The notes: generated by a model from the sequence alone, not told the origin. DNA of 64,000 nucleotides from Thermoplasmata archaeon (GCA_023140195.1 JAGLME010000001.1:193146-257145); one strand, 5' to 3'; shown: positions 1 through 64,000, counted from the stretch's first letter. Program-made: numbers and translations.

Positions 1-776
1 TTGGCAAGAGCAGTCTGGTCAGGAGGCTGACGCAGGACACCTTCGACGTACGGTACATCCCGACAGTCAGCACATCTGTGACGAAGATAGAGTTCGAGTT
101 CCCAGACAAGGATGGCGAGACGTTTGTACTCGAGATGGATATCTGGGACATCTCCGGACAGAAAGGCTTCCTGAGGTTCCTGAAGGGAGATTACTTCCGG
201 AAGGCAAGAATGATTGTTGCGGTCTGCGACGTGTCAAGAAGTGAGACGCTTTACAGCCTCGAGGGCTGGATACAGGATGCAAGAGAGATTGCCGGGGACA
301 TTCTAGTCCAGTTGGTGGGGAACAAATCCGATTCCCTCCACAATGTGATAAGATACGATCCGATGACCAGGAAGTACTCCAACGATTACGATTCAGAGGT
401 GCTCTATGTCAGCTGCAGCACCGGGGAGAACGTTGATTATACATTTCAAGAGATCGCAACCAAGGCTCTCGAGGATATTTTGAGCGGCCTCAACGAAGAA
501 GAGGAGGTTCTGGAGTTCGAGTGGGAGGTACTGGAAGCTATCGCAGGAAAGGGAAAATACGGTGCCTCAAAGGAGTTCTTCTTTCAGAACGTCAAGGGAA
601 TCCGATTCGACACATTGAAAGCGAACATCGAATCTCTTGAGAGGAAGGGTTACTTGAAGGTCAACTGGAATGGGGCTTCCGATTTCCTGGCGAAGGCCAC
701 TGAGGAGGGCCTCAAGAAGGCGGAGAGCGGGCCCAGGAAGTTCGACGACGAATACCTCGATCTGGTCACTGCATGA
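1..776 (+). CDS. Ras-superfamily small GTPase (Rab/Arf-like), 5'-partial, with ~110-aa C-terminal extension
   Basis: The window opens inside the P-loop (GKSSLV). DISGQ (G3, DxxGQ) and GNKSD (G4, NKxD) are present. The frame from nt 3 is open with no stop; the listed ORF 78..776 starts at an internal GTG. The C-terminal ~110 aa after the G domain look winged-helix-like. Confidence 0.6.
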   Translation, partial: GKSSLVRRLTQDTFDVRYIPTVSTSVTKIEFEFPDKDGETFVLEMDIWDISGQKGFLRFLKGDYFRKARMIVAVCDVSRSETLYSLEGWIQDAREIAGDILVQLVGNKSDSLHNVIRYDPMTRKYSNDYDSEVLYVSCSTGENVDYTFQEIATKALEDILSGLNEEEEVLEFEWEVLEAIAGKGKYGASKEFFFQNVKGIRFDTLKANIESLERKGYLKVNWNGASDFLAKATEEGLKKAESGPRKFDDEYLDLVTA

Positions 777-777
777 T

Positions 778-1917
778 CTAACGCAGAACGCTCCTTGAGA
801 TCACCATTCTCTGGACTTCTGACGTGCCTTCGTATATCTCCGTGATCTTGGCGTCCCTGTAGTATCTCTCGATCGGGAGGTCGGTCATGTAACCATACCC
901 GCCGTGGACCTGAATGGCCATTCTTGAAACCTCGACAGCGGCGGCGGATGCTGCCAACTTCGCCATTGCAGCCTCCTTTGAGAACCTCGCTCCTTTGTCT
1001 TCAAGGGATGCGGCGTGATATGTCAGCCATCGTGCCGAGTCGACCTTCACGGTCATGTCGGCTATCATCCATTGGATGGCTTGAAGCGCAGCGATGGGTT
1101 TTCCGAACTGAACCCTTTCTTTGGCATACTGAATCGATGCGTCCAATGACGCCTGGGCAATGCCAAGTGCCTGGGATGCGATACCGATCCTTCCAGAGTC
1201 CAGCGCTATCATCGCGATCTTGAAACCATCACCTTCATTGCCGAGCAAGTTCTCCTTGGGAACCCTGCAGTCTTCCATTATGACCTCTGCATGCTCTACC
1301 GACCGTATCCCCATCTTGTCGAATATCTTGCCGATCTTCAGGCCTGGGGTCTCACCGTCTACGATGAATGCGCTCATCCCCTTCGTACCTTTCTCCTTGT
1401 CCGTTATCACTATGATGATGAACACGCCAGCGATCGTCGCGTGGGTGATGAAGTACTTGATTCCGTTGAGAACGTATTCGTCCCCGTCCAGAACGGCCGT
1501 GGATTCCATCGCAGCAGCGTCCGTTCCCGCCTGGGGCTCAGTCAGCGCGAACGCGCCGATCACGTCCCCACTTGCGAGCGGTGGCAGGTATTTCTTCTTC
1601 TGTTCTTCGTTTCCGAATGTCAGCAGGGTCTGGGTACAGAGTGTGGTGTGCACGCTGAGGCTTCCTCCGAGGGATGCGGAGACCTTCGAAAGCTCCTCTA
1701 TGACATTCACGTAGCTGATGTGGTCTGCTCCCGCGCCTCCGTACTCGGCCGGTATGGGAACTGCCGCCAGTCCTTCTTCCTTCAACTTGATCCAAAGATC
1801 AGTCGAGAACTTCCCCTCTCTCTCGACCTCATCTACGACCGGTTTGACAACCGCCTCTCCAAAAGCTCTAGCCTTCTCTTTCCATTGTTGTTGTGTATCA
1901 TCGAGTTCGAAATCCAA
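778..1917 (-). CDS. acyl-CoA dehydrogenase
   Basis: The ~380-aa C-terminal portion of the 531-aa ORF has clear ACAD motifs (YGGAGAD, TEPQAGTDAAAMES, ERYYRDAKITEIYEGTSEVQ). The 150-aa N-terminal extension of the listed ORF is low-complexity and overlaps the divergent ABC gene. The likely start is a TTG (LDFELDD) preceded by GGGGGAAGAGG; an alternative ATG lies at 2013. Confidence 0.8.
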   Translation of the reverse strand: MDFELDDTQQQWKEKARAFGEAVVKPVVDEVEREGKFSTDLWIKLKEEGLAAVPIPAEYGGAGADHISYVNVIEELSKVSASLGGSLSVHTTLCTQTLLTFGNEEQKKKYLPPLASGDVIGAFALTEPQAGTDAAAMESTAVLDGDEYVLNGIKYFITHATIAGVFIIIVITDKEKGTKGMSAFIVDGETPGLKIGKIFDKMGIRSVEHAEVIMEDCRVPKENLLGNEGDGFKIAMIALDSGRIGIASQALGIAQASLDASIQYAKERVQFGKPIAALQAIQWMIADMTVKVDSARWLTYHAASLEDKGARFSKEAAMAKLAASAAAVEVSRMAIQVHGGYGYMTDLPIERYYRDAKITEIYEGTSEVQRMVISRSVLR

Positions 1918-2092
1918 ACCTCTTCCCCCTGTGTTGGTCGTGGCATATGTTGGAGGATTATTAAGATTCCTATCAACGATACTGGCCTTTTCGTTCCCCC
2001 GTCGGGAGTCCATTCGAAAGAATGAAATATCGAGTGGGCTGTTTGAAAGGTGCTGGTATGGCTTCGGGGCAGTGGCCCTTAGAGGACTGGGC

Positions 2093-5000
2093 ATGGATGT
2101 CGTAGTTGTTGGATCTGCGGTTGTTCTTATCGGGACTTTCATTATCTTAGGGTTGCTGGCGGTCCGCTCGCGCATGATCTTCAGGATCGCCGTTCGGAAC
2201 TTCCTGAAGAGGAAGAGGTCCACATTGTTCGCTGTTTTTGGACTCGCCGTTGGTGCCGCTATCGTGACCGGTTCTCTTGTTGTTGGGGATTCGCTGGAGA
2301 ACGCCGTGGTGCAGTCGACCTTTCTGAACCTGGGTGCGGTGGATGAGGCCGCGCGGTCGGTCGGCGTGTTCAACCAGTCAATTGCAGATGAGGTAAGGGT
2401 TCAGCTTCTGGGCACTGAAATCGACGCAGTGGCACCGTTAATGGTCCTTCCCGTTTCGGTAAAGGACAACAATTCGGGTGCGAGACAATCCCTCGTGAAT
2501 ATCATCGCCTTCAATGACGATTTCCTGGATTTTGGTGATTTCAAACTCAATGATGGGTCGATTTTCAGCGGACCCCTCGGATCCGATCATGTGATCATCA
2601 ATAGAAAGCTGGCTGACAACCTTCGTGCGTCAGCATTGGATGTTCTGAATGTTTCGTTCCGCACACCAGAGTTCTCCTTCGAGACAGTCTATTCACCCAT
2701 CACCTCCCTTCAATACGCTCACTTCACGGTCGCCGAGATCGCGGACAACTCCGGCTTGGGCAGGTTCCAACTTGGAAGCAGCGGGGTGGTCCCGGAGAAC
2801 ATGTACGTGAGGCTGGATACCCTGCAGCAGATCCTTGGTCTGGAAGGAAAGGTCAACACGGTGATAGTCTCCAACGAAGGCGATGAGATTGCAGGTGTGG
2901 AGGACTCTTTGCGCGTCACCCGCTTGCTGGAAGATGTTTTCGATGATCAGATTGGTTATGAGGACCTGGGTTTCTCGGTGACACCCAGTAGTTACGTGAA
3001 GATGGACAGGAAGCAGATATTCTTCGAGGACCGGTACCTTGACATCGTGCTGAACATAACCTCCAACTCCCCCTTGGTCGAGGAGGTTTCCCAACTGACC
3101 TCGTATTTCTTCAACTGGGTCGGGAATGACTCATCATTCGTGGCATATTCTGTGTCTACGGGATTTGACCCGGCAGTGGATTCCGCATTCGGTCTGTTTG
3201 AGAGGAGCAGCAACAGTGAACTCATTGTGGGGGAGATCGCCGATGACGAGGTCATCATCAACGAGTATGTTGCGGGCAGACTGGGGATTGGTGAGGGCTC
3301 AACGGTGACCCTCAACTACTCAGTCTATGATGAGACGTTCACAGAAGTCTTCCAGTACGAGGATTTCACCGTCAAGTATGTGATTAATCTGACTGGGAAG
3401 GCCGATGACAGCGAACTCATGCCCCCCTTCCCTGGAATAAAGGGAAAGGCCAGTTGCGGTGACTGGCACCCGCCCATAGCCTTGGACGTTCAATCGATGA
3501 TGGTGGGCGAGGACCTCGACTACTGGATAACCTATGGCGGTAGCCCTAAGGTGTACGTCACACTCGACAAATCCAGGGAAATGTGGGCGAACGATCTGGG
3601 CGACATCACAACGATCAAGATAATGCCTACGGTCGGAACCAATGTGACCGTGCTGGCTCAATGGATGGGCACCCAACTCAATGAGTCCATAGGGCACAGG
3701 GATGCCGGGATAACGATATCACCGGTCAAGAAGGAAGGAATCGAATCGGCCGAAGGCGTCCAGATAGTCACCGAGACATACATCGCCTTTGGCAGTGTGG
3801 TCATACTCGCCGGAATGCTCTTGATAGTCCTGTTCGTAGGGACCTCCGCCGAGGAGAGAAGGAGGGAGATCGGGATCGTCAGGACGCTTGGAGCCACCAG
3901 GAAGAAGACAACGCTTTCTTTTATTTTCGAAGGTTCCATCTTGTCGATAATTGCTGCTGTGATCGGGGCCCTCCTAGGGATTCTTGTGGCCGTCATCAGT
4001 GTCTGGATGACCAACGAATTCTGGTCGAACCTCGTCGAGGGGAACCAGATCTCCCTTCACCTTACACTGCCAACGATCATGCTTGGGATGATGTCCGGAT
4101 TCTTGATTTCACTGATAACATTCGCATTCGCATCCTACTCGATTGCCAAGATGAGGATCGTGGAAGCTCTTCGAAGAATCTCCATGAGAAACATCAAGAA
4201 GTCTCGGGGCATCGGATCATTGCTCTTGGCCGTCCTCGGATCTCTTCTGATAATCGTCGGTTTCGTAATCAAGGTGGACCCATCCTTCCTCGGAATGTTG
4301 TGGCTGTTCGGTCCTGTGTCCCTGATGATGGGTATTGGATTCTTTGCGAAGGCAAGGTTCGATACCAAACTGGGAACTGGCATAGTCGGCGTAGCATCGA
4401 TTGCCTACACTCTTGTCTTCGATATGGTCTTCCTGTCCACCTACAACGAACCCGCCTTCATCCTGTTCTTCCTCAGTGGATTCGTAATTATTCTGGGAGC
4501 CGCTGTTGCTTTGTGGTCAGGGGTTTCCGTGCTCTCAAGATTGCTCAGTCGTTCGTCTGTGACCACAGTGGCGTTCTCAAATCCTATGCGGAAGCCAGGT
4601 CAGTCCACAATGACCATCGCCATGTTCGGGCTCGTGGTCTTCACACTCGTCGCATTGGCCGTGAACATATCCGGTCAGCAGGCGAACATAGACCGTGCCG
4701 TGGAGGAACAGAGCGCCGGATATCAGGTACTGGCCGAGGCAACTACGCCTGTCAGATTCGATTTGGGGGAAGAGCTGGTATCGTCTGCGGGCAATACGAC
4801 TCAATTCCTCACTGAGGTGACCACGGTTCAGTTCTCGACCTACGGCTCTACCGGAGGGACTTGTAGCAATCTCAACAGCAATCTTCCACCACGGTTGATC
4901 GGAGCCAATGGGACGTTCCTGCAGGATAACACATTCGTATTCTCCTCTTCACAGGATCATGATCCGTCGGACCCGGAAGGGGCCTGGTCGGAGCTCGATG

Positions 5001-5746
5001 GGGTTCAAGCCGATGGGTCCATCCCAATCGTGGGTGACACCAACACGATCATCTGGATCTACGGCAAAGGGGTGGGGGACACCATCCCGATAACCGACGA
5101 GAACGGGCAGGACAGGGAACTGCTGGTGGTCGGCATACTTCGAAGTTCCATGTTCAGCGGCTCGGTATTCCTCTCCGATGAGAACCTGGATGGCCTCTTC
5201 CCAACGAAGGCGGAGTTCAGTATGTTCCTATTCAAGACAGAGGAACCTGAACAGCTGGTGACATATCTCGAAGAGAATATGGACTCGTATGGAATGGACG
5301 CCACACTCGTTGAAGAGAGAGTGAGGGAAGACCTTGAGGTCGAATGGTCATACATGTCACTGTTCCAGACCCTGCTTCTGTTCGGCCTTGTGGTCGGAAC
5401 CGCCGGCCTTGCTTTGACATCGGCGAAGTCTGTCTCAGAAAGAAGGAATGAGATTGGCATCCTCCGATCCCTTGGATTCAAGCGCAGCATGGTGCTTCAG
5501 GCCTTCTTGTTGGAGAACCTGTACATCTCTTTGACCGGGACAGTCCTGGGTGTCGTATTCGGTCTGCTGGTGTCTTTCATCTTCTTCGGACCTATCGGGG
5601 GTCAAGGCTATGGGGTTGTTGTCCCATGGCTTACCATTATCATCATCGTCCTTACAGTCCTGGTATCTACTCTTCTCTCAACCGCAGGACCATCCATCAG
5701 GGCCGGAAAGATGAGGACGGTCGATGCCTTGAGGGTCGAGGAGTAG
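2093..5746 (+). CDS. ABC-transporter permease with two FtsX-like 4-TM modules and large extracytoplasmic domains (MacB/YbbP-like)
   Basis: It starts MDVVVVGSAVVLIG...RIAVRNFLKRKRS, a typical FtsX N-terminus. There are two FtsX cores (…ERRREIGIVRTLGATRKK… and …ERRNEIGILRSLGFKRS…). The first 125 aa of the listed ORF are spurious overlap with the ACAD gene. No adjacent ATPase gene is present. Confidence 0.65.
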   Translation: MDVVVVGSAVVLIGTFIILGLLAVRSRMIFRIAVRNFLKRKRSTLFAVFGLAVGAAIVTGSLVVGDSLENAVVQSTFLNLGAVDEAARSVGVFNQSIADEVRVQLLGTEIDAVAPLMVLPVSVKDNNSGARQSLVNIIAFNDDFLDFGDFKLNDGSIFSGPLGSDHVIINRKLADNLRASALDVLNVSFRTPEFSFETVYSPITSLQYAHFTVAEIADNSGLGRFQLGSSGVVPENMYVRLDTLQQILGLEGKVNTVIVSNEGDEIAGVEDSLRVTRLLEDVFDDQIGYEDLGFSVTPSSYVKMDRKQIFFEDRYLDIVLNITSNSPLVEEVSQLTSYFFNWVGNDSSFVAYSVSTGFDPAVDSAFGLFERSSNSELIVGEIADDEVIINEYVAGRLGIGEGSTVTLNYSVYDETFTEVFQYEDFTVKYVINLTGKADDSELMPPFPGIKGKASCGDWHPPIALDVQSMMVGEDLDYWITYGGSPKVYVTLDKSREMWANDLGDITTIKIMPTVGTNVTVLAQWMGTQLNESIGHRDAGITISPVKKEGIESAEGVQIVTETYIAFGSVVILAGMLLIVLFVGTSAEERRREIGIVRTLGATRKKTTLSFIFEGSILSIIAAVIGALLGILVAVISVWMTNEFWSNLVEGNQISLHLTLPTIMLGMMSGFLISLITFAFASYSIAKMRIVEALRRISMRNIKKSRGIGSLLLAVLGSLLIIVGFVIKVDPSFLGMLWLFGPVSLMMGIGFFAKARFDTKLGTGIVGVASIAYTLVFDMVFLSTYNEPAFILFFLSGFVIILGAAVALWSGVSVLSRLLSRSSVTTVAFSNPMRKPGQSTMTIAMFGLVVFTLVALAVNISGQQANIDRAVEEQSAGYQVLAEATTPVRFDLGEELVSSAGNTTQFLTEVTTVQFSTYGSTGGTCSNLNSNLPPRLIGANGTFLQDNTFVFSSSQDHDPSDPEGAWSELDGVQADGSIPIVGDTNTIIWIYGKGVGDTIPITDENGQDRELLVVGILRSSMFSGSVFLSDENLDGLFPTKAEFSMFLFKTEEPEQLVTYLEENMDSYGMDATLVEERVREDLEVEWSYMSLFQTLLLFGLVVGTAGLALTSAKSVSERRNEIGILRSLGFKRSMVLQAFLLENLYISLTGTVLGVVFGLLVSFIFFGPIGGQGYGVVVPWLTIIIIVLTVLVSTLLSTAGPSIRAGKMRTVDALRVEE

Positions 5747-5882
5747 CCAGTGCAGATTGCCAAATCCAAAACGTTTATATCAGAATCGCAGAATCTTTGG
5801 AGTATCGGAAGGAAGTCCAGATTCCAGCTGGACGGTTTTGGATGGTAACAGAGAACGGGAAAACACGTAGGGTGTCTGTGAA

Positions 5883-7559
5883 ATGAGAAGACTCAGAAAT
5901 GGCGTTTACTTGGCTGTTCTACTTCTGCTAATAACATCTTCGCTGAGCGGATTCCCAATGGCGATGGGTGATGAGACTCCAACCAGAGGCGATGGATCGA
6001 ACGAGGAGGCCAGGTGGGCTCAGTTCAGAGGCAATCTCAACAACACTGGATATTCTATCTCCACAATTCCCACCACCAATGACAGGTTCATGGAGTTCCC
6101 CACTCAGTGGCCAATACAATCCTCCGCAGCCTATGCGAACGGGGTGATATACTTCGGTTCACAATCCAAGATGGTATATGCGGTAGAGGCTTCAACTGGC
6201 GTGGAACTCTGGAACTACACCTTCGATGCTCCTGTGGATTCGACTCCATACGTTCACGAGGACACCGTGTACGTTGCGACTGCCAGTTTTGCCGACCCGG
6301 GACTGCACTCTTTCAATGCGACCACCGGTGAACTGCTGTGGTCATTTAACGTCAGTGGGCCAATCGTGGGTTCTCCCAAGTACTACAACGGTGCCGTCTT
6401 CTTCGGTTCGAAGGACCACAACTTCTACGCAGTGAACGTTACCGATCAGAGCCATTACTGGGGTGCACCTTTCCAGACTGGAGGAGCCATATGGGGAACG
6501 CCCGCCATCGCCGATGGACGGGTGTTCATTGGATCAAATGACGGCAATTTCACGAGCATATGGATTGAGAATGGGACAGTGGATTGGAACTTCAGCATCC
6601 CATCCGTCAATGACAACGATGTCAGGTACTCGAGCGCCGCCGTTTACAATGGCAGGGTGTTGGTCGGATCCGACGACGATAAGGTCTACTGCTTAGATGA
6701 GTTCACAGGTGACGTCATATGGACATTCACCACCAATGACTTCGTATACGCATCCCCCGCGGTTCACAATGACACCGTTTTCGTTAGCAGCAACGACTTC
6801 AACTTCTATGCTCTCCCCCTCTACGAGCCTTCCCCGCAAGATGGCATAATAGACAGCAACGATGTCATTTGGTCGGTCCCCACGGATGATTTCCAGGGAG
6901 GATCTTCAGCCGCTGTGGCTGATGGGAGGGTGCTGATTGGCTCGACGACCCTCGGCCTGATATGCGTGAACGAAACCGATGGGAGCTTCTTCTGGAACCT
7001 GACGATCCCCAGAGGCACTGTATCCTCCCCAACTGTGGTCGATGGCAAGATCTTTATCGGGGGGAATAATGGATTGATGTACGGACTCGGGTCCTCTGGC
7101 CTCCCGTCGCTTGAGCTTGAGATCATCCCGGACAATGAAGCACTGAAATCTAACCGTGTGATGGGAATAACCTTCTTAGCCACTCACGACCAGGAGCCGG
7201 TCGAGGGGGCTTTTGTCAGCCTAACAGTTTCAATTGGAGAACTATCACAGCAAGGCGCCAGCACTTTCTCTGATGGAACCAATAGGGTCAAGTACACCGC
7301 CCCAACGGTCCAGCAGAACACCACACTCACCATCACCGCCGTTGCCAGCAAGTTCGGGTTCGAAGATGGGAAAGCGACCTACCAGATAGTCATCGAGCGG
7401 GGGACCGCATACGAGAACACCACCACCAAGGCAGAGTTCCCGTGGTACAAGTATTACGGTTACATTGGGGCGATTGTCGTTCTTATCGTCTTGAATGTCG
7501 TTCTCGTTATCGTTTTCATTCGGAGGAAGGGCGAAGAGGAAAGGGGGGATACCGCATGA
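5883..7559 (+). CDS. secreted PQQ-repeat beta-propeller protein with C-terminal TM anchor
   Basis: It has an N-terminal signal peptide (LAVLLLLITSSLSG). Repeated PQQ/BamB-like blades carry VYxGSxDxxxYA motifs. The C-terminal hydrophobic helix (IGAIVVLIVLNVVLVIVFI) is followed by RRKGEEER. Confidence 0.6.
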   Translation: MRRLRNGVYLAVLLLLITSSLSGFPMAMGDETPTRGDGSNEEARWAQFRGNLNNTGYSISTIPTTNDRFMEFPTQWPIQSSAAYANGVIYFGSQSKMVYAVEASTGVELWNYTFDAPVDSTPYVHEDTVYVATASFADPGLHSFNATTGELLWSFNVSGPIVGSPKYYNGAVFFGSKDHNFYAVNVTDQSHYWGAPFQTGGAIWGTPAIADGRVFIGSNDGNFTSIWIENGTVDWNFSIPSVNDNDVRYSSAAVYNGRVLVGSDDDKVYCLDEFTGDVIWTFTTNDFVYASPAVHNDTVFVSSNDFNFYALPLYEPSPQDGIIDSNDVIWSVPTDDFQGGSSAAVADGRVLIGSTTLGLICVNETDGSFFWNLTIPRGTVSSPTVVDGKIFIGGNNGLMYGLGSSGLPSLELEIIPDNEALKSNRVMGITFLATHDQEPVEGAFVSLTVSIGELSQQGASTFSDGTNRVKYTAPTVQQNTTLTITAVASKFGFEDGKATYQIVIERGTAYENTTTKAEFPWYKYYGYIGAIVVLIVLNVVLVIVFIRRKGEEERGDTA

Positions 7560-8782
7560 GTTCGGTAAAGAAGCTGGTATCCATTGCTTTGGCCTTCCTT
7601 GCATTCTCCCTGACATTCTCTCCTTCGGTTGCCGGTCAAGGCGACGAGTTCGATGTCAAAACCCTGGGCCTGCTCTGGGAAAGCGAACCGCTTCACAATG
7701 CTACTCTGTGGTCCATCGAATGGTCCCCCAACGGTTCCCTCATTTCGGCCACCTTATTCGACAACACAACAGTCATAGTCAATTCCACCACCGGGGAGAA
7801 GCTCGTCGAGATAGGGTCCCATCAGGAGGAATGGGAACGGACCAGGTGCGATGCGATAAAGGAGTGCGGAATCGATCCTCACTTTCCGGCAAGGACCAGC
7901 GCCTGGTCACCGGACGGTCAGTATCTGGCAGTAGGCGGGGATAATACATTGGTGATCATCTACGAAACCGAAACGTGGGAGATAGTGAAGATACTCTTTG
8001 GCCATGAAGGAAGCGTTCTGTCCGTGAGCTGGTCTCCCGATGGGAAGTACATTGCATCCGGCTCCGGGACAGACAAGGTCGATATGCACAACCTCCCTGA
8101 GAATCTGATCAAGATATGGGATTTCGAACAAGGCATCGCGGTCCAGAACCTGACCGGGCATAGGGACGGCATATTGGAGTTGAGATGGTCCTCAGATCAA
8201 TCAAGACTTGTTTCGGCCTCTGACGATAAGTTCATCAAGCTGTGGAACACGACCAGCTGGGACAACTACCTCAATCTCACTGGGCACACGATCGGCGTTC
8301 TGAGCCTAGACTGGTCCCCAAACGAGACCATGCTTGTGTCCGGCAGCAGGGATTATAAGATCAGGGTGTGGAACACGACAACCGGCGAGGAGCTGAGCAG
8401 ATGGGCCGCTCCCAATTGCGTCAGGTCGGTCGACTGGCACCCTTACGAGAACATCATTGCCGCTTCAGGAGTTACGGAAGCCTACCTCATGATCAGGAAC
8501 GCCACAACCGGGTCCATTCTCAAGACAATCAGGGACAACGATGACGCTGGGGGCGTTATCCAATCGAGTGGCTGGTCCCCCGACGGAAAAAGGCTGGCCA
8601 GTGGATCGAACGTCGAGTTCAAGATACGGGTATATGAGTTTGGGATCGGAGGGGACACCGAAAGGACTGGACCGGCTCCGTGGTTGCTTGGCATGATCGT
8701 CTTCTTTGTCATCTTCACTCTTATCATCGTTGTAATGGTGGTGCGAATACCGGCGAAGATCAGGAAGTTCGAGAGGAGGTGA
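7556..8782 (+). CDS. secreted WD40-repeat beta-propeller protein with C-terminal TM anchor
   Basis: The ATG overlaps the upstream stop (ATGA). A signal peptide (LVSIALAFLAFSLTFSPSVAG) is present. WD repeats are visible (VLSVSWSPDGKYIASGS, IKIWD, LVSASDDKFIKLWN, LVSGSRDYKIRVWN). The C-terminal TM is LLGMIVFFVIFTLIIVVMVV, followed by a basic tail. Confidence 0.6.
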   Translation: MSSVKKLVSIALAFLAFSLTFSPSVAGQGDEFDVKTLGLLWESEPLHNATLWSIEWSPNGSLISATLFDNTTVIVNSTTGEKLVEIGSHQEEWERTRCDAIKECGIDPHFPARTSAWSPDGQYLAVGGDNTLVIIYETETWEIVKILFGHEGSVLSVSWSPDGKYIASGSGTDKVDMHNLPENLIKIWDFEQGIAVQNLTGHRDGILELRWSSDQSRLVSASDDKFIKLWNTTSWDNYLNLTGHTIGVLSLDWSPNETMLVSGSRDYKIRVWNTTTGEELSRWAAPNCVRSVDWHPYENIIAASGVTEAYLMIRNATTGSILKTIRDNDDAGGVIQSSGWSPDGKRLASGSNVEFKIRVYEFGIGGDTERTGPAPWLLGMIVFFVIFTLIIVVMVVRIPAKIRKFERR

Positions 8783-8854
8783 ATTGGACTGAAGATTTCC
8801 AGGGTTGGAGTTTCATTCGTTCTTGCGTTCATTCTTCTCACTTCATCAGCGATC

Positions 8855-10141
8855 GTGGTGAGAGCTGAGATCGACGCCGAGTTCCTGGGTAGCGGTCCCG
8901 GGAGGTTCAATTCACTGGTCGTCTCCGACATAGACGAGGACGACAACATCGAGATAGTCCTGGGCAACTACGAGGGTCACATCAACATAATCGAGTACAG
9001 GGACGGCGAGTACATCGAGGAGTGGAGGAGCGAGAAGCTTGGTACAAGACTCTGGGGCATAATGGTGGCCGATCTGGACGGGGACGGGAACAACGAGATT
9101 ATAGCAGGCACCGGAGAGGGCGAGGTCTTCATCTACGATGCCAAGACCCACGAGAGGAAATGGAAGAGTCCCGAACTGATCAGAGACGCTCATGGATTCG
9201 CCGTCGGGGACGTGGACGCGGACGGGCAGAACGAGTTGATAATCGGCACCGGATACAAGACCGACACTCCCTGGGGCACGGTATACATCTACAATGGAGT
9301 GAACCTGACACTGGAGGCCAAGATCGAAGAGCTGGGTTCGCGGATAAGGGCCATATCCGTCCACGATGTAGACGGCGACGGGGTCAACGAGCTCGTATTC
9401 GGCACCGGTCATGCTCTCGGAGAGACGCCCGGGGAGGGTTACATTCACATTTACCAGTATGATGGCCAACGATACGTGAGGGAGTGGAAGAGCCCTGACC
9501 TCAACGGCGATCCAGAAGGAATGCTCATCAAGGATGTGGACGGGGACGGCAACCTCGAGATCGTGGCAAGCAACGGGTACAGATACTTCCCCGGGTTCCT
9601 TTACATATTCAGATACTCAGGCGGTCTGGGTGTGGGCGAACCTGACATATACGAGATGGTGCTGGAGAGCGACGACATCGGACCCAAGGCGTATGGTCTG
9701 GATGCCGCGGACATCGATGGCGACGGCATAATCGAGATAGTCGTCGGCAACCAGCCGGGGTACATCTGGGTGTTCGACGGAAGCACCCACGAGGTCGAAT
9801 GGAAGAGCGATTTATTGGGCACCGACATCTTCGGGATTAAGTTGTATGACATCGACCGGGACGGACAGATGGAGATAATCGCCACTCAAGGCGGGTATCA
9901 GGGAAAGGCTGACTTCACCAGCGCCTACACAACCCCACACATTTTCATCATTGATGGCAAGACCCATACGATCGAGGAGACCATTGGAGAACCGGACTAC
10001 TTAGCTTTTGCATTCCAGATCGTCATCGTCACTCTCGTGATCGTCTTCCTTGTCCTGTTGAACATCATCGTCAGAAAGAAGAAGGTGCAGAAGGTCACGA
10101 CAGAGCAGCCAAAGGAGGTGGTGGCGTCATCGGAGAGCTGA
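8855..10141 (+). CDS. FG-GAP/integrin-alpha-like beta-propeller protein with Ca-binding DxDxDG loops and C-terminal TM anchor
   Basis: DxDGDGxxE motifs recur (DLDGDGNNEII, DVDADGQNELI, DVDGDGVNELV, DVDGDGNLEIV, DIDGDGIIEIV, DIDRDGQMEII). A C-terminal TM and KKK tail are present. The hydrophobic signal-like segment (KISRVGVSFVLAFILLTSSAIV) is in frame upstream back to 8783 but has no ATG, GTG or TTG, so the true start is probably noncanonical. Confidence 0.55.
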   Translation: MVRAEIDAEFLGSGPGRFNSLVVSDIDEDDNIEIVLGNYEGHINIIEYRDGEYIEEWRSEKLGTRLWGIMVADLDGDGNNEIIAGTGEGEVFIYDAKTHERKWKSPELIRDAHGFAVGDVDADGQNELIIGTGYKTDTPWGTVYIYNGVNLTLEAKIEELGSRIRAISVHDVDGDGVNELVFGTGHALGETPGEGYIHIYQYDGQRYVREWKSPDLNGDPEGMLIKDVDGDGNLEIVASNGYRYFPGFLYIFRYSGGLGVGEPDIYEMVLESDDIGPKAYGLDAADIDGDGIIEIVVGNQPGYIWVFDGSTHEVEWKSDLLGTDIFGIKLYDIDRDGQMEIIATQGGYQGKADFTSAYTTPHIFIIDGKTHTIEETIGEPDYLAFAFQIVIVTLVIVFLVLLNIIVRKKKVQKVTTEQPKEVVASSES

Positions 10142-10194
10142 TTGCCGCCGCAGGCGTCGGTCTTTCGTTCGGCGGTGCCTGGCTTTGCGCCCTG

Positions 10195-10815
10195 GTGTCA
10201 TTCGGGGTCACATCAGAGGACAAGGTACGGGGGATGTACTTCATTCTCGGGAGGATTATTGGCTTGGTGTTCCTGGGACTTGCTATTGCGACCTTCAGCT
10301 TCTTTGCCGACCTTCCACCGCTCTATTTCGTTGTGGCTTTCGGCATCCTATCCATTCTCTTCGGTGTCATTGTCATCTCACAAGTGACTGGGTTCTCGGA
10401 ACGATTTGCGGGGATTTGGCCCTGGAAGAAATCCAGTGAAACAGGGAATCCAGGCAAGCACCACGGGAAGAAGCACTTCAAGAAAGCTCTCAGGGAAGGG
10501 GCTAAGGCCAGGAAGTTCAAGAACAGCTACGTATTCGGCCTGGGCGTCGCGAGAGGCGCCACCCCTTGTCTCAAGATATTGATACTGGTCCCGCTGCTGG
10601 TGGCTGTGGACATCTATCTGGCGCTTGCTATCATACTCGTCTATGCTCTCACTTCCACAATCTATCCAATCATCGGATTCCTGTCAGGCAGTCTCCTTCA
10701 ATCGGTGGAGAAACAAGCACTGTATGTCAAGGTTGGAGCTGCCCTGGTTCTGGTTGCCGTCGGTGTCTACTCGATCATAAACGTCCTCACTCAGTCGCAC
10801 ACAGGAGGAGGCTGA
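10195..10815 (+). CDS. DsbD/CcdA-superfamily-like polytopic membrane protein (transmembrane thiol-disulfide/electron transfer family), start uncertain
   Basis: There are six or more predicted TM helices. A GATPCLKILILVPLL motif resembles the CcdA TPC...P motif. A second Cys-containing helix (GVGLSFGGAWLCALVSFGV) lies in frame upstream of the first canonical start (10141-10194), which implies a noncanonical start. Confidence 0.35.
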   Translation: MSFGVTSEDKVRGMYFILGRIIGLVFLGLAIATFSFFADLPPLYFVVAFGILSILFGVIVISQVTGFSERFAGIWPWKKSSETGNPGKHHGKKHFKKALREGAKARKFKNSYVFGLGVARGATPCLKILILVPLLVAVDIYLALAIILVYALTSTIYPIIGFLSGSLLQSVEKQALYVKVGAALVLVAVGVYSIINVLTQSHTGGG

Positions 10816-10816
10816 G

Positions 10817-11779
10817 ATGGGGAAGTTCTGGCAGCGCATCAGCACACCACGACTGATCGCACAATTCGGATGGCTTGTCTTCGCCAACGCCTTGCTTTTC
10901 GGTGTCCCCTCCTTTGGTACCATTGCGTGGACGAGGAACATCTACTTCCCTGATGCCACGACCAAGTTCCTACAGAACGCCCCCACATACTCAATCGTCT
11001 ACAAGCTGCAGGATACACTCGAGGGCGGGTTCATTACGTACTACATGGACCTGGTGATACCTCTTCTCATATTCGTGGTGCTGATCCTCTTGTTGGGCAG
11101 ATTCTGGTGTGCATGGCTGTGCCCTCTGGGACTTCCCCAGGACCTGCTCACCAGATTGAGGAGATGGCTCGGCTGGAAGAGGGTCGAGCTCCCCCCGAAG
11201 TGGTCGGTCGCTCTGCACCAGATGAAGTACTTGGGTCTGTTCCTGGTCATCTTCTACACCCTTTCGCTGGGCTTCCCAGGACTGGGCCTCCCGGGTTTCC
11301 GAACTTCGCTGGCCATACCGTACGAGCAGCTCGATCCGAACCGGGCGATGTACGTCTATCCACAGATCGCATTGGGGCTACTGCCGCCCAACACCATCGT
11401 CCCTATCCTGTCTTTGCTCACTTTCGGGTTCTTCCTGATGACGTGCTTCCCCATCCGGAGGTTCTGGTGCCACATCTGTCCTGCCGGCGCTATGATGGCC
11501 CCCTTCAACAAGTATGCATCCATACATCTGAAGAAGGACAACTCCAAGTGCACGCACTGTGGCATATGTGCGAGGGTCTGCCCAATGGAGATCAGGAAGG
11601 TGTGGACTGAAAGGGAGAAGGAGAACGTGACCGTCTCGGAATGCGTTCACTGCTATAGATGTGTGGAGGAGTGTCCTGAAGATGGATGCCTGGGCGTGTC
11701 GGTCATGGGCAAGGTCGTTCTAGAATCCAAATCACCAAATAGTGAGTTGACGAATACGAAGGAAGGTGTCGCCACTTGA
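10817..11779 (+). CDS. NapH/MauN/CcoG-type membrane-bound polyferredoxin
   Basis: It carries two GRFWCxWLCPxG / RRFWCHICPAG motifs that are diagnostic of the NapH/MauN/FixG family. Two C-terminal 4Fe-4S CxxCxxCxxxCP motifs follow (CTHCGICARVCP, CVHCYRCVEECP). Confidence 0.65.
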   Translation: MGKFWQRISTPRLIAQFGWLVFANALLFGVPSFGTIAWTRNIYFPDATTKFLQNAPTYSIVYKLQDTLEGGFITYYMDLVIPLLIFVVLILLLGRFWCAWLCPLGLPQDLLTRLRRWLGWKRVELPPKWSVALHQMKYLGLFLVIFYTLSLGFPGLGLPGFRTSLAIPYEQLDPNRAMYVYPQIALGLLPPNTIVPILSLLTFGFFLMTCFPIRRFWCHICPAGAMMAPFNKYASIHLKKDNSKCTHCGICARVCPMEIRKVWTEREKENVTVSECVHCYRCVEECPEDGCLGVSVMGKVVLESKSPNSELTNTKEGVAT

Positions 11780-13146
11780 AGATCTTCGGCAGGAGGAAGT
11801 CGGAACCAGAAGCAGTCGATAATGCCGGGTCAGTCGCCGTTGAACGAAGGTACGTTCCGGTCAAGGTCAAGGAAAGGATGACCGGCCGTCGGGACAAGGT
11901 CGTGAGAGAAGCCAAGGAGAAGATACGGGTCGAGACCGAGAAGATCAGGGCCATTCCCAACAACCCGGAGTCGTTGGACCATTTCCTGGAGATCGGAGAT
12001 TACTTCGGCAAGAGGTCGGAGGAGATAATCGGTTTCAAGAACAAGGGCGGGAAGGTCGTGGGGACGTTCTGCGAGTTCGTTCCCAAGGAGATCATCCATG
12101 CCGCTGGGGCCATACCAATACAGCTTTCATGCGGGTTCTCGGAAGCCATCCAGCCAGCGAACGACCTGCTTTCGGATGCCGGTCTGTGCCCTCTCATGCG
12201 ATCCTCGCTGGGGACCATGATGACTGGAAGTTCAACATACTATGAAGCAAGTGACATGATGGTCAACCCCACACCGTGCGATGCCAAACTGAAGATGGGT
12301 GAGATTATTCAGGACCTTGTACCAGTTGTCACCATGAATGTTCCCCGGATCAAGGACAGTTTCTCTGCAAGGAAGCAGTGGATCCAGGAGGTCTGGAACC
12401 TCAAGGAGAGGGTGGAGGAGCTGGTCGGTAAGAAGATATCGAAGAAGGCGCTTCGAGAATCCATCGAGACGTATCAAGCGGCTCAGAACGCCTGGCGGAA
12501 GTTCTGGGACGTCAGGAAGAGGGGGAACGTGATCTGGGGCAGGCAAGCGCTGCTCGTATCGTGGCTCACCTACATCGATGACATCAAGAGATGGACCAAG
12601 AACATCAACAAGCTCAATGCGGAGCTGGAGACCAGGGTGAAAGAGAAGAACTTCGTTTGCGGGGATGACACACCCAGGGTCATGCTAGCCGGTTCGCCGA
12701 TCATTTGGCCCAACTGGAAGATACTCAACCTCATAGAGGAATCTGGCGCGTACATCGCGTGTGACGAGCTTTGTTCTGGGATGAGAGTGCTCTGGGACCA
12801 CACCGTCGTTGACGAGTGGACCCAGAAGGGAATGATGGACGCCATCGCTGACAAGTATTTCCTACCCTGCACGTGCCCTTGCTTCAGCCCAAACCTGGAA
12901 AGGGAAACGAACATGTTGCGGAGGATCAAGGAATACAAGATCGATGGTGTGGTCTTCCACGTCCTCAAGGGATGCCACCTGAACAGCATGGATGCGGCTA
13001 AGACCTCAGTCTTCCTGAAGAAGAATGACATTCCAATGTTGAAGATCGAGAGCGAGTATGACGAGGGCGACAGGGAGCAGCTCAGGATAAGGATCGAAGC
13101 CTTCTTGGAGATAATACAGACCAGGAAGGAGGATCTGCCGTTCTAG
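11776..13146 (+). CDS. 2-hydroxyacyl-CoA dehydratase / benzoyl-CoA reductase BcrC-BadD (HGD-D, PF06050) family protein
   Basis: The length and conserved Cys pattern fit the family (FCEF, LCPLM, PTPCDAK, IACDELCSG, LPCTCPC, GCHLNS), as does overall similarity to HgdB/BcrB-type iron-sulfur subunits. No cognate activator ATPase is seen. A TTG start overlaps the upstream stop; an alternative ATG lies at 11878. Confidence 0.5.
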   Translation: MKIFGRRKSEPEAVDNAGSVAVERRYVPVKVKERMTGRRDKVVREAKEKIRVETEKIRAIPNNPESLDHFLEIGDYFGKRSEEIIGFKNKGGKVVGTFCEFVPKEIIHAAGAIPIQLSCGFSEAIQPANDLLSDAGLCPLMRSSLGTMMTGSSTYYEASDMMVNPTPCDAKLKMGEIIQDLVPVVTMNVPRIKDSFSARKQWIQEVWNLKERVEELVGKKISKKALRESIETYQAAQNAWRKFWDVRKRGNVIWGRQALLVSWLTYIDDIKRWTKNINKLNAELETRVKEKNFVCGDDTPRVMLAGSPIIWPNWKILNLIEESGAYIACDELCSGMRVLWDHTVVDEWTQKGMMDAIADKYFLPCTCPCFSPNLERETNMLRRIKEYKIDGVVFHVLKGCHLNSMDAAKTSVFLKKNDIPMLKIESEYDEGDREQLRIRIEAFLEIIQTRKEDLPF

Positions 13147-13181
13147 TTCTGCAGTGGCGTTGTTGAAGCGGATGGTAGTCC

Positions 13182-13340
13182 ATGAAACATATGCGCAGAA
13201 GGGTCATTGAGATTGAGGAGCAAGAAGGCAATAAGGTCAAGTGCCCACTCTGCGGATTCCGATGCAGGTATTGCCCTCTGGCATCATTATCTACATGTGG
13301 TAGGCTTGAAAGGCGGTTGGAGTCTGGCGAATGGTCGTGA
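13182..13340 (+). CDS. possible 52-aa Cys-rich mini-protein (CPLCGFRCRYC)
   Basis: It is below the ORF-track size cutoff, with the four-Cys motif CxxCxxxCxxC. It lies directly after the HGD-D family gene, and there is no other support. Confidence 0.2.
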   Translation: MKHMRRRVIEIEEQEGNKVKCPLCGFRCRYCPLASLSTCGRLERRLESGEWS

Positions 13341-13446
13341 TCCGGATTGTGCGTGCGTGGCGCGTCACGTTTTTATAGTTCACAGACCATTTTTGGACAG
13401 TATTGCTGAACGGTGGGCAGAAGATGATCAGAAGTTGTGAGGATAC

Positions 13447-16400
13447 TTGGTGGTTACTATGACTAGTGCAAATAGACATGGCGTTTCTAAGATGTGGGCT
13501 CTTGCTGTTGTCATCGCTCTTCTTGCTTCATCTCTAATTGCTCTGTGGATGACAAGCCCACAGGGAGATGCTGGGCTTGGTGCGACCGCGTTCCCTGACG
13601 AGCCAGGAACTCACCCTCTCGGGAGCAGTGGAGACGATCCTAGACCTACCGGAACCACACTGTTCCCGTGGCCCATGCAGCTTCATGACGAACTGCACAG
13701 GTCGTACACTTCCGCTCCCGCTCCAGATTCCAGCGCCGTCCTGTGGTCCAACGCCACTGGCCCGTCCACGTATGGGTCACCCTCCGTTGCCGATGGAAAG
13801 GTGTTCATCGGCGCTCGGACACCTATTGGAGACCGCATGTTTGCCTTCCACCAGGACAATGGGACCCAGGCCTGGAGCACACCGACCGTTCAACCTGTTT
13901 CGGGTGGGTTAGGTGTGACCTCATCACCGGCATACTCCGACGGGTTAGTCGTCTTCGGCGGTGACCGGATATACTGCCTTTGGGCAAGCAACGGGACCGT
14001 CAAGTGGACCGTGAACACCGGTAATAGGAACTGGGGAGACGGGACTCCCACGATCGCTGATGGCAAGGTCTTCATTGGGGGATCCGATAGGAAGCTCTAC
14101 GCAATCGACTTGGATACTGGCACCGTCCTTTGGACACACCAGACTCTCTCAATACTGGGCACCAATTATGGTCTGTATTCCGCGCCCGCAATCTATAACG
14201 GCCACGCTTATCTTCCGGCATGTGACGGCTGGGTGTATCAGATATTGATAGACCAGCCTGGGCCTATCGCAGTTGTGAACCACTCTTATAACACTGGATC
14301 CTCAATGTATGGGTCACCGGTGATTTTCGACAACAAGGTGTACATCGGTAACGGCTACACTTTCAACAACGTCAACAACCGCTTCTATGCGTTGGATGCA
14401 ACCGACCTGAGCTTGGTGTGGGAGTTCTACCCTGGGTCAGGAACGAGCTTCTTGGGGTCGGCAGCGATTGCATACGACAAACTCTTTGTAGGGTCGGTGG
14501 ACGGTAACCTCTACGTTCTCGATCCGTACGGTGGTGGGGGTTCCACGACGATTATCTGGCAATACTCAATCGGGCAGACATGGTCATCTCCAGCAGTCTC
14601 CTCGGGCAAGGTATTCATAGGGTCCAAGTCAAACTTCCTCTACGCCTTTGATGTCAATCAGACAGGACCACCGACATATCTGTGGAGATACAACACCAAC
14701 GGAAATGTGGACTCCTCTCCGGCTATTGCCGACGGCGTGCTCTTCATAGGCAGCCATGGAAACGGCGGGATGATCTATGCCTTCGGACAAGGAGGCGATG
14801 TTATCTCTCCATTCCCGATCTCGGTATCTCCCACTGGAACTGGCGTTCCTGTGAACACGGACATTGTGGTGGTGTGGAGCGAGGTTATGGATTGGACCTC
14901 GGTGGAGGCGTCCTTCAGCTACACTGATATGTCGACCATTTGGACATCTGCTGACGGGACTTTCAATCATTATCCAGTGAACCGAACGTCTATATTCAAT
15001 CCATTTGTGGATCTGGATTTCTCGACAACATACTGGGTAACATTCAGTTCCGTTGCCATAGATCTAGCTGGTAATCCTCTTGACGGTGACGGCAACGGTG
15101 CTGGTGGCGATGATCTCGTTTGGTCCTTTGACACCGTCATTGACAATTCTCCATCCCTGAACCTGTGGGAGCCCGGATCAACGTCTGGACAAAGCTACAC
15201 GGTTGGCACAATGGTCCTGATCGTCTGGGAGGCAAGCGACGACGCATCTTGGCCCAATGGTGGGAACGTAATCAACCTCACTTATGGTGTCAGTCCGTTC
15301 GGTGGGACCACGATATCTCAGTATGAACTTGAAGATGGGAGTTTCAACTGGGATACGACCGGTGAACCACTCGGAACGTACTACGTCAATGTCACCGCTT
15401 ACGATTCACTCGGACAGGTCTCCGGGAGTTACAGCAACTTCTCCTTTGACATCGTCGCGATACCTGATTCGCCCCCGACCGTCAGCCTCACCGCTCCTGT
15501 TGGGGGCTTGAGCTGGTCCGGCGGGACATCGATTAACATTGACTGGACCATGTCGGATGACATTACGCTGGTGCAGAATCTGAACGTTTATCTCAATTAC
15601 TCTTCGTCAAGCGGTTCGGGTCCGATTGCCGGCCCTTTGACGGGCCTTTCTTCACCATCCAGCTATCCTTGGGCTCTTCCACTTCTCGACGCCACTGATG
15701 TCGTCGTTCTGATTGATGTCATTGACGAGTCCGGCAATGTGGGATTCGATTCGAGCGCACAGTTCGAGGTCGATTCCACACCTCCCATCCTGGATTCACA
15801 TTCTCCGTGGATCGACGAGACGAACGTTGCCACGAACGCCAACATAAACATCGAATGGCGCGAGGGAATGAACGCAGCCGCGACCGAAGCTTCGTTCTCA
15901 CTTCAAGATAACGCAACATGGACACTTGTGTCCGCTGTGTTCTCGTGGGGTGGGCCGAACATAACGATGTCCTTCAACCCCGATGCAGACCTTGCTCCCA
16001 ACAGCTGGTACACGGCGAACTTCACGACAGCCGCCAAGGACGACTCACAACCCGGGAACAACCTGGCATTCTACTCGTGGAGCTTCCTGACCGCCGCAGT
16101 TCCAGATTCTCTGCCACCTGAGATTACCAATATCCAGGCATCACCGAGTCCCCAAGAGGTCTTCTTCCCGGTTTGGATCAACGCTTCCATCACCGATCTC
16201 TACGGGATTGCAGAGGCACACGTCGAGGTGTTTGACCCATCACTGGCCCTCATCGGCAATTTCACCATGCAATACGACAGCGGCAATGACTACTTCTTCG
16301 CTCGAAACTACGACATGCTTGGAGTCCACAACTGCACGATATCATCAATGGACAATAACGGAAACTGGGCCCAGACCAGTTCTGGCTGTTCGTTCGAAAT

Positions 16401-17478
16401 GGCCGACAATACTGCGCCTCAAATATCCAATATCCTGAAGGTTCCCAGCCCGGTGGAGATCTTCAACATCATCAACATATCGGCTTCTGTAACTGACAAC
16501 TACGCTGTTCTCTCAGTGAACCTTGACATTGTCGCGGTGGATAATTTCATCATGACCATTGATCCGGGAAGCGGACGGTACTACCACGAGCACGAGTGCC
16601 AGATGCTGGGTCCGCACGATTTCACGATAACGGCATCGGACACATCAGGGAACTTGGCATCCGAGCAGGGGCAGTTCTACGCCATGGATACTGAGCCTCC
16701 GCAGATAGTACACACTCCGCCTTCTCGGGTAGAGGTCGGCTCCACGATAGACTTCCAGGCTACTGTGACGGATAACTACATGGTCGACAGCGTCTGGCTG
16801 AACTACACCGACGCTTCCAGCATTCATTTCAATGTCTCGATGACATCCCTTCCGGGGAACGTCTACCAACTCACTCTTCCAGTTCAGAACCAAGCTGGAC
16901 AGGTGGTTTACCACATTTATGCCAAGGACCTTGCCACCAACGGCGCTGTCACAGCGGTTCTTCAAGTATCGGTTGTTGACACCACTGATGATCTAGCTCC
17001 AATGCCTCCGTGGGGGTTGGTAGCAGAAGAAGGTCCCAATGGGGTTATTACCGTCCTGAGTTGGAGCAAGCCTGTTCTTAACGAGGATATGACCCTTTTG
17101 GATGATCTTGCTGGTTATCACGTATATCGGTCGGAGTCCGAAACAGGTCAGAAGACCCGGATCAACCCGGTCCTCGTGGAGACCACGGCCTTCATCGATG
17201 ATGACATCGAGAACGGAAAGACATACTATTACTGGGTCACGGCCATAGATGAATCCGCTAACGAGTCGGATTTCTCCACCCCTGCGGACATCTCATTTGG
17301 TTCAGAGGCAACTGGCGTTTCGTATGACATAATCCTGATACTCCTGGCCATCATAATCACCGTGGTCCTGTTGATCGCTGTTCTCCTCTGGCGAAAGAAG
17401 AAGGGTGAAGCCTCCGAAGAGCAGCAAGTGGAGGATAACGAAGAACCGACGTTCGAAGAGGAGACGGAACTCGAATAG
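13447..17478 (+). CDS. giant cell-surface protein: signal/TM, PQQ beta-propeller, tandem Ig-like repeats, FN3 domain, C-terminal TM anchor
   Basis: It has an N-terminal hydrophobic segment (MWALAVVIALLASSLIALW). PQQ/BamB-like repeats span aa ~90-450. Three ~100-aa internal repeats start PPEITNIQASPSPQEVFF / APQISNILKVPSPVEIFN / PPQIVHTPPSRVEVGS, each with a TD(L/N)Y core. A C-terminal FN3-like domain (YHVYRSE...YYYWVTAIDESANES) precedes a TM helix and an acidic tail. Confidence 0.6.
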   Translation: MVVTMTSANRHGVSKMWALAVVIALLASSLIALWMTSPQGDAGLGATAFPDEPGTHPLGSSGDDPRPTGTTLFPWPMQLHDELHRSYTSAPAPDSSAVLWSNATGPSTYGSPSVADGKVFIGARTPIGDRMFAFHQDNGTQAWSTPTVQPVSGGLGVTSSPAYSDGLVVFGGDRIYCLWASNGTVKWTVNTGNRNWGDGTPTIADGKVFIGGSDRKLYAIDLDTGTVLWTHQTLSILGTNYGLYSAPAIYNGHAYLPACDGWVYQILIDQPGPIAVVNHSYNTGSSMYGSPVIFDNKVYIGNGYTFNNVNNRFYALDATDLSLVWEFYPGSGTSFLGSAAIAYDKLFVGSVDGNLYVLDPYGGGGSTTIIWQYSIGQTWSSPAVSSGKVFIGSKSNFLYAFDVNQTGPPTYLWRYNTNGNVDSSPAIADGVLFIGSHGNGGMIYAFGQGGDVISPFPISVSPTGTGVPVNTDIVVVWSEVMDWTSVEASFSYTDMSTIWTSADGTFNHYPVNRTSIFNPFVDLDFSTTYWVTFSSVAIDLAGNPLDGDGNGAGGDDLVWSFDTVIDNSPSLNLWEPGSTSGQSYTVGTMVLIVWEASDDASWPNGGNVINLTYGVSPFGGTTISQYELEDGSFNWDTTGEPLGTYYVNVTAYDSLGQVSGSYSNFSFDIVAIPDSPPTVSLTAPVGGLSWSGGTSINIDWTMSDDITLVQNLNVYLNYSSSSGSGPIAGPLTGLSSPSSYPWALPLLDATDVVVLIDVIDESGNVGFDSSAQFEVDSTPPILDSHSPWIDETNVATNANINIEWREGMNAAATEASFSLQDNATWTLVSAVFSWGGPNITMSFNPDADLAPNSWYTANFTTAAKDDSQPGNNLAFYSWSFLTAAVPDSLPPEITNIQASPSPQEVFFPVWINASITDLYGIAEAHVEVFDPSLALIGNFTMQYDSGNDYFFARNYDMLGVHNCTISSMDNNGNWAQTSSGCSFEMADNTAPQISNILKVPSPVEIFNIINISASVTDNYAVLSVNLDIVAVDNFIMTIDPGSGRYYHEHECQMLGPHDFTITASDTSGNLASEQGQFYAMDTEPPQIVHTPPSRVEVGSTIDFQATVTDNYMVDSVWLNYTDASSIHFNVSMTSLPGNVYQLTLPVQNQAGQVVYHIYAKDLATNGAVTAVLQVSVVDTTDDLAPMPPWGLVAEEGPNGVITVLSWSKPVLNEDMTLLDDLAGYHVYRSESETGQKTRINPVLVETTAFIDDDIENGKTYYYWVTAIDESANESDFSTPADISFGSEATGVSYDIILILLAIIITVVLLIAVLLWRKKKGEASEEQQVEDNEEPTFEEETELE

Positions 17479-17502
17479 TTCTTAAGAAACGATCCGCATT
17501 CC

Positions 17503-18120
17503 GTGAAGAACATGGATAAGAAACACCTCGAACTGATGTTGGAGCGGGTCAAGCAGCATCCATCACCCAGGGCCCAGCTCGAGCAATATACCACACCGTC
17601 CACAATCGCAGCCGATGCCCTCTATCTTGCTCTGGGCCTCGGTGACATCGTTGAATGCAAGGTCGCGGACCTGGGATGCGGCACGGGCATACTGGCTATC
17701 GGGGCGAAGGTACTGGGAGCAGCAGAAGCCGTGGGCGTCGACATAGACTCTGACGCCATTGAGATCGCCAAGTCGAACGCTGAAGAGCTGGACGTGAACG
17801 TCAGGTTCGAGCAGATGTCCGTCCTCAAGTTCGAAGAAGAATGCGACACGGCAATACAGAACCCCCCCTTCGGAGCCCAGAAGAAGCACGCTGACGTCCC
17901 TTTCATCACCAAGGCCTTGGCAATATCTCCAGTTGTCTATTCATTTCATCTCACCAAAACCGAAGACTTCATAACAAAAGAGGCTGATTTACTCGGCGCG
18001 AGAATAACACACACCGTGGAATACAAGTTCCCGATACCTCACACGTATCCGTTCCACAAGAAGAAAGTGAAACATTTCGAAGTGACGTTGTTCAGACTAG
18101 AAGGTAGGAAATATGACTAA
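17503..18120 (+). CDS. class I SAM-dependent methyltransferase, COG2263/METTL5-like putative RNA m6A methylase
   Basis: The SAM-binding motif VADLGCGTGILAI is present. DIDSDAIE and NPPFG (the NPPF/NPPY amino-methyltransferase motif) are also present, and the ~200-aa size fits. Confidence 0.6.
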   Translation: MKNMDKKHLELMLERVKQHPSPRAQLEQYTTPSTIAADALYLALGLGDIVECKVADLGCGTGILAIGAKVLGAAEAVGVDIDSDAIEIAKSNAEELDVNVRFEQMSVLKFEEECDTAIQNPPFGAQKKHADVPFITKALAISPVVYSFHLTKTEDFITKEADLLGARITHTVEYKFPIPHTYPFHKKKVKHFEVTLFRLEGRKYD

Positions 18121-18670
18121 GAAACTGGTATTACCCGGAGAGCTCGTAGCAGTCAGCGAGGAGTTCATGGCAGGAGAAGGCACCTACGACCAAGACGGCA
18201 AGATATACTCATCATACGTCGGCGAGGTGGACCTGGACGCCCAGCAGAAGATTGCGCGCGTGAAGGCATTCAATCCGCCCATTCAGTTGAAGGTGGGAGA
18301 TGTCGTCTACGGCACGGTCCGTGACGTCAAGGAGACCATGGCCATGATCACACTGTTCCAGGCCGAGGGCACTGACAGGCAGATCTCCGGCGAGACGGAA
18401 GCATCGCTGCATATCTCAAAGATATCCAGCGGCTACACCGAGAGCATCAGGAACGAACTTAGGAAGACCGATATCCTTCGCGGCATCATCATCCAGGTCA
18501 AACCATCACTGCAGCTGGCGACCGACAGGGACAACTTGGGCGTTCTGAAGGCATTGTGCACACGATGCCGTTCGCCTTTGGTGCAGAAGGGCAGGGATCT
18601 GTACTGCGAGATCTGTAAAAGAAATGAGTCCAGAAAGGCCGCGAGCGACTACTCTGACCCATCTGTGTGA
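18113..18670 (+). CDS. csl4: exosome complex RNA-binding subunit Csl4-like (S1 domain + Zn ribbon)
   Basis: The N-terminus VLPGELVAVSEEFMAGEGTY is Csl4-like. A central S1-like region follows, and the C-terminus carries CTRCRSPLVQKGRDLYCEICK (CxxC-x13-CxxC). Confidence 0.55.
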   Translation: MTKKLVLPGELVAVSEEFMAGEGTYDQDGKIYSSYVGEVDLDAQQKIARVKAFNPPIQLKVGDVVYGTVRDVKETMAMITLFQAEGTDRQISGETEASLHISKISSGYTESIRNELRKTDILRGIIIQVKPSLQLATDRDNLGVLKALCTRCRSPLVQKGRDLYCEICKRNESRKAASDYSDPSV

Positions 18671-18891
18671 TGGGAAAGGTTAAAAACCCTAAGAGCCATA
18701 GTGGAAACCCGAAGGAGTTGAGGCGGACGGACACCAAAGAAGACCTGCTAGCGGAGATACAAAAACTCAGGACCGAACTTCAGCAGATCAGGGAGATCGT
18801 GAGCACGCTTTTCCAGATGGTTGTCGAGGAATACGACGAAGAGTTGGATTTCTCTCCTGAAGGCAGGGAAGGCTTTTCTATATACAACTAA
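18667..18891 (+). CDS. hypothetical small coiled-coil protein
   Basis: The start overlaps the Csl4 stop. It is basic at the N-terminus and acidic at the C-terminus. No recognisable domain is present. Confidence 0.3.
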   Translation: MMGKVKNPKSHSGNPKELRRTDTKEDLLAEIQKLRTELQQIREIVSTLFQMVVEEYDEELDFSPEGREGFSIYN

Positions 18892-18902
18892 ATCACCTTT
18901 TC

Positions 18903-20114
18903 ATGCCAGACATTCTGTCCAGGGTGATGGCCCACGACCGATGGAGACTCGAAGAGTGTCTTAACCTTCAACCTTCTGAGAATGTCACCAGTCCTCAGGT
19001 CAGGAATATCCTTTCATCTGACCTCGGCCACAGGTACACACTGCCTTTTGACCAGGTTCTGCACGGGGTTTATGTGGAGAACGCCTATCGCGGGACCAAG
19101 TATTTGGATGATATTGAGAGAGAGGGCGAAAGGCTGGCTTGCGACGTCTTTGGGTCGAGGTTCGCTTCTCTGAAGCCATTGTCCGGCCATGTCTCTGCCT
19201 TGATGATGCTGACCGCTTGCTGCGAGAAGGGGGACGAGATCCTCACGATCAGGCCAGAACACGGCGGATACGACGGCTACTGGGAGGGTTACATGCCCAA
19301 GATGCTGGGTCTTGAGGTCTCTGCACTCCCGTTCGTGGAGGAGAGATGGAACTTGGACCACGAGAAGGCTGCTGAACAGATCACTCAAAGGAAGCCAAAG
19401 CTCGTTGTGGTCGGGGCAAGCTTCTTCCTGTTCCCCTATCAGTTGAAGGTCCTGCGGGATGCCTGCGATGACGCCGGTTCTCTTCTGGGATATGACGCTT
19501 CTCATGTTCTTGGGCTGATTGCCGGCGGTGAGTTCCAGAGGCCCTTGGATGATGGTGTGGATATCGTATGTGGAAGCACCCACAAGTCGTTCTTCGGTCC
19601 TCAGGGCGGGGTGATACTCACTAACAGGGAGGACCTGTGCTCTTCGGTGAAGGAGATCCTATTCTGGACGGTAATGGACAATGCCCACTGGAACCGGGTT
19701 TCTGCCCTTGCCCAGGCCATGCTCGAGATGAAGGAGTTCGGCTCGGACTATGCCAAGCAGGTGATCTCTAACTCGAAGACCCTCGCCAAAGCCCTGGATG
19801 ACGGGGGCTTCCCCATGAAGTTCGGGGATTCCGGATACACAGATTGTCATCAGATGCAGGTGGACACCGAAGCGGTTCGAGAGAACATGGGCTTCACACC
19901 TCACGAGTACTCCTGCAAGCTCGAAGAGTCCAATATCATTGTGGATTCGATGGGGAGGACCGGAACCAACGAGATGACCAGAATGGGTGCGGATGAGGGG
20001 ACGATGGAAGAGATCTCGGACATATTCATCCGAACACTGAAAGATGAGGACACCAAGCCAGATGTCAAGAAGCTCAGGTCATCCTTGAAGTTGAAGTACA
20101 TCTTCGAGGAATGA
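18903..20114 (+). CDS. serine hydroxymethyltransferase (SHMT/GlyA) family PLP enzyme, short divergent form
   Basis: LQPSENVTSPQV aligns with the SHMT LIASENFTS motif. PLSGHVSAL and the PLP-lysine motif GSTHKSFFGPQGG (SHMT: TTTHKTLRGPRGG) are present. At 403 aa it is shorter than canonical GlyA. Confidence 0.6.
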   Translation: MPDILSRVMAHDRWRLEECLNLQPSENVTSPQVRNILSSDLGHRYTLPFDQVLHGVYVENAYRGTKYLDDIEREGERLACDVFGSRFASLKPLSGHVSALMMLTACCEKGDEILTIRPEHGGYDGYWEGYMPKMLGLEVSALPFVEERWNLDHEKAAEQITQRKPKLVVVGASFFLFPYQLKVLRDACDDAGSLLGYDASHVLGLIAGGEFQRPLDDGVDIVCGSTHKSFFGPQGGVILTNREDLCSSVKEILFWTVMDNAHWNRVSALAQAMLEMKEFGSDYAKQVISNSKTLAKALDDGGFPMKFGDSGYTDCHQMQVDTEAVRENMGFTPHEYSCKLEESNIIVDSMGRTGTNEMTRMGADEGTMEEISDIFIRTLKDEDTKPDVKKLRSSLKLKYIFEE

Positions 20115-20157
20115 TGCCTTGGGACGGCAAATCAATAATACCGGAGTTCAAATCACT

Positions 20158-21177
20158 ATGGACGTCAAGATGAAATCAGACAGGTATGCACGCCAGACCA
20201 TTCTTTCTGAGATTGGAGATGAAGGTCAGAAGAAACTGGATCAAGGCAGGGTCGCTGTGGTCGGTCTCGGGGCCCTGGGATCGGTCAGTTCATCTCTTCT
20301 CGCGAGGGCCGGTGTGGGCAAGCTTGTACTTATCGACAGAGATGTGGTCGAGCTCAACAACCTGCAGAGACAGATCATCTACACCGAGGACGATGTGGGA
20401 GAATCGAAGGCCGTGGTCGCCGCCGAGGCGCTCCTGAGCGTCAATCCAGACATTGAGATCATGGGCCTGGCCAATGATCTGAACCATCGGAACATATCAA
20501 GATTTCTGAACGATGTCGATGTCATTGTCGACGGCACTGACAACATGGAGACCCGCTTCCTTCTGAACGATTATGCTGTCAAGAACCAGATCCCGTACAT
20601 CTACGCCGGGGCCATAGCCACATATGGAATGACACTGACGATCCAACCAAAGAAGGGTCCCTGCTTGAGATGCCTCTTTCCCCGAACGCCGGTACCGGGT
20701 ACGCTGCCCACATGCGATACTTTCGGAATACTCAATACGGCTTCAACTCTCATAGCATCTCTCCAGACCACGGAAGCAATCAAGCTTGTCGTCGGTCACG
20801 GACCCAGGAAGACACTACTTATCGTCGACCCCTGGTACAACGATCAGAGGGAGATCGAGGTTTCCCGACGGGAGGACTGCGACTGCTGTGAGAAGGGGGA
20901 GTATGATCACCTGGACGCCAAGACCAAGGACGTGGTTGTCGTTCTGTGCGGAAGAGATGCGTGCTCAGTGACCCCCCCAAAGGGCTCAGAAGTCCCCCTC
21001 GCAGAGCTTGAAGAGCGGCTGTCGAAGGTCGGCCAGACCAAGACAGGCAGAGGCACGCTTTCCGTTTCTGTTGACGGGTATGAGATCATCTTGTTCAAGG
21101 ACGGCAGGGCCCTGATAAGGGGTACGGATGACGAGGCCAAGGCCAAGTCACTTTATTCGCAGTACATAGGGCACTGA
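20158..21177 (+). CDS. E1-like ThiF/MoeB/UbaA-family adenylyltransferase with C-terminal ~75-aa extra domain
   Basis: RYARQ is present, followed by the Rossmann glycine motif VAVVGLGALGS and LIDRDVVELNNLQRQ. There are two Cys pairs (PCLRC and CDCC). The C-terminal domain LSVSVDGYEIILFKDGRALIRGTDDEAKAKSLYSQY is absent from canonical ThiF/MoeB. The listed ORF starts at 20119, and the start I chose is 20158. Confidence 0.65.
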   Translation: MDVKMKSDRYARQTILSEIGDEGQKKLDQGRVAVVGLGALGSVSSSLLARAGVGKLVLIDRDVVELNNLQRQIIYTEDDVGESKAVVAAEALLSVNPDIEIMGLANDLNHRNISRFLNDVDVIVDGTDNMETRFLLNDYAVKNQIPYIYAGAIATYGMTLTIQPKKGPCLRCLFPRTPVPGTLPTCDTFGILNTASTLIASLQTTEAIKLVVGHGPRKTLLIVDPWYNDQREIEVSRREDCDCCEKGEYDHLDAKTKDVVVVLCGRDACSVTPPKGSEVPLAELEERLSKVGQTKTGRGTLSVSVDGYEIILFKDGRALIRGTDDEAKAKSLYSQYIGH

Positions 21178-21181
21178 GGAG

Positions 21182-21814
21182 TTGAGGTCTTTGAAGGTCG
21201 TTTCATTGCTTTCGGGTGGTATCGATTCTCCTGTCTCAACCCACATGCTGCTGAGAAAAGGCGTGGATGTGATTGCCGTTCATTATGATAACCAGCCGTT
21301 CACCGACGAGAAAATGCTGAACAAGACCAAGGATCTGATCGACAAGCTGGAGGAGCATTCAGGGAAAACGATGAAGAAGTACATCGTTCCCCACGGACCT
21401 TCGCAAGCGGCCATTGCCAGGAACGCTCACAGGAGGTACCAGTGCGTCATGTGCAGGAGGATGATGTTCCGTATCGCTGAACGCATTGCGGAGATGGAAG
21501 GCGCCGAGGCGATTGCCACAGGAGAGTCCTTGGGTCAGGTGGCCTCTCAGACGTTACCTAACATCAGGACCGAGGAACAGGCCGTGTCCATACCCATACT
21601 CCGCCCTCTCATTGGTCTGGACAAGGTGGAGATAGAGAGGATCGCCAAGGAGATCGGAACCTACGAATCATCGATCGGTCCGGGACTTTGCTGCACGATC
21701 GTCCCCGAGAAGCCGTCCACGAAATCAAGACTCAAGGCGATATTGGAAGAAGAGAGCAAGATCGACATCGAGGATCTGGTCGAGAAGGCGTTGGAAGGAG
21801 CCGAAGTGATATGA
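21182..21814 (+). CDS. ThiI-like PP-loop ATP pyrophosphatase (AANH domain only, no THUMP or rhodanese)
   Basis: The PP-loop LSGGIDSPV is identical to the ThiI signature. CVMC (CxxC) and a downstream CC (LCCTIV) are present, resembling the Fe-S-ligating Cys of methanogen ThiI. At 210 aa it corresponds to the catalytic domain only. Confidence 0.6.
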   Translation: MRSLKVVSLLSGGIDSPVSTHMLLRKGVDVIAVHYDNQPFTDEKMLNKTKDLIDKLEEHSGKTMKKYIVPHGPSQAAIARNAHRRYQCVMCRRMMFRIAERIAEMEGAEAIATGESLGQVASQTLPNIRTEEQAVSIPILRPLIGLDKVEIERIAKEIGTYESSIGPGLCCTIVPEKPSTKSRLKAILEEESKIDIEDLVEKALEGAEVI

Positions 21815-22086
21815 CATACTATCTGCTGAAGCCCTGCAAAGGTCACGCTGGTTATCTGTCCAACATGAAGAAGAGGACCAAAGTGGACCTGAGAACGGCT
21901 ATCGGTCTCCTTGAATCGAACGGTTACGAAGTGATGGATATCAAGCATCTCCTGATCGCAAAGAAGGGCATAGAGGTGACAGTCTATCCAAACGGGAAGC
22001 TCCTGGTGAAGACCGATGATGAGGACGATGCCAGACAGGCTGCTGAAGCCATCTACAGCATCATACTCTCCGACTCAGAACCATAA
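21811..22086 (+). CDS. small protein homologous to the C-terminal domain of the E1-like enzyme (TBP-like-fold signature?)
   Basis: The ATG overlaps the ThiI-like stop (ATGA). The segment KKGIEVTVYPNGKLLVKTDDEDDARQAAEAIYSII aligns with the E1-like C-terminus VDGYEIILFKDGRALIRGTDDEAKAKSLYSQYI. The pattern x-GK-hhh-K/T-G/T-DDE..A resembles a TBP-fold half repeat. Confidence 0.4.
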   Translation: MTYYLLKPCKGHAGYLSNMKKRTKVDLRTAIGLLESNGYEVMDIKHLLIAKKGIEVTVYPNGKLLVKTDDEDDARQAAEAIYSIILSDSEP

Positions 22087-22116
22087 CCTTTTTTCCTATC
22101 TCCCCTATCTGGAATC

Positions 22117-22623
22117 GTGCCATTTGTACTCGACGCTTCTGCACTGCTTGCTGGGAAGGACCTTCTTCTCGAAGAGATGTTCTGCACGCCGCATGTTCTG
22201 GAGGAAGTGAAAGGAAAGGACCCGACTATACAGCTCATGTCGATGATCGAGACCCGGGTGGAGGTGCGCGATCCTTCGGACGAAAGCGTGACGAAGGTGA
22301 ATGAGGCCGCAGGAAGGACGGGCGATGCGAAGAGGTTGTCTCCGGCTGACGTGGGAGTTATCGCCTTGGCCATTGATCTGGATGCCACCATCATTACCGA
22401 TGACTATTCAATACAGAATGTCGCAAATGAACTGGGTTTGGATTACAGCGGCCTTTCGTTCCCTGACATCAAGAGGAAGGTCGAATGGGGATATCGATGT
22501 GTTGGATGCGGAAAACGCTTCGAAGAACCGATGGATGAATGCCCCATCTGCGGGTCAAGGATCAAGACCACGCCCAAGTCTACTTCCCGAATCTCCTCTG
22601 CCTCAGCTGATAGGAGCGAATAG
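22117..22623 (+). CDS. nob1: Nob1-like PIN endonuclease with C-terminal zinc ribbon
   Basis: The PIN acidic residues VLDAS...EEV...TDDYS are present. The C-terminus carries CVGCGKRF...CPICGS. The ~170-aa size is typical of archaeal Nob1. Confidence 0.65.
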   Translation: MPFVLDASALLAGKDLLLEEMFCTPHVLEEVKGKDPTIQLMSMIETRVEVRDPSDESVTKVNEAAGRTGDAKRLSPADVGVIALAIDLDATIITDDYSIQNVANELGLDYSGLSFPDIKRKVEWGYRCVGCGKRFEEPMDECPICGSRIKTTPKSTSRISSASADRSE

Positions 22624-23374
22624 ACCTCAAGAAATCGATCTTCCTGAACCCCGGCCAGTACACGTCCACGAAATAGAGTTCTGAATATGCGATCTGCCAC
22701 AGGAGGAAGTTGCTGATCCTCTCTTCTCCGGATGTTCGGAGTATTAGGTCGGGATCCGGAAGGCCGCCTGTGTACAGTTTTGACGATATGAGTTCTTGGT
22801 TGATGTCCTCCACAGCCAATCTACCTTCCTTCACATCTGACGCAACCGACTTTATGGCGGTCAGTATCTCTTCCCTTCCACCATAGGCAATCGCCAGGTT
22901 GTAGAGATAACCGTCATAGTCCTTGGTTATGTTCTCGGCGTGTTCGATGGCCTTGACGACATAGTCCGGCAGGAGGTCCCTCTGGCCGAGGACCTTTACT
23001 CTCACCTTGTACTTGTGGACCCTCTCGTCCTCGCCGGCCTTCATGAAGTTCTCGGCGAATAGTTTCATGAGCTTGTCCACTTCTTCCTTTGGGCGCTTGA
23101 GGTTCTCGGTCGAGAATGCGTAGACCGTCAGTATCTTGATGCCGAGTTCCAGACACCACTCCAGGACCTCTTCCAGTTTCTCTTTCCCCTTCTCATGGCC
23201 CCCTGTCTTTCCCAGGCCCAGCTGGTAGGCGTATCGCCTGTTACCGTCCATTATTATCGCGACGTGGTGGGGGATCTTCCCATTGAGTATCTCTCTCAGG
23301 AGCTTCTTCTCGTAGGCCTGATAAGCGGTCTCTGAGATGAGCCTGGAAATCTCTGTTGCCATCCGACGCTTCAT
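22580..23374 (-). CDS. uppS: undecaprenyl/tritrans,polycis-polyprenyl diphosphate synthase (cis-prenyltransferase, UppS)
   Basis: HVAIIMDGNRRYA (UppS signature), ENLKRPKEEV and RTSGEERISNFLLWQ are present. I chose the start at MKRRMATEI; the listed ORF extends to 23416. The 3' end overlaps nob1 convergently. Confidence 0.8.
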   Translation of the reverse strand: MKRRMATEISRLISETAYQAYEKKLLREILNGKIPHHVAIIMDGNRRYAYQLGLGKTGGHEKGKEKLEEVLEWCLELGIKILTVYAFSTENLKRPKEEVDKLMKLFAENFMKAGEDERVHKYKVRVKVLGQRDLLPDYVVKAIEHAENITKDYDGYLYNLAIAYGGREEILTAIKSVASDVKEGRLAVEDINQELISSKLYTGGLPDPDLILRTSGEERISNFLLWQIAYSELYFVDVYWPGFRKIDFLRSIRSYQLRQRRFGK

Positions 23375-23484
23375 AGCGACATCGGATATTTTATCCTTTC
23401 TGGAAGGGGTCCACACAATCTCGTAATGTATTTATATCGAAGACATTCTCTCAAGAAAAAGGCCAGACAATCGGAAGTGCACTG

Positions 23485-24267
23485 ATGAAACTCAATGACT
23501 ATAGGCAGCTGACCAACGAACTGAAGAAGATCACTGATGTTCCAAGGCTGGCGAAAAAATACGGTCTTCACAACGAACTACTTCATGTCATATTCTCACA
23601 GAAGGTCTCGAGGGACACGACCAGACGATTCTACAAGGTGAAGAGGAATACGGGCAAGATGCTCTATCAGTGGAAGAAAGGCAGGACCTTCCTCCAGATC
23701 GCAGATGATCACGATTTTCCACCCACCATGATCGCAATGTTCGTCCTTCAGGAGAACAAGATTCCCAGGAAGCAGATTTGGAACCTTCTTCAGAACCCCG
23801 ACGATATCAAGGACAAGAGAATGCGGAAGGAGATAATCGAAGCCAATAAGGCGGACGGGGTCTACTCCCCAAACGGAATGAAAAGGCAGGTCCAGAGGGG
23901 TAAATGGGGCGAGAACAAGATGGAGAAGTGGTTGAACATCCACAACTTCCAGTTCGAGACCGAGGTCCAGATCAGGGGGAAATACAAGAAGACACCGGAC
24001 TTTCTGCTCAAGAAACCTCTGAAATGGGACGGGCAGGACAAGATATGGATCGAGTCCAAGGCTACCTTCGGGGATGCGTACGAGGTCAAGAGACACGTGA
24101 AGAAGCAGTTGGCACCCTACAAAGAGCTCTTTGGGGACGGTCTCGTGGTCTACTGGTACGGCTATCTCGATGAGCTGAGGGTCAACATGCCCGAAGGCGT
24201 TTCGATGACTGACGGCAGCAGTTTTGAGAAGGATTTGAACAAGATACCGAGAACGGGTCAGATTTGA
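23485..24267 (+). CDS. hypothetical protein with PD-(D/E)xK nuclease-like motif
   Basis: The N-terminal half is basic and helical. The C-terminal half contains TPDFLL...(~20 aa)...IWIESKATFGD, which matches the D-x(n)-E-x-K restriction-endonuclease-fold motif. Confidence 0.35.
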   Translation: MKLNDYRQLTNELKKITDVPRLAKKYGLHNELLHVIFSQKVSRDTTRRFYKVKRNTGKMLYQWKKGRTFLQIADDHDFPPTMIAMFVLQENKIPRKQIWNLLQNPDDIKDKRMRKEIIEANKADGVYSPNGMKRQVQRGKWGENKMEKWLNIHNFQFETEVQIRGKYKKTPDFLLKKPLKWDGQDKIWIESKATFGDAYEVKRHVKKQLAPYKELFGDGLVVYWYGYLDELRVNMPEGVSMTDGSSFEKDLNKIPRTGQI

Positions 24268-24332
24268 CGTTCCCCCGGTCCAAGCGGCCAATCCTGTTTG
24301 ATATCATGACGATTCAGTCAAAACCCAAATCC

Positions 24333-24338
24333 TTATAG
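24333..24338 (+). promoter_or_regulatory. TATA-like CTTATAG upstream of eIF1A
   Basis: Its centre is ~22 nt before the ATG, which suggests a leaderless or near-leaderless transcript. Confidence 0.25.
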
Positions 24339-24357
24339 TCATCAAGTAGATTGTCAG

Positions 24358-24699
24358 ATGAGGTTCAGCTTGGCGAAATATCGAAAAAGGCCAGATGAAG
24401 GAGTACCGATAACTCGAGTTAGACGGCCATGGGTGAACAAAGGTGAGCTGTATGCCGTGGCTGACCAGCTCCTTGGAGCCTCCAGGATCAGGGTCATGTG
24501 CGAGGATGGCAAGTCCCGCATGGGAAGGATCCCCGGCAAGCTGAAGAAGAGGATGTGGATACGCGAGGGCGATCTGCTCATCGTGAAGCCCTGGGACTTC
24601 CAGGACGAGAAGTCCGATATCCTCTACCGGTACACCAAGACCCAGTCCAGCTACCTCAAAAGGAGGGGGTGGATCCCCCACAACATAGACGTGTTTTGA
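24358..24699 (+). CDS. eif1a: translation initiation factor 1A (aIF1A/eIF1A)
   Basis: The S1/OB core RVMCEDGKSRMGRIPGKLKKRMWIREGDLLIVKPWDFQDEKSDILYRY closely matches eIF1A. A TATA-like box lies ~22 nt upstream of the ATG. Confidence 0.8.
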   Translation: MRFSLAKYRKRPDEGVPITRVRRPWVNKGELYAVADQLLGASRIRVMCEDGKSRMGRIPGKLKKRMWIREGDLLIVKPWDFQDEKSDILYRYTKTQSSYLKRRGWIPHNIDVF

Positions 24700-24710
24700 T
24701 TGGGATTTAA

Positions 24711-25472
24711 ATGCTAGATGAGAAGAAGATGCGCCTTTTGGAGTCAAAGATAGACGCTTTCAGGATTCGGGAGAAGGATTCTGACGAAAGGAAGGTCATG
24801 GACGAGGTCTTCGATCAGGAGACCTTGATGTCCCTGTACAAGCTCTTCAACGACAGGGTCGTGGACACCCTTGAGTACTCCATCTCCACTGGTAAGGAAG
24901 GGAACGTCTTCTTGGGAACGACAGATGAAGGCGAATGCGCTATCAAGATCTACCGAATCTCTACGGCCACGTTCAAGAACATATCCAAGTACATCGTGGG
25001 CGACCCGAGGTTCAAGGGCATTTTGGGCAACCACAAGAAGACGGTGATGGCATGGGCCCAGAAGGAGTTCAAGAACCTCAACAGGATGTATGATGCCGAC
25101 GTCAACGTCCCGGAACCCTTAGGCTGTCACAATAACATCCTCGTCATGGAGTACATTTCCGTGGAAGGACATCCAGCGCCTCTTCTCAAGGATGTAAGAC
25201 TTCCAGCTCCCACCAAGGTCTTCCGTCAGGTCGTAGAGAGCATGAGGCTCATAGACGAGTCAGACTTGGTCCACGGGGACCTGAGCGAGTACAACATGCT
25301 GATGAGGGAAGGGGAACCGGTGATAATCGATGTCGGCCAGGCGGTGACATTGGGCCACCCTCTTGCAGAGGAATGGTTCATCAGGGACGTGACCAACATA
25401 GCAAACTACTTCTCCAGACTCGGCGTTCGTACGGACGTGGACAAGATGATCAAGAAGATCCGAGGTGGGTAG
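24711..25472 (+). CDS. rio1: RIO-type serine/threonine kinase Rio1
   Basis: ISTGKEGNVF, the hinge VMEYI, the catalytic LVHGDLSEYNML and IIDVGQAV are present. There is no N-terminal wHTH, so it is Rio1 rather than Rio2. Confidence 0.8.
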   Translation: MLDEKKMRLLESKIDAFRIREKDSDERKVMDEVFDQETLMSLYKLFNDRVVDTLEYSISTGKEGNVFLGTTDEGECAIKIYRISTATFKNISKYIVGDPRFKGILGNHKKTVMAWAQKEFKNLNRMYDADVNVPEPLGCHNNILVMEYISVEGHPAPLLKDVRLPAPTKVFRQVVESMRLIDESDLVHGDLSEYNMLMREGEPVIIDVGQAVTLGHPLAEEWFIRDVTNIANYFSRLGVRTDVDKMIKKIRGG

Positions 25473-25494
25473 GACGCTGTTCGCGAGGATTCCC

Positions 25495-26013
25495 ATGGAG
25501 AGGATCGGTGTTCTCATTGGGCCTGACGGAAACACCAAGAAGAAGATCGAAGAGGAGACCGGCATCACACTGGACATCGATTCCAAGACAGGCGAGATAT
25601 CAATAGACGAGAGCAAGGCGGAGGACCCATCATTGGCGCTGAGAGCATTGGATATCACAAAGGCCATTGGGAGAGGGTTCTCCGAAGAAAGGGCGCTGAG
25701 GCTGGTGGACCCTGAGGAGTACTTCAGAACCATGGACATCCGCGACTTTGCAGGCAAGAACAGGAAGAGGATAAACCAGCTCAAAGGTCGTCTCATTGGC
25801 AGCAAGGGAAAGACCCGGAGGATAATCGAGGAGCTCTCGGGTGTGGATATGTCCGTTCACGGGAACACGGTATCTCTCATAGGCGATATGCTTAGGATCG
25901 ACATCGCCGAGAAAGCGGTGGAGATGGTCTTGGAAGGCAGCGAACACGCTGCGGTATACAGATTCCTGGAGAACAAGCGCAGAGAGATCAAGATGGCCGA
26001 GATGGGTTTCTGA
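25495..26013 (+). CDS. KH-domain RNA-binding protein (archaeal Dim2/Pno1-like)
   Basis: Two KH type-I motifs are present (IGVLIGPDGNTKKKIEEETG and LIGSKGKTRRIIEELSG). It lies directly after Rio1 as part of the conserved eIF1A-Rio1-Dim2 arrangement. An alternative GTG start at 25465 overlaps the Rio1 stop. Confidence 0.6.
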   Translation: MERIGVLIGPDGNTKKKIEEETGITLDIDSKTGEISIDESKAEDPSLALRALDITKAIGRGFSEERALRLVDPEEYFRTMDIRDFAGKNRKRINQLKGRLIGSKGKTRRIIEELSGVDMSVHGNTVSLIGDMLRIDIAEKAVEMVLEGSEHAAVYRFLENKRREIKMAEMGF

Positions 26014-26102
26014 GCCTTCTATGGTCGTCGTTCAATTGATTCCAGAAAGGATTAATAATCGTCCTGAGGTTAGGGTGAAAGAAAGGCATTATTGACAATC
26101 TA

Positions 26103-28784
26103 ATGGATTGGAGGTATGAAGTGTCGAAATCCAAGAAATTCATTCTGTGGTTCAAGGAAATAAGAAAGAAGGATGTTCCTCTCGTCGGCGGAAAGGGTGC
26201 CTCTCTAGGAGAGATGATTGCGAATCTCAAAGGAGTTCCAGTCCCAAACGGTTTCTGCGTGACCACTGTTGCATATCGTCAGTTCCTGAAAGAGACTGGA
26301 TTGGACAAGTTCATTCAAGATGTTCTGTCAGACCTGGACACACATGATGTCAAGAACCTGCAGGCCAGGGGCGGGAAGATCCGGAAAGCGCTCCAGGCCG
26401 CTGATATGCCCAAGGAAATCGTATCGGAGACTAAAGAGGCGTACAAGACACTCTGCAAGATCACTGGCGTGAAGAACGTGGACACGGCGATTAGGAGCAG
26501 CGCCACGGCCGAGGACCTCGCGGACGCCTCCTTTGCGGGACAGCAGGAGTCATATCTCAACGTTTCCGGGGGAGATGACGTTGTCAGAGCAGTCCAGAAC
26601 TGCTTCGCGTCCCTGTTCACCGACAGGGCGATATCCTACAGGGAGGACAAGGGCTTCTCCCACTTCGATGTGTACCTGTCTGCCGTGGTGCAGATCATGG
26701 TCCGTTCAGATCTCGCGAGCAGCGGGGTCATATTCAGCCTAGATACCGAGACCGGCTTCCGCAACGTGGTCTTCATCAACGGCGCATACGGGCTGGGAGA
26801 GTACGTCGTTCAGGGCACCGTCAATCCTGATAACTTCTATGTTTTCAAGTCCACCGGCAAGGTAATCGACAAGAAATTGGGTCTCAAGGACAGGAAGCTG
26901 ATCTATGCACCCTCCGGCACCGGTGTCGTGGACAAGGAAGTGGCCGAGAAGGACAGGAACAAGTTCATCATCACAGACGCTGAAGCCGAGAAACTGGCGA
27001 AATGGGCGGTATCAATCGAGAAGCACTACAACGTGCCCATGGACATCGAATGGGCGAAGGACGGGAGGACAGGAAAGCTGTACATCGTTCAAGCCAGGCC
27101 CGAGACGGTTCACGCCATAAAGAAGGGTACCGAGCTCATAAGCTACAAGATTCCGAAGAAAGGGAAGGTGTTGATCAGAGGAGAAGCAATAGGTAGGAAG
27201 GTCGGACAAGGAAGGTCAAACCTGATACACTCCGTCAAGGACATGCACAAGTTCAAACCGGGAGAGGTCCTCGTTACTAGGTCCACAAATCCGGACTGGG
27301 AGCCGATAATGAAGAAGGCGGCTGCCATAGTAACGGACACGGGCGGCAGGACATGCCACGCGGCGATCGTCTCAAGGGAACTTGGCGTTCCATGCATAAT
27401 CGGTACAGAGAGTGGTTCTGAATCAATCCCACACAACAAGGACATCACAATTGACTGTTCGGAAGGCTTGGGTATGGTGTACGAGGGACTTCTGGACTAT
27501 ACGATTGAATCCACTGAGGTCGAGAAGTTGCCCAAGACCAAGACCGCGATCATGATGAACGCCGGGATCCCGGAGACCGCGTTCCAACAGGGTCAGCTGC
27601 CGAACGACGGGGTCGGCCTGGCAAGGGAGGAGTTCATCATCAACTCTCACATCCAGATCCATCCACAGGCGCTGCTGGATTATGACAAACTGAAGAGATT
27701 CGTGAAGAGAGGGTACAAGAAGGACATCGAGAATCTGAGGAAGGGAGACCTGGACAAGGCAGCCCAGAGGGAAGAGAAGGAACATGTGCTGGCCAAGAGG
27801 GAGTACTACCAGGATGCGCTGAGAGAGATCGACGACCTCACCAAGGGCTACAAGGACAAGACCCAGTTCTTCATCGACAAGCTGGCGTACGGGATCGCAA
27901 GGATAGGCGTCGCCTTCCACCCGAACGACGTCATCGTAAGGCTCTCGGATTTCAAGACCAATGAGTATGCCAACCTAATCGGCGGGAAGTACTACGAACC
28001 CCATGAGTCGAACCCAATGATCGGATACCGAGGTGCCAGCAGGTATTACTCAAAGGAGTTCCAGGCGGCCTTCGCACTGGAGTGCAAGGCTCTGGTCATC
28101 GTGCGAGGACGGATGAAGATAAAGAACATCGTGGCGATGGTTCCGTTCTGCAGGACGCCGGAGGAAGGGCGAAGGGTCATCAAGCTCATGGCCAGGAACG
28201 AGCTCAAGCAGGGCAAGGACGGCTTCCGGGTCTACGTCATGTGCGAGATCCCGAGCAACGTGATTCTTGCGGACGAGTTCTCAAAGGTATTCGACGGGTT
28301 CTCCATCGGGAGCAACGATCTCACCCAACTCACGCTGGGTCTGGACAGGGATTCCGAACTGGTATCCCACCTCTTTGATGAAAGGGACGAAGCGGTCAAG
28401 AGAATGCTTGCCAGCGTCATCGAGGCCGCCAGGAAGAACAAGAGGAAGATAGGCATCTGCGGGCAGGCGCCATCGGACTGGCCTTCGATAGCCGCGTTCC
28501 TGGTGGAGAAAGGCATCAACAGCATATCATTGAACCCGGACACCATCGTGAAGACCAGGGCGTTCGTATACGCGACCGAATGGGCCCTGAAGAACCGGAA
28601 GAGCATCTTCCAGCTGACCGAGAACCAGATAAGGGCGATCCCGGAACTCAAGGAACCCATGAAGACCACTGTCGTATCTGTCATGTGGAAAAAAGGAAAG
28701 AGGACCGAGTCCAGGAAGACCTCCCGAACGCCCCTTTCCGAGTTCGTCATAAATATGAGGAAGCAGGAGAAGCTCCCGACCTAG
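26103..28784 (+). CDS. ppsA: phosphoenolpyruvate synthase (pyruvate, water dikinase)
   Basis: VPLVGGKGASLGEM (N-terminal ATP-grasp), the phosphohistidine region TDTGGRTCHAAIVSRELGVPCIIG, and the C-terminal PEP-utilising domain FSIGSNDLTQL are present. A ~70-aa basic C-terminal extension makes it longer than typical (893 aa). Confidence 0.85.
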   Translation: MDWRYEVSKSKKFILWFKEIRKKDVPLVGGKGASLGEMIANLKGVPVPNGFCVTTVAYRQFLKETGLDKFIQDVLSDLDTHDVKNLQARGGKIRKALQAADMPKEIVSETKEAYKTLCKITGVKNVDTAIRSSATAEDLADASFAGQQESYLNVSGGDDVVRAVQNCFASLFTDRAISYREDKGFSHFDVYLSAVVQIMVRSDLASSGVIFSLDTETGFRNVVFINGAYGLGEYVVQGTVNPDNFYVFKSTGKVIDKKLGLKDRKLIYAPSGTGVVDKEVAEKDRNKFIITDAEAEKLAKWAVSIEKHYNVPMDIEWAKDGRTGKLYIVQARPETVHAIKKGTELISYKIPKKGKVLIRGEAIGRKVGQGRSNLIHSVKDMHKFKPGEVLVTRSTNPDWEPIMKKAAAIVTDTGGRTCHAAIVSRELGVPCIIGTESGSESIPHNKDITIDCSEGLGMVYEGLLDYTIESTEVEKLPKTKTAIMMNAGIPETAFQQGQLPNDGVGLAREEFIINSHIQIHPQALLDYDKLKRFVKRGYKKDIENLRKGDLDKAAQREEKEHVLAKREYYQDALREIDDLTKGYKDKTQFFIDKLAYGIARIGVAFHPNDVIVRLSDFKTNEYANLIGGKYYEPHESNPMIGYRGASRYYSKEFQAAFALECKALVIVRGRMKIKNIVAMVPFCRTPEEGRRVIKLMARNELKQGKDGFRVYVMCEIPSNVILADEFSKVFDGFSIGSNDLTQLTLGLDRDSELVSHLFDERDEAVKRMLASVIEAARKNKRKIGICGQAPSDWPSIAAFLVEKGINSISLNPDTIVKTRAFVYATEWALKNRKSIFQLTENQIRAIPELKEPMKTTVVSVMWKKGKRTESRKTSRTPLSEFVINMRKQEKLPT

Positions 28785-28832
28785 GATGGTCAGGGAATAA
28801 CTATAATAGGGACATAGTGTTATTTTTGGTCA

Positions 28833-29594
28833 ATGGACATTGTCCTGGTCTTCCTGATTCTTGTCCTATCCTCATTCGTGCCCCCCCTCATTTTAATGGT
28901 GTGGTTGAGGAACAGCGAGAGGTTCAGCAAGGAGCCCATGTCCCAGGTGTTGAAGGTCTTCGTTTGGGGTGCGATATTCGGTGTCATCATTGCATCCATA
29001 CTAAGCCTTGCAGTTCACTATATACTGGATTCGTTCGTGGACAGGGTCTACCTGTTCGGATGGGACCGGGACTTCTTCATCACTCTGTTGCTGGTGATGA
29101 TCATGGCACCCATCATCGAGGAGGCGGCCAAAGGTGTGGGGGTCTACACAGCCCACGACGAGATCACCGAGGCCGAGGACGGTCTTGTGTACGGAGCATC
29201 GGCCGGCCTGGGATTTGCCGCGACGGAGAACCTGCTCTATGGGATACTGGCCTTCTCTATGGGTGGGCTTGAGGTCTCACTCTTCCTGATAGGGCTTAGG
29301 AGCGTGTCTTCCGCTCTGCTACATGCCAGCGCTTCATCTGTCATGGGCTATGGGATCGGCAGGAGCATCGTCTCGGATGGTCGTTACAAGGTCCTTCCGT
29401 TCTACCTCGTCGCCGTCCTGATGCACGGGACGTTCAACTTCATCGCCTCCTTGCAGAACATGTTCGAGGGGGAGATCCTGGGCTTCAGCTTCGCCTTCAT
29501 CGCGCTGATCATCGCCATTGTCTTCGCTGTCTCCGCCATCACTATCGTGAGACTCAAGATAATGAAGATCGACATGGAACCCGGTCCGGTTTGA
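28833..29594 (+). CDS. PrsW-family intramembrane metalloprotease
   Basis: It is polytopic, with EEAAKG (EExxK), GLGFAATENLLY (FxxxEN) and a downstream HASASS/H motif consistent with the PrsW/YpdC family. Confidence 0.55.
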   Translation: MDIVLVFLILVLSSFVPPLILMVWLRNSERFSKEPMSQVLKVFVWGAIFGVIIASILSLAVHYILDSFVDRVYLFGWDRDFFITLLLVMIMAPIIEEAAKGVGVYTAHDEITEAEDGLVYGASAGLGFAATENLLYGILAFSMGGLEVSLFLIGLRSVSSALLHASASSVMGYGIGRSIVSDGRYKVLPFYLVAVLMHGTFNFIASLQNMFEGEILGFSFAFIALIIAIVFAVSAITIVRLKIMKIDMEPGPV

Positions 29595-29617
29595 CCTCAG
29601 TTGGGTGAGTTGGTTTT

Positions 29618-30040
29618 GTGCCAGTGATACACGTTGCTGAAAAGGACATCGAGGAAATGATCCGCCACTCTCAAAGGGAGAGCCCCAAGGAGGCCTGCGG
29701 AATACTTGCCGGGAAGCTCTATGATGATAAGGTCCGGATCAAGAAGGTGTACGATTGCGAGAATGTGCACCCGAACCCAAACGGAGAGTATTTCTTAAAG
29801 CCAGAGGATCAGCTGAGGATATTCCTGGAGATCGAAGAACAAGAGGACATGGATATGGTCGGCTTCTATCATTCCCACCCTCACGGCCCAGATTCCCCAT
29901 CGCTCATTGACTCATCCAAGTACTACTGGCCGGGGTATCCCATGGCGATTGTATCCCTGTTCCCGGAACCGAGCGTGACCTTCTGGACCTACGAGAAAGA
30001 TCGGTTCCATCCCGTGGACATCGTCAGAGAAAGGTTTTAA
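29618..30040 (+). CDS. JAB1/MPN/Mov34 (JAMM) metalloprotease
   Basis: The upstream Glu (EACG) and the JAMM motif HSHPHGPDSPSLID (HxHx7Sx2D) are both intact. The 140-aa size matches a stand-alone archaeal desampylase-type JAMM. Confidence 0.7.
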   Translation: MPVIHVAEKDIEEMIRHSQRESPKEACGILAGKLYDDKVRIKKVYDCENVHPNPNGEYFLKPEDQLRIFLEIEEQEDMDMVGFYHSHPHGPDSPSLIDSSKYYWPGYPMAIVSLFPEPSVTFWTYEKDRFHPVDIVRERF

Positions 30041-30064
30041 TCGGCTTCGATTGATTGAGAGTCG

Positions 30065-30529
30065 GTGAAGCGAGAGTTCTCTTTTGACGGGGCGGCATAT
30101 TCTGACAATAAGGCAGGGTTCAAGAAGTTGCTGAGGAGCCACGGGCTGAAATGGAAAGGCAGCTTGGGTGATTTCGTCTGGATCGGAGAGGGCGACAAGG
30201 TGATCGCAGAATTCAAAAGGGACGCCGAAAGGGATGTGACCATATCCGCGACGCTCACATGGAGCGGCAAGAAGAAGACGGCTTTCTTGATGGAACTGGA
30301 GAACTGGGCAGAGGAAGTTGGTGCCGAGAAGGCCGATGTGACGGGAAAGAACAAGGACGCAGACAAGAAGATCAAGAAAGATCTTGAGTTCTGGGACGAA
30401 CTGCACAAGCCCGACAAAGAACGGCTGAGAGCGGAAGGACGTCCCGAATCCTGGATAGAGAAGGATATGAAGGAATGGCGCAAGAAGAAACGCCAAAAGA
30501 AGAAAGAACTCCTAGACAGATATGGGTGA
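30065..30529 (+). CDS. hypothetical Lys/Glu-rich protein
   Basis: It has a GTG start and real-looking charged composition, whereas the antisense ORF is Ser/Phe low-complexity. No domain is recognised. Confidence 0.4.
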   Translation: MKREFSFDGAAYSDNKAGFKKLLRSHGLKWKGSLGDFVWIGEGDKVIAEFKRDAERDVTISATLTWSGKKKTAFLMELENWAEEVGAEKADVTGKNKDADKKIKKDLEFWDELHKPDKERLRAEGRPESWIEKDMKEWRKKKRQKKKELLDRYG

Positions 30530-30540
30530 CGGTGAGAGGC

Positions 30541-30891
30541 ATGGAAGAGAAGCAAGGCGACGAGACGGTTGATGAGGACCTTCCAGACATGTTCGGAATG
30601 CCGCCAGAGTTCTACAGGTTCGAGATTATGAACGCACTCATCCTCATCATAGTTGGCCTTGTCCTGTTGGCCCTTACCGCCTTCGACATCATCCCCATTT
30701 TCCTCGGGATCGGTCTGGTCGCGATCCTTGCCGGGGTTTCCATGACCATATCAAGTGTGAACTTCGCTAGGACCCGTTCAACCGGACCTTTGCATGAATC
30801 CGTTGCCAAGAGCTTCAAGTACAGAATGATCTCAGGGGTTATCTGCTATTCCTCGGGTGCGGCGCTATTGGTGGCCTACATCATCCAATGA
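30541..30891 (+). CDS. small membrane protein (3 TM)
   Basis: An ATG lies 5 nt after GGTGA. Hydrophobic helices LILIIVGLVLLALTAF, IFLGIGLVAILAGV and VICYSSGAALLVAYII are present. The listed ORF starts earlier at 30475, overlapping the upstream gene. Confidence 0.4.
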   Translation: MEEKQGDETVDEDLPDMFGMPPEFYRFEIMNALILIIVGLVLLALTAFDIIPIFLGIGLVAILAGVSMTISSVNFARTRSTGPLHESVAKSFKYRMISGVICYSSGAALLVAYIIQ

Positions 30892-31093
30892 GACGTTCCC
30901 AGAAGAAACCCCCAGTGACCTGATAGGGGTCGTAGCAGTCGAAACAGAAGCCGCTCCTCTTGTCGTCCGGGAGGAAAACCATGGTGCATCCGCACTTCCT
31001 GCAACTCCCAGCCGAATCGCTGATGTCCTCGAATCGCCGAATATCTGGACGAAGCCTCAATCGACCCACTCCTCCCCAAAAACTTGGTGACAA
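30881..31093 (-). CDS. possible small zinc-ribbon protein
   Basis: It is a 70-aa ORF with CRKCGC...CFDC (two CxxC pairs ~12 aa apart). It is convergent with the upstream membrane gene, and support is weak. Confidence 0.3.
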   Translation of the reverse strand: MSPSFWGGVGRLRLRPDIRRFEDISDSAGSCRKCGCTMVFLPDDKRSGFCFDCYDPYQVTGGFFWERLIG

Positions 31094-31170
31094 AAGGTAT
31101 CCCTCAGGTCTATAAAAACCTTTTCGGGAGGTTGGATGTTCGTTGCACGTAGAGGAATATTATTAAGCAT

Positions 31171-31800
31171 TTGATGAGTTCTCCAACTACGATGGCAGGC
31201 AGATTCATAACGCTTGATGGGATCGACGGATGCGGCAAATCCTCAGTTGCCGAGAGGCTTTTCAGAACCTTGGAAGAACAAGGCATGGACGTCATTCTCA
31301 CCCGGGAGCCCACGGATTCTTGGATCGGGGAAGCTGTCAAGAGAAGCATTTCTGAAGATCATCCCGCCTTGACCGAAGCATTCCTTTTCATGGCAGACCG
31401 TGCGACCCACTCAGTCGAGATCTCTGAATGGCTCAAAGGCGACAAGATTGTGGTATGCGACCGCTATGCCGATTCCACCATTTCCTATCAGGCCGCCTCT
31501 CTCTCATTGGTTGGGTTTGACGGAGACCCATTCGAATGGTTGAAGGGCGTCAGCGACCTTTATGTTCTCACACCGGACCTGACCATCCTTCTTGACCTTG
31601 ACCCAGGTGTTGCCATGGAACGCATTCAGCTGAGGGAGAAGATCACCAAGTTCGAGAATCAGGATTTCCTGACGAAAGTAAGGGAGAACTTCCTGAGATT
31701 GGCAGAGATGGAAGATCGGATCAAGATCGTTGATGCGTCGCCACCCTTGAGCGCCGTGGCTGAAGAAGTGGAAAGGGTTTTGCGGACCGTACTCGACTAG
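31171..31800 (+). CDS. tmk: thymidylate kinase
   Basis: The P-loop ITLDGIDGCGKSS is present, along with the DRY motif (CDRYADSTISYQ) and a lid region. The ~200-aa size fits. Confidence 0.8.
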   Translation: MMSSPTTMAGRFITLDGIDGCGKSSVAERLFRTLEEQGMDVILTREPTDSWIGEAVKRSISEDHPALTEAFLFMADRATHSVEISEWLKGDKIVVCDRYADSTISYQAASLSLVGFDGDPFEWLKGVSDLYVLTPDLTILLDLDPGVAMERIQLREKITKFENQDFLTKVRENFLRLAEMEDRIKIVDASPPLSAVAEEVERVLRTVLD

Positions 31801-32074
31801 CTTGCTGCGTCCCTTATCGCTCCATTCATGAGTGCCTGGACCAGGAAAGCTCTCGCAAAAAGAATCATCATGTCCCTGTCGCCCTTTTCGACTTCCATCA
31901 GAAAGGCGCGACCTAGGAGCATCTTCATGTGCGGCTCTGGTTCACTCTGGAGCACGATAGACCGATTGGATGGGAAGGTCTTTAACATTGTGCCATGAGA
32001 ATCATGGTTGATTATCTGGCCTGACAAAAGATTCTTAAGACATATCGACTATTCACCCACGATGGGGTGCACGC

Positions 32075-33571
32075 TTGGAGACCACCTTTGACGAAGCTGT
32101 TCCAGAGACCACCAATCATATCTCTCCCGACTGCATCGGAATGATCTACGGAGACATCGGACCCACCAGATTCAAGTGCAGTGTTTTGGCACCTGTGGAG
32201 AAGAGCGAGTTCATTCAGGTCAATCACGACACGTGCGGAATGGTCCTGGGCAGGGTGGATACCATCGAAAGGAAAACAGACTTATCCATAGAGAAAGCAC
32301 ACCTGCTGGCCAAGGGAGAGCACGTGGAGATCGAAGAGATGGTCTCCGCAAGCATAGTGATAGTCGGCTACAGGGACGAGAGGAACCTGCTGCAGGTTCC
32401 GAGAACGCCCTTTAAGGCCGGGGAAGAAGTGGAGAAGGCCAGCGAGAATCTAATCAGGAAGGTTATCGGGCTGAAAGAGGACAGGAAGACCGGCGCCTAC
32501 ATCGGGATGCTCAGGGGGCACGACGTTCAGATTTATCTGGACATCAACGGCTTGATCCAGAAGCACGTCAGTATACTGGCAAAGACCGGCGGCGGAAAGA
32601 GCTACATGGCCGGCGTCGTTCTCGAGGAGCTCCTGAAGCACAACGTCACAACGGTTGTGATAGACCCACACGGTGAATACTCTTCTCTTGCACAGAGGGC
32701 GAAGTCAGTCCAGCTGGGGGAGAAGTTCCATGTTGTCCCGAACAGCTATGAGTCCAAGTTGGCGGTTTTCACCCCCGACACCAAGCTGAATCCCAACGCC
32801 AAATCTCTCAAGTTCACACTCGCCAACCTTCAGCCCAGGGACATACTGGCGCTCACGAAGTCAGGGAGCGTCCGCACCCATCTGACCTCATTGCGAGAGG
32901 CCCTGGACATAATCAGGACATCCCGCAAGGACTACGACGTGGACGACATCCTGAGGGTGCTGGAGGCCCAGGACGACCAGTCCAACTTCTCATTGATGAA
33001 CGAACTGGAATACCTCCGGGAAGTGGACATATTCGCCCGAGAAGGGACGAAGATCGACGAGCTGGTGCACAAGGGAATGACAACGATAATCAATATGAAA
33101 GGAACGCCCCCAGACATCCAGGAGCTCATCATCAATCGGGTTGCGACCGCATTGTTCGAACTCAGGAAGATGGAGAAGATACCCCCGCTCATGATGGTGA
33201 CCGAAGAGGCCCATAATTTCTGTCCCCAACAGGGCAAGGCGGCCACATCGGACATATTCAGGACGATCGCGTCCGAGGGAAGGAAGTTCGGTCTGGGTCT
33301 TATGATAATAACGCAGAGAGCGGCCAAGGTGGACAAGAACGTTCTCAGCCAGTGCAACACGCAGATCATACTCAAGGTCACAAACCCCAACGACCTGAAG
33401 ACGATAATGGCCTCGGTGGAAGGACTGACGGCAGGGATGGCGGATGAGATACAGATGCTCCCAGTGGGCGTCGCTTTGGTGACCGGAGGGAACATAACCA
33501 TGCCTCTGTTGGTTGATGTGAGACCAAGAGAGACTGAACACGGCGGGAAGTCGGTCAAGATCCTGGAATGA
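32075..33571 (+). CDS. HerA/DUF87-family FtsK-like ATPase (HAS-barrel + RecA core)
   Basis: An N-terminal HAS-barrel-like region (IGMIYGDIGPTRFKCSVL...MVLGRV), Walker A AKTGGGKSY, Walker B MVTEEAHNF and LITQRAAKVD are present. No nurA, mre11 or rad50 is nearby. Confidence 0.7.
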   Translation: METTFDEAVPETTNHISPDCIGMIYGDIGPTRFKCSVLAPVEKSEFIQVNHDTCGMVLGRVDTIERKTDLSIEKAHLLAKGEHVEIEEMVSASIVIVGYRDERNLLQVPRTPFKAGEEVEKASENLIRKVIGLKEDRKTGAYIGMLRGHDVQIYLDINGLIQKHVSILAKTGGGKSYMAGVVLEELLKHNVTTVVIDPHGEYSSLAQRAKSVQLGEKFHVVPNSYESKLAVFTPDTKLNPNAKSLKFTLANLQPRDILALTKSGSVRTHLTSLREALDIIRTSRKDYDVDDILRVLEAQDDQSNFSLMNELEYLREVDIFAREGTKIDELVHKGMTTIINMKGTPPDIQELIINRVATALFELRKMEKIPPLMMVTEEAHNFCPQQGKAATSDIFRTIASEGRKFGLGLMIITQRAAKVDKNVLSQCNTQIILKVTNPNDLKTIMASVEGLTAGMADEIQMLPVGVALVTGGNITMPLLVDVRPRETEHGGKSVKILE

Positions 33572-33575
33572 TTTC

Positions 33576-33857
33576 ATGGACACGGCGCTAGTGGAGAAGG
33601 ACCTGGATATCACAAAGAGAGCTCTTGCCAAGGTCAAGATCATCGCTCCAGAGAAGTCGTACACACACAAGATCGCGAAGGATTTTCTCAATATGGCCGA
33701 GTCATACTACAAGGACGCAGTACATTTCTATGAAGATGGCAACCTGGTGAACGCCTTCGCCTGCGTCAACTACGCTCACGGGTGGCTGGACGCAGGTGCT
33801 CGGCTGGGAGTGTTCGATGTGGGTGGTGACGACCAGCTTTTTACACTGATGGAATAG
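33576..33857 (+). CDS. hypothetical small alpha-helical protein co-transcribed with the HerA-like ATPase
   Basis: It starts 4 nt after the HerA-like stop. It is 93 aa with a conserved-looking YAHGWLDAGARLG segment. No family can be assigned from sequence alone. Confidence 0.4.
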   Translation: MDTALVEKDLDITKRALAKVKIIAPEKSYTHKIAKDFLNMAESYYKDAVHFYEDGNLVNAFACVNYAHGWLDAGARLGVFDVGGDDQLFTLME

Positions 33858-33915
33858 TTTATTTCTCACCGTTTGTATAGTAATCGCAAGGGATTGTTGA
33901 GGAGGTATTATTGGC

Positions 33916-34377
33916 TTGAAGGACAGGACACCCACCGCCAGAAAGGTTCCCAAGGGGCAAGTATCTTGGGAGAGGGTCAAGCGCAAGAAGAGCACTCGGG
34001 AGAAATCCTATGAGGCCAAGGTGGGCAGGGAAAGCAAAGGACCGACTGTGCTTACCTTGATGAAGACCTGGAAGTTCATGTTCACCTTCGCTTCCCTTTT
34101 TGCCATTCTGACAGTCCTCGCCCTTATCATCGAACCGCTGCGTTACATCTTCCCGCTTTCAGGGATAGTGATTATGATTGTAGCCTACTTCCTTGGCGGG
34201 GGTCTTTCAGAATGGCATTCTGTTCCCCCGACCACAACAATCGGTGCAAAATCGATGCTTTCATACAGATATGGTGGGAGCTCTTCCAACTGGGACATGA
34301 TAACCATCGGGTTGATAATCGGAGGGATAATCTTCCTTTCTGGTGTACTGTCTATCCTGATAGCCACCCTATACTGA
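33916..34377 (+). CDS. hypothetical membrane protein
   Basis: A TTG start lies 9 nt after GGAGGT. A basic N-terminal tail is followed by 3-4 TM helices. An alternative ATG lies at 34060. Confidence 0.35.
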   Translation: MKDRTPTARKVPKGQVSWERVKRKKSTREKSYEAKVGRESKGPTVLTLMKTWKFMFTFASLFAILTVLALIIEPLRYIFPLSGIVIMIVAYFLGGGLSEWHSVPPTTTIGAKSMLSYRYGGSSSNWDMITIGLIIGGIIFLSGVLSILIATLY

Positions 34378-34380
34378 GGG

Positions 34381-35253
34381 TCAAATGGTCCTCGCACCGC
34401 GGTTGTCCACTTCGCATCTTATTACCTTGCCAAAACGCTTCAAGATGTTCTCGAGTATCTTTGTCTCTCCACTGGCAAAGACCGAGTTCCCCAGCATGGA
34501 CATCCCCGCATAGCCGTATTCTGCGCAGCTTTCGATGGCCTCCAATATCTTCTCCGTCGCCAATCCTGCATCCTTCGCAAAATCCTCGCTGAGTATGAAC
34601 AACCTCTCAAAATCCGGATTTGAGATGAATGAACCCACACGTTCCCTCCCGGAACGGTTGATCCTCTCCACCGCTCTCCTGTCCTGGAGGACCTCTCGTG
34701 TATCCAGGTCTCCTCCCAGAATACACAGGACCACGTCCTGTTCGACCTCAGTCTTCTTCACCATTCCATATGGAGGGGCACCTGGCGATTCCCTGACGAC
34801 CAATCCCCCGGTTGCCTGAGGGTAAACGTCACCGAGCCCCGTAAGGGATTCCACCTCAGCGATATGGGCGATGCGGACAAGGTCCTCGGTTGTTTGATCG
34901 GATTCAGTGGCATCAGCAAGGGCAATGACAGTACTGAGTGCACCTGCGCCGCTCATGCCTAACCCCTGCGAGACAGGTAGTTCGTTCAATGTATCCACCG
35001 TCACCCCCAGCTTCCGACTGCCCAGCCATTTCCTCACCGCCAGTTCGGTCACGGTGTTCTCGACCAATCGGTGCTCGACATAGACAGACACCTCCTGATC
35101 AGCGGAGTCGGAGACCTCCACCGTGGATACGACACCCTTAGAAAGACACAGCCCAACTCCTCGTGACCCCTTCTTCAAAATGTCCGGGTCATCGATTATC
35201 TCAAAAAAGGCGGTGATGTGGCCGGGGCAGAATGCTGTGGACTTAGATGCCAT
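34381..35253 (-). CDS. GHMP-family kinase, probable archaeal pantoate kinase (PoK)
   Basis: The GHMP motifs PGHITAFFE and PVSQGLGMSGAGALS are present. The start overlaps coaBC, and synteny with CoaBC is typical of the archaeal CoA pathway. Archaeal shikimate kinase is the alternative. Confidence 0.5.
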   Translation of the reverse strand: MASKSTAFCPGHITAFFEIIDDPDILKKGSRGVGLCLSKGVVSTVEVSDSADQEVSVYVEHRLVENTVTELAVRKWLGSRKLGVTVDTLNELPVSQGLGMSGAGALSTVIALADATESDQTTEDLVRIAHIAEVESLTGLGDVYPQATGGLVVRESPGAPPYGMVKKTEVEQDVVLCILGGDLDTREVLQDRRAVERINRSGRERVGSFISNPDFERLFILSEDFAKDAGLATEKILEAIESCAEYGYAGMSMLGNSVFASGETKILENILKRFGKVIRCEVDNRGARTI

Positions 35254-36442
35254 TCAGGACAGCACTCCAAATCTCGTTAGCTATCTGTGACTTGGGTCCC
35301 TTGATCACCTTGGTCTTCCCCTTCTTGTCAATGATTGTGACCTCGTTGGAGTCCGGCTTCACCAGGTTGATGTCATTCGCGACTATGAAATCCAGTTTTG
35401 CGGCCCTAATCCTCTCCTTCCCCCTTGATATGAGGGTCTTCTTTGGAACGTTGGATTCCAGCTTGAAGGCTATGAGCTTCATCTTCTTCCTGTTGCGACG
35501 GATTTCTTCTATTATCTTGGGTGCTCTTATCAGGTCCAGTGATATCGATTTCTTCGACGAGGATATTTTCCCTTTGGTCTTCCTTGGGATGTAGTCGGAT
35601 ATTGCTGCGGGTACGATACAGATGTCGGACTTGATCTTGCGGACCATGTCCACCAGCTCGGAGGAGCTGGAGAACCTCTTGGTCTTGATGAAACTTGGCA
35701 ACTCGCAGGTGGCTCCACCCATCAACAGTTCAACATCGGCGCCTCTCTCGAATGCATCCAGGGCAAGTTCAACACCCGTTCGCCCTGAGCTTCTGTTGGT
35801 CAGGACACGAACATCGTCCACGGGTTCTTCTGTCGAACCAGCTATGACTGATACCTTCTTCCCGTGCATGTCTCTTGGACCCAGAGTTCTTATGACTGAC
35901 GACACGATTTGGTCCGAGAAAGCGATCTTGGCCTTGGACTCCTGGAGCCTCGGCTGAACGAAGTCGATTCCCAGATTCTTCAGCTTCCTGATGTTCTCAT
36001 CGATTATCGGTTGGTCGTACAGTGAGATGTGCATTGCTGGCACGATCATGATTGGTGTCTTGGAACCTAAGGAGGTGACTGCGAATATGGATACTGTGGA
36101 ATCTGTTATTCCATGGGCGATCTTCGATATGGTATTGGCAGTGCAAGGGGCTATCAGCATGAGATGCGCAATGCCGTCCTCCCCGCAGAGGTCAACGTAC
36201 GGTACCGACCCATCTATCTCGGTTATTGGCTTGTGCCCGCTGGCGAACTCCATGCTAATCGGATTTATGATCTTCTGTCCCCATTCGGACATTACTGGAA
36301 CAACGTTTGCCCCGTGGCGAATCAGCTCCCTAGCAAGTTTGACGCATTCGGTTGCAGCTATGCTACCAGTGATTCCCAGAACGATCGTCCTGTTTCTCAG
36401 TTTCTCGCTCTTCTGGCAGTATATTCTCTGACTTGGATGCAC
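35243..36442 (-). CDS. coaBC: bifunctional phosphopantothenoylcysteine decarboxylase / phosphopantothenate-cysteine ligase
   Basis: The N-terminal flavoprotein IVLGITGSIAATECVKLARELIRHGANV is present. The C-terminal CoaB domain carries GSTEEPVDDVRVLTNRSSGRTGVELA and DFIVANDI. Confidence 0.8.
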   Translation of the reverse strand: MHPSQRIYCQKSEKLRNRTIVLGITGSIAATECVKLARELIRHGANVVPVMSEWGQKIINPISMEFASGHKPITEIDGSVPYVDLCGEDGIAHLMLIAPCTANTISKIAHGITDSTVSIFAVTSLGSKTPIMIVPAMHISLYDQPIIDENIRKLKNLGIDFVQPRLQESKAKIAFSDQIVSSVIRTLGPRDMHGKKVSVIAGSTEEPVDDVRVLTNRSSGRTGVELALDAFERGADVELLMGGATCELPSFIKTKRFSSSSELVDMVRKIKSDICIVPAAISDYIPRKTKGKISSSKKSISLDLIRAPKIIEEIRRNRKKMKLIAFKLESNVPKKTLISRGKERIRAAKLDFIVANDINLVKPDSNEVTIIDKKGKTKVIKGPKSQIANEIWSAVLNGI

Positions 36443-36464
36443 ACCGAACGATTATAGTCCGGAT

Positions 36465-36472
36465 TTAAATAG
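36465..36472. promoter_or_regulatory. TTTAAATA TATA-like element in divergent coaBC/folC intergenic region
   Basis: Its centre is ~26 nt from the coaBC ATG (leaderless geometry). A second TATA-like TGTTTATTG lies at ~36510, 32 nt before the folC ATG. Confidence 0.3.
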
Positions 36473-36545
36473 TTTCTCTATTGAGAATCTGGATGGGCTC
36501 ACGTGCGCAATGTTTATTGGGGTTTGGTGAATAACACCCAACCAT

Positions 36546-37835
36546 ATGACATCTGAGGGGAAGGGAGCGATCGAGTATCTTCTCGGTCTCAAGAAGTTCG
36601 GTGTGAGGCTTGGACTGGAGAACGTTACAGAGCTTCTGGAAAGACTTGGCGATCCGCACAACGAATTCAAGTCGGTCCATGTTGCCGGCACCAACGGTAA
36701 GGGGTCGGTCTGCGCATATGTTTCTTCGATCCTTCGGGAAGCTGGCTACAAGGTCGGTCTGTATACGTCCCCACACCTGCTCCGTCTCAACGAGCGAATC
36801 CAGATCAACGGGGAAGAGATATCTGATGATAGGATGGAGGAGCTTGCTGAGCAAATCAGGGCAGTGTCCGAGGAAATGGCCTCCAAGTCACCGGACAAGC
36901 AGATCACCTTCTTTGAGTTCTTGACCGCCATGGCATTCTCCCACTTCCGTGATGAGAACATCGATTTCGGAGTTCTGGAGGTCGGAATGGGAGGGAGGCT
37001 TGATGCCACAAATGTCGTCACACCTGAAGTGTGTGCCATTGCTCATCTGGCCATCGAACATTCGGAGCATCTTGGAGGATCGCTCGGGCAGATTGCCAGG
37101 GAGAAGGCCGGGATCATAAAGGACGGAGTTCCGGTCGTTGTTTCGGACAATCCAGTTCCCGAGGCAGTTGTGGATGCATGCGAAGAGAAGAACGCCAGCC
37201 TGACGGTCGTGGGCAAGGACATAATATTCTCCAGGACCGAGCAGGAGCCAGAATGGCAGCACATCAGGATCAATGATATGCACGATGTCAAGATCGGACT
37301 TCACGGACACCACCAGGTCCAGAACGCCGCCACTGCGTTCGGTGTCATCGAAGCTATGAGAGCAAAGGGATTCGAGATTCCTCATAAGGCCGTCTCCGCA
37401 GGATTCGCCAAAGCGAAATGGCCAGGTAGATTCGAGGTTGTGATGAGAAACCCACTGGTCGTCCTCGATACCGCTCACAACCCCGATGCTGCTACCGAAC
37501 TGAGGAGGTCGGTGGATGATGTCCTCGAATTTGATAGAGGGATCCTGGTGCTGGGGATGCTGGAGGACAAGGACATGGAAGGTTTCGCGGCCGAGATCTA
37601 TCCGATTGTTAACACGGTCATCTGCACGACCCCCCAGAACCCTAGAGCTCTCCCGGCGGAACGCGCCACCAAGATCATGAAGAACTTCATTCGAAGAGTG
37701 GGGCCCATATCCAGCGTTGCAGAAGCAGTTGACAAGGCATTGGATATGGCCAGGGAGGAGGACATGGTCCTTGTTACTGGTTCAAACACCACCGTGGGGG
37801 AGGCCATGCAGTATCTCGAACGGGTGAACAAGTGA
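36546..37835 (+). CDS. folC: folylpolyglutamate synthase / dihydrofolate synthase family Mur ligase
   Basis: VHVAGTNGKGSVCAYVSSIL (P-loop), GLYTSPHLLRLNERI, and the LEVGMGGRLDATNVV motif are present. Confidence 0.75.
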   Translation: MTSEGKGAIEYLLGLKKFGVRLGLENVTELLERLGDPHNEFKSVHVAGTNGKGSVCAYVSSILREAGYKVGLYTSPHLLRLNERIQINGEEISDDRMEELAEQIRAVSEEMASKSPDKQITFFEFLTAMAFSHFRDENIDFGVLEVGMGGRLDATNVVTPEVCAIAHLAIEHSEHLGGSLGQIAREKAGIIKDGVPVVVSDNPVPEAVVDACEEKNASLTVVGKDIIFSRTEQEPEWQHIRINDMHDVKIGLHGHHQVQNAATAFGVIEAMRAKGFEIPHKAVSAGFAKAKWPGRFEVVMRNPLVVLDTAHNPDAATELRRSVDDVLEFDRGILVLGMLEDKDMEGFAAEIYPIVNTVICTTPQNPRALPAERATKIMKNFIRRVGPISSVAEAVDKALDMAREEDMVLVTGSNTTVGEAMQYLERVNK

Positions 37836-38497
37836 ACAGGATCGATCTCATAATGAAGAATCTCAAGGAGAGGTATCAACATGGGGCTTTTCCTGGGAAC
37901 ATATCTGGGACCGCTTTGCAGAAAGAACTGAGGCGTCCATACAGGGTATTGATCTCAACGATCCTCTCACATCGAACCAAGGACGAGAACACTCACCGGG
38001 CATCATCCAATCTCTTCGATAGGTACCCGACAGTTGAGGACGTGGCAGATGCACCATTGGAAGTCATTGAGGAACTGATCCGCCCGTCTGGATTCTACAA
38101 GGTCAAAGCCCGGAGGGTAAAGGAGGTCTCCAAGATCCTGCTGGAAGAATATGATGGTGAAGTGCCGAGGGGTTTTGATGAACTGATGTCCCTACCATCG
38201 GTCGGCAGGAAGACGGCGAACTGCGTTCTTGTCTACGCCTTCGGGGAACCGGCAGTGCCAGTTGATGTGCATGTCCACAAGATCTCCAACCGCCTTGGGT
38301 TAGTGAACACCAAGACCCCGGAGCAGACAGAAGCAGAACTCGTTAAGCTGGTTCCAAAGAAGTACTGGCTGGATCTGAACGAGCTGTTTGTGAGGTTCGG
38401 GCAGGACGTCTGCAGGTCCGTTGGTCCAAAATGTGGCGAATGTGACTTCAACACTTTCTGTCTATACAACAAAGAACTCGGGAAGAAAGCCTGCTAA
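37832..38497 (+). CDS. nth: endonuclease III (HhH-GPD DNA glycosylase with 4Fe-4S loop)
   Basis: [18 protein letters not shown] (HhH), [13 protein letters not shown], and [17 protein letters not shown] (Cx6Cx2Cx5C) are present. The start overlaps the folC stop. Confidence 0.8.
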
Positions 38498-40995
38498 CCT
38501 TCTCTTTGCTCTTCTTCATCTTCGCTCTCGGCCTCTTCGATCATCTCAATCTCTTCTTCCTCGCGGACCATCCTGGCCAGAGCCTTTACCTTGTCGTCCT
38601 TTTTCATGCGCATGACCTTGACACCCTGGGTCGCTCTTCCCATTATCCGAATGCCTTCCACAGGGATCCTGATTATCATTCCCTTGACGCTGGTGATTAT
38701 GAGCTCGTCATCCTCATTCACTTGTCTGATGGCCACCACAGGACCGTTCTTTTCCACTATCCTGAGGTTTATGACACCCATCGCTCCACGTTTCGTCTTT
38801 CTGTAATCGCTGACTTTAGATCTTTTTCCATACCCCTTCACTGTGACCGTCAACATCACGGATTCGGGCTCCACCACGGCCATACCGATCACCCTATCAT
38901 CCTTCTTCTTCAGCCTGGCCCCTATGACCCCCATCGAGTACCTGCCCGTCGACCGGACCTGCGTCTCGGAGAACCTCACCGCCATTCCCTGCCTTGTACC
39001 TATCATGACCTCTTTGGTCCCGTCCGAGAGTTTGACATCCACGAGTTCATCCCCAGGTCTGAGCCTTATCGCCCATATGCCTGTGACCCTCGGTCTGCTG
39101 TACGCCGAGAGCTTTGTCTTCTTTATCAGTCCCTTTTTGGTTCCGAACAGAAGGAACCTGTCCTCATCGAACTCATCGATTGGGATCATCTCGGAGATGG
39201 TCTCTCCCTTTTCCAGACGGGGTATCATGTTGATTATCGGCTTTCCTTTGGCATGTCTCCCGCCCGCAGGCAGTTGCCACGCCTTCAACCAGTGGACTTT
39301 GCCCATGTTGGTGAAGAACAAGATGTAATCGTGCGAGGATGTGACGAACAGGTCCACCACGAAGTCCTCTTCCTTGGTCTCCATCCCCTTCAGGCCGACG
39401 CCGCCTCTCCTCTGCTGCCGATAGGTGTCGCACGGCAACCTCTTGATGTAGCCAGTGTTCGTGATCGTGACGACGACATCCTCCACCGGGATGAGGTCCT
39501 CGATTTCGAAGTCGTCCGCGTGCTCGACTATCTCGGTCCTCCGCTCATCCCCGTACTTCTCCTTGATCTCCGCCAATTCTTCCTTGATTATCTCGTGGAT
39601 CTTCTCCTCACTGGCAAGTATCTCTTCCAGCCCCTCTATCTTCTTCTCGAGCTCCTTCTCCTCGTCCCTCAGGGCCTGAAGTTCCATTCCCGTGAGCTTC
39701 TGGAGCCTCATTTCCAGGATCGCCTTCGCCTGCTCTTCTGACAGCAGGTATGTCTTTATGAGACCGTTCCTGGCCTCCTCGGCGGTCTGTGAACGTCTGA
39801 TCAACCGAATGACATCGTCAAGATGGTCGACCGCAGTGATGAGTCCCTCGGTTATGTGAAGTCTATGCTTCGCTTTTTTCAGATCGAACTCGGTCCTTCT
39901 CCTGATGACCTCTTCTCTGAAGCTGAGGAACTCCGTTATCGCCGTTTTGATGTCCAGGATCTTCGGTTCCCCGTCCACAATGGCCAGGTTGATCATTCCA
40001 AAGGTGGATTCCATGGCCGTGTGTTTGTACAGCTGGTTGAGGATGACGTCCTCCAGTATCCCTCTTCGGAGGTCGATGACTATCCTCATCCCATCCTTGT
40101 CGCTCTCGTCCCTGAGGTCGGTGATTCCGTCGATCTTCTTGTCCTTGACCAGATGGGCCATCTTCTCGATAAGCTTCGCCTTGTTCACCATGTAAGGTAT
40201 CTCGGTGACTATGATCCTCTGGGTGTCCTTCGCCTTCTCTTCGATATTCACCCTCGCTCTGACCCTGATCCGACCCCTTCCGGTGTGGTAGGCCTCCACG
40301 ACTCCTCTTCTGCCGTATATGATGCCACCGGTCGGGAAGTCAGGGCCCCGCAAGATGGTCATGAGCTCGGTCACTTCGATGTCTGGATTGTCGATTATCT
40401 CAATAGCGGCATCCACCACCTCTCCGAGGTTGTGGGGGGGTATGTTGGTCGCCATTCCCACCGCGATACCGCTTGAACCGTTGACCAAAAGGTTGGGGAA
40501 CTTCGCAGGCAGTACAGTGGGTTCCTTCAGAGAACCGTCGAAGTTGTCCATAAAGTCGACCGTTTCCTTGTCTATGTCGGCCATCAGTTCATCTGTAATC
40601 CTGCTCATCCGGCACTCTGTGTATCTCATCGCCGCTGGAGGGTCGCCATCAACGCTGCCCATGTTCCCTTGACCATCGATCAGCATGTAGCGCATGGAGA
40701 AGTCCTGCGCCATCCTGGCCAAAGCATCGTACACCGCCATGTCGCCGTGGGGGTGGTACTTGCCCAGGACCTCGCCGACCACTCTGGCAGACTTCTTGTA
40801 AGGCTTCGATCTGTCCAGGCCCAGGTCCCTCATCGCATAGAGTATCCTCTTGTGGACCGGTTTGAGCCCGTCCCTGACATCCGGCAGTGCCCTGCCCACG
40901 ATCACGCTCATGGCGTAATCTATGTACGATGTCTCCATCTCGGCTTCTATGGGTCTTGGAAAGGTCCTTTTCTCTTCTTCTTCGGTCTCTTCCAA
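38494..40995 (-). CDS. gyrA: DNA gyrase subunit A
   Basis: The N-terminus [27 protein letters not shown], the AAMRYTE motif, the active-site Tyr region and GyrA-box-like C-terminal beta-pinwheel repeats are present. It is 833 aa. Confidence 0.9.
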
Positions 40996-41003
40996 AAGAT
41001 CAC

Positions 41004-42905
<1,902 letters not shown>

Positions 42906-42973
42906 CTAAATCCTCATGGGTTTCACAGGGAGCGCATCCCAACTTTTCTGCAGTTAGGAGAATGCCCTTTGAG

Positions 42974-42980
42974 TATATAA
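42974..42980 (-). promoter_or_regulatory. TATA box (TTATATA on minus strand) upstream of gyrB
   Basis: It lies ~70 nt upstream of the gyrB ATG in the 165-bp cysS-gyrB spacer. Confidence 0.3.
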
Positions 42981-43003
42981 CAATTTACACATATCCAGAT
43001 AGG

Positions 43004-43017
43004 TAAAAATGCCCCCC
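43004..43017 (-). terminator. G-rich plus T5 tract downstream of cysS
   Basis: GGGGGGCATTTTTA on the minus strand lies ~55 nt after the cysS stop, ahead of the gyrB TATA. Confidence 0.25.
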
Positions 43018-43070
43018 GAAATGTATGGCTATTCAAATGAGAAATGCTTAAATACTAGAAGAAGGCGGAA

Positions 43071-44483
43071 TCACCGTCTTTTCCAGCGAGGTCCGTCCTT
43101 TGTATCTTCCAGCAAAATGCCTATGTCCGCCAGCCGATCCCTTATCTCGTCCGAGACCTTGAAATCCTTCGCTTCCCTGGCCTTTCCACGCATCTCGACC
43201 AGGAAGTCCATGAGACCGTCCACGACGGTGTCCTGCTCCGTTTCCCTTCCGAAGAGACCGAGAACATCGCCTGTGGTTTCGTAGACTTCACGCACCTTCT
43301 GCAGCGTTTCACTGATCAGTCCGCTTTCGAGAGCGGTGTTGATCTTGGTGGAGAATGTGAACAGATGTGAGATCGCTTCTCTTGTGTTGAAATCGTTGTC
43401 CATGGATTCCTCGAACTTGTGCATGACTTCCTCGACGGCTTTGTCGATTTCATCATCTTGGGAGGCTCTTTCTTCCTTTGCCTGCCATTTGAGGGCGAAA
43501 TGGACGTTCTGAACGGTCTCGACCAAGCGTTCATACCCCTGCTTAGCTTCCTCCAGCAGTTCATTGGAGAAGTCCACCGGGCTTCGATAATGTGCGTTGA
43601 CCAAGAAGAACCTAAGCACCGCGGGATCATAATCCTCCAGTGCCTCCTTCACCCTCCAGAAGTTCTTCAGCGACTTGGACATCTTCTCTCCGTCAACGTT
43701 CAGGATACCCGTGTGCAGCCAATACCTGACGAACGGTTCCTTTCCTGTCAGCGCTTCTGCTTGAGCTATCTCGGATTCGTGATGCGGGAACATCAGCTCT
43801 GTGGCGCCTCCGTGGATATCGTACTGGTCACCGAAGTAAGCCATACTTATCGCAGTGTCCTCTATGTGCCATCCCGGCCTGCCTTTTCCCCATGGACTGT
43901 CCCAGGTGGGTTCTCCAGGTTTCTCCGCCTTCCAAAGCGCGAAGTCCTCCGGGTTCTTCTTGTTCTCGTCCACCTCGACCCTTGCACCTGGGCGGAGCTT
44001 CTCTAGGACCTGCTTGGAGAGTTTCCCGAAATCGGGGAACTTGTTGACCTCGAAGTAAACGTTGCCGTTCGATTCGTAAGCGAATCCCTTTTCGATCAGG
44101 CCCTTGATCTGGTCCAGGATCTCGGGGATGTACTCGGTCGCCTTGGGATAGATGTTGATGCTGTCAATGCCAAGAGCGTCCATGTCGTCCAGGAACTCCC
44201 TGAAGTACTTCTTCACCAGGTCGGGAACCGGAATATCGGATTCATTGGACCTGTTGATCAGATTGTCGTCCACGTCGGTCACGTTCTGCACGTAGAACAC
44301 GCTGTATCCTCGGTACGTGAGATACTTCGCAATCGTGTCGAAGGCGACGTAGGTCTTGGCATGGCCCAGATGTGTGTAATCGTATGGCGTGACGCCGCAC
44401 ACGAACATGCTCACTCTGTTCCCGTGGAGAGGCTCGAATTCCTCCATTTTGCGATTGAGGGTGTTGTAGACCTGTATGGTCAT
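43071..44483 (-). CDS. cysS: cysteinyl-tRNA synthetase
   Basis: The HIGH motif (HLGHAKTYVAFD), the KMSKS motif (KMSKSLKN) and the Zn-binding Cys region are present. It is 470 aa. Confidence 0.9.
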   Translation of the reverse strand: MTIQVYNTLNRKMEEFEPLHGNRVSMFVCGVTPYDYTHLGHAKTYVAFDTIAKYLTYRGYSVFYVQNVTDVDDNLINRSNESDIPVPDLVKKYFREFLDDMDALGIDSINIYPKATEYIPEILDQIKGLIEKGFAYESNGNVYFEVNKFPDFGKLSKQVLEKLRPGARVEVDENKKNPEDFALWKAEKPGEPTWDSPWGKGRPGWHIEDTAISMAYFGDQYDIHGGATELMFPHHESEIAQAEALTGKEPFVRYWLHTGILNVDGEKMSKSLKNFWRVKEALEDYDPAVLRFFLVNAHYRSPVDFSNELLEEAKQGYERLVETVQNVHFALKWQAKEERASQDDEIDKAVEEVMHKFEESMDNDFNTREAISHLFTFSTKINTALESGLISETLQKVREVYETTGDVLGLFGRETEQDTVVDGLMDFLVEMRGKAREAKDFKVSDEIRDRLADIGILLEDTKDGPRWKRR

Positions 44484-44498
44484 GGTCGGAACATCCTA

Positions 44499-44571
44499 TG
44501 CCCGGGGAGGGAATCGAACCCCCAAAGAACCGATCTGCAGTCGGTCACATTAGCCACTCTGTCACCCGGGC
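44499..44571 (-). tRNA. tRNA-Cys (anticodon GCA)
   Basis: The reverse complement folds as a cloverleaf: the acceptor stem GCCCGGG/CCCGGGC, the anticodon stem ACCGA/TCGGT with loop CTGCAGA (GCA), a T-arm containing GTTCGATTC and a discriminator A. CCA is not encoded. It lies 16 nt upstream of the cysS start. Confidence 0.8.
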
Positions 44572-44645
44572 TTGGGGTAGCGGTTGCTATTATTATCATG
44601 GGTAATTAAGGTTTTTACAGTGGCCTTTGTTCCATCATATGGATG

Positions 44646-45167
44646 TCAGTACCACTTTCTGCACTGGTAACATCTCCACCTTCGGTACCGTGGGCTGTAG
44701 ACCAAAGATACCCTACACTTCGGGCAGGCGTGCTTTCCGAGGCCATACCTCGCCTTGTTCACCGCGTACTCATTCTTGAGGTTCCCAATCCTGATTCTTA
44801 TCGGAATGGCCATTATGAGCGCTACGAACAGGAATATCGTTCCGATTGGCAAATCACGGACTGTTAGACTGAAAAGGATTGGATAAAGGATGATATATGA
44901 GACGATGTTGACCCTTGTCGCCCCTCCATAGGTACCTCTGACCGCGAAGAGGCTCGAATCCCCGACCTCTCTGAGGATCCTCAGTTTCAGTATGATCGAA
45001 GAAAGAATCGATGACACTATCAAGAACACCGATCCAATGAAGAGGAACATGCCTATCGACGCAAATAGCGCCCTGACGCTGAGGATCAGCCACGAGACGA
45101 AGTAAATGGTCGCAGGCATCAGAGCTGCGAGGTTCCAAAGTAGCAGGAGGTTCGATTTCAGTGTCAA
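44646..45167 (-). CDS. membrane protein with C-terminal zinc ribbon
   Basis: It has four TM helices followed by CPKCR...CYQCRKWY (CxxC-x14-CxxC). Confidence 0.45.
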   Translation of the reverse strand: MTLKSNLLLLWNLAALMPATIYFVSWLILSVRALFASIGMFLFIGSVFLIVSSILSSIILKLRILREVGDSSLFAVRGTYGGATRVNIVSYIILYPILFSLTVRDLPIGTIFLFVALIMAIPIRIRIGNLKNEYAVNKARYGLGKHACPKCRVSLVYSPRYRRWRCYQCRKWY

Positions 45168-45894
45168 GTGTCAACCAGCTCCGTCCATGTGTCTTGTTTC
45201 TTCGGTGCATATTTCAGGCGTTCCATCTCTATCAGATTCAGTGATATCAATATGACGCATTAGAAATCTGGTACTGAGCTTTTCTATTGAACCTCTATTC
45301 CTTCGAACCCCAGAAGCACTAGCGCCCCGCTTTCGAAAACGGCCACCCATTCCTCATCCGAAAGCTCCGCGCACGCCCCCCACTGGCTTCCTCCCTTGTT
45401 ACAGCGCTCTCCACATCTTATGCATCTGTTCAACATATCATCGATCATGTCACTCCCCCCTAGATTCGTTACAGTGAAATGAAAGAGGATAAGGCCCGCG
45501 ACTTCATGCAGAACGCGGGCCGTTTGCTAGATATTTCCCCCTGAGTCCTCAGCGTGGTGCCGCCGGTGGGAGGGGGCCTTGGTAGGTTGAGCCGCCCCAC
45601 TGGCGCTAACTCGGATATCTAGCAATCACCTCCGTAATTCGCATTGCTATCACAGACTAACCTGGACTTGATGGCGAAACATTCTTTCTTCAAGACTCCC
45701 CCTCGCTGGCCACAATCCCTGGAGAATGAGCGAATCCTCCCTCCTCACCTCCACCGTTCTTAAAGGCAGTCATCGATACTCGAAATCCTATATTAGTCTT
45801 ACGCCTGTTTGATTGTCGATATGCCATACTGTATGAATTTCCATCTACTTATTCGCACAGATGGACTCTGGTATCGGCTCTCACATGCGCGGAT
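45168..45894. ncRNA. 727-bp ORF-free GC-rich region with nested inverted repeats: candidate structured ncRNA (identity unresolved)
   Basis: No ORF of 60 aa or more is present. A perfect 8-bp hairpin GGCCCGCG(13 nt)CGCGGGCC lies at 45493-45521. A perfect 10-bp long-range stem TGCTAGATAT...ATATCTAGCA at 45525-45624 encloses CCCCC/GGGGG and CTGA/TCAG sub-stems. Confidence 0.3.
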
Positions 45895-47526
45895 CTATTT
45901 CCTCACCTTCAGAATATACACGTCCTCCTGGGCTGCTGTGTTGGTGTAGATCAAGTGATTGTCCCGAATCGTGTTCCTGAAAGCAGTGTCATCGACAACC
46001 ACAGCTCCTCCCGGATGTAGTTGCGCCCCGACTGAAGTCCATCTATCTTCCAAAAGGAGGTAATCGTAGGATTCGATGCTCAAGTCATTGACCAACCTGG
46101 GGGGCAGAAAACCATCTCCTTCCCCTCCGTAGAACCCGCCGATGGTGTACGACACCCTCTGCTCAGTCCCAAGCACGTAGAGCTGATGCTGGTCCACAAA
46201 GGTCATGCTTTCGAACTCGTATTGGTACGTGGTGTTCTCAACATCGAAGAAATGAACGCTGCCGTATGCGAAAGGTGTGGTGAGCAGGATCAGGGAAAGA
46301 GTTCCCGCGGCGATGCCGGCCTTCGTGAACTTGCTTTTGGCCCTGGCAATGGAATAGGAAACCGCGATCCCGATCGATATCGCAAGCGCCACATCAATGA
46401 AATCAAACGACCTGTACAACAGAACGAACGATACCGGGTCCAATCCCCAAAGGAAGGAGAATAGCATTACCGAGATGGGCGCCATGAAACCGGCCACAAC
46501 AAGGGCTCTGTAGCGCGTCTCAGTGTTCCTAATCACGTTCAAGCCGGCCAGGCCTATGAAAAGCAGGATGAGATATGGGATTGACCATAAAAGCAGGTCC
46601 GATTTCGTCTGCAATGTTCCTGCAAAAATGTCAGTGAAATGGTTCAGCACAAGCAGAAAGATCGCGCCCAACAAGAACAAAGCCTTCTGATCGAAGAACT
46701 TGGGTAGCACCCTCTTCTCGTGGGAGTAGAAGAACCAAGGTCTCATCCTCGAAGGTGATGAAAGGTAGATGGATAGAAGGGCCATAATGAAGTACACTGA
46801 GAGGAAAAGAGCAACTGCATTGACATTCGCAACGTCCAAGAAGAATGGCATGTCGACCGAGATGTAGAACCAGAAGAGGAACATGATGAGGAGGGGTCCA
46901 AGGCACACATCCAAGGTGAAGTCTGTGGCCTTCCAGGTGCCATCCTTCAATCTCTGGATGTTCTGTGCGGCCATTATCAGCGTTATCATGGAGAAGACCA
47001 TCAGCGATGTCAAGTGATGCAACAGAGGCATCAGGATAAGGAGAAAAGCGCAAAGCAGCCTCTTTCTCGGATCTTCCCTTTCATAGTACAGATAGAGAAT
47101 CAGCGGAAGTAGGGTGAAGCCCAAAGCTTGCTTCATCACCGCCGCTGTGAGAAAGACGTAGAACCCGCAGAGGGCGAGGAAAAGGCCGGCGAAGACGGCC
47201 GCTGTCCTGCTCTGGGTTATCTTGTAGGCGAGAACGTACACCAGGACGACGGACATGGAAGTCATAAGAGGGATGAGGATCTGGACGAAGTACAGGGGTT
47301 CCTCCGAACTGATGAGGGAGGCCATGGTTATGATCATGCCGAAGATGGGTAGCTTGGTGTTGTACTCGCCCATGGTCCACTCGCCGCTGGAAATGACGTC
47401 GTTGCTGATCTTGGCCAGGGGAAAACCGTCTATGTTGTAGGGCAATGAAGAGAACAGAAGAGGCACGAGCCTGATGGCTAAGGCGGTGAAATAGAGGAAG
47501 AGTATGGGTACTAGATGCTTTCTCAC
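45895..47526 (-). CDS. large polytopic membrane protein, possibly a GT-C-fold glycosyltransferase
   Basis: About 12 TM helices occupy the N-terminal 400 aa, with an early DGFPLA loop, followed by a ~140-aa extracytoplasmic C-terminal domain. The topology resembles ArnT/PMT/AglB-type enzymes, but no WWDYG motif is present. The start overlaps the downstream FtsX permease gene by 4 nt. Confidence 0.4.
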   Translation of the reverse strand: MRKHLVPILFLYFTALAIRLVPLLFSSLPYNIDGFPLAKISNDVISSGEWTMGEYNTKLPIFGMIITMASLISSEEPLYFVQILIPLMTSMSVVLVYVLAYKITQSRTAAVFAGLFLALCGFYVFLTAAVMKQALGFTLLPLILYLYYEREDPRKRLLCAFLLILMPLLHHLTSLMVFSMITLIMAAQNIQRLKDGTWKATDFTLDVCLGPLLIMFLFWFYISVDMPFFLDVANVNAVALFLSVYFIMALLSIYLSSPSRMRPWFFYSHEKRVLPKFFDQKALFLLGAIFLLVLNHFTDIFAGTLQTKSDLLLWSIPYLILLFIGLAGLNVIRNTETRYRALVVAGFMAPISVMLFSFLWGLDPVSFVLLYRSFDFIDVALAISIGIAVSYSIARAKSKFTKAGIAAGTLSLILLTTPFAYGSVHFFDVENTTYQYEFESMTFVDQHQLYVLGTEQRVSYTIGGFYGGEGDGFLPPRLVNDLSIESYDYLLLEDRWTSVGAQLHPGGAVVVDDTAFRNTIRDNHLIYTNTAAQEDVYILKVRK

Positions 47527-48656
47527 TCTGAGAGCACCTCCTCCAGTCTTTTCTCCTTGATTGTGCTGGATTCTATTCTTCTGATAAGTGTGATCGGCTT
47601 CTCGCGGCTCACCAGCTCATGGATCAGCAGGCCGAGGATGATTGTTAGGGACAGGCCGAGGATGAACATGCCCAGTACGATTTCCACGCCAGAGGCAGGC
47701 TGGACCGCGTGTCCGAACAGAAGCAGGATGCCCGTGGAACCCACTAGGCCTGCAACCAGGAATCCTACACCAAGCCCCACGAGAACCGAAACCAGAGAGA
47801 TCTTGGCAAGGTCCTTGAAGAGCATCGTGCTCACTTGGCCTCTTGTCGCACCTATGGCTGAGAGAATCCCTATGTCCTTCTTCTTCTCGATGAGAGCTTT
47901 GGAAAGCACGGCGATTATCCCTAGCAATATGAGGGAGCTGTTCAGAACTATGAAGGCCATCACTACCAGGCTAACGCTGTTTCCCGCCTGCTGCACGAAC
48001 GCGCTGGTGTGGGCAATACCTCTCTGTCCGCCCAGTTCTGGGTTCTGGAAGATCAACGTCGCGACCCTTGCGTCAAAGATCACATTGCTGTTCAGTACGA
48101 CGGAGCGCTTCCCATCCCCCAGGACCATTGGGTATCCAGTTGCATTTAGGTATGTGCGCAGTCTGTCATAATCGTCTGTTCTCACTCTGATCGAGACGAC
48201 ATGGCCTTTGCCAAGAGGTGATATCATCCATCCGTGAGTGAGCGGGACAAGAAGCTCATCGTTCGATGGGCTATCGCTTCTGTAGATGCCTGTGAGTTGC
48301 CGTTCTGTGATCTTGGGGCCCACGGAACCCGTTATCACAAGTTGGTCTCCATTCCTCAACCCCAGTCGGTTGCTGAGCGCCTCACCCACAAGCACGAATT
48401 CCTCGGTGATCTCTCCCTCAACCAGCCTAGCACCTTCGATCTCAAGGAAACTTGAGGCCTCGACTCCCCTGACCACGACAGGGTTGTCCTTGACGATACA
48501 GAATGCATAGACCTCTGGGCTCACGACGTCGACCCAGCTCTCGTTCTTAAGTCGCTCTGCCAGTTCTATCTCTATCGGCTTGTCGTTGGTGACCTGGGAG
48601 ATGACGTACACACTCTCGCCATAGAAGGTCTCCTGAGGGAAGTTGGATATTCCCAA
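47523..48656 (-). CDS. ABC transporter permease, FtsX/MacB-like
   Basis: An N-terminal TM, a large extracytoplasmic domain and a C-terminal FtsX core (ILSAIGATRGQVSTMLFKDLAKISLVSVLVGLGVG) are present. Confidence 0.65.
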   Translation of the reverse strand: MGISNFPQETFYGESVYVISQVTNDKPIEIELAERLKNESWVDVVSPEVYAFCIVKDNPVVVRGVEASSFLEIEGARLVEGEITEEFVLVGEALSNRLGLRNGDQLVITGSVGPKITERQLTGIYRSDSPSNDELLVPLTHGWMISPLGKGHVVSIRVRTDDYDRLRTYLNATGYPMVLGDGKRSVVLNSNVIFDARVATLIFQNPELGGQRGIAHTSAFVQQAGNSVSLVVMAFIVLNSSLILLGIIAVLSKALIEKKKDIGILSAIGATRGQVSTMLFKDLAKISLVSVLVGLGVGFLVAGLVGSTGILLLFGHAVQPASGVEIVLGMFILGLSLTIILGLLIHELVSREKPITLIRRIESSTIKEKRLEEVLSE

Positions 48657-48721
48657 GAGAAGCGGTATGGATGCACTGAGAAGCGCAATGCAAAGTCCCA
48701 GACCAATGGCGGTTCTCCATT

Positions 48722-49825
48722 TTATGAGGATGCTGGAACCCTCCTTGTCCTTCTAGCACCTGAGGCCAGATACGCGGGGAAAATGCCCCCGATCAGACCG
48801 AAGACCATTGCGACGATTATCGGAACAACAACCGAATTGAATGTCATCTGTGGAGTGATGAAGCTCGTGAAGCCGAAGAGAGAGGACCAAGAACTGATGA
48901 AGTTCGTGGACACTATGCCCATGGAGACCCCCAGGAGGGCGCCGAGAAGGGAAATGAACAGAGCTTGACCTAAGAAAACGGACATCACCAGGCCAGGACT
49001 TGCGCCGATCTGGCTCATTATCTTGATGTCCTTTTCCCTGTATCTCACTTCAATGCCAAGTAGGCTGAAAACGAGTATGGTTATCACAATGGCCGAAGAG
49101 AAGATTATCCCCCAGAGATTGCCCGCCACCTCCGACATCCCCCTGTCGAAGAACTCGACGGTACCAGTCGTCGGAACTGCGTGATAGCCTTGCGACTTCA
49201 GATAGTTGATGTCACCCTGGTTCTCCAGGGGGACCAACAGAAACGATAGTTCCATCGGCGGATCGTCGGTGAGGTTCGAGATGATGGTTGGGTGGACAAC
49301 CGCCCAGTCATCTGAGAACATGCCCACGCCCGAGGCTCTGTAGACCGAGAGAGTCTCGTTCTCTCCCTGATATTCCAGCGTGATCAGTGAACCGCGGGAA
49401 GCCGAGAGATTGTGTTCCAAGATATTCTCTTTCAGGTTCCGTCCGATTCGTATGTTCTCCGTTGTGAAGTTCTTCAAGTCCATGTTGAGCAGGTTGTCTG
49501 GGTCTTCACATGCGACAACGTAGCTCTCATCCACAAACACATATTGAGCTAGGATTGAAACCTCCAACGCCCAACACGAAGTCACGTTCGATTCGAGTTG
49601 CAGGAGGGCGCTTTCGTCGATCGCACTGCTGGCGAGTGAATCACCTTCGAATACTAGATAGGGTCCTTGATTGACCCTCGCAGCGAGAGCCTCTGTCCCC
49701 ACATCCAGCCCCTCGACCATCGATGTCGTCCCGTTTAGATACATGACGCAGGCTGCCACACCAATTACGGTCACCAGGACCCTCCAGTTCATCCTGGTTG
49801 CCATTTTCACAAAGACGTTCTTCAT
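48722..49825 (-). CDS. ABC transporter permease, FtsX/MacB-like (paralogue)
   Basis: The architecture matches the paralogue; the FtsX core is MSQIGASPGLVMSVFLGQALFISLLGALLG. Confidence 0.65.
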   Translation of the reverse strand: MKNVFVKMATRMNWRVLVTVIGVAACVMYLNGTTSMVEGLDVGTEALAARVNQGPYLVFEGDSLASSAIDESALLQLESNVTSCWALEVSILAQYVFVDESYVVACEDPDNLLNMDLKNFTTENIRIGRNLKENILEHNLSASRGSLITLEYQGENETLSVYRASGVGMFSDDWAVVHPTIISNLTDDPPMELSFLLVPLENQGDINYLKSQGYHAVPTTGTVEFFDRGMSEVAGNLWGIIFSSAIVITILVFSLLGIEVRYREKDIKIMSQIGASPGLVMSVFLGQALFISLLGALLGVSMGIVSTNFISSWSSLFGFTSFITPQMTFNSVVVPIIVAMVFGLIGGIFPAYLASGARRTRRVPASS

Positions 49826-49883
49826 CTGCCCCCCTATGTGGATAGATTTTTAACCAGATATGCGGATATGAGCAAGGAAATGG

Positions 49884-50588
49884 GTGCATAAAGAAATATC
49901 GGTGGATGTAATGGGGGAGCTTGCGTTAATAGCCGATTCCGTTTCAAAAGTGTACGATGGTAACGTCGAGATTCTGAGGGATGTCGATCTCGAGGTCGCC
50001 AAGGGGGAGATGATTCTCCTATGGGGCCGAAACGGAAGCGGGAAGACGACCCTTCTCAACCTGCTGGGGTGCATGGACACGCCGACAAAAGGAAGAATAC
50101 TTGTCGATGGGCAGGACACTAGCAGACTGTCCCAAAAGCAACTGGCCAGGCTCAGACTGCGTCAAATTGGATACGTCTTCCAATCCCACAACCTGATTGA
50201 GGACCTGACCGTCAGAGAGAACGTCTATCTTCCATTGAGGATCGCCAAAAGCAAGAATGCTGAACAAAGGGTGAAAAGCCTCTTGAAGACTTTCGGAATA
50301 GATGCCCTCTCCCGAAAAAGGCCGAATGAGATCAGCGGTGGGGAGAGCCAGAAAGCTGCCATTTGCAGGGCCCTTGCGAACAATCCCTCCGTCATGCTGG
50401 CCGATGAGCCGACAGCGTCACTGGATTCAGAAAGTTGCGGTATTGTGCTGGACGCTTTCAAAATGATTAGAGAGAACTTCGATACGACTATAGTGGTCGC
50501 ATCACACGATCCTTTGCTATACGACCACATAGAGAAGAAGTACTTCCTTTTTGATGGGAGGCTCAAGACCGAACCTAAAGAGGTCTAG
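49884..50588 (+). CDS. ABC transporter ATP-binding protein (MacB/LolD-like)
   Basis: Walker A (GRNGSGKTT), the Q-loop, the signature LSGGESQKAAICRAL, Walker B (MLADEPTASLD) and the H-loop (VASHD) are present. It is divergent from the two permease genes. Confidence 0.8.
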   Translation: MHKEISVDVMGELALIADSVSKVYDGNVEILRDVDLEVAKGEMILLWGRNGSGKTTLLNLLGCMDTPTKGRILVDGQDTSRLSQKQLARLRLRQIGYVFQSHNLIEDLTVRENVYLPLRIAKSKNAEQRVKSLLKTFGIDALSRKRPNEISGGESQKAAICRALANNPSVMLADEPTASLDSESCGIVLDAFKMIRENFDTTIVVASHDPLLYDHIEKKYFLFDGRLKTEPKEV

Positions 50589-50634
50589 CCTGTATCGGAC
50601 ATTGACAAGAATACTACGAAGGCAAGTGAATTAG

Positions 50635-51138
50635 ATGTTTCCACTGGGACATGCAGGAATTACGCTGGCTCTGGCAGTCGGATTGGCTTATGTTCTGAAG
50701 AAGGAATGGGAGCCAAAGATGTTCCTGCTAGCTGTTGTAGTTGGTGCTTGGCTTCCGGATATTATTGACAAACCGGTCGGTGTTCTGTTAGGTTATGCTG
50801 GTGGCGGGAGGCTTGTTGCGCATTCTCTCTTGTTCGCTGTGACATTCACACTTCTTGCACTTTCAATCAACAGATTCGGTAAATCCAAGTCTGGGAGATG
50901 GAATGCACTGGTTTCACATGTCCCGTTCGTCGCGTTCGGATCGTGGATGCATCTCGTTTTGGACGAGATCTGGTGGAACCCAGGGGTTCTTCTCTGGCCG
51001 GGGTATGGGTGGGGGTTTCCAATAGGAGAAGAGTTTGACTTGATTAGCGTCCTTCTTACCCCGGTTGTGCTGATAGGTGAGGTCGTGGGTGGAGTGATAC
51101 TCGTTGGCTTTGTGGTTTGGAATTTCCGGTTGAAGTGA
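50635..51138 (+). CDS. membrane-bound metal-dependent hydrolase, YdjM/DUF457-like
   Basis: MFPLGHAG...LPDIIDKP...HSLLF...HLVLDEIW carries the H/D metal-ligand pattern of the LexA-regulated YdjM family, with 4-5 TM helices. Confidence 0.5.
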   Translation: MFPLGHAGITLALAVGLAYVLKKEWEPKMFLLAVVVGAWLPDIIDKPVGVLLGYAGGGRLVAHSLLFAVTFTLLALSINRFGKSKSGRWNALVSHVPFVAFGSWMHLVLDEIWWNPGVLLWPGYGWGFPIGEEFDLISVLLTPVVLIGEVVGGVILVGFVVWNFRLK

Positions 51139-51374
51139 AGGACAGAGCCGAGCCTGTTCAGAGCTCTAGAACCCCTCCGATGCGTGTAGCAAGTGGATGA
51201 ATCATCTGGTGACATCGCCATACCGCAGTTCTGCGGCGAAAAATAGGAAATCTTTAGGAATCGACAGATTCATGGCATCACAAGGGGGAGAGGTTTTGTT
51301 CCTCCTTTGCCTCTAGCTCCCTATCCAGCTCATCACAATTCTATGGTCTGTGAGACGGGAAGGAGGATTCTTGA

Positions 51375-51773
51375 TCAGACCTCAAGGAGCTCCTTCACCC
51401 ATGAGTAGAATCTTTCTGTTTCCTTCAAAGCAACGTCCGCGATCTTCCTTGAGAGAAGGGTTTCAGTATACTCAGCTTTCGTCTTCTGGCTGAGCACATT
51501 GGAAAACTGTTTCATTTTTGAAGAAATCACACCGCTTTCGAAGGGCAATTGGCGAAGTAGCGGGAGGACATCAGAGTGTCTTTCACCGGTGCTTCTTATG
51601 CCGAGATAGAAGACGAGAAGGGCATCGGCCGAGTTGATGCAGCAGTGAACAGAGTTCCCCACAGCCGAATTCCAATGTTCCCTTTCAAGGGCATTCTTCG
51701 CGGACTGGAGATATTCGTCCGCCTTCTGTAGAAAATTCCGATACTTCGATTTGGAGACTTTCCGGGTTCTCAT
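51375..51773 (-). CDS. HEPN-domain protein (toxin of HEPN-MNT pair)
   Basis: The ~130-aa all-helical protein carries an R-x4-H motif (RSTGERH). It overlaps the upstream MNT gene by 4 nt. Confidence 0.6.
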   Translation of the reverse strand: MRTRKVSKSKYRNFLQKADEYLQSAKNALEREHWNSAVGNSVHCCINSADALLVFYLGIRSTGERHSDVLPLLRQLPFESGVISSKMKQFSNVLSQKTKAEYTETLLSRKIADVALKETERFYSWVKELLEV

Positions 51774-52366
51774 AGCAGCTCCTCCAAAGACCTCCCACGT
51801 ACGTGAATATGGCTCTTTTTGGTTTCCTCGATCAGGCCTGAGTTTTCCGAACGCTTCAGCTCAGATGGACTAAGAACCAGAGCGGATAAGGGGTTGCCGT
51901 AGGCCTTGGATATTACAAGTTGAAGCCTGCCGATTATGTCCATCACTTCTCTTTTCTTACTGGTAACCACGAGCACGTCGATGTCGCTCGAGGTCTCTTC
52001 CTCGCCGCGAGCGACACTTCCGAATAGAAAAACCGAAGCTGAGGTACCCTCGAAAGCTTTTCCGATTCTCCGAACTAGTTCTGACCGCGCACCAGACTCA
52101 CCTTCGAAAAGGGGCTGGAGATCCTCGATCAATGGAGATTCTTTGTTCAACGAGATGACGTAGGCTCTCCCGTGGGAGGATATGGTGACGAGGTTGAAGG
52201 CTTCGAGTGCTTTCAGAGCTTTGAGAGCGCCAGGATGCGAGAGGTCAGCGAATGAGGCGAGCTCTCTTCCGGTGAAACGGCGATCTGGATAGCGAAGGAG
52301 GATCCTGAGAACGGATGTCTTGGCAGGGGATGCGATTAGATTCTCGACGTAGTTCTGGAATTTCAT
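51770..52366 (-). CDS. minimal nucleotidyltransferase (MNT) with N-terminal winged-helix domain
   Basis: The NTase motif LFGSVARGEEETSSDIDVLVV (GS-x9-13-DxD) follows an N-terminal HTH (FTGRELASFADLSHPGALKALKALE). Confidence 0.65.
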   Translation of the reverse strand: MKFQNYVENLIASPAKTSVLRILLRYPDRRFTGRELASFADLSHPGALKALKALEAFNLVTISSHGRAYVISLNKESPLIEDLQPLFEGESGARSELVRRIGKAFEGTSASVFLFGSVARGEEETSSDIDVLVVTSKKREVMDIIGRLQLVISKAYGNPLSALVLSPSELKRSENSGLIEETKKSHIHVRGRSLEELL

Positions 52367-52614
52367 GGTAACGATTGTTAATATATGGTAACTGTTGTTA
52401 ATAAAGCTTTCCTATACGAAGACGCAGGACCGAGAAACCAGGACGAGTGGCGGACGTTCTTCTTCGATTAAATGAGAGGTTCTCAGATTGGTTCCAGAAG
52501 AGATGGGAATCACAGTCCGTGCCGGCGCATTGTCGAATCTGTTTGAAAATCTACCCACAAAGGCGATAGATGAGAGGGTTGTGCAAAACTCTGGAGGGCC
52601 GCAGCTGAGCAGAC

Positions 52615-53139
52615 TCATACATACCGCATTTCTTGAAGTTTTTCCAAAACCCTCTTCGCGCTCTCCTCTGGCGTCTCATTCTCGGTATCCACCACAACCT
52701 CCGGATTCTCCGGTTCCTCGTAGGGGTCCGAAACACCTGTGAAGTTCTGTATTTCGCCGGACAACGCCTTCTTGTAATGACCTTTCACGTCCCTCTCAAT
52801 GCATTCATCGACAGTGCATTTCACGTACACTTCAACGAAGTTGCCTACCATTTCCCTTGCGCGACGCCTGAAGTCACGGAAGGGAGATATGAGACCCACT
52901 ATGGCTATGACACCGTTCCTCGAGAGGAGCTTGCTCACATACGCCACCCTGTTGGCATGGATCTGCCTGTCTTTCTTGCTGAACCCGAGCTTTGGGCTGA
53001 GATTTTCCCTGACCTCGTCTCCATCCAGGACTTCCACCATCCTTCCAGCGTCACTCAATCTCTTTTCCAGAATCCTAGCAATCGTCGTCTTCCCTGATCC
53101 GGGAAGTCCTGTCAACCAGACTACGCAACCTCTCTCCAT
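52615..53139 (-). CDS. cysC: adenylyl-sulfate (APS) kinase
   Basis: The P-loop WLTGLPGSGKTT and LDGDEVRENLSPKLGFSKKDRQIHANRVAYVSKL, which matches the APS-kinase LDGDNIRxGLxxDLGFSxxDRxENIRR motif, are present. It is ~174 aa. Confidence 0.75.
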   Translation of the reverse strand: MERGCVVWLTGLPGSGKTTIARILEKRLSDAGRMVEVLDGDEVRENLSPKLGFSKKDRQIHANRVAYVSKLLSRNGVIAIVGLISPFRDFRRRAREMVGNFVEVYVKCTVDECIERDVKGHYKKALSGEIQNFTGVSDPYEEPENPEVVVDTENETPEESAKRVLEKLQEMRYV

Positions 53140-53140
53140 G

Positions 53141-54517
53141 TTACCACTCTATGACTTCTCCTTTCATGTCCTCTGGAATTGGAATTTCCATCGCTTTCAG
53201 AATCGTGGGTGCAATATCCAATATGCTCTTTTGGCCAATATCTCTTCCTTGGTTCTCCTTCGGATCGTATATCAAGAACACTCCTTGCCAATCGTGAACC
53301 GCATCATCGGGCCCCTTATCGTTCTCTGGCAGGTACATTGAGCCGTGTCCGATGGTCCCTGCCGATCTCCAGGACAGGTCATCGAAGAACACCATGAGGT
53401 CGGGTGGGTCTCCGTTGCATATGTTGTACGTCTCCTCAGGTTTCAGGACCATGTTCTTCATCCCAATTCCCTGCGGGTCCTTTATCTCCATAATCCTCGT
53501 GGATATCTCGTCTCTGATTTCATCGTACTCGCTCGGAGGAACGATGCCTTGAGCTTCCCTGCCTTTCAGATTGATGAATATCCTTGCGTAGTAACCGCCC
53601 CAGCCCCATGCTCTGGTCCTGCTCCAGTCGATGTCCGCTTTCTCCAGATCCGTGACCTCTTCCGGGCTCTTCCTCAGCTTGAGATAACCTTGCTCCATCA
53701 GCCACTCGTTGACACAGAAGCATCCTTTCATTGCCTTTGCGCCATGGTCAGACACGATGAATACGATGGTGTCATCATCGATTATCTCGAGAAGCTTGCC
53801 TATCTCCTTGTCCAGATACTCATAGTAGTCCTTTATTGCGCTCTGAAACCTGTTGCCAGGTTCGTGAAGGTGATGTGTCGGGTCGTGGTATTTCCAGAAC
53901 CCATGCTGCAACCTGTCCAAGCCGATTTCCACGAAGAAGAAGAGGTCCCATTCCTTGTTTTCCAGGAGATAACGTATGACTCTGAACCGCTTCTCGGTCA
54001 TCTCATAGATCCCTTCCAGAACCTGGTCCTTCTCATCGGTCCTGAACACAACGTCGAACAGGTACTCTCCAACCAGGTCCTCTATCTCGTGCTTGAGCTC
54101 CGGGGGGTGTGTGAATTGCCTGTTGGTGTCTGGAGTCATGAAGCCTGAGATGATGTGTCCGTTGATGGGCTCGACCGGATATGAGGGCGGCAGACCGATG
54201 ACCGTGGATTTGAGGCCGTTGTCTCCGAGAATGTGCCACAATGCCTTTTCCTTCAGTTTGTCCCTCGTTGCGAGCCAGATATCAGTGTATGAGTTGTTCC
54301 TCCTGTGCCTGAAGCCGTAGAGCCCCAACCTTCCGGCATCCTTTCCTGTGACCATGGACAACCATGCGGGGATCGTGATAGGCGGTATGATCGTTCTTAG
54401 CTTTCCATGAACTCCTTTCCCCATCAGCCTCCGAATGTTGGGCAAGTCATCTATGAACTCTTCGAATAAGAGTTTGGGCGAAGCGCAATCCATTCCTATT
54501 ACCAGAACTTTCTTCAA
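53141..54517 (-). CDS. type I phosphodiesterase / nucleotide pyrophosphatase (NPP, alkaline-phosphatase superfamily)
   Basis: VIGMDCAS is present. PPITIPAWLSMVTGK matches the NPP nucleophile motif PTxTxPxxxSxxTG. The metal ligands FIVSDHGA and the C-terminal HDW-type His are also present. Confidence 0.6.
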   Translation of the reverse strand: MKKVLVIGMDCASPKLLFEEFIDDLPNIRRLMGKGVHGKLRTIIPPITIPAWLSMVTGKDAGRLGLYGFRHRRNNSYTDIWLATRDKLKEKALWHILGDNGLKSTVIGLPPSYPVEPINGHIISGFMTPDTNRQFTHPPELKHEIEDLVGEYLFDVVFRTDEKDQVLEGIYEMTEKRFRVIRYLLENKEWDLFFFVEIGLDRLQHGFWKYHDPTHHLHEPGNRFQSAIKDYYEYLDKEIGKLLEIIDDDTIVFIVSDHGAKAMKGCFCVNEWLMEQGYLKLRKSPEEVTDLEKADIDWSRTRAWGWGGYYARIFINLKGREAQGIVPPSEYDEIRDEISTRIMEIKDPQGIGMKNMVLKPEETYNICNGDPPDLMVFFDDLSWRSAGTIGHGSMYLPENDKGPDDAVHDWQGVFLIYDPKENQGRDIGQKSILDIAPTILKAMEIPIPEDMKGEVIEW

Positions 54518-55528
54518 TCAGGTTGCCTCCAACAGTTTCAGGACCTCATTCTGGAAGGCCTCATTCTCATCACTGGGGACAATCGCTCCCATGACCTCCC
54601 TCTTTCCGCCTGAGACGTGTCCTTTTCCCTGGGCCATGTCGAGAATGGGTTTCAGATCCAGATGGACATCACTCGTTCTCACGTACACTCTATCGTACTC
54701 TTCGAAGAATCTGGTTTGGATCACTAGGGACGTTCTCACATCCTTCTTTCTTGACAGCTTCCTGGAAACAGCCGAGATAATGTCATAACTGGAGGAGAAC
54801 TCGTGAACCAGGATGCCCTTTGTAGGTGGATTTGCATTTATCTCTTGGATGGCTATTCTCTTCTTCACCTTTTCAGCATTCTCAATCCAGGTTTCGTTCG
54901 TCAATAGTGATTGAGGGTCATCTTGGTGTTCAAGCACAAAAGAAACAGCCTCCTCTATGGCCGAAACATCACCAATCCTGTAGTTCGAGTCAATCAGTTC
55001 AGTCATTCGAAGAAGCTCTTCGAGGGTGAGCCTTGCTGATTGCAGGTATTTCTCCATGCTGGGATATACAGCATTCTCGCGTATGTTCCGCTCCTTGTCT
55101 CCGACAGCTCCCAGTACCGTCAGGAGATCCAAGGGAGTTTTCCATAGTTCTGAAAGCACCCATGTGGTCGAAGGATAGTTATCAGATGGCGACCCACGGG
55201 CCACCGGATTGAATTGATGCAGATCACTTCTCTTCTTCTTCGCGTGATGGTCAAACACCCAGATATCTGAGGACAATCCTACCAGCCGATCGAAATCATT
55301 CTCTGGGAGGGCAAGATCTGCGACGATTATTGCATCGAATCCTTCGTTCTCGATGTTCACGAACTCTTCATCGGAGAGAGAATACATCCCTATTCTGGGA
55401 ACCATGGTCTTGACGGAAGAACCTTCGAGGAAACCTGTGATTATGGCTGCTGAGCATATGCCATCCGTATCCCAGTGGTGGAGGATGAGTGTCTTCCCCG
55501 ACTCCTTGAGCTTCTCGAATCCTTCCAT
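54518..55528 (-). CDS. DHH-DHHA1 phosphoesterase, NrnA-like (nanoRNase / pAp phosphatase)
   Basis: Motif I (LILHHWDTDGICSAA), IVADLAL, DHH (VFDHHAKKK) and the DHHA1 region GKGHVSGGK are present. Confidence 0.6.
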   Translation of the reverse strand: MEGFEKLKESGKTLILHHWDTDGICSAAIITGFLEGSSVKTMVPRIGMYSLSDEEFVNIENEGFDAIIVADLALPENDFDRLVGLSSDIWVFDHHAKKKRSDLHQFNPVARGSPSDNYPSTTWVLSELWKTPLDLLTVLGAVGDKERNIRENAVYPSMEKYLQSARLTLEELLRMTELIDSNYRIGDVSAIEEAVSFVLEHQDDPQSLLTNETWIENAEKVKKRIAIQEINANPPTKGILVHEFSSSYDIISAVSRKLSRKKDVRTSLVIQTRFFEEYDRVYVRTSDVHLDLKPILDMAQGKGHVSGGKREVMGAIVPSDENEAFQNEVLKLLEAT

Positions 55529-55533
55529 CTGAA

Positions 55534-56646
55534 CTACTCCACGAACGGGTTCTTGTCCGCAAGGAGGATTTCCGCTATTTCCTCTCTCATCAACTCTTTC
55601 TGGGGGCAGTCTCCCTTTTCAATGGACTCCCTGATGGCAGTGCCACTGAACTTGATGTGATGTTCCTCACCATGAGGGCAGGTCTTCTCGTTGGCGATTC
55701 CTCCGCATTTGTTGCAGTGGAAGAATGAAGAGAAGAACATGGGCACGATGCCTAGGTCAGGGAATTCATCGAACATGTCCTGTGCTGCGTATGGGTCGTA
55801 GAAGGACCCCACGCCAGCGTGATCTCTCCCAATGATGAAATGTGTGCATCCGAAGTTCTTTCGCATTATTGCGTGGTGTATGGCCTCCCTTGGGCCTGCG
55901 TACTTCATGTCCGTTCTTAGGATTGATAGGACGGCCCTCTCTCGGAGGAAGAAGTCTTTGATCAGGCGATCGTAGGACTCCAGGATAAGCTCGTCTTTGA
56001 AGTCGCCTTTCTTCTTCTTTCCGATTAGTGGGTTTATGAAGACGCCATCCGCGAATGTGAGCGCGGTCCTCTGGATCCATTCGTGACCCAGATGTGGTGG
56101 GTTTCGGGTCTGGAAGCCAACGATGGTTCTCCACCCCTTCTCTCGGAAGAGGATTCTGGTTTCAGCCGGGCTTAACTTGAACCTATCGTATGTTGACTCC
56201 TCTTCTTTGACTAGGTCTATGTCGCCACCCAGGAATACATCTTCGAGGTTCAGTGTTCTGGCGACACCGGGATGCTGCGGGTCGTTTGTCCCAAAGACCT
56301 TCTCGGCGATTTCCTTCTTGTTGAATCTGTATTTCTCCTCGATGCGCAATAATGCAGTGATGTTGTTTTGAGGATCCGTGACCAGGCATTCATCACCTTC
56401 CATGATATTGGCTGACTCGTTCTCTGATATATCGAGAAGAACCGGGATGGTCCAAGGAGTGTCGTCTGGCAGTCTTCTTTCATTCAAGATACTTGCCAAT
56501 TCATCTTGCCGAAGGAACCCCTCAAGCGGACTGAAGATCCCTGCCGCTATGTTCGCTGCATCGATCAGTGTCTCTTCCTTTCTCACCAGTTGATGGAACT
56601 CAGTTTCTCCGGAAAAGATTCTTTTCCTCTCATTTTCACTGAGCAA
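55534..56646 (-). CDS. sat: sulfate adenylyltransferase (ATP sulfurylase)
   Basis: QTRNPPHLGHE (the QTRN/HxxH motif), the GRDHAGVG motif and overall ATP-sulfurylase length and order are present. Confidence 0.8.
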   Translation of the reverse strand: MLSENERKRIFSGETEFHQLVRKEETLIDAANIAAGIFSPLEGFLRQDELASILNERRLPDDTPWTIPVLLDISENESANIMEGDECLVTDPQNNITALLRIEEKYRFNKKEIAEKVFGTNDPQHPGVARTLNLEDVFLGGDIDLVKEEESTYDRFKLSPAETRILFREKGWRTIVGFQTRNPPHLGHEWIQRTALTFADGVFINPLIGKKKKGDFKDELILESYDRLIKDFFLRERAVLSILRTDMKYAGPREAIHHAIMRKNFGCTHFIIGRDHAGVGSFYDPYAAQDMFDEFPDLGIVPMFFSSFFHCNKCGGIANEKTCPHGEEHHIKFSGTAIRESIEKGDCPQKELMREEIAEILLADKNPFVE

Positions 56647-56693
56647 TCTATCAATGAGTCTTCCACCGTGTGGTCTTGGCGTGTCAATCCCCC

Positions 56694-56921
56694 TCAGTCA
56701 AGATAACCCAGTGCTCTTAGCCTGTCCTTTATGCGCTCCTCGTCCTCTTTTGAGAAGGGTTGCTCTTCATCAGGTTCTTCTGTTATGACTTCTCTGAGGA
56801 CGTAGGCCACGTAGCTCGATACCGATGTGAAGCCTGTTCCTTTTATTCTATCCTGGATCTTCTGGAACAGAGGCGTGGGTATCGAGACGGTCGTGAATTT
56901 CTTCTCTTCCCCCTTCTTCAT
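56694..56921 (-). CDS. ribbon-helix-helix (CopG/Arc/MetJ-like) DNA-binding protein
   Basis: The N-terminal beta-strand KKFTTVSIPTPLFQKI (typical RHH strand 1) is followed by two helices and an acidic tail. It is the first gene of the sat operon. Confidence 0.5.
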   Translation of the reverse strand: MKKGEEKKFTTVSIPTPLFQKIQDRIKGTGFTSVSSYVAYVLREVITEEPDEEQPFSKEDEERIKDRLRALGYLD

Positions 56922-56933
56922 GAAATCGCCTGT

Positions 56934-56947
56934 AATTATATATAATT
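56934..56947. promoter_or_regulatory. perfect 14-bp palindrome AATTATATATAATT between TATA box and ATG of RHH regulator
   Basis: It reads the same on both strands and sits 13 nt upstream of the RHH ATG, which is the expected place for an RHH operator overlapping the TSS. Confidence 0.35.
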
Positions 56948-56963
56948 AGAAAAGGAAAATCCC

Positions 56964-56971
56964 TATATAAT
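56964..56971 (-). promoter_or_regulatory. TATA box (ATTATATA on minus strand) for RHH-sat operon
   Basis: Its centre is ~46 nt upstream of the RHH ATG, which predicts a ~20-nt leader. Confidence 0.35.
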
Positions 56972-57201
56972 CATATCGCTGAAATGAGATGGTTGGCAAG
57001 ATTCAGCAGGCGTTGAGATTTCATTCCTTAGGATATGTGGTGAGGTTTCAGTGTGATTGAGAGCCCTGCATAGATGTCCAATCATCCTCTCCACTTTTTG
57101 GACGACTAACTGACTAAGGAACTGGGAAGGACAGGTGCACGGGGCAGACGCGTCGCGCCTTACCAAAGAATAGTTATGTGCAACTGCAGTAACCCCCCAC
57201 G

Positions 57202-58278
57202 ATGATATGCGTAGTCGTGGGCACCCGACCCGAAATCATAAAAATGGCCCCTATCGTCATTGAACTTCAGAAGAGAAGAAAGGAATTCAGAATCGTACAT
57301 ACTGGTCAGCATTATGATTTGGAACTGTCCCAAGTGTTCTTCGATCAGTTGGATCTGCCCAAGGCGGACCATTTGCTTGATATTGGCTCCGGGACTCAGG
57401 CGAACCAAACGGCTACTGCTCTCATCAGATTGGAAGAGGCCTTTCTGAGAGAAGGGCCAGATTTGATTCTCGTTGAGGGTGATACAAACAGTGTTCTTGC
57501 AGGGGCATTGGCCGGAGCCAAACTCGGTATCGACGTCGGCCATGTTGAGGCAGGTCTGAGAAGCCATGACATGCGGATGCCAGAAGAGCACAATCGCAGG
57601 TTGACGGATCATCTCTCCCGCCTGCTCTTTGCCCCGACGGATTGGGCCGCTTCAAATCTGAGAAAGGAATCTGTTTGGGGGGATGTGTTCGTTACTGGGA
57701 ATACTGTCATAGATGCTTGCCTTCACTACATGCCGCTTGCTCTGAAGGAATCGGAGATCTTGGAGAAGGTGAAGTATGATGAATTCGCTCTGGCAACTGC
57801 TCACAGAGCTGAGAATGTAGACGATCCCCATGTCATGAGGAGTTTTGTGAGGATACTGACTAAATGTCCCACGCCCGTTGTCTATCCTCTTCATCCAAGA
57901 ACCAGAAAGAGGTTGAAGGAGCAAGGCCTCTTGAAAGGACTATCAGAGTCAGAGAATGTACAGATTATCCCCCCAGTGGGATACTTTGACTTTCTTGTCC
58001 TTATGAGGAACTGCAGGTTCATCCTGACAGATTCCGGTGGGATTCAGGAGGAAGTGACCGCCCCCAATATCAGAAAGAGGGTCTTCGTATTGAGGCTGTC
58101 CACTGAAAGGCCAGAGGCAGTTGAAGCGGGTTTTGCTGAGGTTGTCGGTCTGAATGATGACGAAGTACTGCAATCCATTGAAGCCTACTTAGGACGTCCT
58201 GAGCAACTCCGAAAGGAGTGTCCTTATGGGTCAGGAAATGCTGCGGAAAGGATAGTGACTATCCTTGAGAGAGATTGA
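57202..58278 (+). CDS. wecB: UDP-N-acetylglucosamine 2-epimerase (non-hydrolysing)
   Basis: ICVVVGTRPEIIKMAPI, HTGQHYD, EGDTNSVLAGALAGAKLGIDVGHVEAGLRS and the C-terminal GNAAERIV are present. Confidence 0.8.
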   Translation: MICVVVGTRPEIIKMAPIVIELQKRRKEFRIVHTGQHYDLELSQVFFDQLDLPKADHLLDIGSGTQANQTATALIRLEEAFLREGPDLILVEGDTNSVLAGALAGAKLGIDVGHVEAGLRSHDMRMPEEHNRRLTDHLSRLLFAPTDWAASNLRKESVWGDVFVTGNTVIDACLHYMPLALKESEILEKVKYDEFALATAHRAENVDDPHVMRSFVRILTKCPTPVVYPLHPRTRKRLKEQGLLKGLSESENVQIIPPVGYFDFLVLMRNCRFILTDSGGIQEEVTAPNIRKRVFVLRLSTERPEAVEAGFAEVVGLNDDEVLQSIEAYLGRPEQLRKECPYGSGNAAERIVTILERD

Positions 58279-58458
58279 AACTCAATCGGAAGAAGACGAA
58301 TCAAATGGATTCTTCGCTGACATCCTCTTGCCAATATTCTGAGCCCACCTAAGGCCAGGTGTTATTAGGTCAGTCAGGCCCAATGTTGTCCTCCAAGCCG
58401 ATTCTAGATATGGAATGCAGGGCCATCGAAGAACTCGTAACTCCTCAACTGGATAAAT

Positions 58459-58478
58459 GGAAAAAGAAAAGAAAAGGG
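58459..58478 (-). terminator. oligo-T terminator after paralogue A
   Basis: CCCTTTTCTTTTCTTTTTCC lies on the minus strand ~25 nt after the stop. Confidence 0.4.
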
Positions 58479-58503
58479 TTGAGAGCTGGAACTGCGTCCG
58501 GCT

Positions 58504-59013
58504 CTATGCTGTGTGTAATATGTTGAAGCTCCAGTAGACTAGATATCCATATTCTGGCGTGCATGTACCTTCATCGCATGTATATCCCTTGCCTGGGTAG
58601 TGGATGAAGATATCACCGTGATTTGTGCCCTTGCTTGCATCTTCGTTGATGAAAGATGTGAATTCCGCATATCCGTACCAGGTGCCTTGGACATCCATAT
58701 ATGGCACTCCTTCTTGGTCTGGATGGGGGACGAATTCCCTTCCCACAGTTGGTGGCTCATAATCCTCGAATCCTCCTGGTCGAGCCTTGGGTGGGCTGGT
58801 ACTTCTGTACTCAATTGAGATGACGTAGTAAGTCGCCACCCAGCGGCAGGCTTCCAGTTCGAAGTTAACACGAGCATCTTCAACATACGTCCCCTCGACC
58901 TTCACTCCTGTCTTGAAGTTCACGACCTTCTCCAGAGTTGCTACTGATCCATAGCTCATTACCGGAGCGGCTAGCATAAATGCAGCCAATAGTGCCAACA
59001 GTATCCTTTTCAT
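58504..59013 (-). CDS. secreted ~17-kDa Cys-containing protein, paralogue A (unknown function)
   Basis: It has a signal peptide (MKRILLALLAAFMLAAPVMSYG) and four conserved Cys. It shares ~60% identity with 59838..60353. GGAGGTGA lies 7 nt before the ATG. Confidence 0.6.
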   Translation of the reverse strand: MKRILLALLAAFMLAAPVMSYGSVATLEKVVNFKTGVKVEGTYVEDARVNFELEACRWVATYYVISIEYRSTSPPKARPGGFEDYEPPTVGREFVPHPDQEGVPYMDVQGTWYGYAEFTSFINEDASKGTNHGDIFIHYPGKGYTCDEGTCTPEYGYLVYWSFNILHTA

Positions 59014-59795
59014 TGATTATCACCTCCTCCCCTTAAGGGACTTGGGTATTTCCCTCCTGCGAGTGAGATTCCCTCGAATCTTGTCCTCACGCCCCTCCTC
59101 GGCGCTCGCACGTCCCAAGGAAGGACAATACACCCCTCCTCAGGATTGCCATCAGCAGTCAAGAAGGTATCAAGCCAGTTCATTTGGTCGCTGGATGACC
59201 TATGCTCCACGGCCGATTCAGAGAGCTTCACAACACCAGGCAGAGCAATATTCACCACACTATCACCGATTGCTACGTAGGGACGGACTTGTCACGCTTC
59301 TAAGGCAAAGCCAACCTCTCCAGGCTTGCTGTTCCTCACATATGGTCTCCTAGAAATCGGGACGTTGGGAAGAACAAAAGGCTAGGAGGGTTTTGATCGC
59401 ATGGGAAAGACCCCTTTGAAGATAATCTTGCCCGCGCCTCCTATCTCTCCTGGATAGATCCCGCCTCTGATGACGGAGGTGTATCTCATCTACGGTATTT
59501 GAAGATTCCCTCATGGACTAATATTGGAACATCTCTCAAGAGTAGAGACGGATATCGGAAGTGTCGTCCCTTTGGCTCTGGAGATTCTGCAAGAAGAATA
59601 GTGATAATTCTTGGGCACCTGCATGTATTGACGGCAGTGAAATTGTGTGAGACGAATGCTCGCTGAACCCCCTGGCTTACCCTTCGGTTTTCAGCCTTGA
59701 GCAGGATGGAGGGGGCACCCGACATGGTTCACGGTAGAGGCTTCAAACTCAATCGTACGGAGTTATCGATTCTCTGAGAACTTCGGGTTAATTGA

Positions 59796-59819
59796 GGAAA
59801 AAAGAAAAAAAAGAAAAAG
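59796..59819 (-). terminator. oligo-T terminator (CCCTTTTTCTTTTTTTTCTTTTTTCC on minus strand) after paralogue B
   Basis: It is a T-rich run 20-45 nt downstream of the stop, typical of archaeal intrinsic termination. The same element is duplicated after paralogue A. Confidence 0.4.
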
Positions 59820-59837
59820 GGTTTGTTGGTCGTGACT

Positions 59838-60353
59838 TCATGCACTTCGGTGGTGTATGTTAAAGCTCCAATATACCAGATATCCATAGTCAGGCTCGCA
59901 ATTCTGATTATCGGAACAGGTGTATGGCGTGTCAGGGTAGTGGATTATGATGTCGCCGTGGTTGATACCGTGCTTTGCATCTGGGTTGATGAATGATGTG
60001 AATTCTGCATACCCGAACCAAACTCCCATTTGATCCCAAAAGGGCACTTCTTCTTGGCCTGGATATACCACGAAGTCTCTGCCTACAGTCGGCGGATCAT
60101 GATTCAGGAATCCTCCCGGTGCAGCGTGCCATGGTGTTGTGTGTCGGTACTCGATTGAGACCTCGTACAACTGAGCAACCCAGCGGCATGATATGATCTC
60201 CCACTCGACGCGGGCATCGTCAACATACGATGCGTCTTCCTTAATACCCGTATCATAGTCTACGACCTCTTCGATGGTTGCCACGGTGCCAAAACTCATA
60301 AACGGAATAGCCATAAGCGAGGCAGCCATTAGAGCGAACAGTAGCTTCTTCAT
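59838..60353 (-). CDS. secreted ~17-kDa Cys-containing protein, paralogue B (unknown function)
   Basis: It has a signal peptide (MKKLLFALMAASLMAIPFMSFG). The conserved blocks ARVxxExxxCRWVA, IEYR, PPTVGR, YGYAEFTSFIN, NHGDIxIHYP, YTC and YGYLVYWSFNI are shared with paralogue A. Confidence 0.6.
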   Translation of the reverse strand: MKKLLFALMAASLMAIPFMSFGTVATIEEVVDYDTGIKEDASYVDDARVEWEIISCRWVAQLYEVSIEYRHTTPWHAAPGGFLNHDPPTVGRDFVVYPGQEEVPFWDQMGVWFGYAEFTSFINPDAKHGINHGDIIIHYPDTPYTCSDNQNCEPDYGYLVYWSFNIHHRSA

Positions 60354-61213
60354 TGATTATCACCTCCTCCCTATTCGGGACTCAGGTATTTCCCCCTGGT
60401 GGGTGAGATTCCTTCGAATCCTGTCATCGCGCCCCCCTCGGCGCTCGTGTAACCAGAGAAAAACATCTCCGTCTCTCCCCAGGATTACTGTAAGGAATTG
60501 AGAATGTGTTATGCCAGTACCCCTTATCGTAATGAGACCTATGCTCCAGCGTCGACTTCCCAGGATCTGCTGTAACAAGCTCAATGGTGTTCACTCTGTA
60601 TCACACTCCAAGACGTTTTCAGGGACGGACTTGTTGTGGTTTTCGGCTATGTCTACCCATCGGGGTTTCTGGAAGTGCAAGAAAGAACAGCTATTCTGGT
60701 GGGATGGAAAGATCCGTCAGAGATTTCCGTACTCCCGCCTCCTGTTCCCCCCTGTGTAGATGTAGCTCCAATTGATAAGCTGGCATGGGTTATGTTGTAT
60801 TTCAAGTTTCCTCTCTGGATGTGCAGAATATCTTATTCCGAATGCACGAACAACCGCTTCTATAGAATAGGTGGGATGATTTGAGCTTGTGAGAAATCTC
60901 TACGGAGAAAAATGACATCTGAATGGCGCATAAGATGCGAGGGTTCCAAGAAAAGGTGTCAGAACATCGAAAGACCCCCTCATACGAACTCAAGTTCTTT
61001 TCAGAGGTGGCGACTAGAGTCCATTGAGTGATTAGGTTTTTGCTGAAAACTGTTCAATTGGTGATTTAGCAGTACATCACGAGGGTTGTAGACGATGGGT
61101 CCCTCCCACATTCGCCCATACGCCAGTTTTGGGTAGGGGACATCAAATGTGAGATCGTCCATTCCTACTCCGCGCTTTTCTAGGACGTCTGGGGACAAGA
61201 GCCCAGGCCATTT

Positions 61214-62395
61214 CTAAATTAGAGAAGAGTATATGGACTCTAATGGCTCGAGAAGTTTGTCCCATGTGTAATGGTCTCGAATCACCGTGACGGCATTCTT
61301 CGAGGCACGATGCCAAGTACTTTTATCTCTCAACGCAAGAGCAGCATCAACCAGTTCTTCAGGTTCTCCTGACGCTGTTGCAATCCCCGCCCCAGATTCG
61401 TGAATAAACTCTCCCCAGTCTCCGACACGCGGCGCAATCACGGGCAGCCCGCAAGACATGTAGTCCATTATCTTGATGGGCCACGCAACTTGTCGAACCA
61501 GATCTGTTGTTGATGGTGCTACGCCAATTTGTGAACGAGAGAAGACTTTCAAGGCGTGTTTCCGAGGCTTAGCACCCAAATACTTCAGGTTGGGCGGCTT
61601 CTTCTCACGGATATTTCTCAGTATGTCGTCCTTTCTTGGACCACCGCCTAGTAACAGGAAGCCTAGCTCACGGCTCTTCCTCAGGTGAGCCATTCTCACA
61701 TAATCCTCCACACGTTCCCAATATGAGAAAGCGCCTCCATATACCAAAGTCATCCTGGGGGAATAGTATGCCAGATGGTCAGAGACAAATCCACCATTCG
61801 GCACTACAGTTACCTTTCTTGGGGAGGCTCCATAATTGGAAACAATGTAGTCTCTCATCCTATTGCTCACCACGATGGTATGATCAGCGTGACAGACAGC
61901 CAGTCTCTCAATCTTCGTCAAGTAGTCGGCCTTTTCCGAATAGTCTTGACCACACTCCCCGACGCATTCTTCTCCCCATAGGCCATGAAGATCAAGGACA
62001 TAGGGAAGACCCGTCCTCTCAGCCACAACTCTGGAAATGTGTCCCATATGGGAACCTTCGGCGTGGATAGCCCCAACACTCTCCTGAAGCGCTTCAGTTT
62101 TCGAAAGAATGCGCTTGTCAATCTCTATTGTCCTGAAGTCATTGGATAGTTGGCTGGATCGTGCGGATTGTCCTTCAAAGACCCGTTGTTTGAGCCGTAA
62201 GGCCGAGTTGACTAGAAGATGTTTGACCCGTTGAGATCTACTTATCTTTGAAACCTCAATCACACTAGTTCCTAATGAGGCTATCTGACGGAGCATCTCT
62301 CTACTTCGAATTCCCATGCCAAATCCGCCTTCTCCAAGGAAGGCAATCCTCTTCATGTTGTTCTCCTCTGAATGTAAGCAGGCAATAATGACCAC
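61214..62395 (-). CDS. glycosyltransferase family 4 (GT-B, group 1)
   Basis: The C-terminal GT1 motifs are present (the E-x7-E region GVAPSTTD...GLPVIAPRVGDWGEFI), with an N-terminal GT4-type domain. The RBS AGAGGAGAA precedes the ATG. Confidence 0.7.
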   Translation of the reverse strand: MVIIACLHSEENNMKRIAFLGEGGFGMGIRSREMLRQIASLGTSVIEVSKISRSQRVKHLLVNSALRLKQRVFEGQSARSSQLSNDFRTIEIDKRILSKTEALQESVGAIHAEGSHMGHISRVVAERTGLPYVLDLHGLWGEECVGECGQDYSEKADYLTKIERLAVCHADHTIVVSNRMRDYIVSNYGASPRKVTVVPNGGFVSDHLAYYSPRMTLVYGGAFSYWERVEDYVRMAHLRKSRELGFLLLGGGPRKDDILRNIREKKPPNLKYLGAKPRKHALKVFSRSQIGVAPSTTDLVRQVAWPIKIMDYMSCGLPVIAPRVGDWGEFIHESGAGIATASGEPEELVDAALALRDKSTWHRASKNAVTVIRDHYTWDKLLEPLESIYSSLI

Positions 62396-62558
62396 GACAT
62401 ATTTGGTAGCTCATTTATCGTTTGAACTCGTGTCAATCTTCTTTGTAGGACTCTTGCGGGGAAAGGGTGGCAAGAAAAGCCTGGTCCTGCAACAATCAAA
62501 GACCCCAAGGAGTTCGAGAACCAGGTGAAGATTCTATGCTTCCATCAGTCTCCTCTAG

Positions 62559-62990
62559 ATGCCATCCCTTCTTCTTGAGTCTATCGTTGTGAATTGCATT
62601 GGGAAGGGGCGATGTCTCAATACTGCCCAAACTAATGTCGCTTCAGCAAATGAATCCCTTGGGGACTGCGAATGTGTATTCAACGCCGTTTCTGATAGAT
62701 GGCCAGAACTCCGCAGGAAACACTTGATTGACGACATGCCAGCAATCAGCACAAAAGGGATCGACATCACATCTTATAGACTGGGACGGTTTCAGAAAAA
62801 GGTATTGCCCCGTAGTGTCAGTGGAGCGAAACACCTCTTGTCAGAGGACATCTCTGTGAGACTCGGCGACATCAGGAAAGGCAAGGCCAGATTGCGAAGC
62901 CCTCTCAGCCGCTGCAATCTCGTGACTGAGAAAATCAGACTGGGGACGTCGGTGGTCGATAATGTGGAGAAAGGAGATCATTCTTCTTGA
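62559..62990 (+). CDS. hypothetical ORF in 600-bp gap between GT4 and radical-SAM genes
   Basis: It is a 143-aa ORF with no recognisable motif, an unconvincing start context, and possibly noncoding. Confidence 0.15.
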   Translation: MPSLLLESIVVNCIGKGRCLNTAQTNVASANESLGDCECVFNAVSDRWPELRRKHLIDDMPAISTKGIDITSYRLGRFQKKVLPRSVSGAKHLLSEDISVRLGDIRKGKARLRSPLSRCNLVTEKIRLGTSVVDNVEKGDHSS

Positions 62991-63001
62991 TGAGTTCTTC
63001 C

Positions 63002-64000
63002 TTAAATGTTCTCCTTTTGTTCACCATGGAGGTGGTGTTTTTGAGCTGCCAGAAGTGGGAGGACCTTTGGGAATCTTGAGGCCACCTCAACTGCAATGGT
63101 TGACGATCTCAGGAGTTCTTCGACATTCAAGCCGTTCTTAGCGAAGTGGATGAGTCTCTCGAGAGAAGCCCTCATTCCCATGTAATTCTTCATCAGGAAC
63201 AGCCTTGATTCTCCCAACTCAGAGGCGCTCATCGACTCAGATCCCATCACTCCACTGAATGATGTAAAGCGCGACCAGTCCTCGGTTTCCAATAGCCCAT
63301 GATCTTGGGCATATTGATATAAGCGTGTGCCTGGATAGGGCGTCGCGAGATTGATGGATATGTCTACGTTTCCCAGCTGCCTCAGAGTCTTGAGAGTCCT
63401 TCGTATGGTGCTTCGATTCTCCCCGGGAAGACCCAAGATGATATGCGTCAACGGGCTTACTCCTGCTTCTTTTGCCAGTCTTATGGATGTTCTGACTGTT
63501 GAGATCTTCATACCGGGCTTACCGACTTTTCGAAGGAGGTCTGGATCTCCCGTTTCGAGACCAAAATGAACTCTGCTGCAACCGGCCTGTTTCATCTTCT
63601 TGAGAAGTCTCTCTGAAACCAAGTCGAATCTGGTCTCGCATAACCACTGAATCTTCAAGTCTCGCTCCATGATCAAATCGCAAATCCTCTCAGCTCTGTC
63701 TGACTTGGATGAGAATAGTTGGTCACGGAAGGTGAATGCCGTAGTCCCATACTCGTGATGGAGGTATTCCATCTCTCTGACAACGTCTTCGACAGAGCGA
63801 AGGCGAAGAGTGGCTCCCATACCGATGGGATAAGGGCAGTAGAATGAACAAGGCATAGGGCAGCCTCTGCTACCCCAAATCGGGAAGAACCTTTCCTCTC
63901 TTCCAAAGTGGGGATCACGATAGCGAGTGATAGGCATGTCTTCATGAGGAGGCCAGGGCAGTTTGTTCAGGTCTACGGCGTCAGCTGAAACCCTTGTAGT
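63002..64000 (-). CDS. radical SAM enzyme (B12-binding-type rSAM C-terminal half), 5' end beyond window
   Basis: The cluster motif region GSRGCPMPCSFYCPYP has unusual CX3CX3C spacing. FGLETGDPDLL and ILGLPGE are typical of class B rSAM. The reading frame stays open upstream of the listed ATG (63937) to the window edge. Confidence 0.6.
   Translation of the reverse strand, partial: TTRVSADAVDLNKLPWPPHEDMPITRYRDPHFGREERFFPIWGSRGCPMPCSFYCPYPIGMGATLRLRSVEDVVREMEYLHHEYGTTAFTFRDQLFSSKSDRAERICDLIMERDLKIQWLCETRFDLVSERLLKKMKQAGCSRVHFGLETGDPDLLRKVGKPGMKISTVRTSIRLAKEAGVSPLTHIILGLPGENRSTIRRTLKTLRQLGNVDISINLATPYPGTRLYQYAQDHGLLETEDWSRFTSFSGVMGSESMSASELGESRLFLMKNYMGMRASLERLIHFAKNGLNVEELLRSSTIAVEVASRFPKVLPLLAAQKHHLHGEQKENI

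What the first reader, a model, noticed from the sequence alone, without database searches (positions are those of the whole stretch)
58441..61213. Tandem ~1.34-kb duplication carrying small secreted Cys-containing paralogues with a conserved long 5' leader
Two minus-strand genes, 58504..59013 and 59838..60353, encode ~60%-identical ~150-aa mature proteins. Each has a signal peptide and four conserved Cys (ACRWVA...YTCxxxxCxPxYGY), which suggests two disulfides. The motifs (IEYR, NHGDIxIHYP) hit no family I recognise. The duplication includes the oligo-T terminator, a perfect SD (GGAGGTGA, 7 nt spacing) and ~100 nt of highly conserved leader. A further ~180 nt of conserved upstream sequence and ~500 nt of diverged sequence are also included, so regulation was duplicated along with the ORF. 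They are embedded in a glycan and sulfation neighbourhood. They could be lectin-like, small toxins or bacteriocins, or S-layer accessory proteins.
Basis: seen in the sequence. Interest (0 to 1): 0.6.

Follow-up and report, generated by a model that had tools for sequence, protein, structure and literature searches.

The report
Duplicated secreted-protein gene with conserved RNA leader
Two old tandem copies of a gene for a small secreted archaeal protein of unknown function each carry a structured RNA leader, and this leader, absent from Rfam, also sits in front of many secreted-enzyme genes in several archaeal groups, so it may be a shared control switch.

Summary
Two minus-strand ORFs (58504-59013, 59838-60353) encode 60%-identical Sec-type secreted proteins. 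Each has an oligo-T tract, a GGAGGTGA Shine-Dalgarno (SD) sequence and a leader conserved over about 300 nt. There are three conserved Cys, not four. dN/dS is 0.27 and dS about 1.1, so the duplication is old and both copies are under selection. The protein family is tiny (about 16 clusters among 5.8 billion), has no Pfam, NCBIfam or PDB match, and folds with high confidence as a beta-sandwich with no close PDB or BFVD match by Foldseek. In every locus with enough flanking sequence it lies beside an orthologous AprD4/HpnJ-like B12 radical-SAM gene, plus an orthologous GT4 where checked.

The main result concerns the leader. It holds a 5-bp hairpin (GCGCC-GAGGNGG-GGCGC). The hairpin loop pairs with a downstream CCA to form an H-type pseudoknot, supported by compensatory changes. 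In the window copies the hairpin is flanked by a k-turn signature (GA...GAUGA). Among family members the leader is 86% identical while the coding DNA is 59% identical. The same motif, absent from Rfam, lies about 35-41 nt upstream of the start codon of 60+ other genes in Thermoplasmata, Bathyarchaeota, Methanomassiliicoccales and Methanosarcinales. These are mostly secreted proteins, including peptidases. I read it as a candidate new cis-regulatory RNA. Neither the protein's function nor the RNA's effector is known.

The parts
58459..58478 (-). Oligo-T tract (CCCTTTTCTTTTCTTTTTCC) downstream of gene A. Likely an archaeal-type terminator.
   Evidence: Read directly from the sequence. Its function as a terminator is inferred.
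58504..59013 (-). Gene A: a 169-aa Sec-secreted beta-sandwich protein (NCBI tag KAR39_01090).
   Evidence: dN/dS 0.27 against gene B.
59020..59027 (-). Shine-Dalgarno sequence GGAGGTGA of gene A.
   Evidence: It is conserved in all family leaders.
59029..59040 (-). Small hairpin 3 (UCCC-UUAA-GGGG) directly next to the SD. A long-form feature.
   Evidence: The same stem occurs with different loops in copy B, L195, L005 and L017.
59042..59051 (-). Conserved tail AAAUACCCAA. Positions 59044-59046 are the proposed 3' strand of pseudoknot helix P2.
   Evidence: In copy A one P2 pair is an A.C mismatch.
59066..59081 (-). Inserted hairpin 2 (AGAUUC-GAGG-GAAUCU) in pseudoknot loop 3.
   Evidence: L005 has GGACUU-GAAG-GGGUCC, a compensatory change.
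59084..59107 (-). Hairpin 1 (59089-59105, GCGCC-GAGGAGG-GGCGU) flanked by a k-turn signature: 5' GA (59106-59107), a 3' GAG bulge, then GA (59084-59088).
59014..59320 (-). Leader A: the stretch that aligns with leader B.
59795..59821 (-). Oligo-T tract downstream of gene B.
59838..60353 (-). Gene B: a 171-aa paralogue (KAR39_01095).
   Evidence: AF2 pLDDT 88.8 for the full length and 92.7 for the mature part.
60360..60367 (-). Shine-Dalgarno sequence GGAGGTGA of gene B.
60368..60380 (-). Small hairpin 3 (UCCC-GAAUA-GGGA) next to the SD.
60382..60391 (-). Tail AAAUACCUGA. Positions 60384-60386 (CCU) are the proposed P2 3' strand.
   Evidence: G-C, G-C and G.U pairs with the loop.
60406..60421 (-). 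Inserted hairpin 2 (GGAUUC-GAAG-GAAUCU).
60424..60446 (-). Hairpin 1 (60429-60444, GCGCC-GAGGGG-GGCGC) with a k-turn signature: 5' GA (60445-60446), a 3' GAU bulge, then GA (60424-60428). This equals the box-C core GAUGA.
60354..60660 (-). Leader B: the stretch that aligns with leader A.
61214..62395 (-). GT4 glycosyltransferase, a conserved neighbour (53% identical to the one beside the family gene in L002).
63002..64000 (-). B12-binding radical SAM gene, AprD4/HpnJ-like, cut by the window end. A conserved neighbour in four independent loci.

Best explanation
Shown:
- This is an old tandem duplication of a complete expression unit (leader, SD, CDS and oligo-T tract).
- The gene encodes a small Sec-exported all-beta protein. 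It belongs to a very small, unannotated family found in sediment and wetland archaea; the two genome-derived members are labelled Thermoplasmata or Thermoplasmatota.
- Both copies are under purifying selection.
- In all four independent loci with enough flanking sequence, the gene lies next to an orthologous AprD4/HpnJ-like B12 radical-SAM gene. The GT4 neighbour is 53% identical between the window and L002.
- The proximal roughly 100 nt of each leader is a 'long form' of a widespread archaeal 5'-UTR RNA motif that is not in Rfam. The motif is a 5-bp G+C hairpin whose loop pairs with a downstream CCA, giving an H-type pseudoknot with an A-rich connecting strand. In about 40% of instances, including both window copies, the hairpin is flanked by a k-turn signature (GA / N-A-U-G-A). 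In the short form, hairpin-to-start distance is mostly 35-41 nt.
- The same motif precedes many genes for secreted peptidases and other exported proteins, and some small cytosolic proteins, in at least four archaeal groups.

Inferred:
- The two paralogues belong to a set of mostly secretome genes that share one post-transcriptional control element.
- The element most likely sets translation initiation. It would do so by switching between folded and unfolded states when it binds a trans factor, either a k-turn-binding protein of the L7Ae type or a small ligand.
- The protein itself is most likely an extracellular or cell-surface binding or structural module. It probably works alongside the neighbouring glycan-modifying genes rather than as an enzyme.
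For: Duplication and selection:
- establish the two units.
- One search gives dN/dS 0.27, dS 1.12 and 49% identity at third codon positions.
- One search gives the leader identity profile.

Protein family:
- 11 representatives at E<1e-10 among 1.84e9 and 16 clusters among 5.8e9.
- No Pfam, NCBIfam or PDB sequence hit.
- AF2 pLDDT is 88.8 and 92.7. The best Foldseek TM-score is 0.41.

Synteny:
- The radical SAM gene is 50-59% identical across the window, L002, L010 and L005. The GT4 is 53% identical.
- The radical SAM protein matches AprD4 (PDB 6fd2, E=5e-49) and the AprD4 and HpnJ models.

Leader:
- The motif is present in every family locus that has upstream sequence.
- The 55-nt leader has a median identity of 86%, against 59% for CDS DNA and 42% for protein.
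- The hairpin is read in three different frames in different loci. Leader A versus B mismatches by codon position are 20/16/21. Conservation is therefore not protein-coding.
- Compensatory changes: P1 G-C to U-A. P2 pair 3 is U-A, A-U, G-C or G.U. P2 pair 1 is G-C or U-A.
- The k-turn halves co-occur: 18/20 versus 4/37, Fisher p=3.6e-9. This matches the published description of L7Ae 5'-UTR k-turns (PMC6298567).

Spread of the motif:
- 8 archaeal genome loci and 60 metagenome loci. Hairpin-to-start distance is mostly 35-41 nt.
- Downstream genes include S8, C11 and C25 peptidases, PAD, cohesin and NosD. About 33 of 59 have signal peptides by a crude rule.
- No Rfam match and none in viral contigs. 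No paper holds the sequence.
Against: - No experimental or transcript data exist. The transcription start, the RNA fold and any binding partner are all inferred.
- Most motif instances were retrieved by exact-match patterns, so they cannot vary at the paired positions. Covariation rests on about six variant copies.
- Copy A has an A.C mismatch in P2, and variant L144b has an unrelated loop.
- The k-turn lacks an obvious Watson-Crick NC helix and is absent from about 60% of instances, including the short-form leaders of this protein family.
- The whole leaders do not fold more stably than shuffled sequence (z about +0.4).
- The downstream gene set is heterogeneous and points to no ligand.
- The protein function is a guess. 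Fold matches are weak and no binding partner is known.
Confidence: 0.6

Rival explanations
1. The leader motif is a constitutive expression booster rather than a switch. A stable structure near the 5' end presents an SD-like loop (GAGGUGG, complementary to the 16S rRNA 3' end). It would recruit or park 30S subunits and protect the mRNA from 5'-to-3' decay, as the Bacillus STAB-SD and aprE/ompA-type 5' stabilisers do. This would give high, stable expression of secreted proteins.
For: - The loop is SD-like in nearly all copies, and the true SD is a perfect GGAGGTGA.
- In one large subgroup a TATA-like box lies about 32 nt upstream of the hairpin, which would put the hairpin at the very 5' end of the mRNA.
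- The downstream genes are secreted enzymes that could plausibly be highly expressed.
- The STAB-SD and aprE analogy rests on my own knowledge, not on a tool result.
Against: - TATA-like boxes lie at variable distances (-32, -50, -65 and beyond -75). The motif keeps its spacing to the start codon instead.
- In variants the loop keeps its pairing with the tail but loses its SD likeness (L005 AAAGGG).
- A stabiliser does not explain the invariant AAAUACC tail or the k-turn signature.
Confidence: 0.22
2. The conserved leader is (also) a translated upstream ORF. A leader peptide of 50-80 codons starts at an upstream SD-like GGAGG block and reads through the hairpin. Its translation would control the downstream gene by coupling or by attenuation-like unfolding of the hairpin.
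For: - Gene callers annotate 64-103-aa ORFs upstream of family genes in L005-L009, L011, L013, L014 and L196.
- In both window copies the distance from a GTG to the hairpin is exactly 150 nt.
- A GGAGG block followed by a start codon recurs upstream.
- A stop codon falls at one fixed position just after the hairpin in 37 of 67 leaders.
Against: - The hairpin is read in all three frames in different loci.
- Only 22 of 67 leaders have 30 or more open codons upstream in the frame that carries the fixed stop.
- A-versus-B mismatches show no third-position excess (20/16/21). The peptides are about 34% identical, no better than expected from the DNA identity.
- The 'stop' positions coincide with the AUGA of the k-turn.
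Confidence: 0.1
3. The element acts as DNA. The inverted repeat GCGCC-N7-GGCGC would be an operator for a dimeric transcription factor sitting between promoter and gene, defining a transcriptional regulon.
For: It is a perfect 5-bp inverted repeat that is shared by many genes.
Against: - The spacer length varies (6 or 7 nt), while the spacer sequence and an asymmetric downstream tail are conserved.
- Changes are compensatory in the RNA sense, including G.U pairs, which have no meaning in duplex DNA.
- The motif has one fixed orientation and a fixed distance to the start codon rather than to TATA-like boxes.
Confidence: 0.05
4. The protein is a filament or adhesin subunit. It would resemble chaperone-usher pilins or archaeal 'thread' and bundling-pilus subunits, which are Sec-exported beta-sandwiches that polymerise by donor-strand exchange. 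The duplicated copies would be major and minor subunits or antigenic variants.
For: - The top Foldseek hits are repeatedly pilin and adhesin Ig-like domains: CfaE, AggA, FaeG/FaeE, CsuA/B, FimA and Cna-type.
- It has a Sec signal peptide, is small, lies near surface-glycan genes and occurs as tandem paralogues.
- The comparison with archaeal threads rests on my own knowledge.
Against: - All matches are weak (TM 0.41 or lower, rmsd 7-12 A, 8-12% identity).
- The AF2 monomer is complete and confident, with no open groove reported.
- No assembly genes are seen nearby.
- Neither paralogue has an N-glycosylation sequon (read from the sequences).
Confidence: 0.15

Closest known systems
L7Ae-binding k-turn stem-loops in archaeal 5'-UTRs (Daume et al. 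2017, PMC5539422; Huang, Ashraf and Lilley 2019, PMC6298567)
   Same: [quoted passage not shown]
- A 3-nt (G/A/C)AU bulge is followed by G-A on one strand, with G-A immediately 5' of the helix on the other strand.
- It lies in an mRNA leader close to the Shine-Dalgarno sequence.
- In the published cases protein binding folds the RNA and blocks ribosome access.
   Different: - The C helix here is a strong 5-bp G+C stem. Its loop and a downstream tail are themselves highly conserved and pair with each other as a pseudoknot.
- The SD lies outside the stem, 20-70 nt away.
- No Watson-Crick NC helix is evident.
- About 60% of motif copies lack the k-turn signature.
- The target genes are secretome genes, not l7ae.
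- L7Ae binding was not tested.
Small H-type pseudoknot riboswitches (preQ1-I, SAM-II/SAM-V, guanidine-III)
   Same: - About 35-nt core: a 5-bp P1, a 3-bp P2 between the hairpin loop and a 3' tail, and an A-rich connecting strand.
- It sits just upstream of the ribosome-binding site.
- Unpaired nucleotides are invariant.
   Different: - It matches no Rfam model, even at E<=1.
- The SD is not part of P2.
- The controlled genes do not form a metabolic pathway.
- No ligand is known.
c-di-GMP-type riboswitch regulons in bacteria (functional analogy only, from my own knowledge)
   Same: One RNA motif is placed in front of many unrelated genes for secreted or surface proteins and proteases.
   Different: The sequence and fold are unrelated, the host domain of life is different, and no signalling ligand is implicated here.
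STAB-SD and 5' stem-loop mRNA stabilisers of Gram-positive exoprotein genes (from my own knowledge)
   Same: An SD-like sequence or hairpin upstream of the real SD in leaders of secreted-protein genes.
   Different: The motif here keeps its spacing to the start codon rather than to the 5' end. Variants conserve the pairing rather than the SD likeness.
Ig-like adhesin and pilin domains (CfaE, AggA, Cna/ACE19, cohesin)
   Same: All-beta sandwich of about 145 residues, exported, and associated with cell-surface genes.
   Different: The best TM-score is 0.41 with 8-12% identity. The family's own motifs (YDTG, IEYRHT[ST]P..A.PGGF, GTNHGDI, WSFNVxH) have no counterpart in annotated families.

Membership tests
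Tandem gene duplication | Two adjacent, same-strand homologous units | tested here: met
   The spacing is 1337-1340 nt, and about 0.87 kb can be aligned.
Sec (SPase I) secretory protein | A basic N-terminus, a hydrophobic core of 12-16 residues, and small residues at -3/-1 of a cleavage site | tested here: met
   Present in all family members with a complete N-terminus: MKK..., L/A/V-rich core, S-x-x-A-x-A. AF2 models a helix at residues 2-19. No dedicated signal-peptide predictor was available.
Sec (SPase I) secretory protein | No lipobox Cys, no class III (pilin) signal and no C-terminal anchor | tested here: met
   There is no Cys in the signal region. The LPAM_1 hit is below its cut-off (E=0.068). 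The C-terminus is the conserved beta-strand WSFNVxH.
Any Pfam, NCBIfam or PDB-represented protein family | A significant profile match | tested here: not met
   Searches gave no hit.
Chaperone-usher or archaeal thread-type pilin | An Ig-like fold with a missing strand that is completed by donor-strand exchange | tested here: inconclusive
   Only weak Foldseek similarity. Multimer modelling was not possible with these tools.
   Each paralogue has three Cys. Family-wide only one is near-conserved.
k-turn (L7Ae-type) RNA element | A C helix followed by a 3-nt bulge and then G-A on the bulged strand | tested here: met
   Copy B has GGCGC-GAU-GA and copy A has GGCGU-GAG-GA. N-A-U-G-A occurs in 22 of 57 motif copies.
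k-turn (L7Ae-type) RNA element | G-A on the non-bulged strand immediately 5' of the C helix, allowing tandem sheared G.A pairs | tested here: met
   Both window copies have CGA|GCGCC. The two halves co-occur with p=3.6e-9.
k-turn (L7Ae-type) RNA element | An NC helix continuing beyond the G.A pairs | tested here: inconclusive
   No consistent Watson-Crick pairs at positions 3b:3n to 6b:6n. Published L7Ae leaders also have few.
k-turn (L7Ae-type) RNA element | Binding of L7Ae and kinking of the RNA | not testable with these tools
   This needs EMSA, FRET or a crystal structure.
H-type pseudoknot | Hairpin loop bases pair with a 3' single strand, supported by covariation | tested here: met
   P2 pair 3 is U-A, A-U, G-C or G.U. 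P2 pair 1 is G-C or U-A. The number of variant copies is small.
Known riboswitch or RNA families (Rfam 15) | A covariance-model match | tested here: not met
   Searches gave no relevant hit at E<=1.
Riboswitch (general) | Direct ligand binding that changes expression | not testable with these tools
   No ligand candidate can be drawn from the gene set.

The most novel reading that the evidence does not exclude
The hairpin, pseudoknot and k-turn leader is a new class of archaeal cis-regulatory RNA: a riboswitch or an RNA-protein switch. It would coordinate translation of a cross-phylum 'secretome regulon' in sediment archaea (Thermoplasmata, Bathyarchaeota, Methanomassiliicoccales, Methanosarcinales). 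That regulon would include extracellular peptidases, surface proteins and this new beta-sandwich family. The duplicated gene pair in this window would be one of its regulated targets.
Probability: 0.3. Interest if true: 0.85.

Novelty: new variant of a known kind. Interest (0 to 1): 0.66.

Why it matters
- Few cis-regulatory RNAs are known in archaea (my own knowledge). One that spans several phyla would be a rare handle on post-transcriptional control in uncultured sediment archaea. It sits in front of extracellular peptidase genes of Bathyarchaeota and Thermoplasmata, two groups linked in the literature to protein degradation in marine sediments (PMC9123169, title and abstract only).
- The motif gives a simple sequence tag (GCGCCGAGGUGGGGCGC...AAAUACCAA) for picking out co-regulated, probably highly expressed secretome genes in metagenomes.
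- It makes testable whether L7Ae-type k-turn regulation extends beyond the l7ae gene itself to sets of exported proteins.
- The protein is a confidently folded, unannotated family with conserved His, Asn and Asp motifs. It is always found beside an AprD4/HpnJ-like sugar-radical enzyme, which makes it a candidate partner in an unknown surface-glycan process.

Tried and rejected
- Pfam, NCBIfam and PDB sequence searches on the proteins found nothing.
- Three weak hits to giant repeat proteins in the exhaustive search (P0015-P0017) were judged spurious. P0016 is a Sushi-repeat-like sequence.
- The search for related loci failed with the 14-sequence alignment. With a 7-sequence alignment it found no relative in GTDB representative genomes or JGI metagenomes.
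- Whole-leader folding showed no excess stability, so I dropped the idea of a large structured RNA.
- The sigma-70 promoter and hairpin-terminator scan was not informative for an archaeon.
- An upstream coding ORF was considered and largely rejected.
- I considered pairing of the AAUACCAAU tail with the upstream GGAGG block. It was seen only in L001 and was dropped.
- I considered an anti-SD role for UACC pairing with the real SD. It was dropped because many motif copies have SDs without GGUG.
- Integron attC, mobile-element and viral origins were considered. There is no viral hit, and the motif keeps a fixed spacing to start codons.
- Literature searches found no description of the motif.
Full report
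**1. The observation**

ORF listing shows two minus-strand ORFs, 58504-59013 (169 aa) and 59838-60353 (171 aa). Their products are 60% identical and 77% similar over the full length, E=5e-80. Direct repeats inside them are spaced 1337-1340 nt apart.

Read on the minus strand, each gene has GGAGGTGA 6 nt before the ATG. Each is followed by a T-rich tract: 58459-58478 for gene A and about 59795-59821 for gene B.

A pairwise alignment of the two upstream regions gives 76-88% identity from -1 to -99 and 52-68% from -100 to about -307. Further upstream the identity is at background level.
- There are three conserved Cys per protein, not four.
- Only about 0.87 kb is demonstrably duplicated. The remaining roughly 500 nt of each 1.34-kb period does not align.

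**2. Source and context**

The proteins are identical to NCBI entries KAR39_01095 and KAR39_01090 from a 'Thermoplasmata archaeon' MAG with a 720-kb contig. The window is ordinary chromosome. It carries gyrase A/B, CysRS next to tRNA-Cys, PPDK, MacB/FtsX permeases and PQQ-propeller surface proteins.

The immediate neighbours are as follows:
- an ATP sulfurylase, an APS kinase, a DHH phosphoesterase and a phosphodiesterase/sulfatase-like protein
- a UDP-GlcNAc 2-epimerase, convergent with gene A
- upstream of gene B, a GT4 glycosyltransferase and a B12-binding radical SAM gene

**3. Selection on the paralogues**

Nei-Gojobori counting gives pN 0.25, pS 0.58, dN 0.31, dS 1.12 and dN/dS 0.27. Identity is 76%, 78% and 49% at codon positions 1, 2 and 3. 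The duplication is old, since synonymous sites are close to saturation, and both copies are constrained.

**4. The protein family**

The family is very small.
- A word-indexed search of 5.8 billion clusters found only the two paralogues and one 44%-identical relative.
- An exhaustive HMM search of 1.84 billion representatives found 11 proteins at E<1e-10.
- A profile search found 16 clusters.
- Nearly all members sit on short metagenome contigs. The only named sources are Thermoplasmata or Thermoplasmatota MAGs.

All members are 129-171 aa. All with a complete N-terminus have a Sec-type signal peptide. They share the motifs YDTGxK, WExxxC, IEYRHT[ST]PxxAxPGGF, WYGxxxFxSxIxxxAKRGTNHGDIxI and a C-terminal WSFN[VI]xH. 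The Y-T-C-x4/5-C hairpin is an insertion found only in the window pair, P0018 and P0004.

There is no Pfam, NCBIfam or PDB sequence match.

AlphaFold2 with the 16-sequence alignment gives a confident all-beta model. pLDDT is 88.8 for the full length. For the mature part pLDDT is 92.7 and pTM is 0.82.

**5. Conserved neighbourhood**

In every related contig with enough flanking sequence, the gene lies within 1-2 kb of an orthologous B12-binding radical SAM gene. This holds for the window, L002/L003, L010 and L005, at 50-59% identity.

L002 also has the GT4 (53% identical), followed by a flippase and further glycosyltransferases. The orientation differs between loci, so this is neighbourhood conservation and not one fixed operon.

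The closest characterised relatives of the radical SAM protein are AprD4 (PDB 6fd2, E=5e-49; NCBIfam rSAM_AprD4, E about 1e-61, below its cut-off) and HpnJ. To my knowledge both do radical chemistry on sugars. I infer that the radical SAM enzyme and the GT4 modify a glycan or glycolipid rather than the small protein. Neither paralogue has an N-glycosylation sequon.

**6. The leader is an RNA motif, and it is not private to this family**

Aligning the upstream DNA of all family loci shows one block shared by all: GCGCC-GAGG(U)GG-GGCGC, 4-8 nt, (A)AAUACCAAU, about 10 nt, GGAGGUGA, then the start codon. The window copies, L195 (the closest relative, P0018), L005 and L017 are 'long forms'. They carry one extra hairpin inserted after the first and a small CCC/GGG hairpin next to the SD.

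Among seven short-form family loci, the 55 nt before the start codon have a median identity of 86%. The coding DNA is 59% identical and the proteins 42%. A non-coding stretch that is far better conserved than the gene it precedes must be functional in its own right.

It is not a hidden coding region.
- The hairpin is read in all three frames in different loci.
- The A-versus-B differences across the possible upstream ORF are spread 20/16/21 over codon positions.

**7. Spread of the motif**

An exact-match scan of GTDB representative genomes for the 17-mer gave mostly chance hits in high-G+C bacteria. It also gave eight archaeal loci. In most of these the hairpin lies in the same leader layout before other genes:
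- Thermoplasmata (L017, L085, L109)
- Thermoplasmatota (L090, a family member)
- Methanomassiliicoccales (L121)
- Methanosarcinales (L078)
- Bathyarchaeota (L096)
- Geothermarchaeales (L076, hairpin only)

A scan of JGI metagenomes for the hairpin plus ATACCAA (24 specified bases, so chance matches are not expected) gave 60 loci. In the short form the hairpin end lies mostly 35-41 nt from the start codon of the downstream gene.

About 33 of 59 distinct downstream proteins have signal peptides by a crude rule. Pfam on 40 of them finds the following:
- secreted or surface types: subtilases (3), clostripain C11, gingipain-type C25, a PAD_porph deiminase, NosD/beta-helix, cohesin (2) and PQQ/Kelch propellers
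- small cytosolic proteins: GYD, DUF3303, MIase-like, SnoaL/DUF4440 and SCO4226-like

Other checks:
- TATA-like boxes lie at variable distances from the hairpin, so the motif keeps its spacing to the start codon and not to the transcription start.
- There is no Rfam 15 match at the gathering threshold or at E<=1.
- There is no match in IMG/VR viral contigs.
- No paper holds the sequence, and two topical searches found no description.
- In the 64-kb window a covariance model (R1) run without filters finds only the two paralogue leaders.

**8. Structure of the motif**

*P1.* This is the 5-bp stem GCGCC/GGCGC. One independent copy (L192b) has GCUCC/GGAGC, and copy A has a G.U closing pair.

*P2.* The last three loop bases pair with the CCA of the tail.
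- Canonical copies have U-G-G pairing with C-C-A.
- L195 has A-G-G with C-C-U.
- L005 has G-G-G with C-C-C.
- Copy B has G-G-G with C-C-U.
- L177b has U-G-U with A-C-A.
- Copy A has one A.C mismatch.
- L144b has an unrelated loop.

On a 22-sequence alignment, 98.9% of cells pair. Two pairs change on both sides, and 0 of 500 shuffles reach the observed values. The hand table adds the 6-nt loops and L195.

Together P1 and P2 give an H-type pseudoknot with an A-rich third loop, which in the long forms tolerates an inserted hairpin.

*k-turn signature.* 'GA' immediately 5' of the stem co-occurs with 'N-A-U-G-A' immediately 3' of it. The counts are 18 of 20 against 4 of 37, Fisher p=3.6e-9.
- Copy B reads CGA|hairpin|GAUGA.
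- Copy A reads CGA|hairpin|GAGGA.
- L005 reads CUGA|hairpin|AAUGA.
- L195 reads GA|hairpin|AAUGA.

*Caveats.*
- Most copies were fetched by exact match, so they cannot inform covariation.
- No NC helix is evident.
- About 60% of copies lack the k-turn halves.
- The whole leaders are not unusually stable.

**9. How it most likely works**

*Shown.* The unit is duplicated and both copies are constrained. The family is rare, exported and all-beta. It neighbours a sugar-radical enzyme. Its leader carries a conserved pseudoknot (with or without a k-turn) that is shared with many secretome genes.

*Inferred.* The motif controls translation initiation of a set of mostly exported proteins. It would do so by changing fold when bound by a k-turn-binding protein or a small ligand. 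The small hairpin next to the SD in the long forms would pass that change on to SD accessibility.

*The main rival* is a constitutive enhancer or stabiliser that uses the SD-like loop. Variants keep the pairing rather than the SD likeness, and the motif keeps its spacing to the start codon. I therefore rank this rival lower.

*The protein.* I commit to an extracellular binding or structural module linked to the neighbouring glycan chemistry, at modest confidence. A pilin-like polymer subunit is a live alternative.

**10. Verdict**

- The finding is real and the genes are functional.
- The protein is a new, unannotated family.
- The most valuable result is the leader. It is a candidate new archaeal cis-regulatory RNA, found in several phyla, with features of known kinds (k-turn leaders and H-type pseudoknot switches) in a new combination and with a new target set.

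Noticed in passing
window 52615-56646 (minus strand): A complete sulfate-activation set lies next to the glycan genes: APS kinase (52615-53139), a phosphodiesterase/sulfatase-like protein (53141-54517), a DHH phosphoesterase that could be a PAP phosphatase (54518-55528) and ATP sulfurylase (55534-56646). This suggests that sulfated surface glycans are made here.
   Followed up: partly
window 63002-64000; L002 2656-4167; L010 796-2367; L005 3-1304: An AprD4/HpnJ-like B12 radical SAM gene is the most constant neighbour of the small-protein gene (50-59% identity in four loci). Its substrate is unknown. Its closest relatives, AprD4 (a diol-dehydratase) and HpnJ, act on sugar substrates to my knowledge.
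   Followed up: partly
L085 6921-6937 and 7107-7123; L017 about 2050-2075 and 2108-2124: Some Thermoplasmata leaders carry two copies of the hairpin in tandem. L085 has two exact copies 186 nt apart. L017 has a degenerate GCGCCGAGCUGGUGGCG about 50 nt upstream of the exact copy.
   Followed up: no
67 motif loci (L001-L194), position +6 codons from the hairpin's CGC: A stop codon (UGA, UAG or UAA) falls at one fixed position just after the hairpin in 37 of 67 leaders, yet the upstream frame is open for 30 or more codons in only 22. The UGA cases overlap the k-turn AUGA, but the UAG and UAA cases remain unexplained.
   Followed up: partly
L001, L002, L011, L013, L014 and L197, about 235 nt upstream of the start codon: Short-form family loci share a promoter-like block, AAGGATTAA[AG]TA. 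In three of them it is followed by CCATAC and GCGCACTTGAGAA, and then by a purine block GGAGG(G)G with a start codon. This implies a 5'-UTR of about 210 nt with further conserved parts that I did not analyse.
   Followed up: no
L011 345-347: In this family member the position of the usual GTG/ATG start reads ACG, while the signal peptide continues in frame (T-K-K-I-L-L...). The gene caller therefore chose a downstream ATG. This could be a non-canonical start, a sequencing error or a decaying copy.
   Followed up: no
window 59150-59320 and 60490-60660 (minus strand): The distal leader holds short blocks that are nearly identical in A and B: ACAAGTCCGTCCCT, CTGGAGCATAGGTC, ACTGGC and AATCCTG(A/G)GGAG. 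The last block is also present in L005. Their role is unknown, and exactly 150 nt separates a GTG from the hairpin in both copies.
   Followed up: partly
window 5883-7559 and 13447-17478: Two PQQ/beta-propeller proteins lie in the same window; the larger (1343 aa) also has Big_5 Ig-like domains. They have no copy of the leader motif.
   Followed up: no
L078, L139, L166, L170, L164, L192, L175, L189 and L190: A recurring non-secreted target of the motif is a set of proteins of about 95 aa (GYD, DUF3303 and MIase-like). Their link with secreted peptidases under the same leader is unexplained.
   Followed up: no
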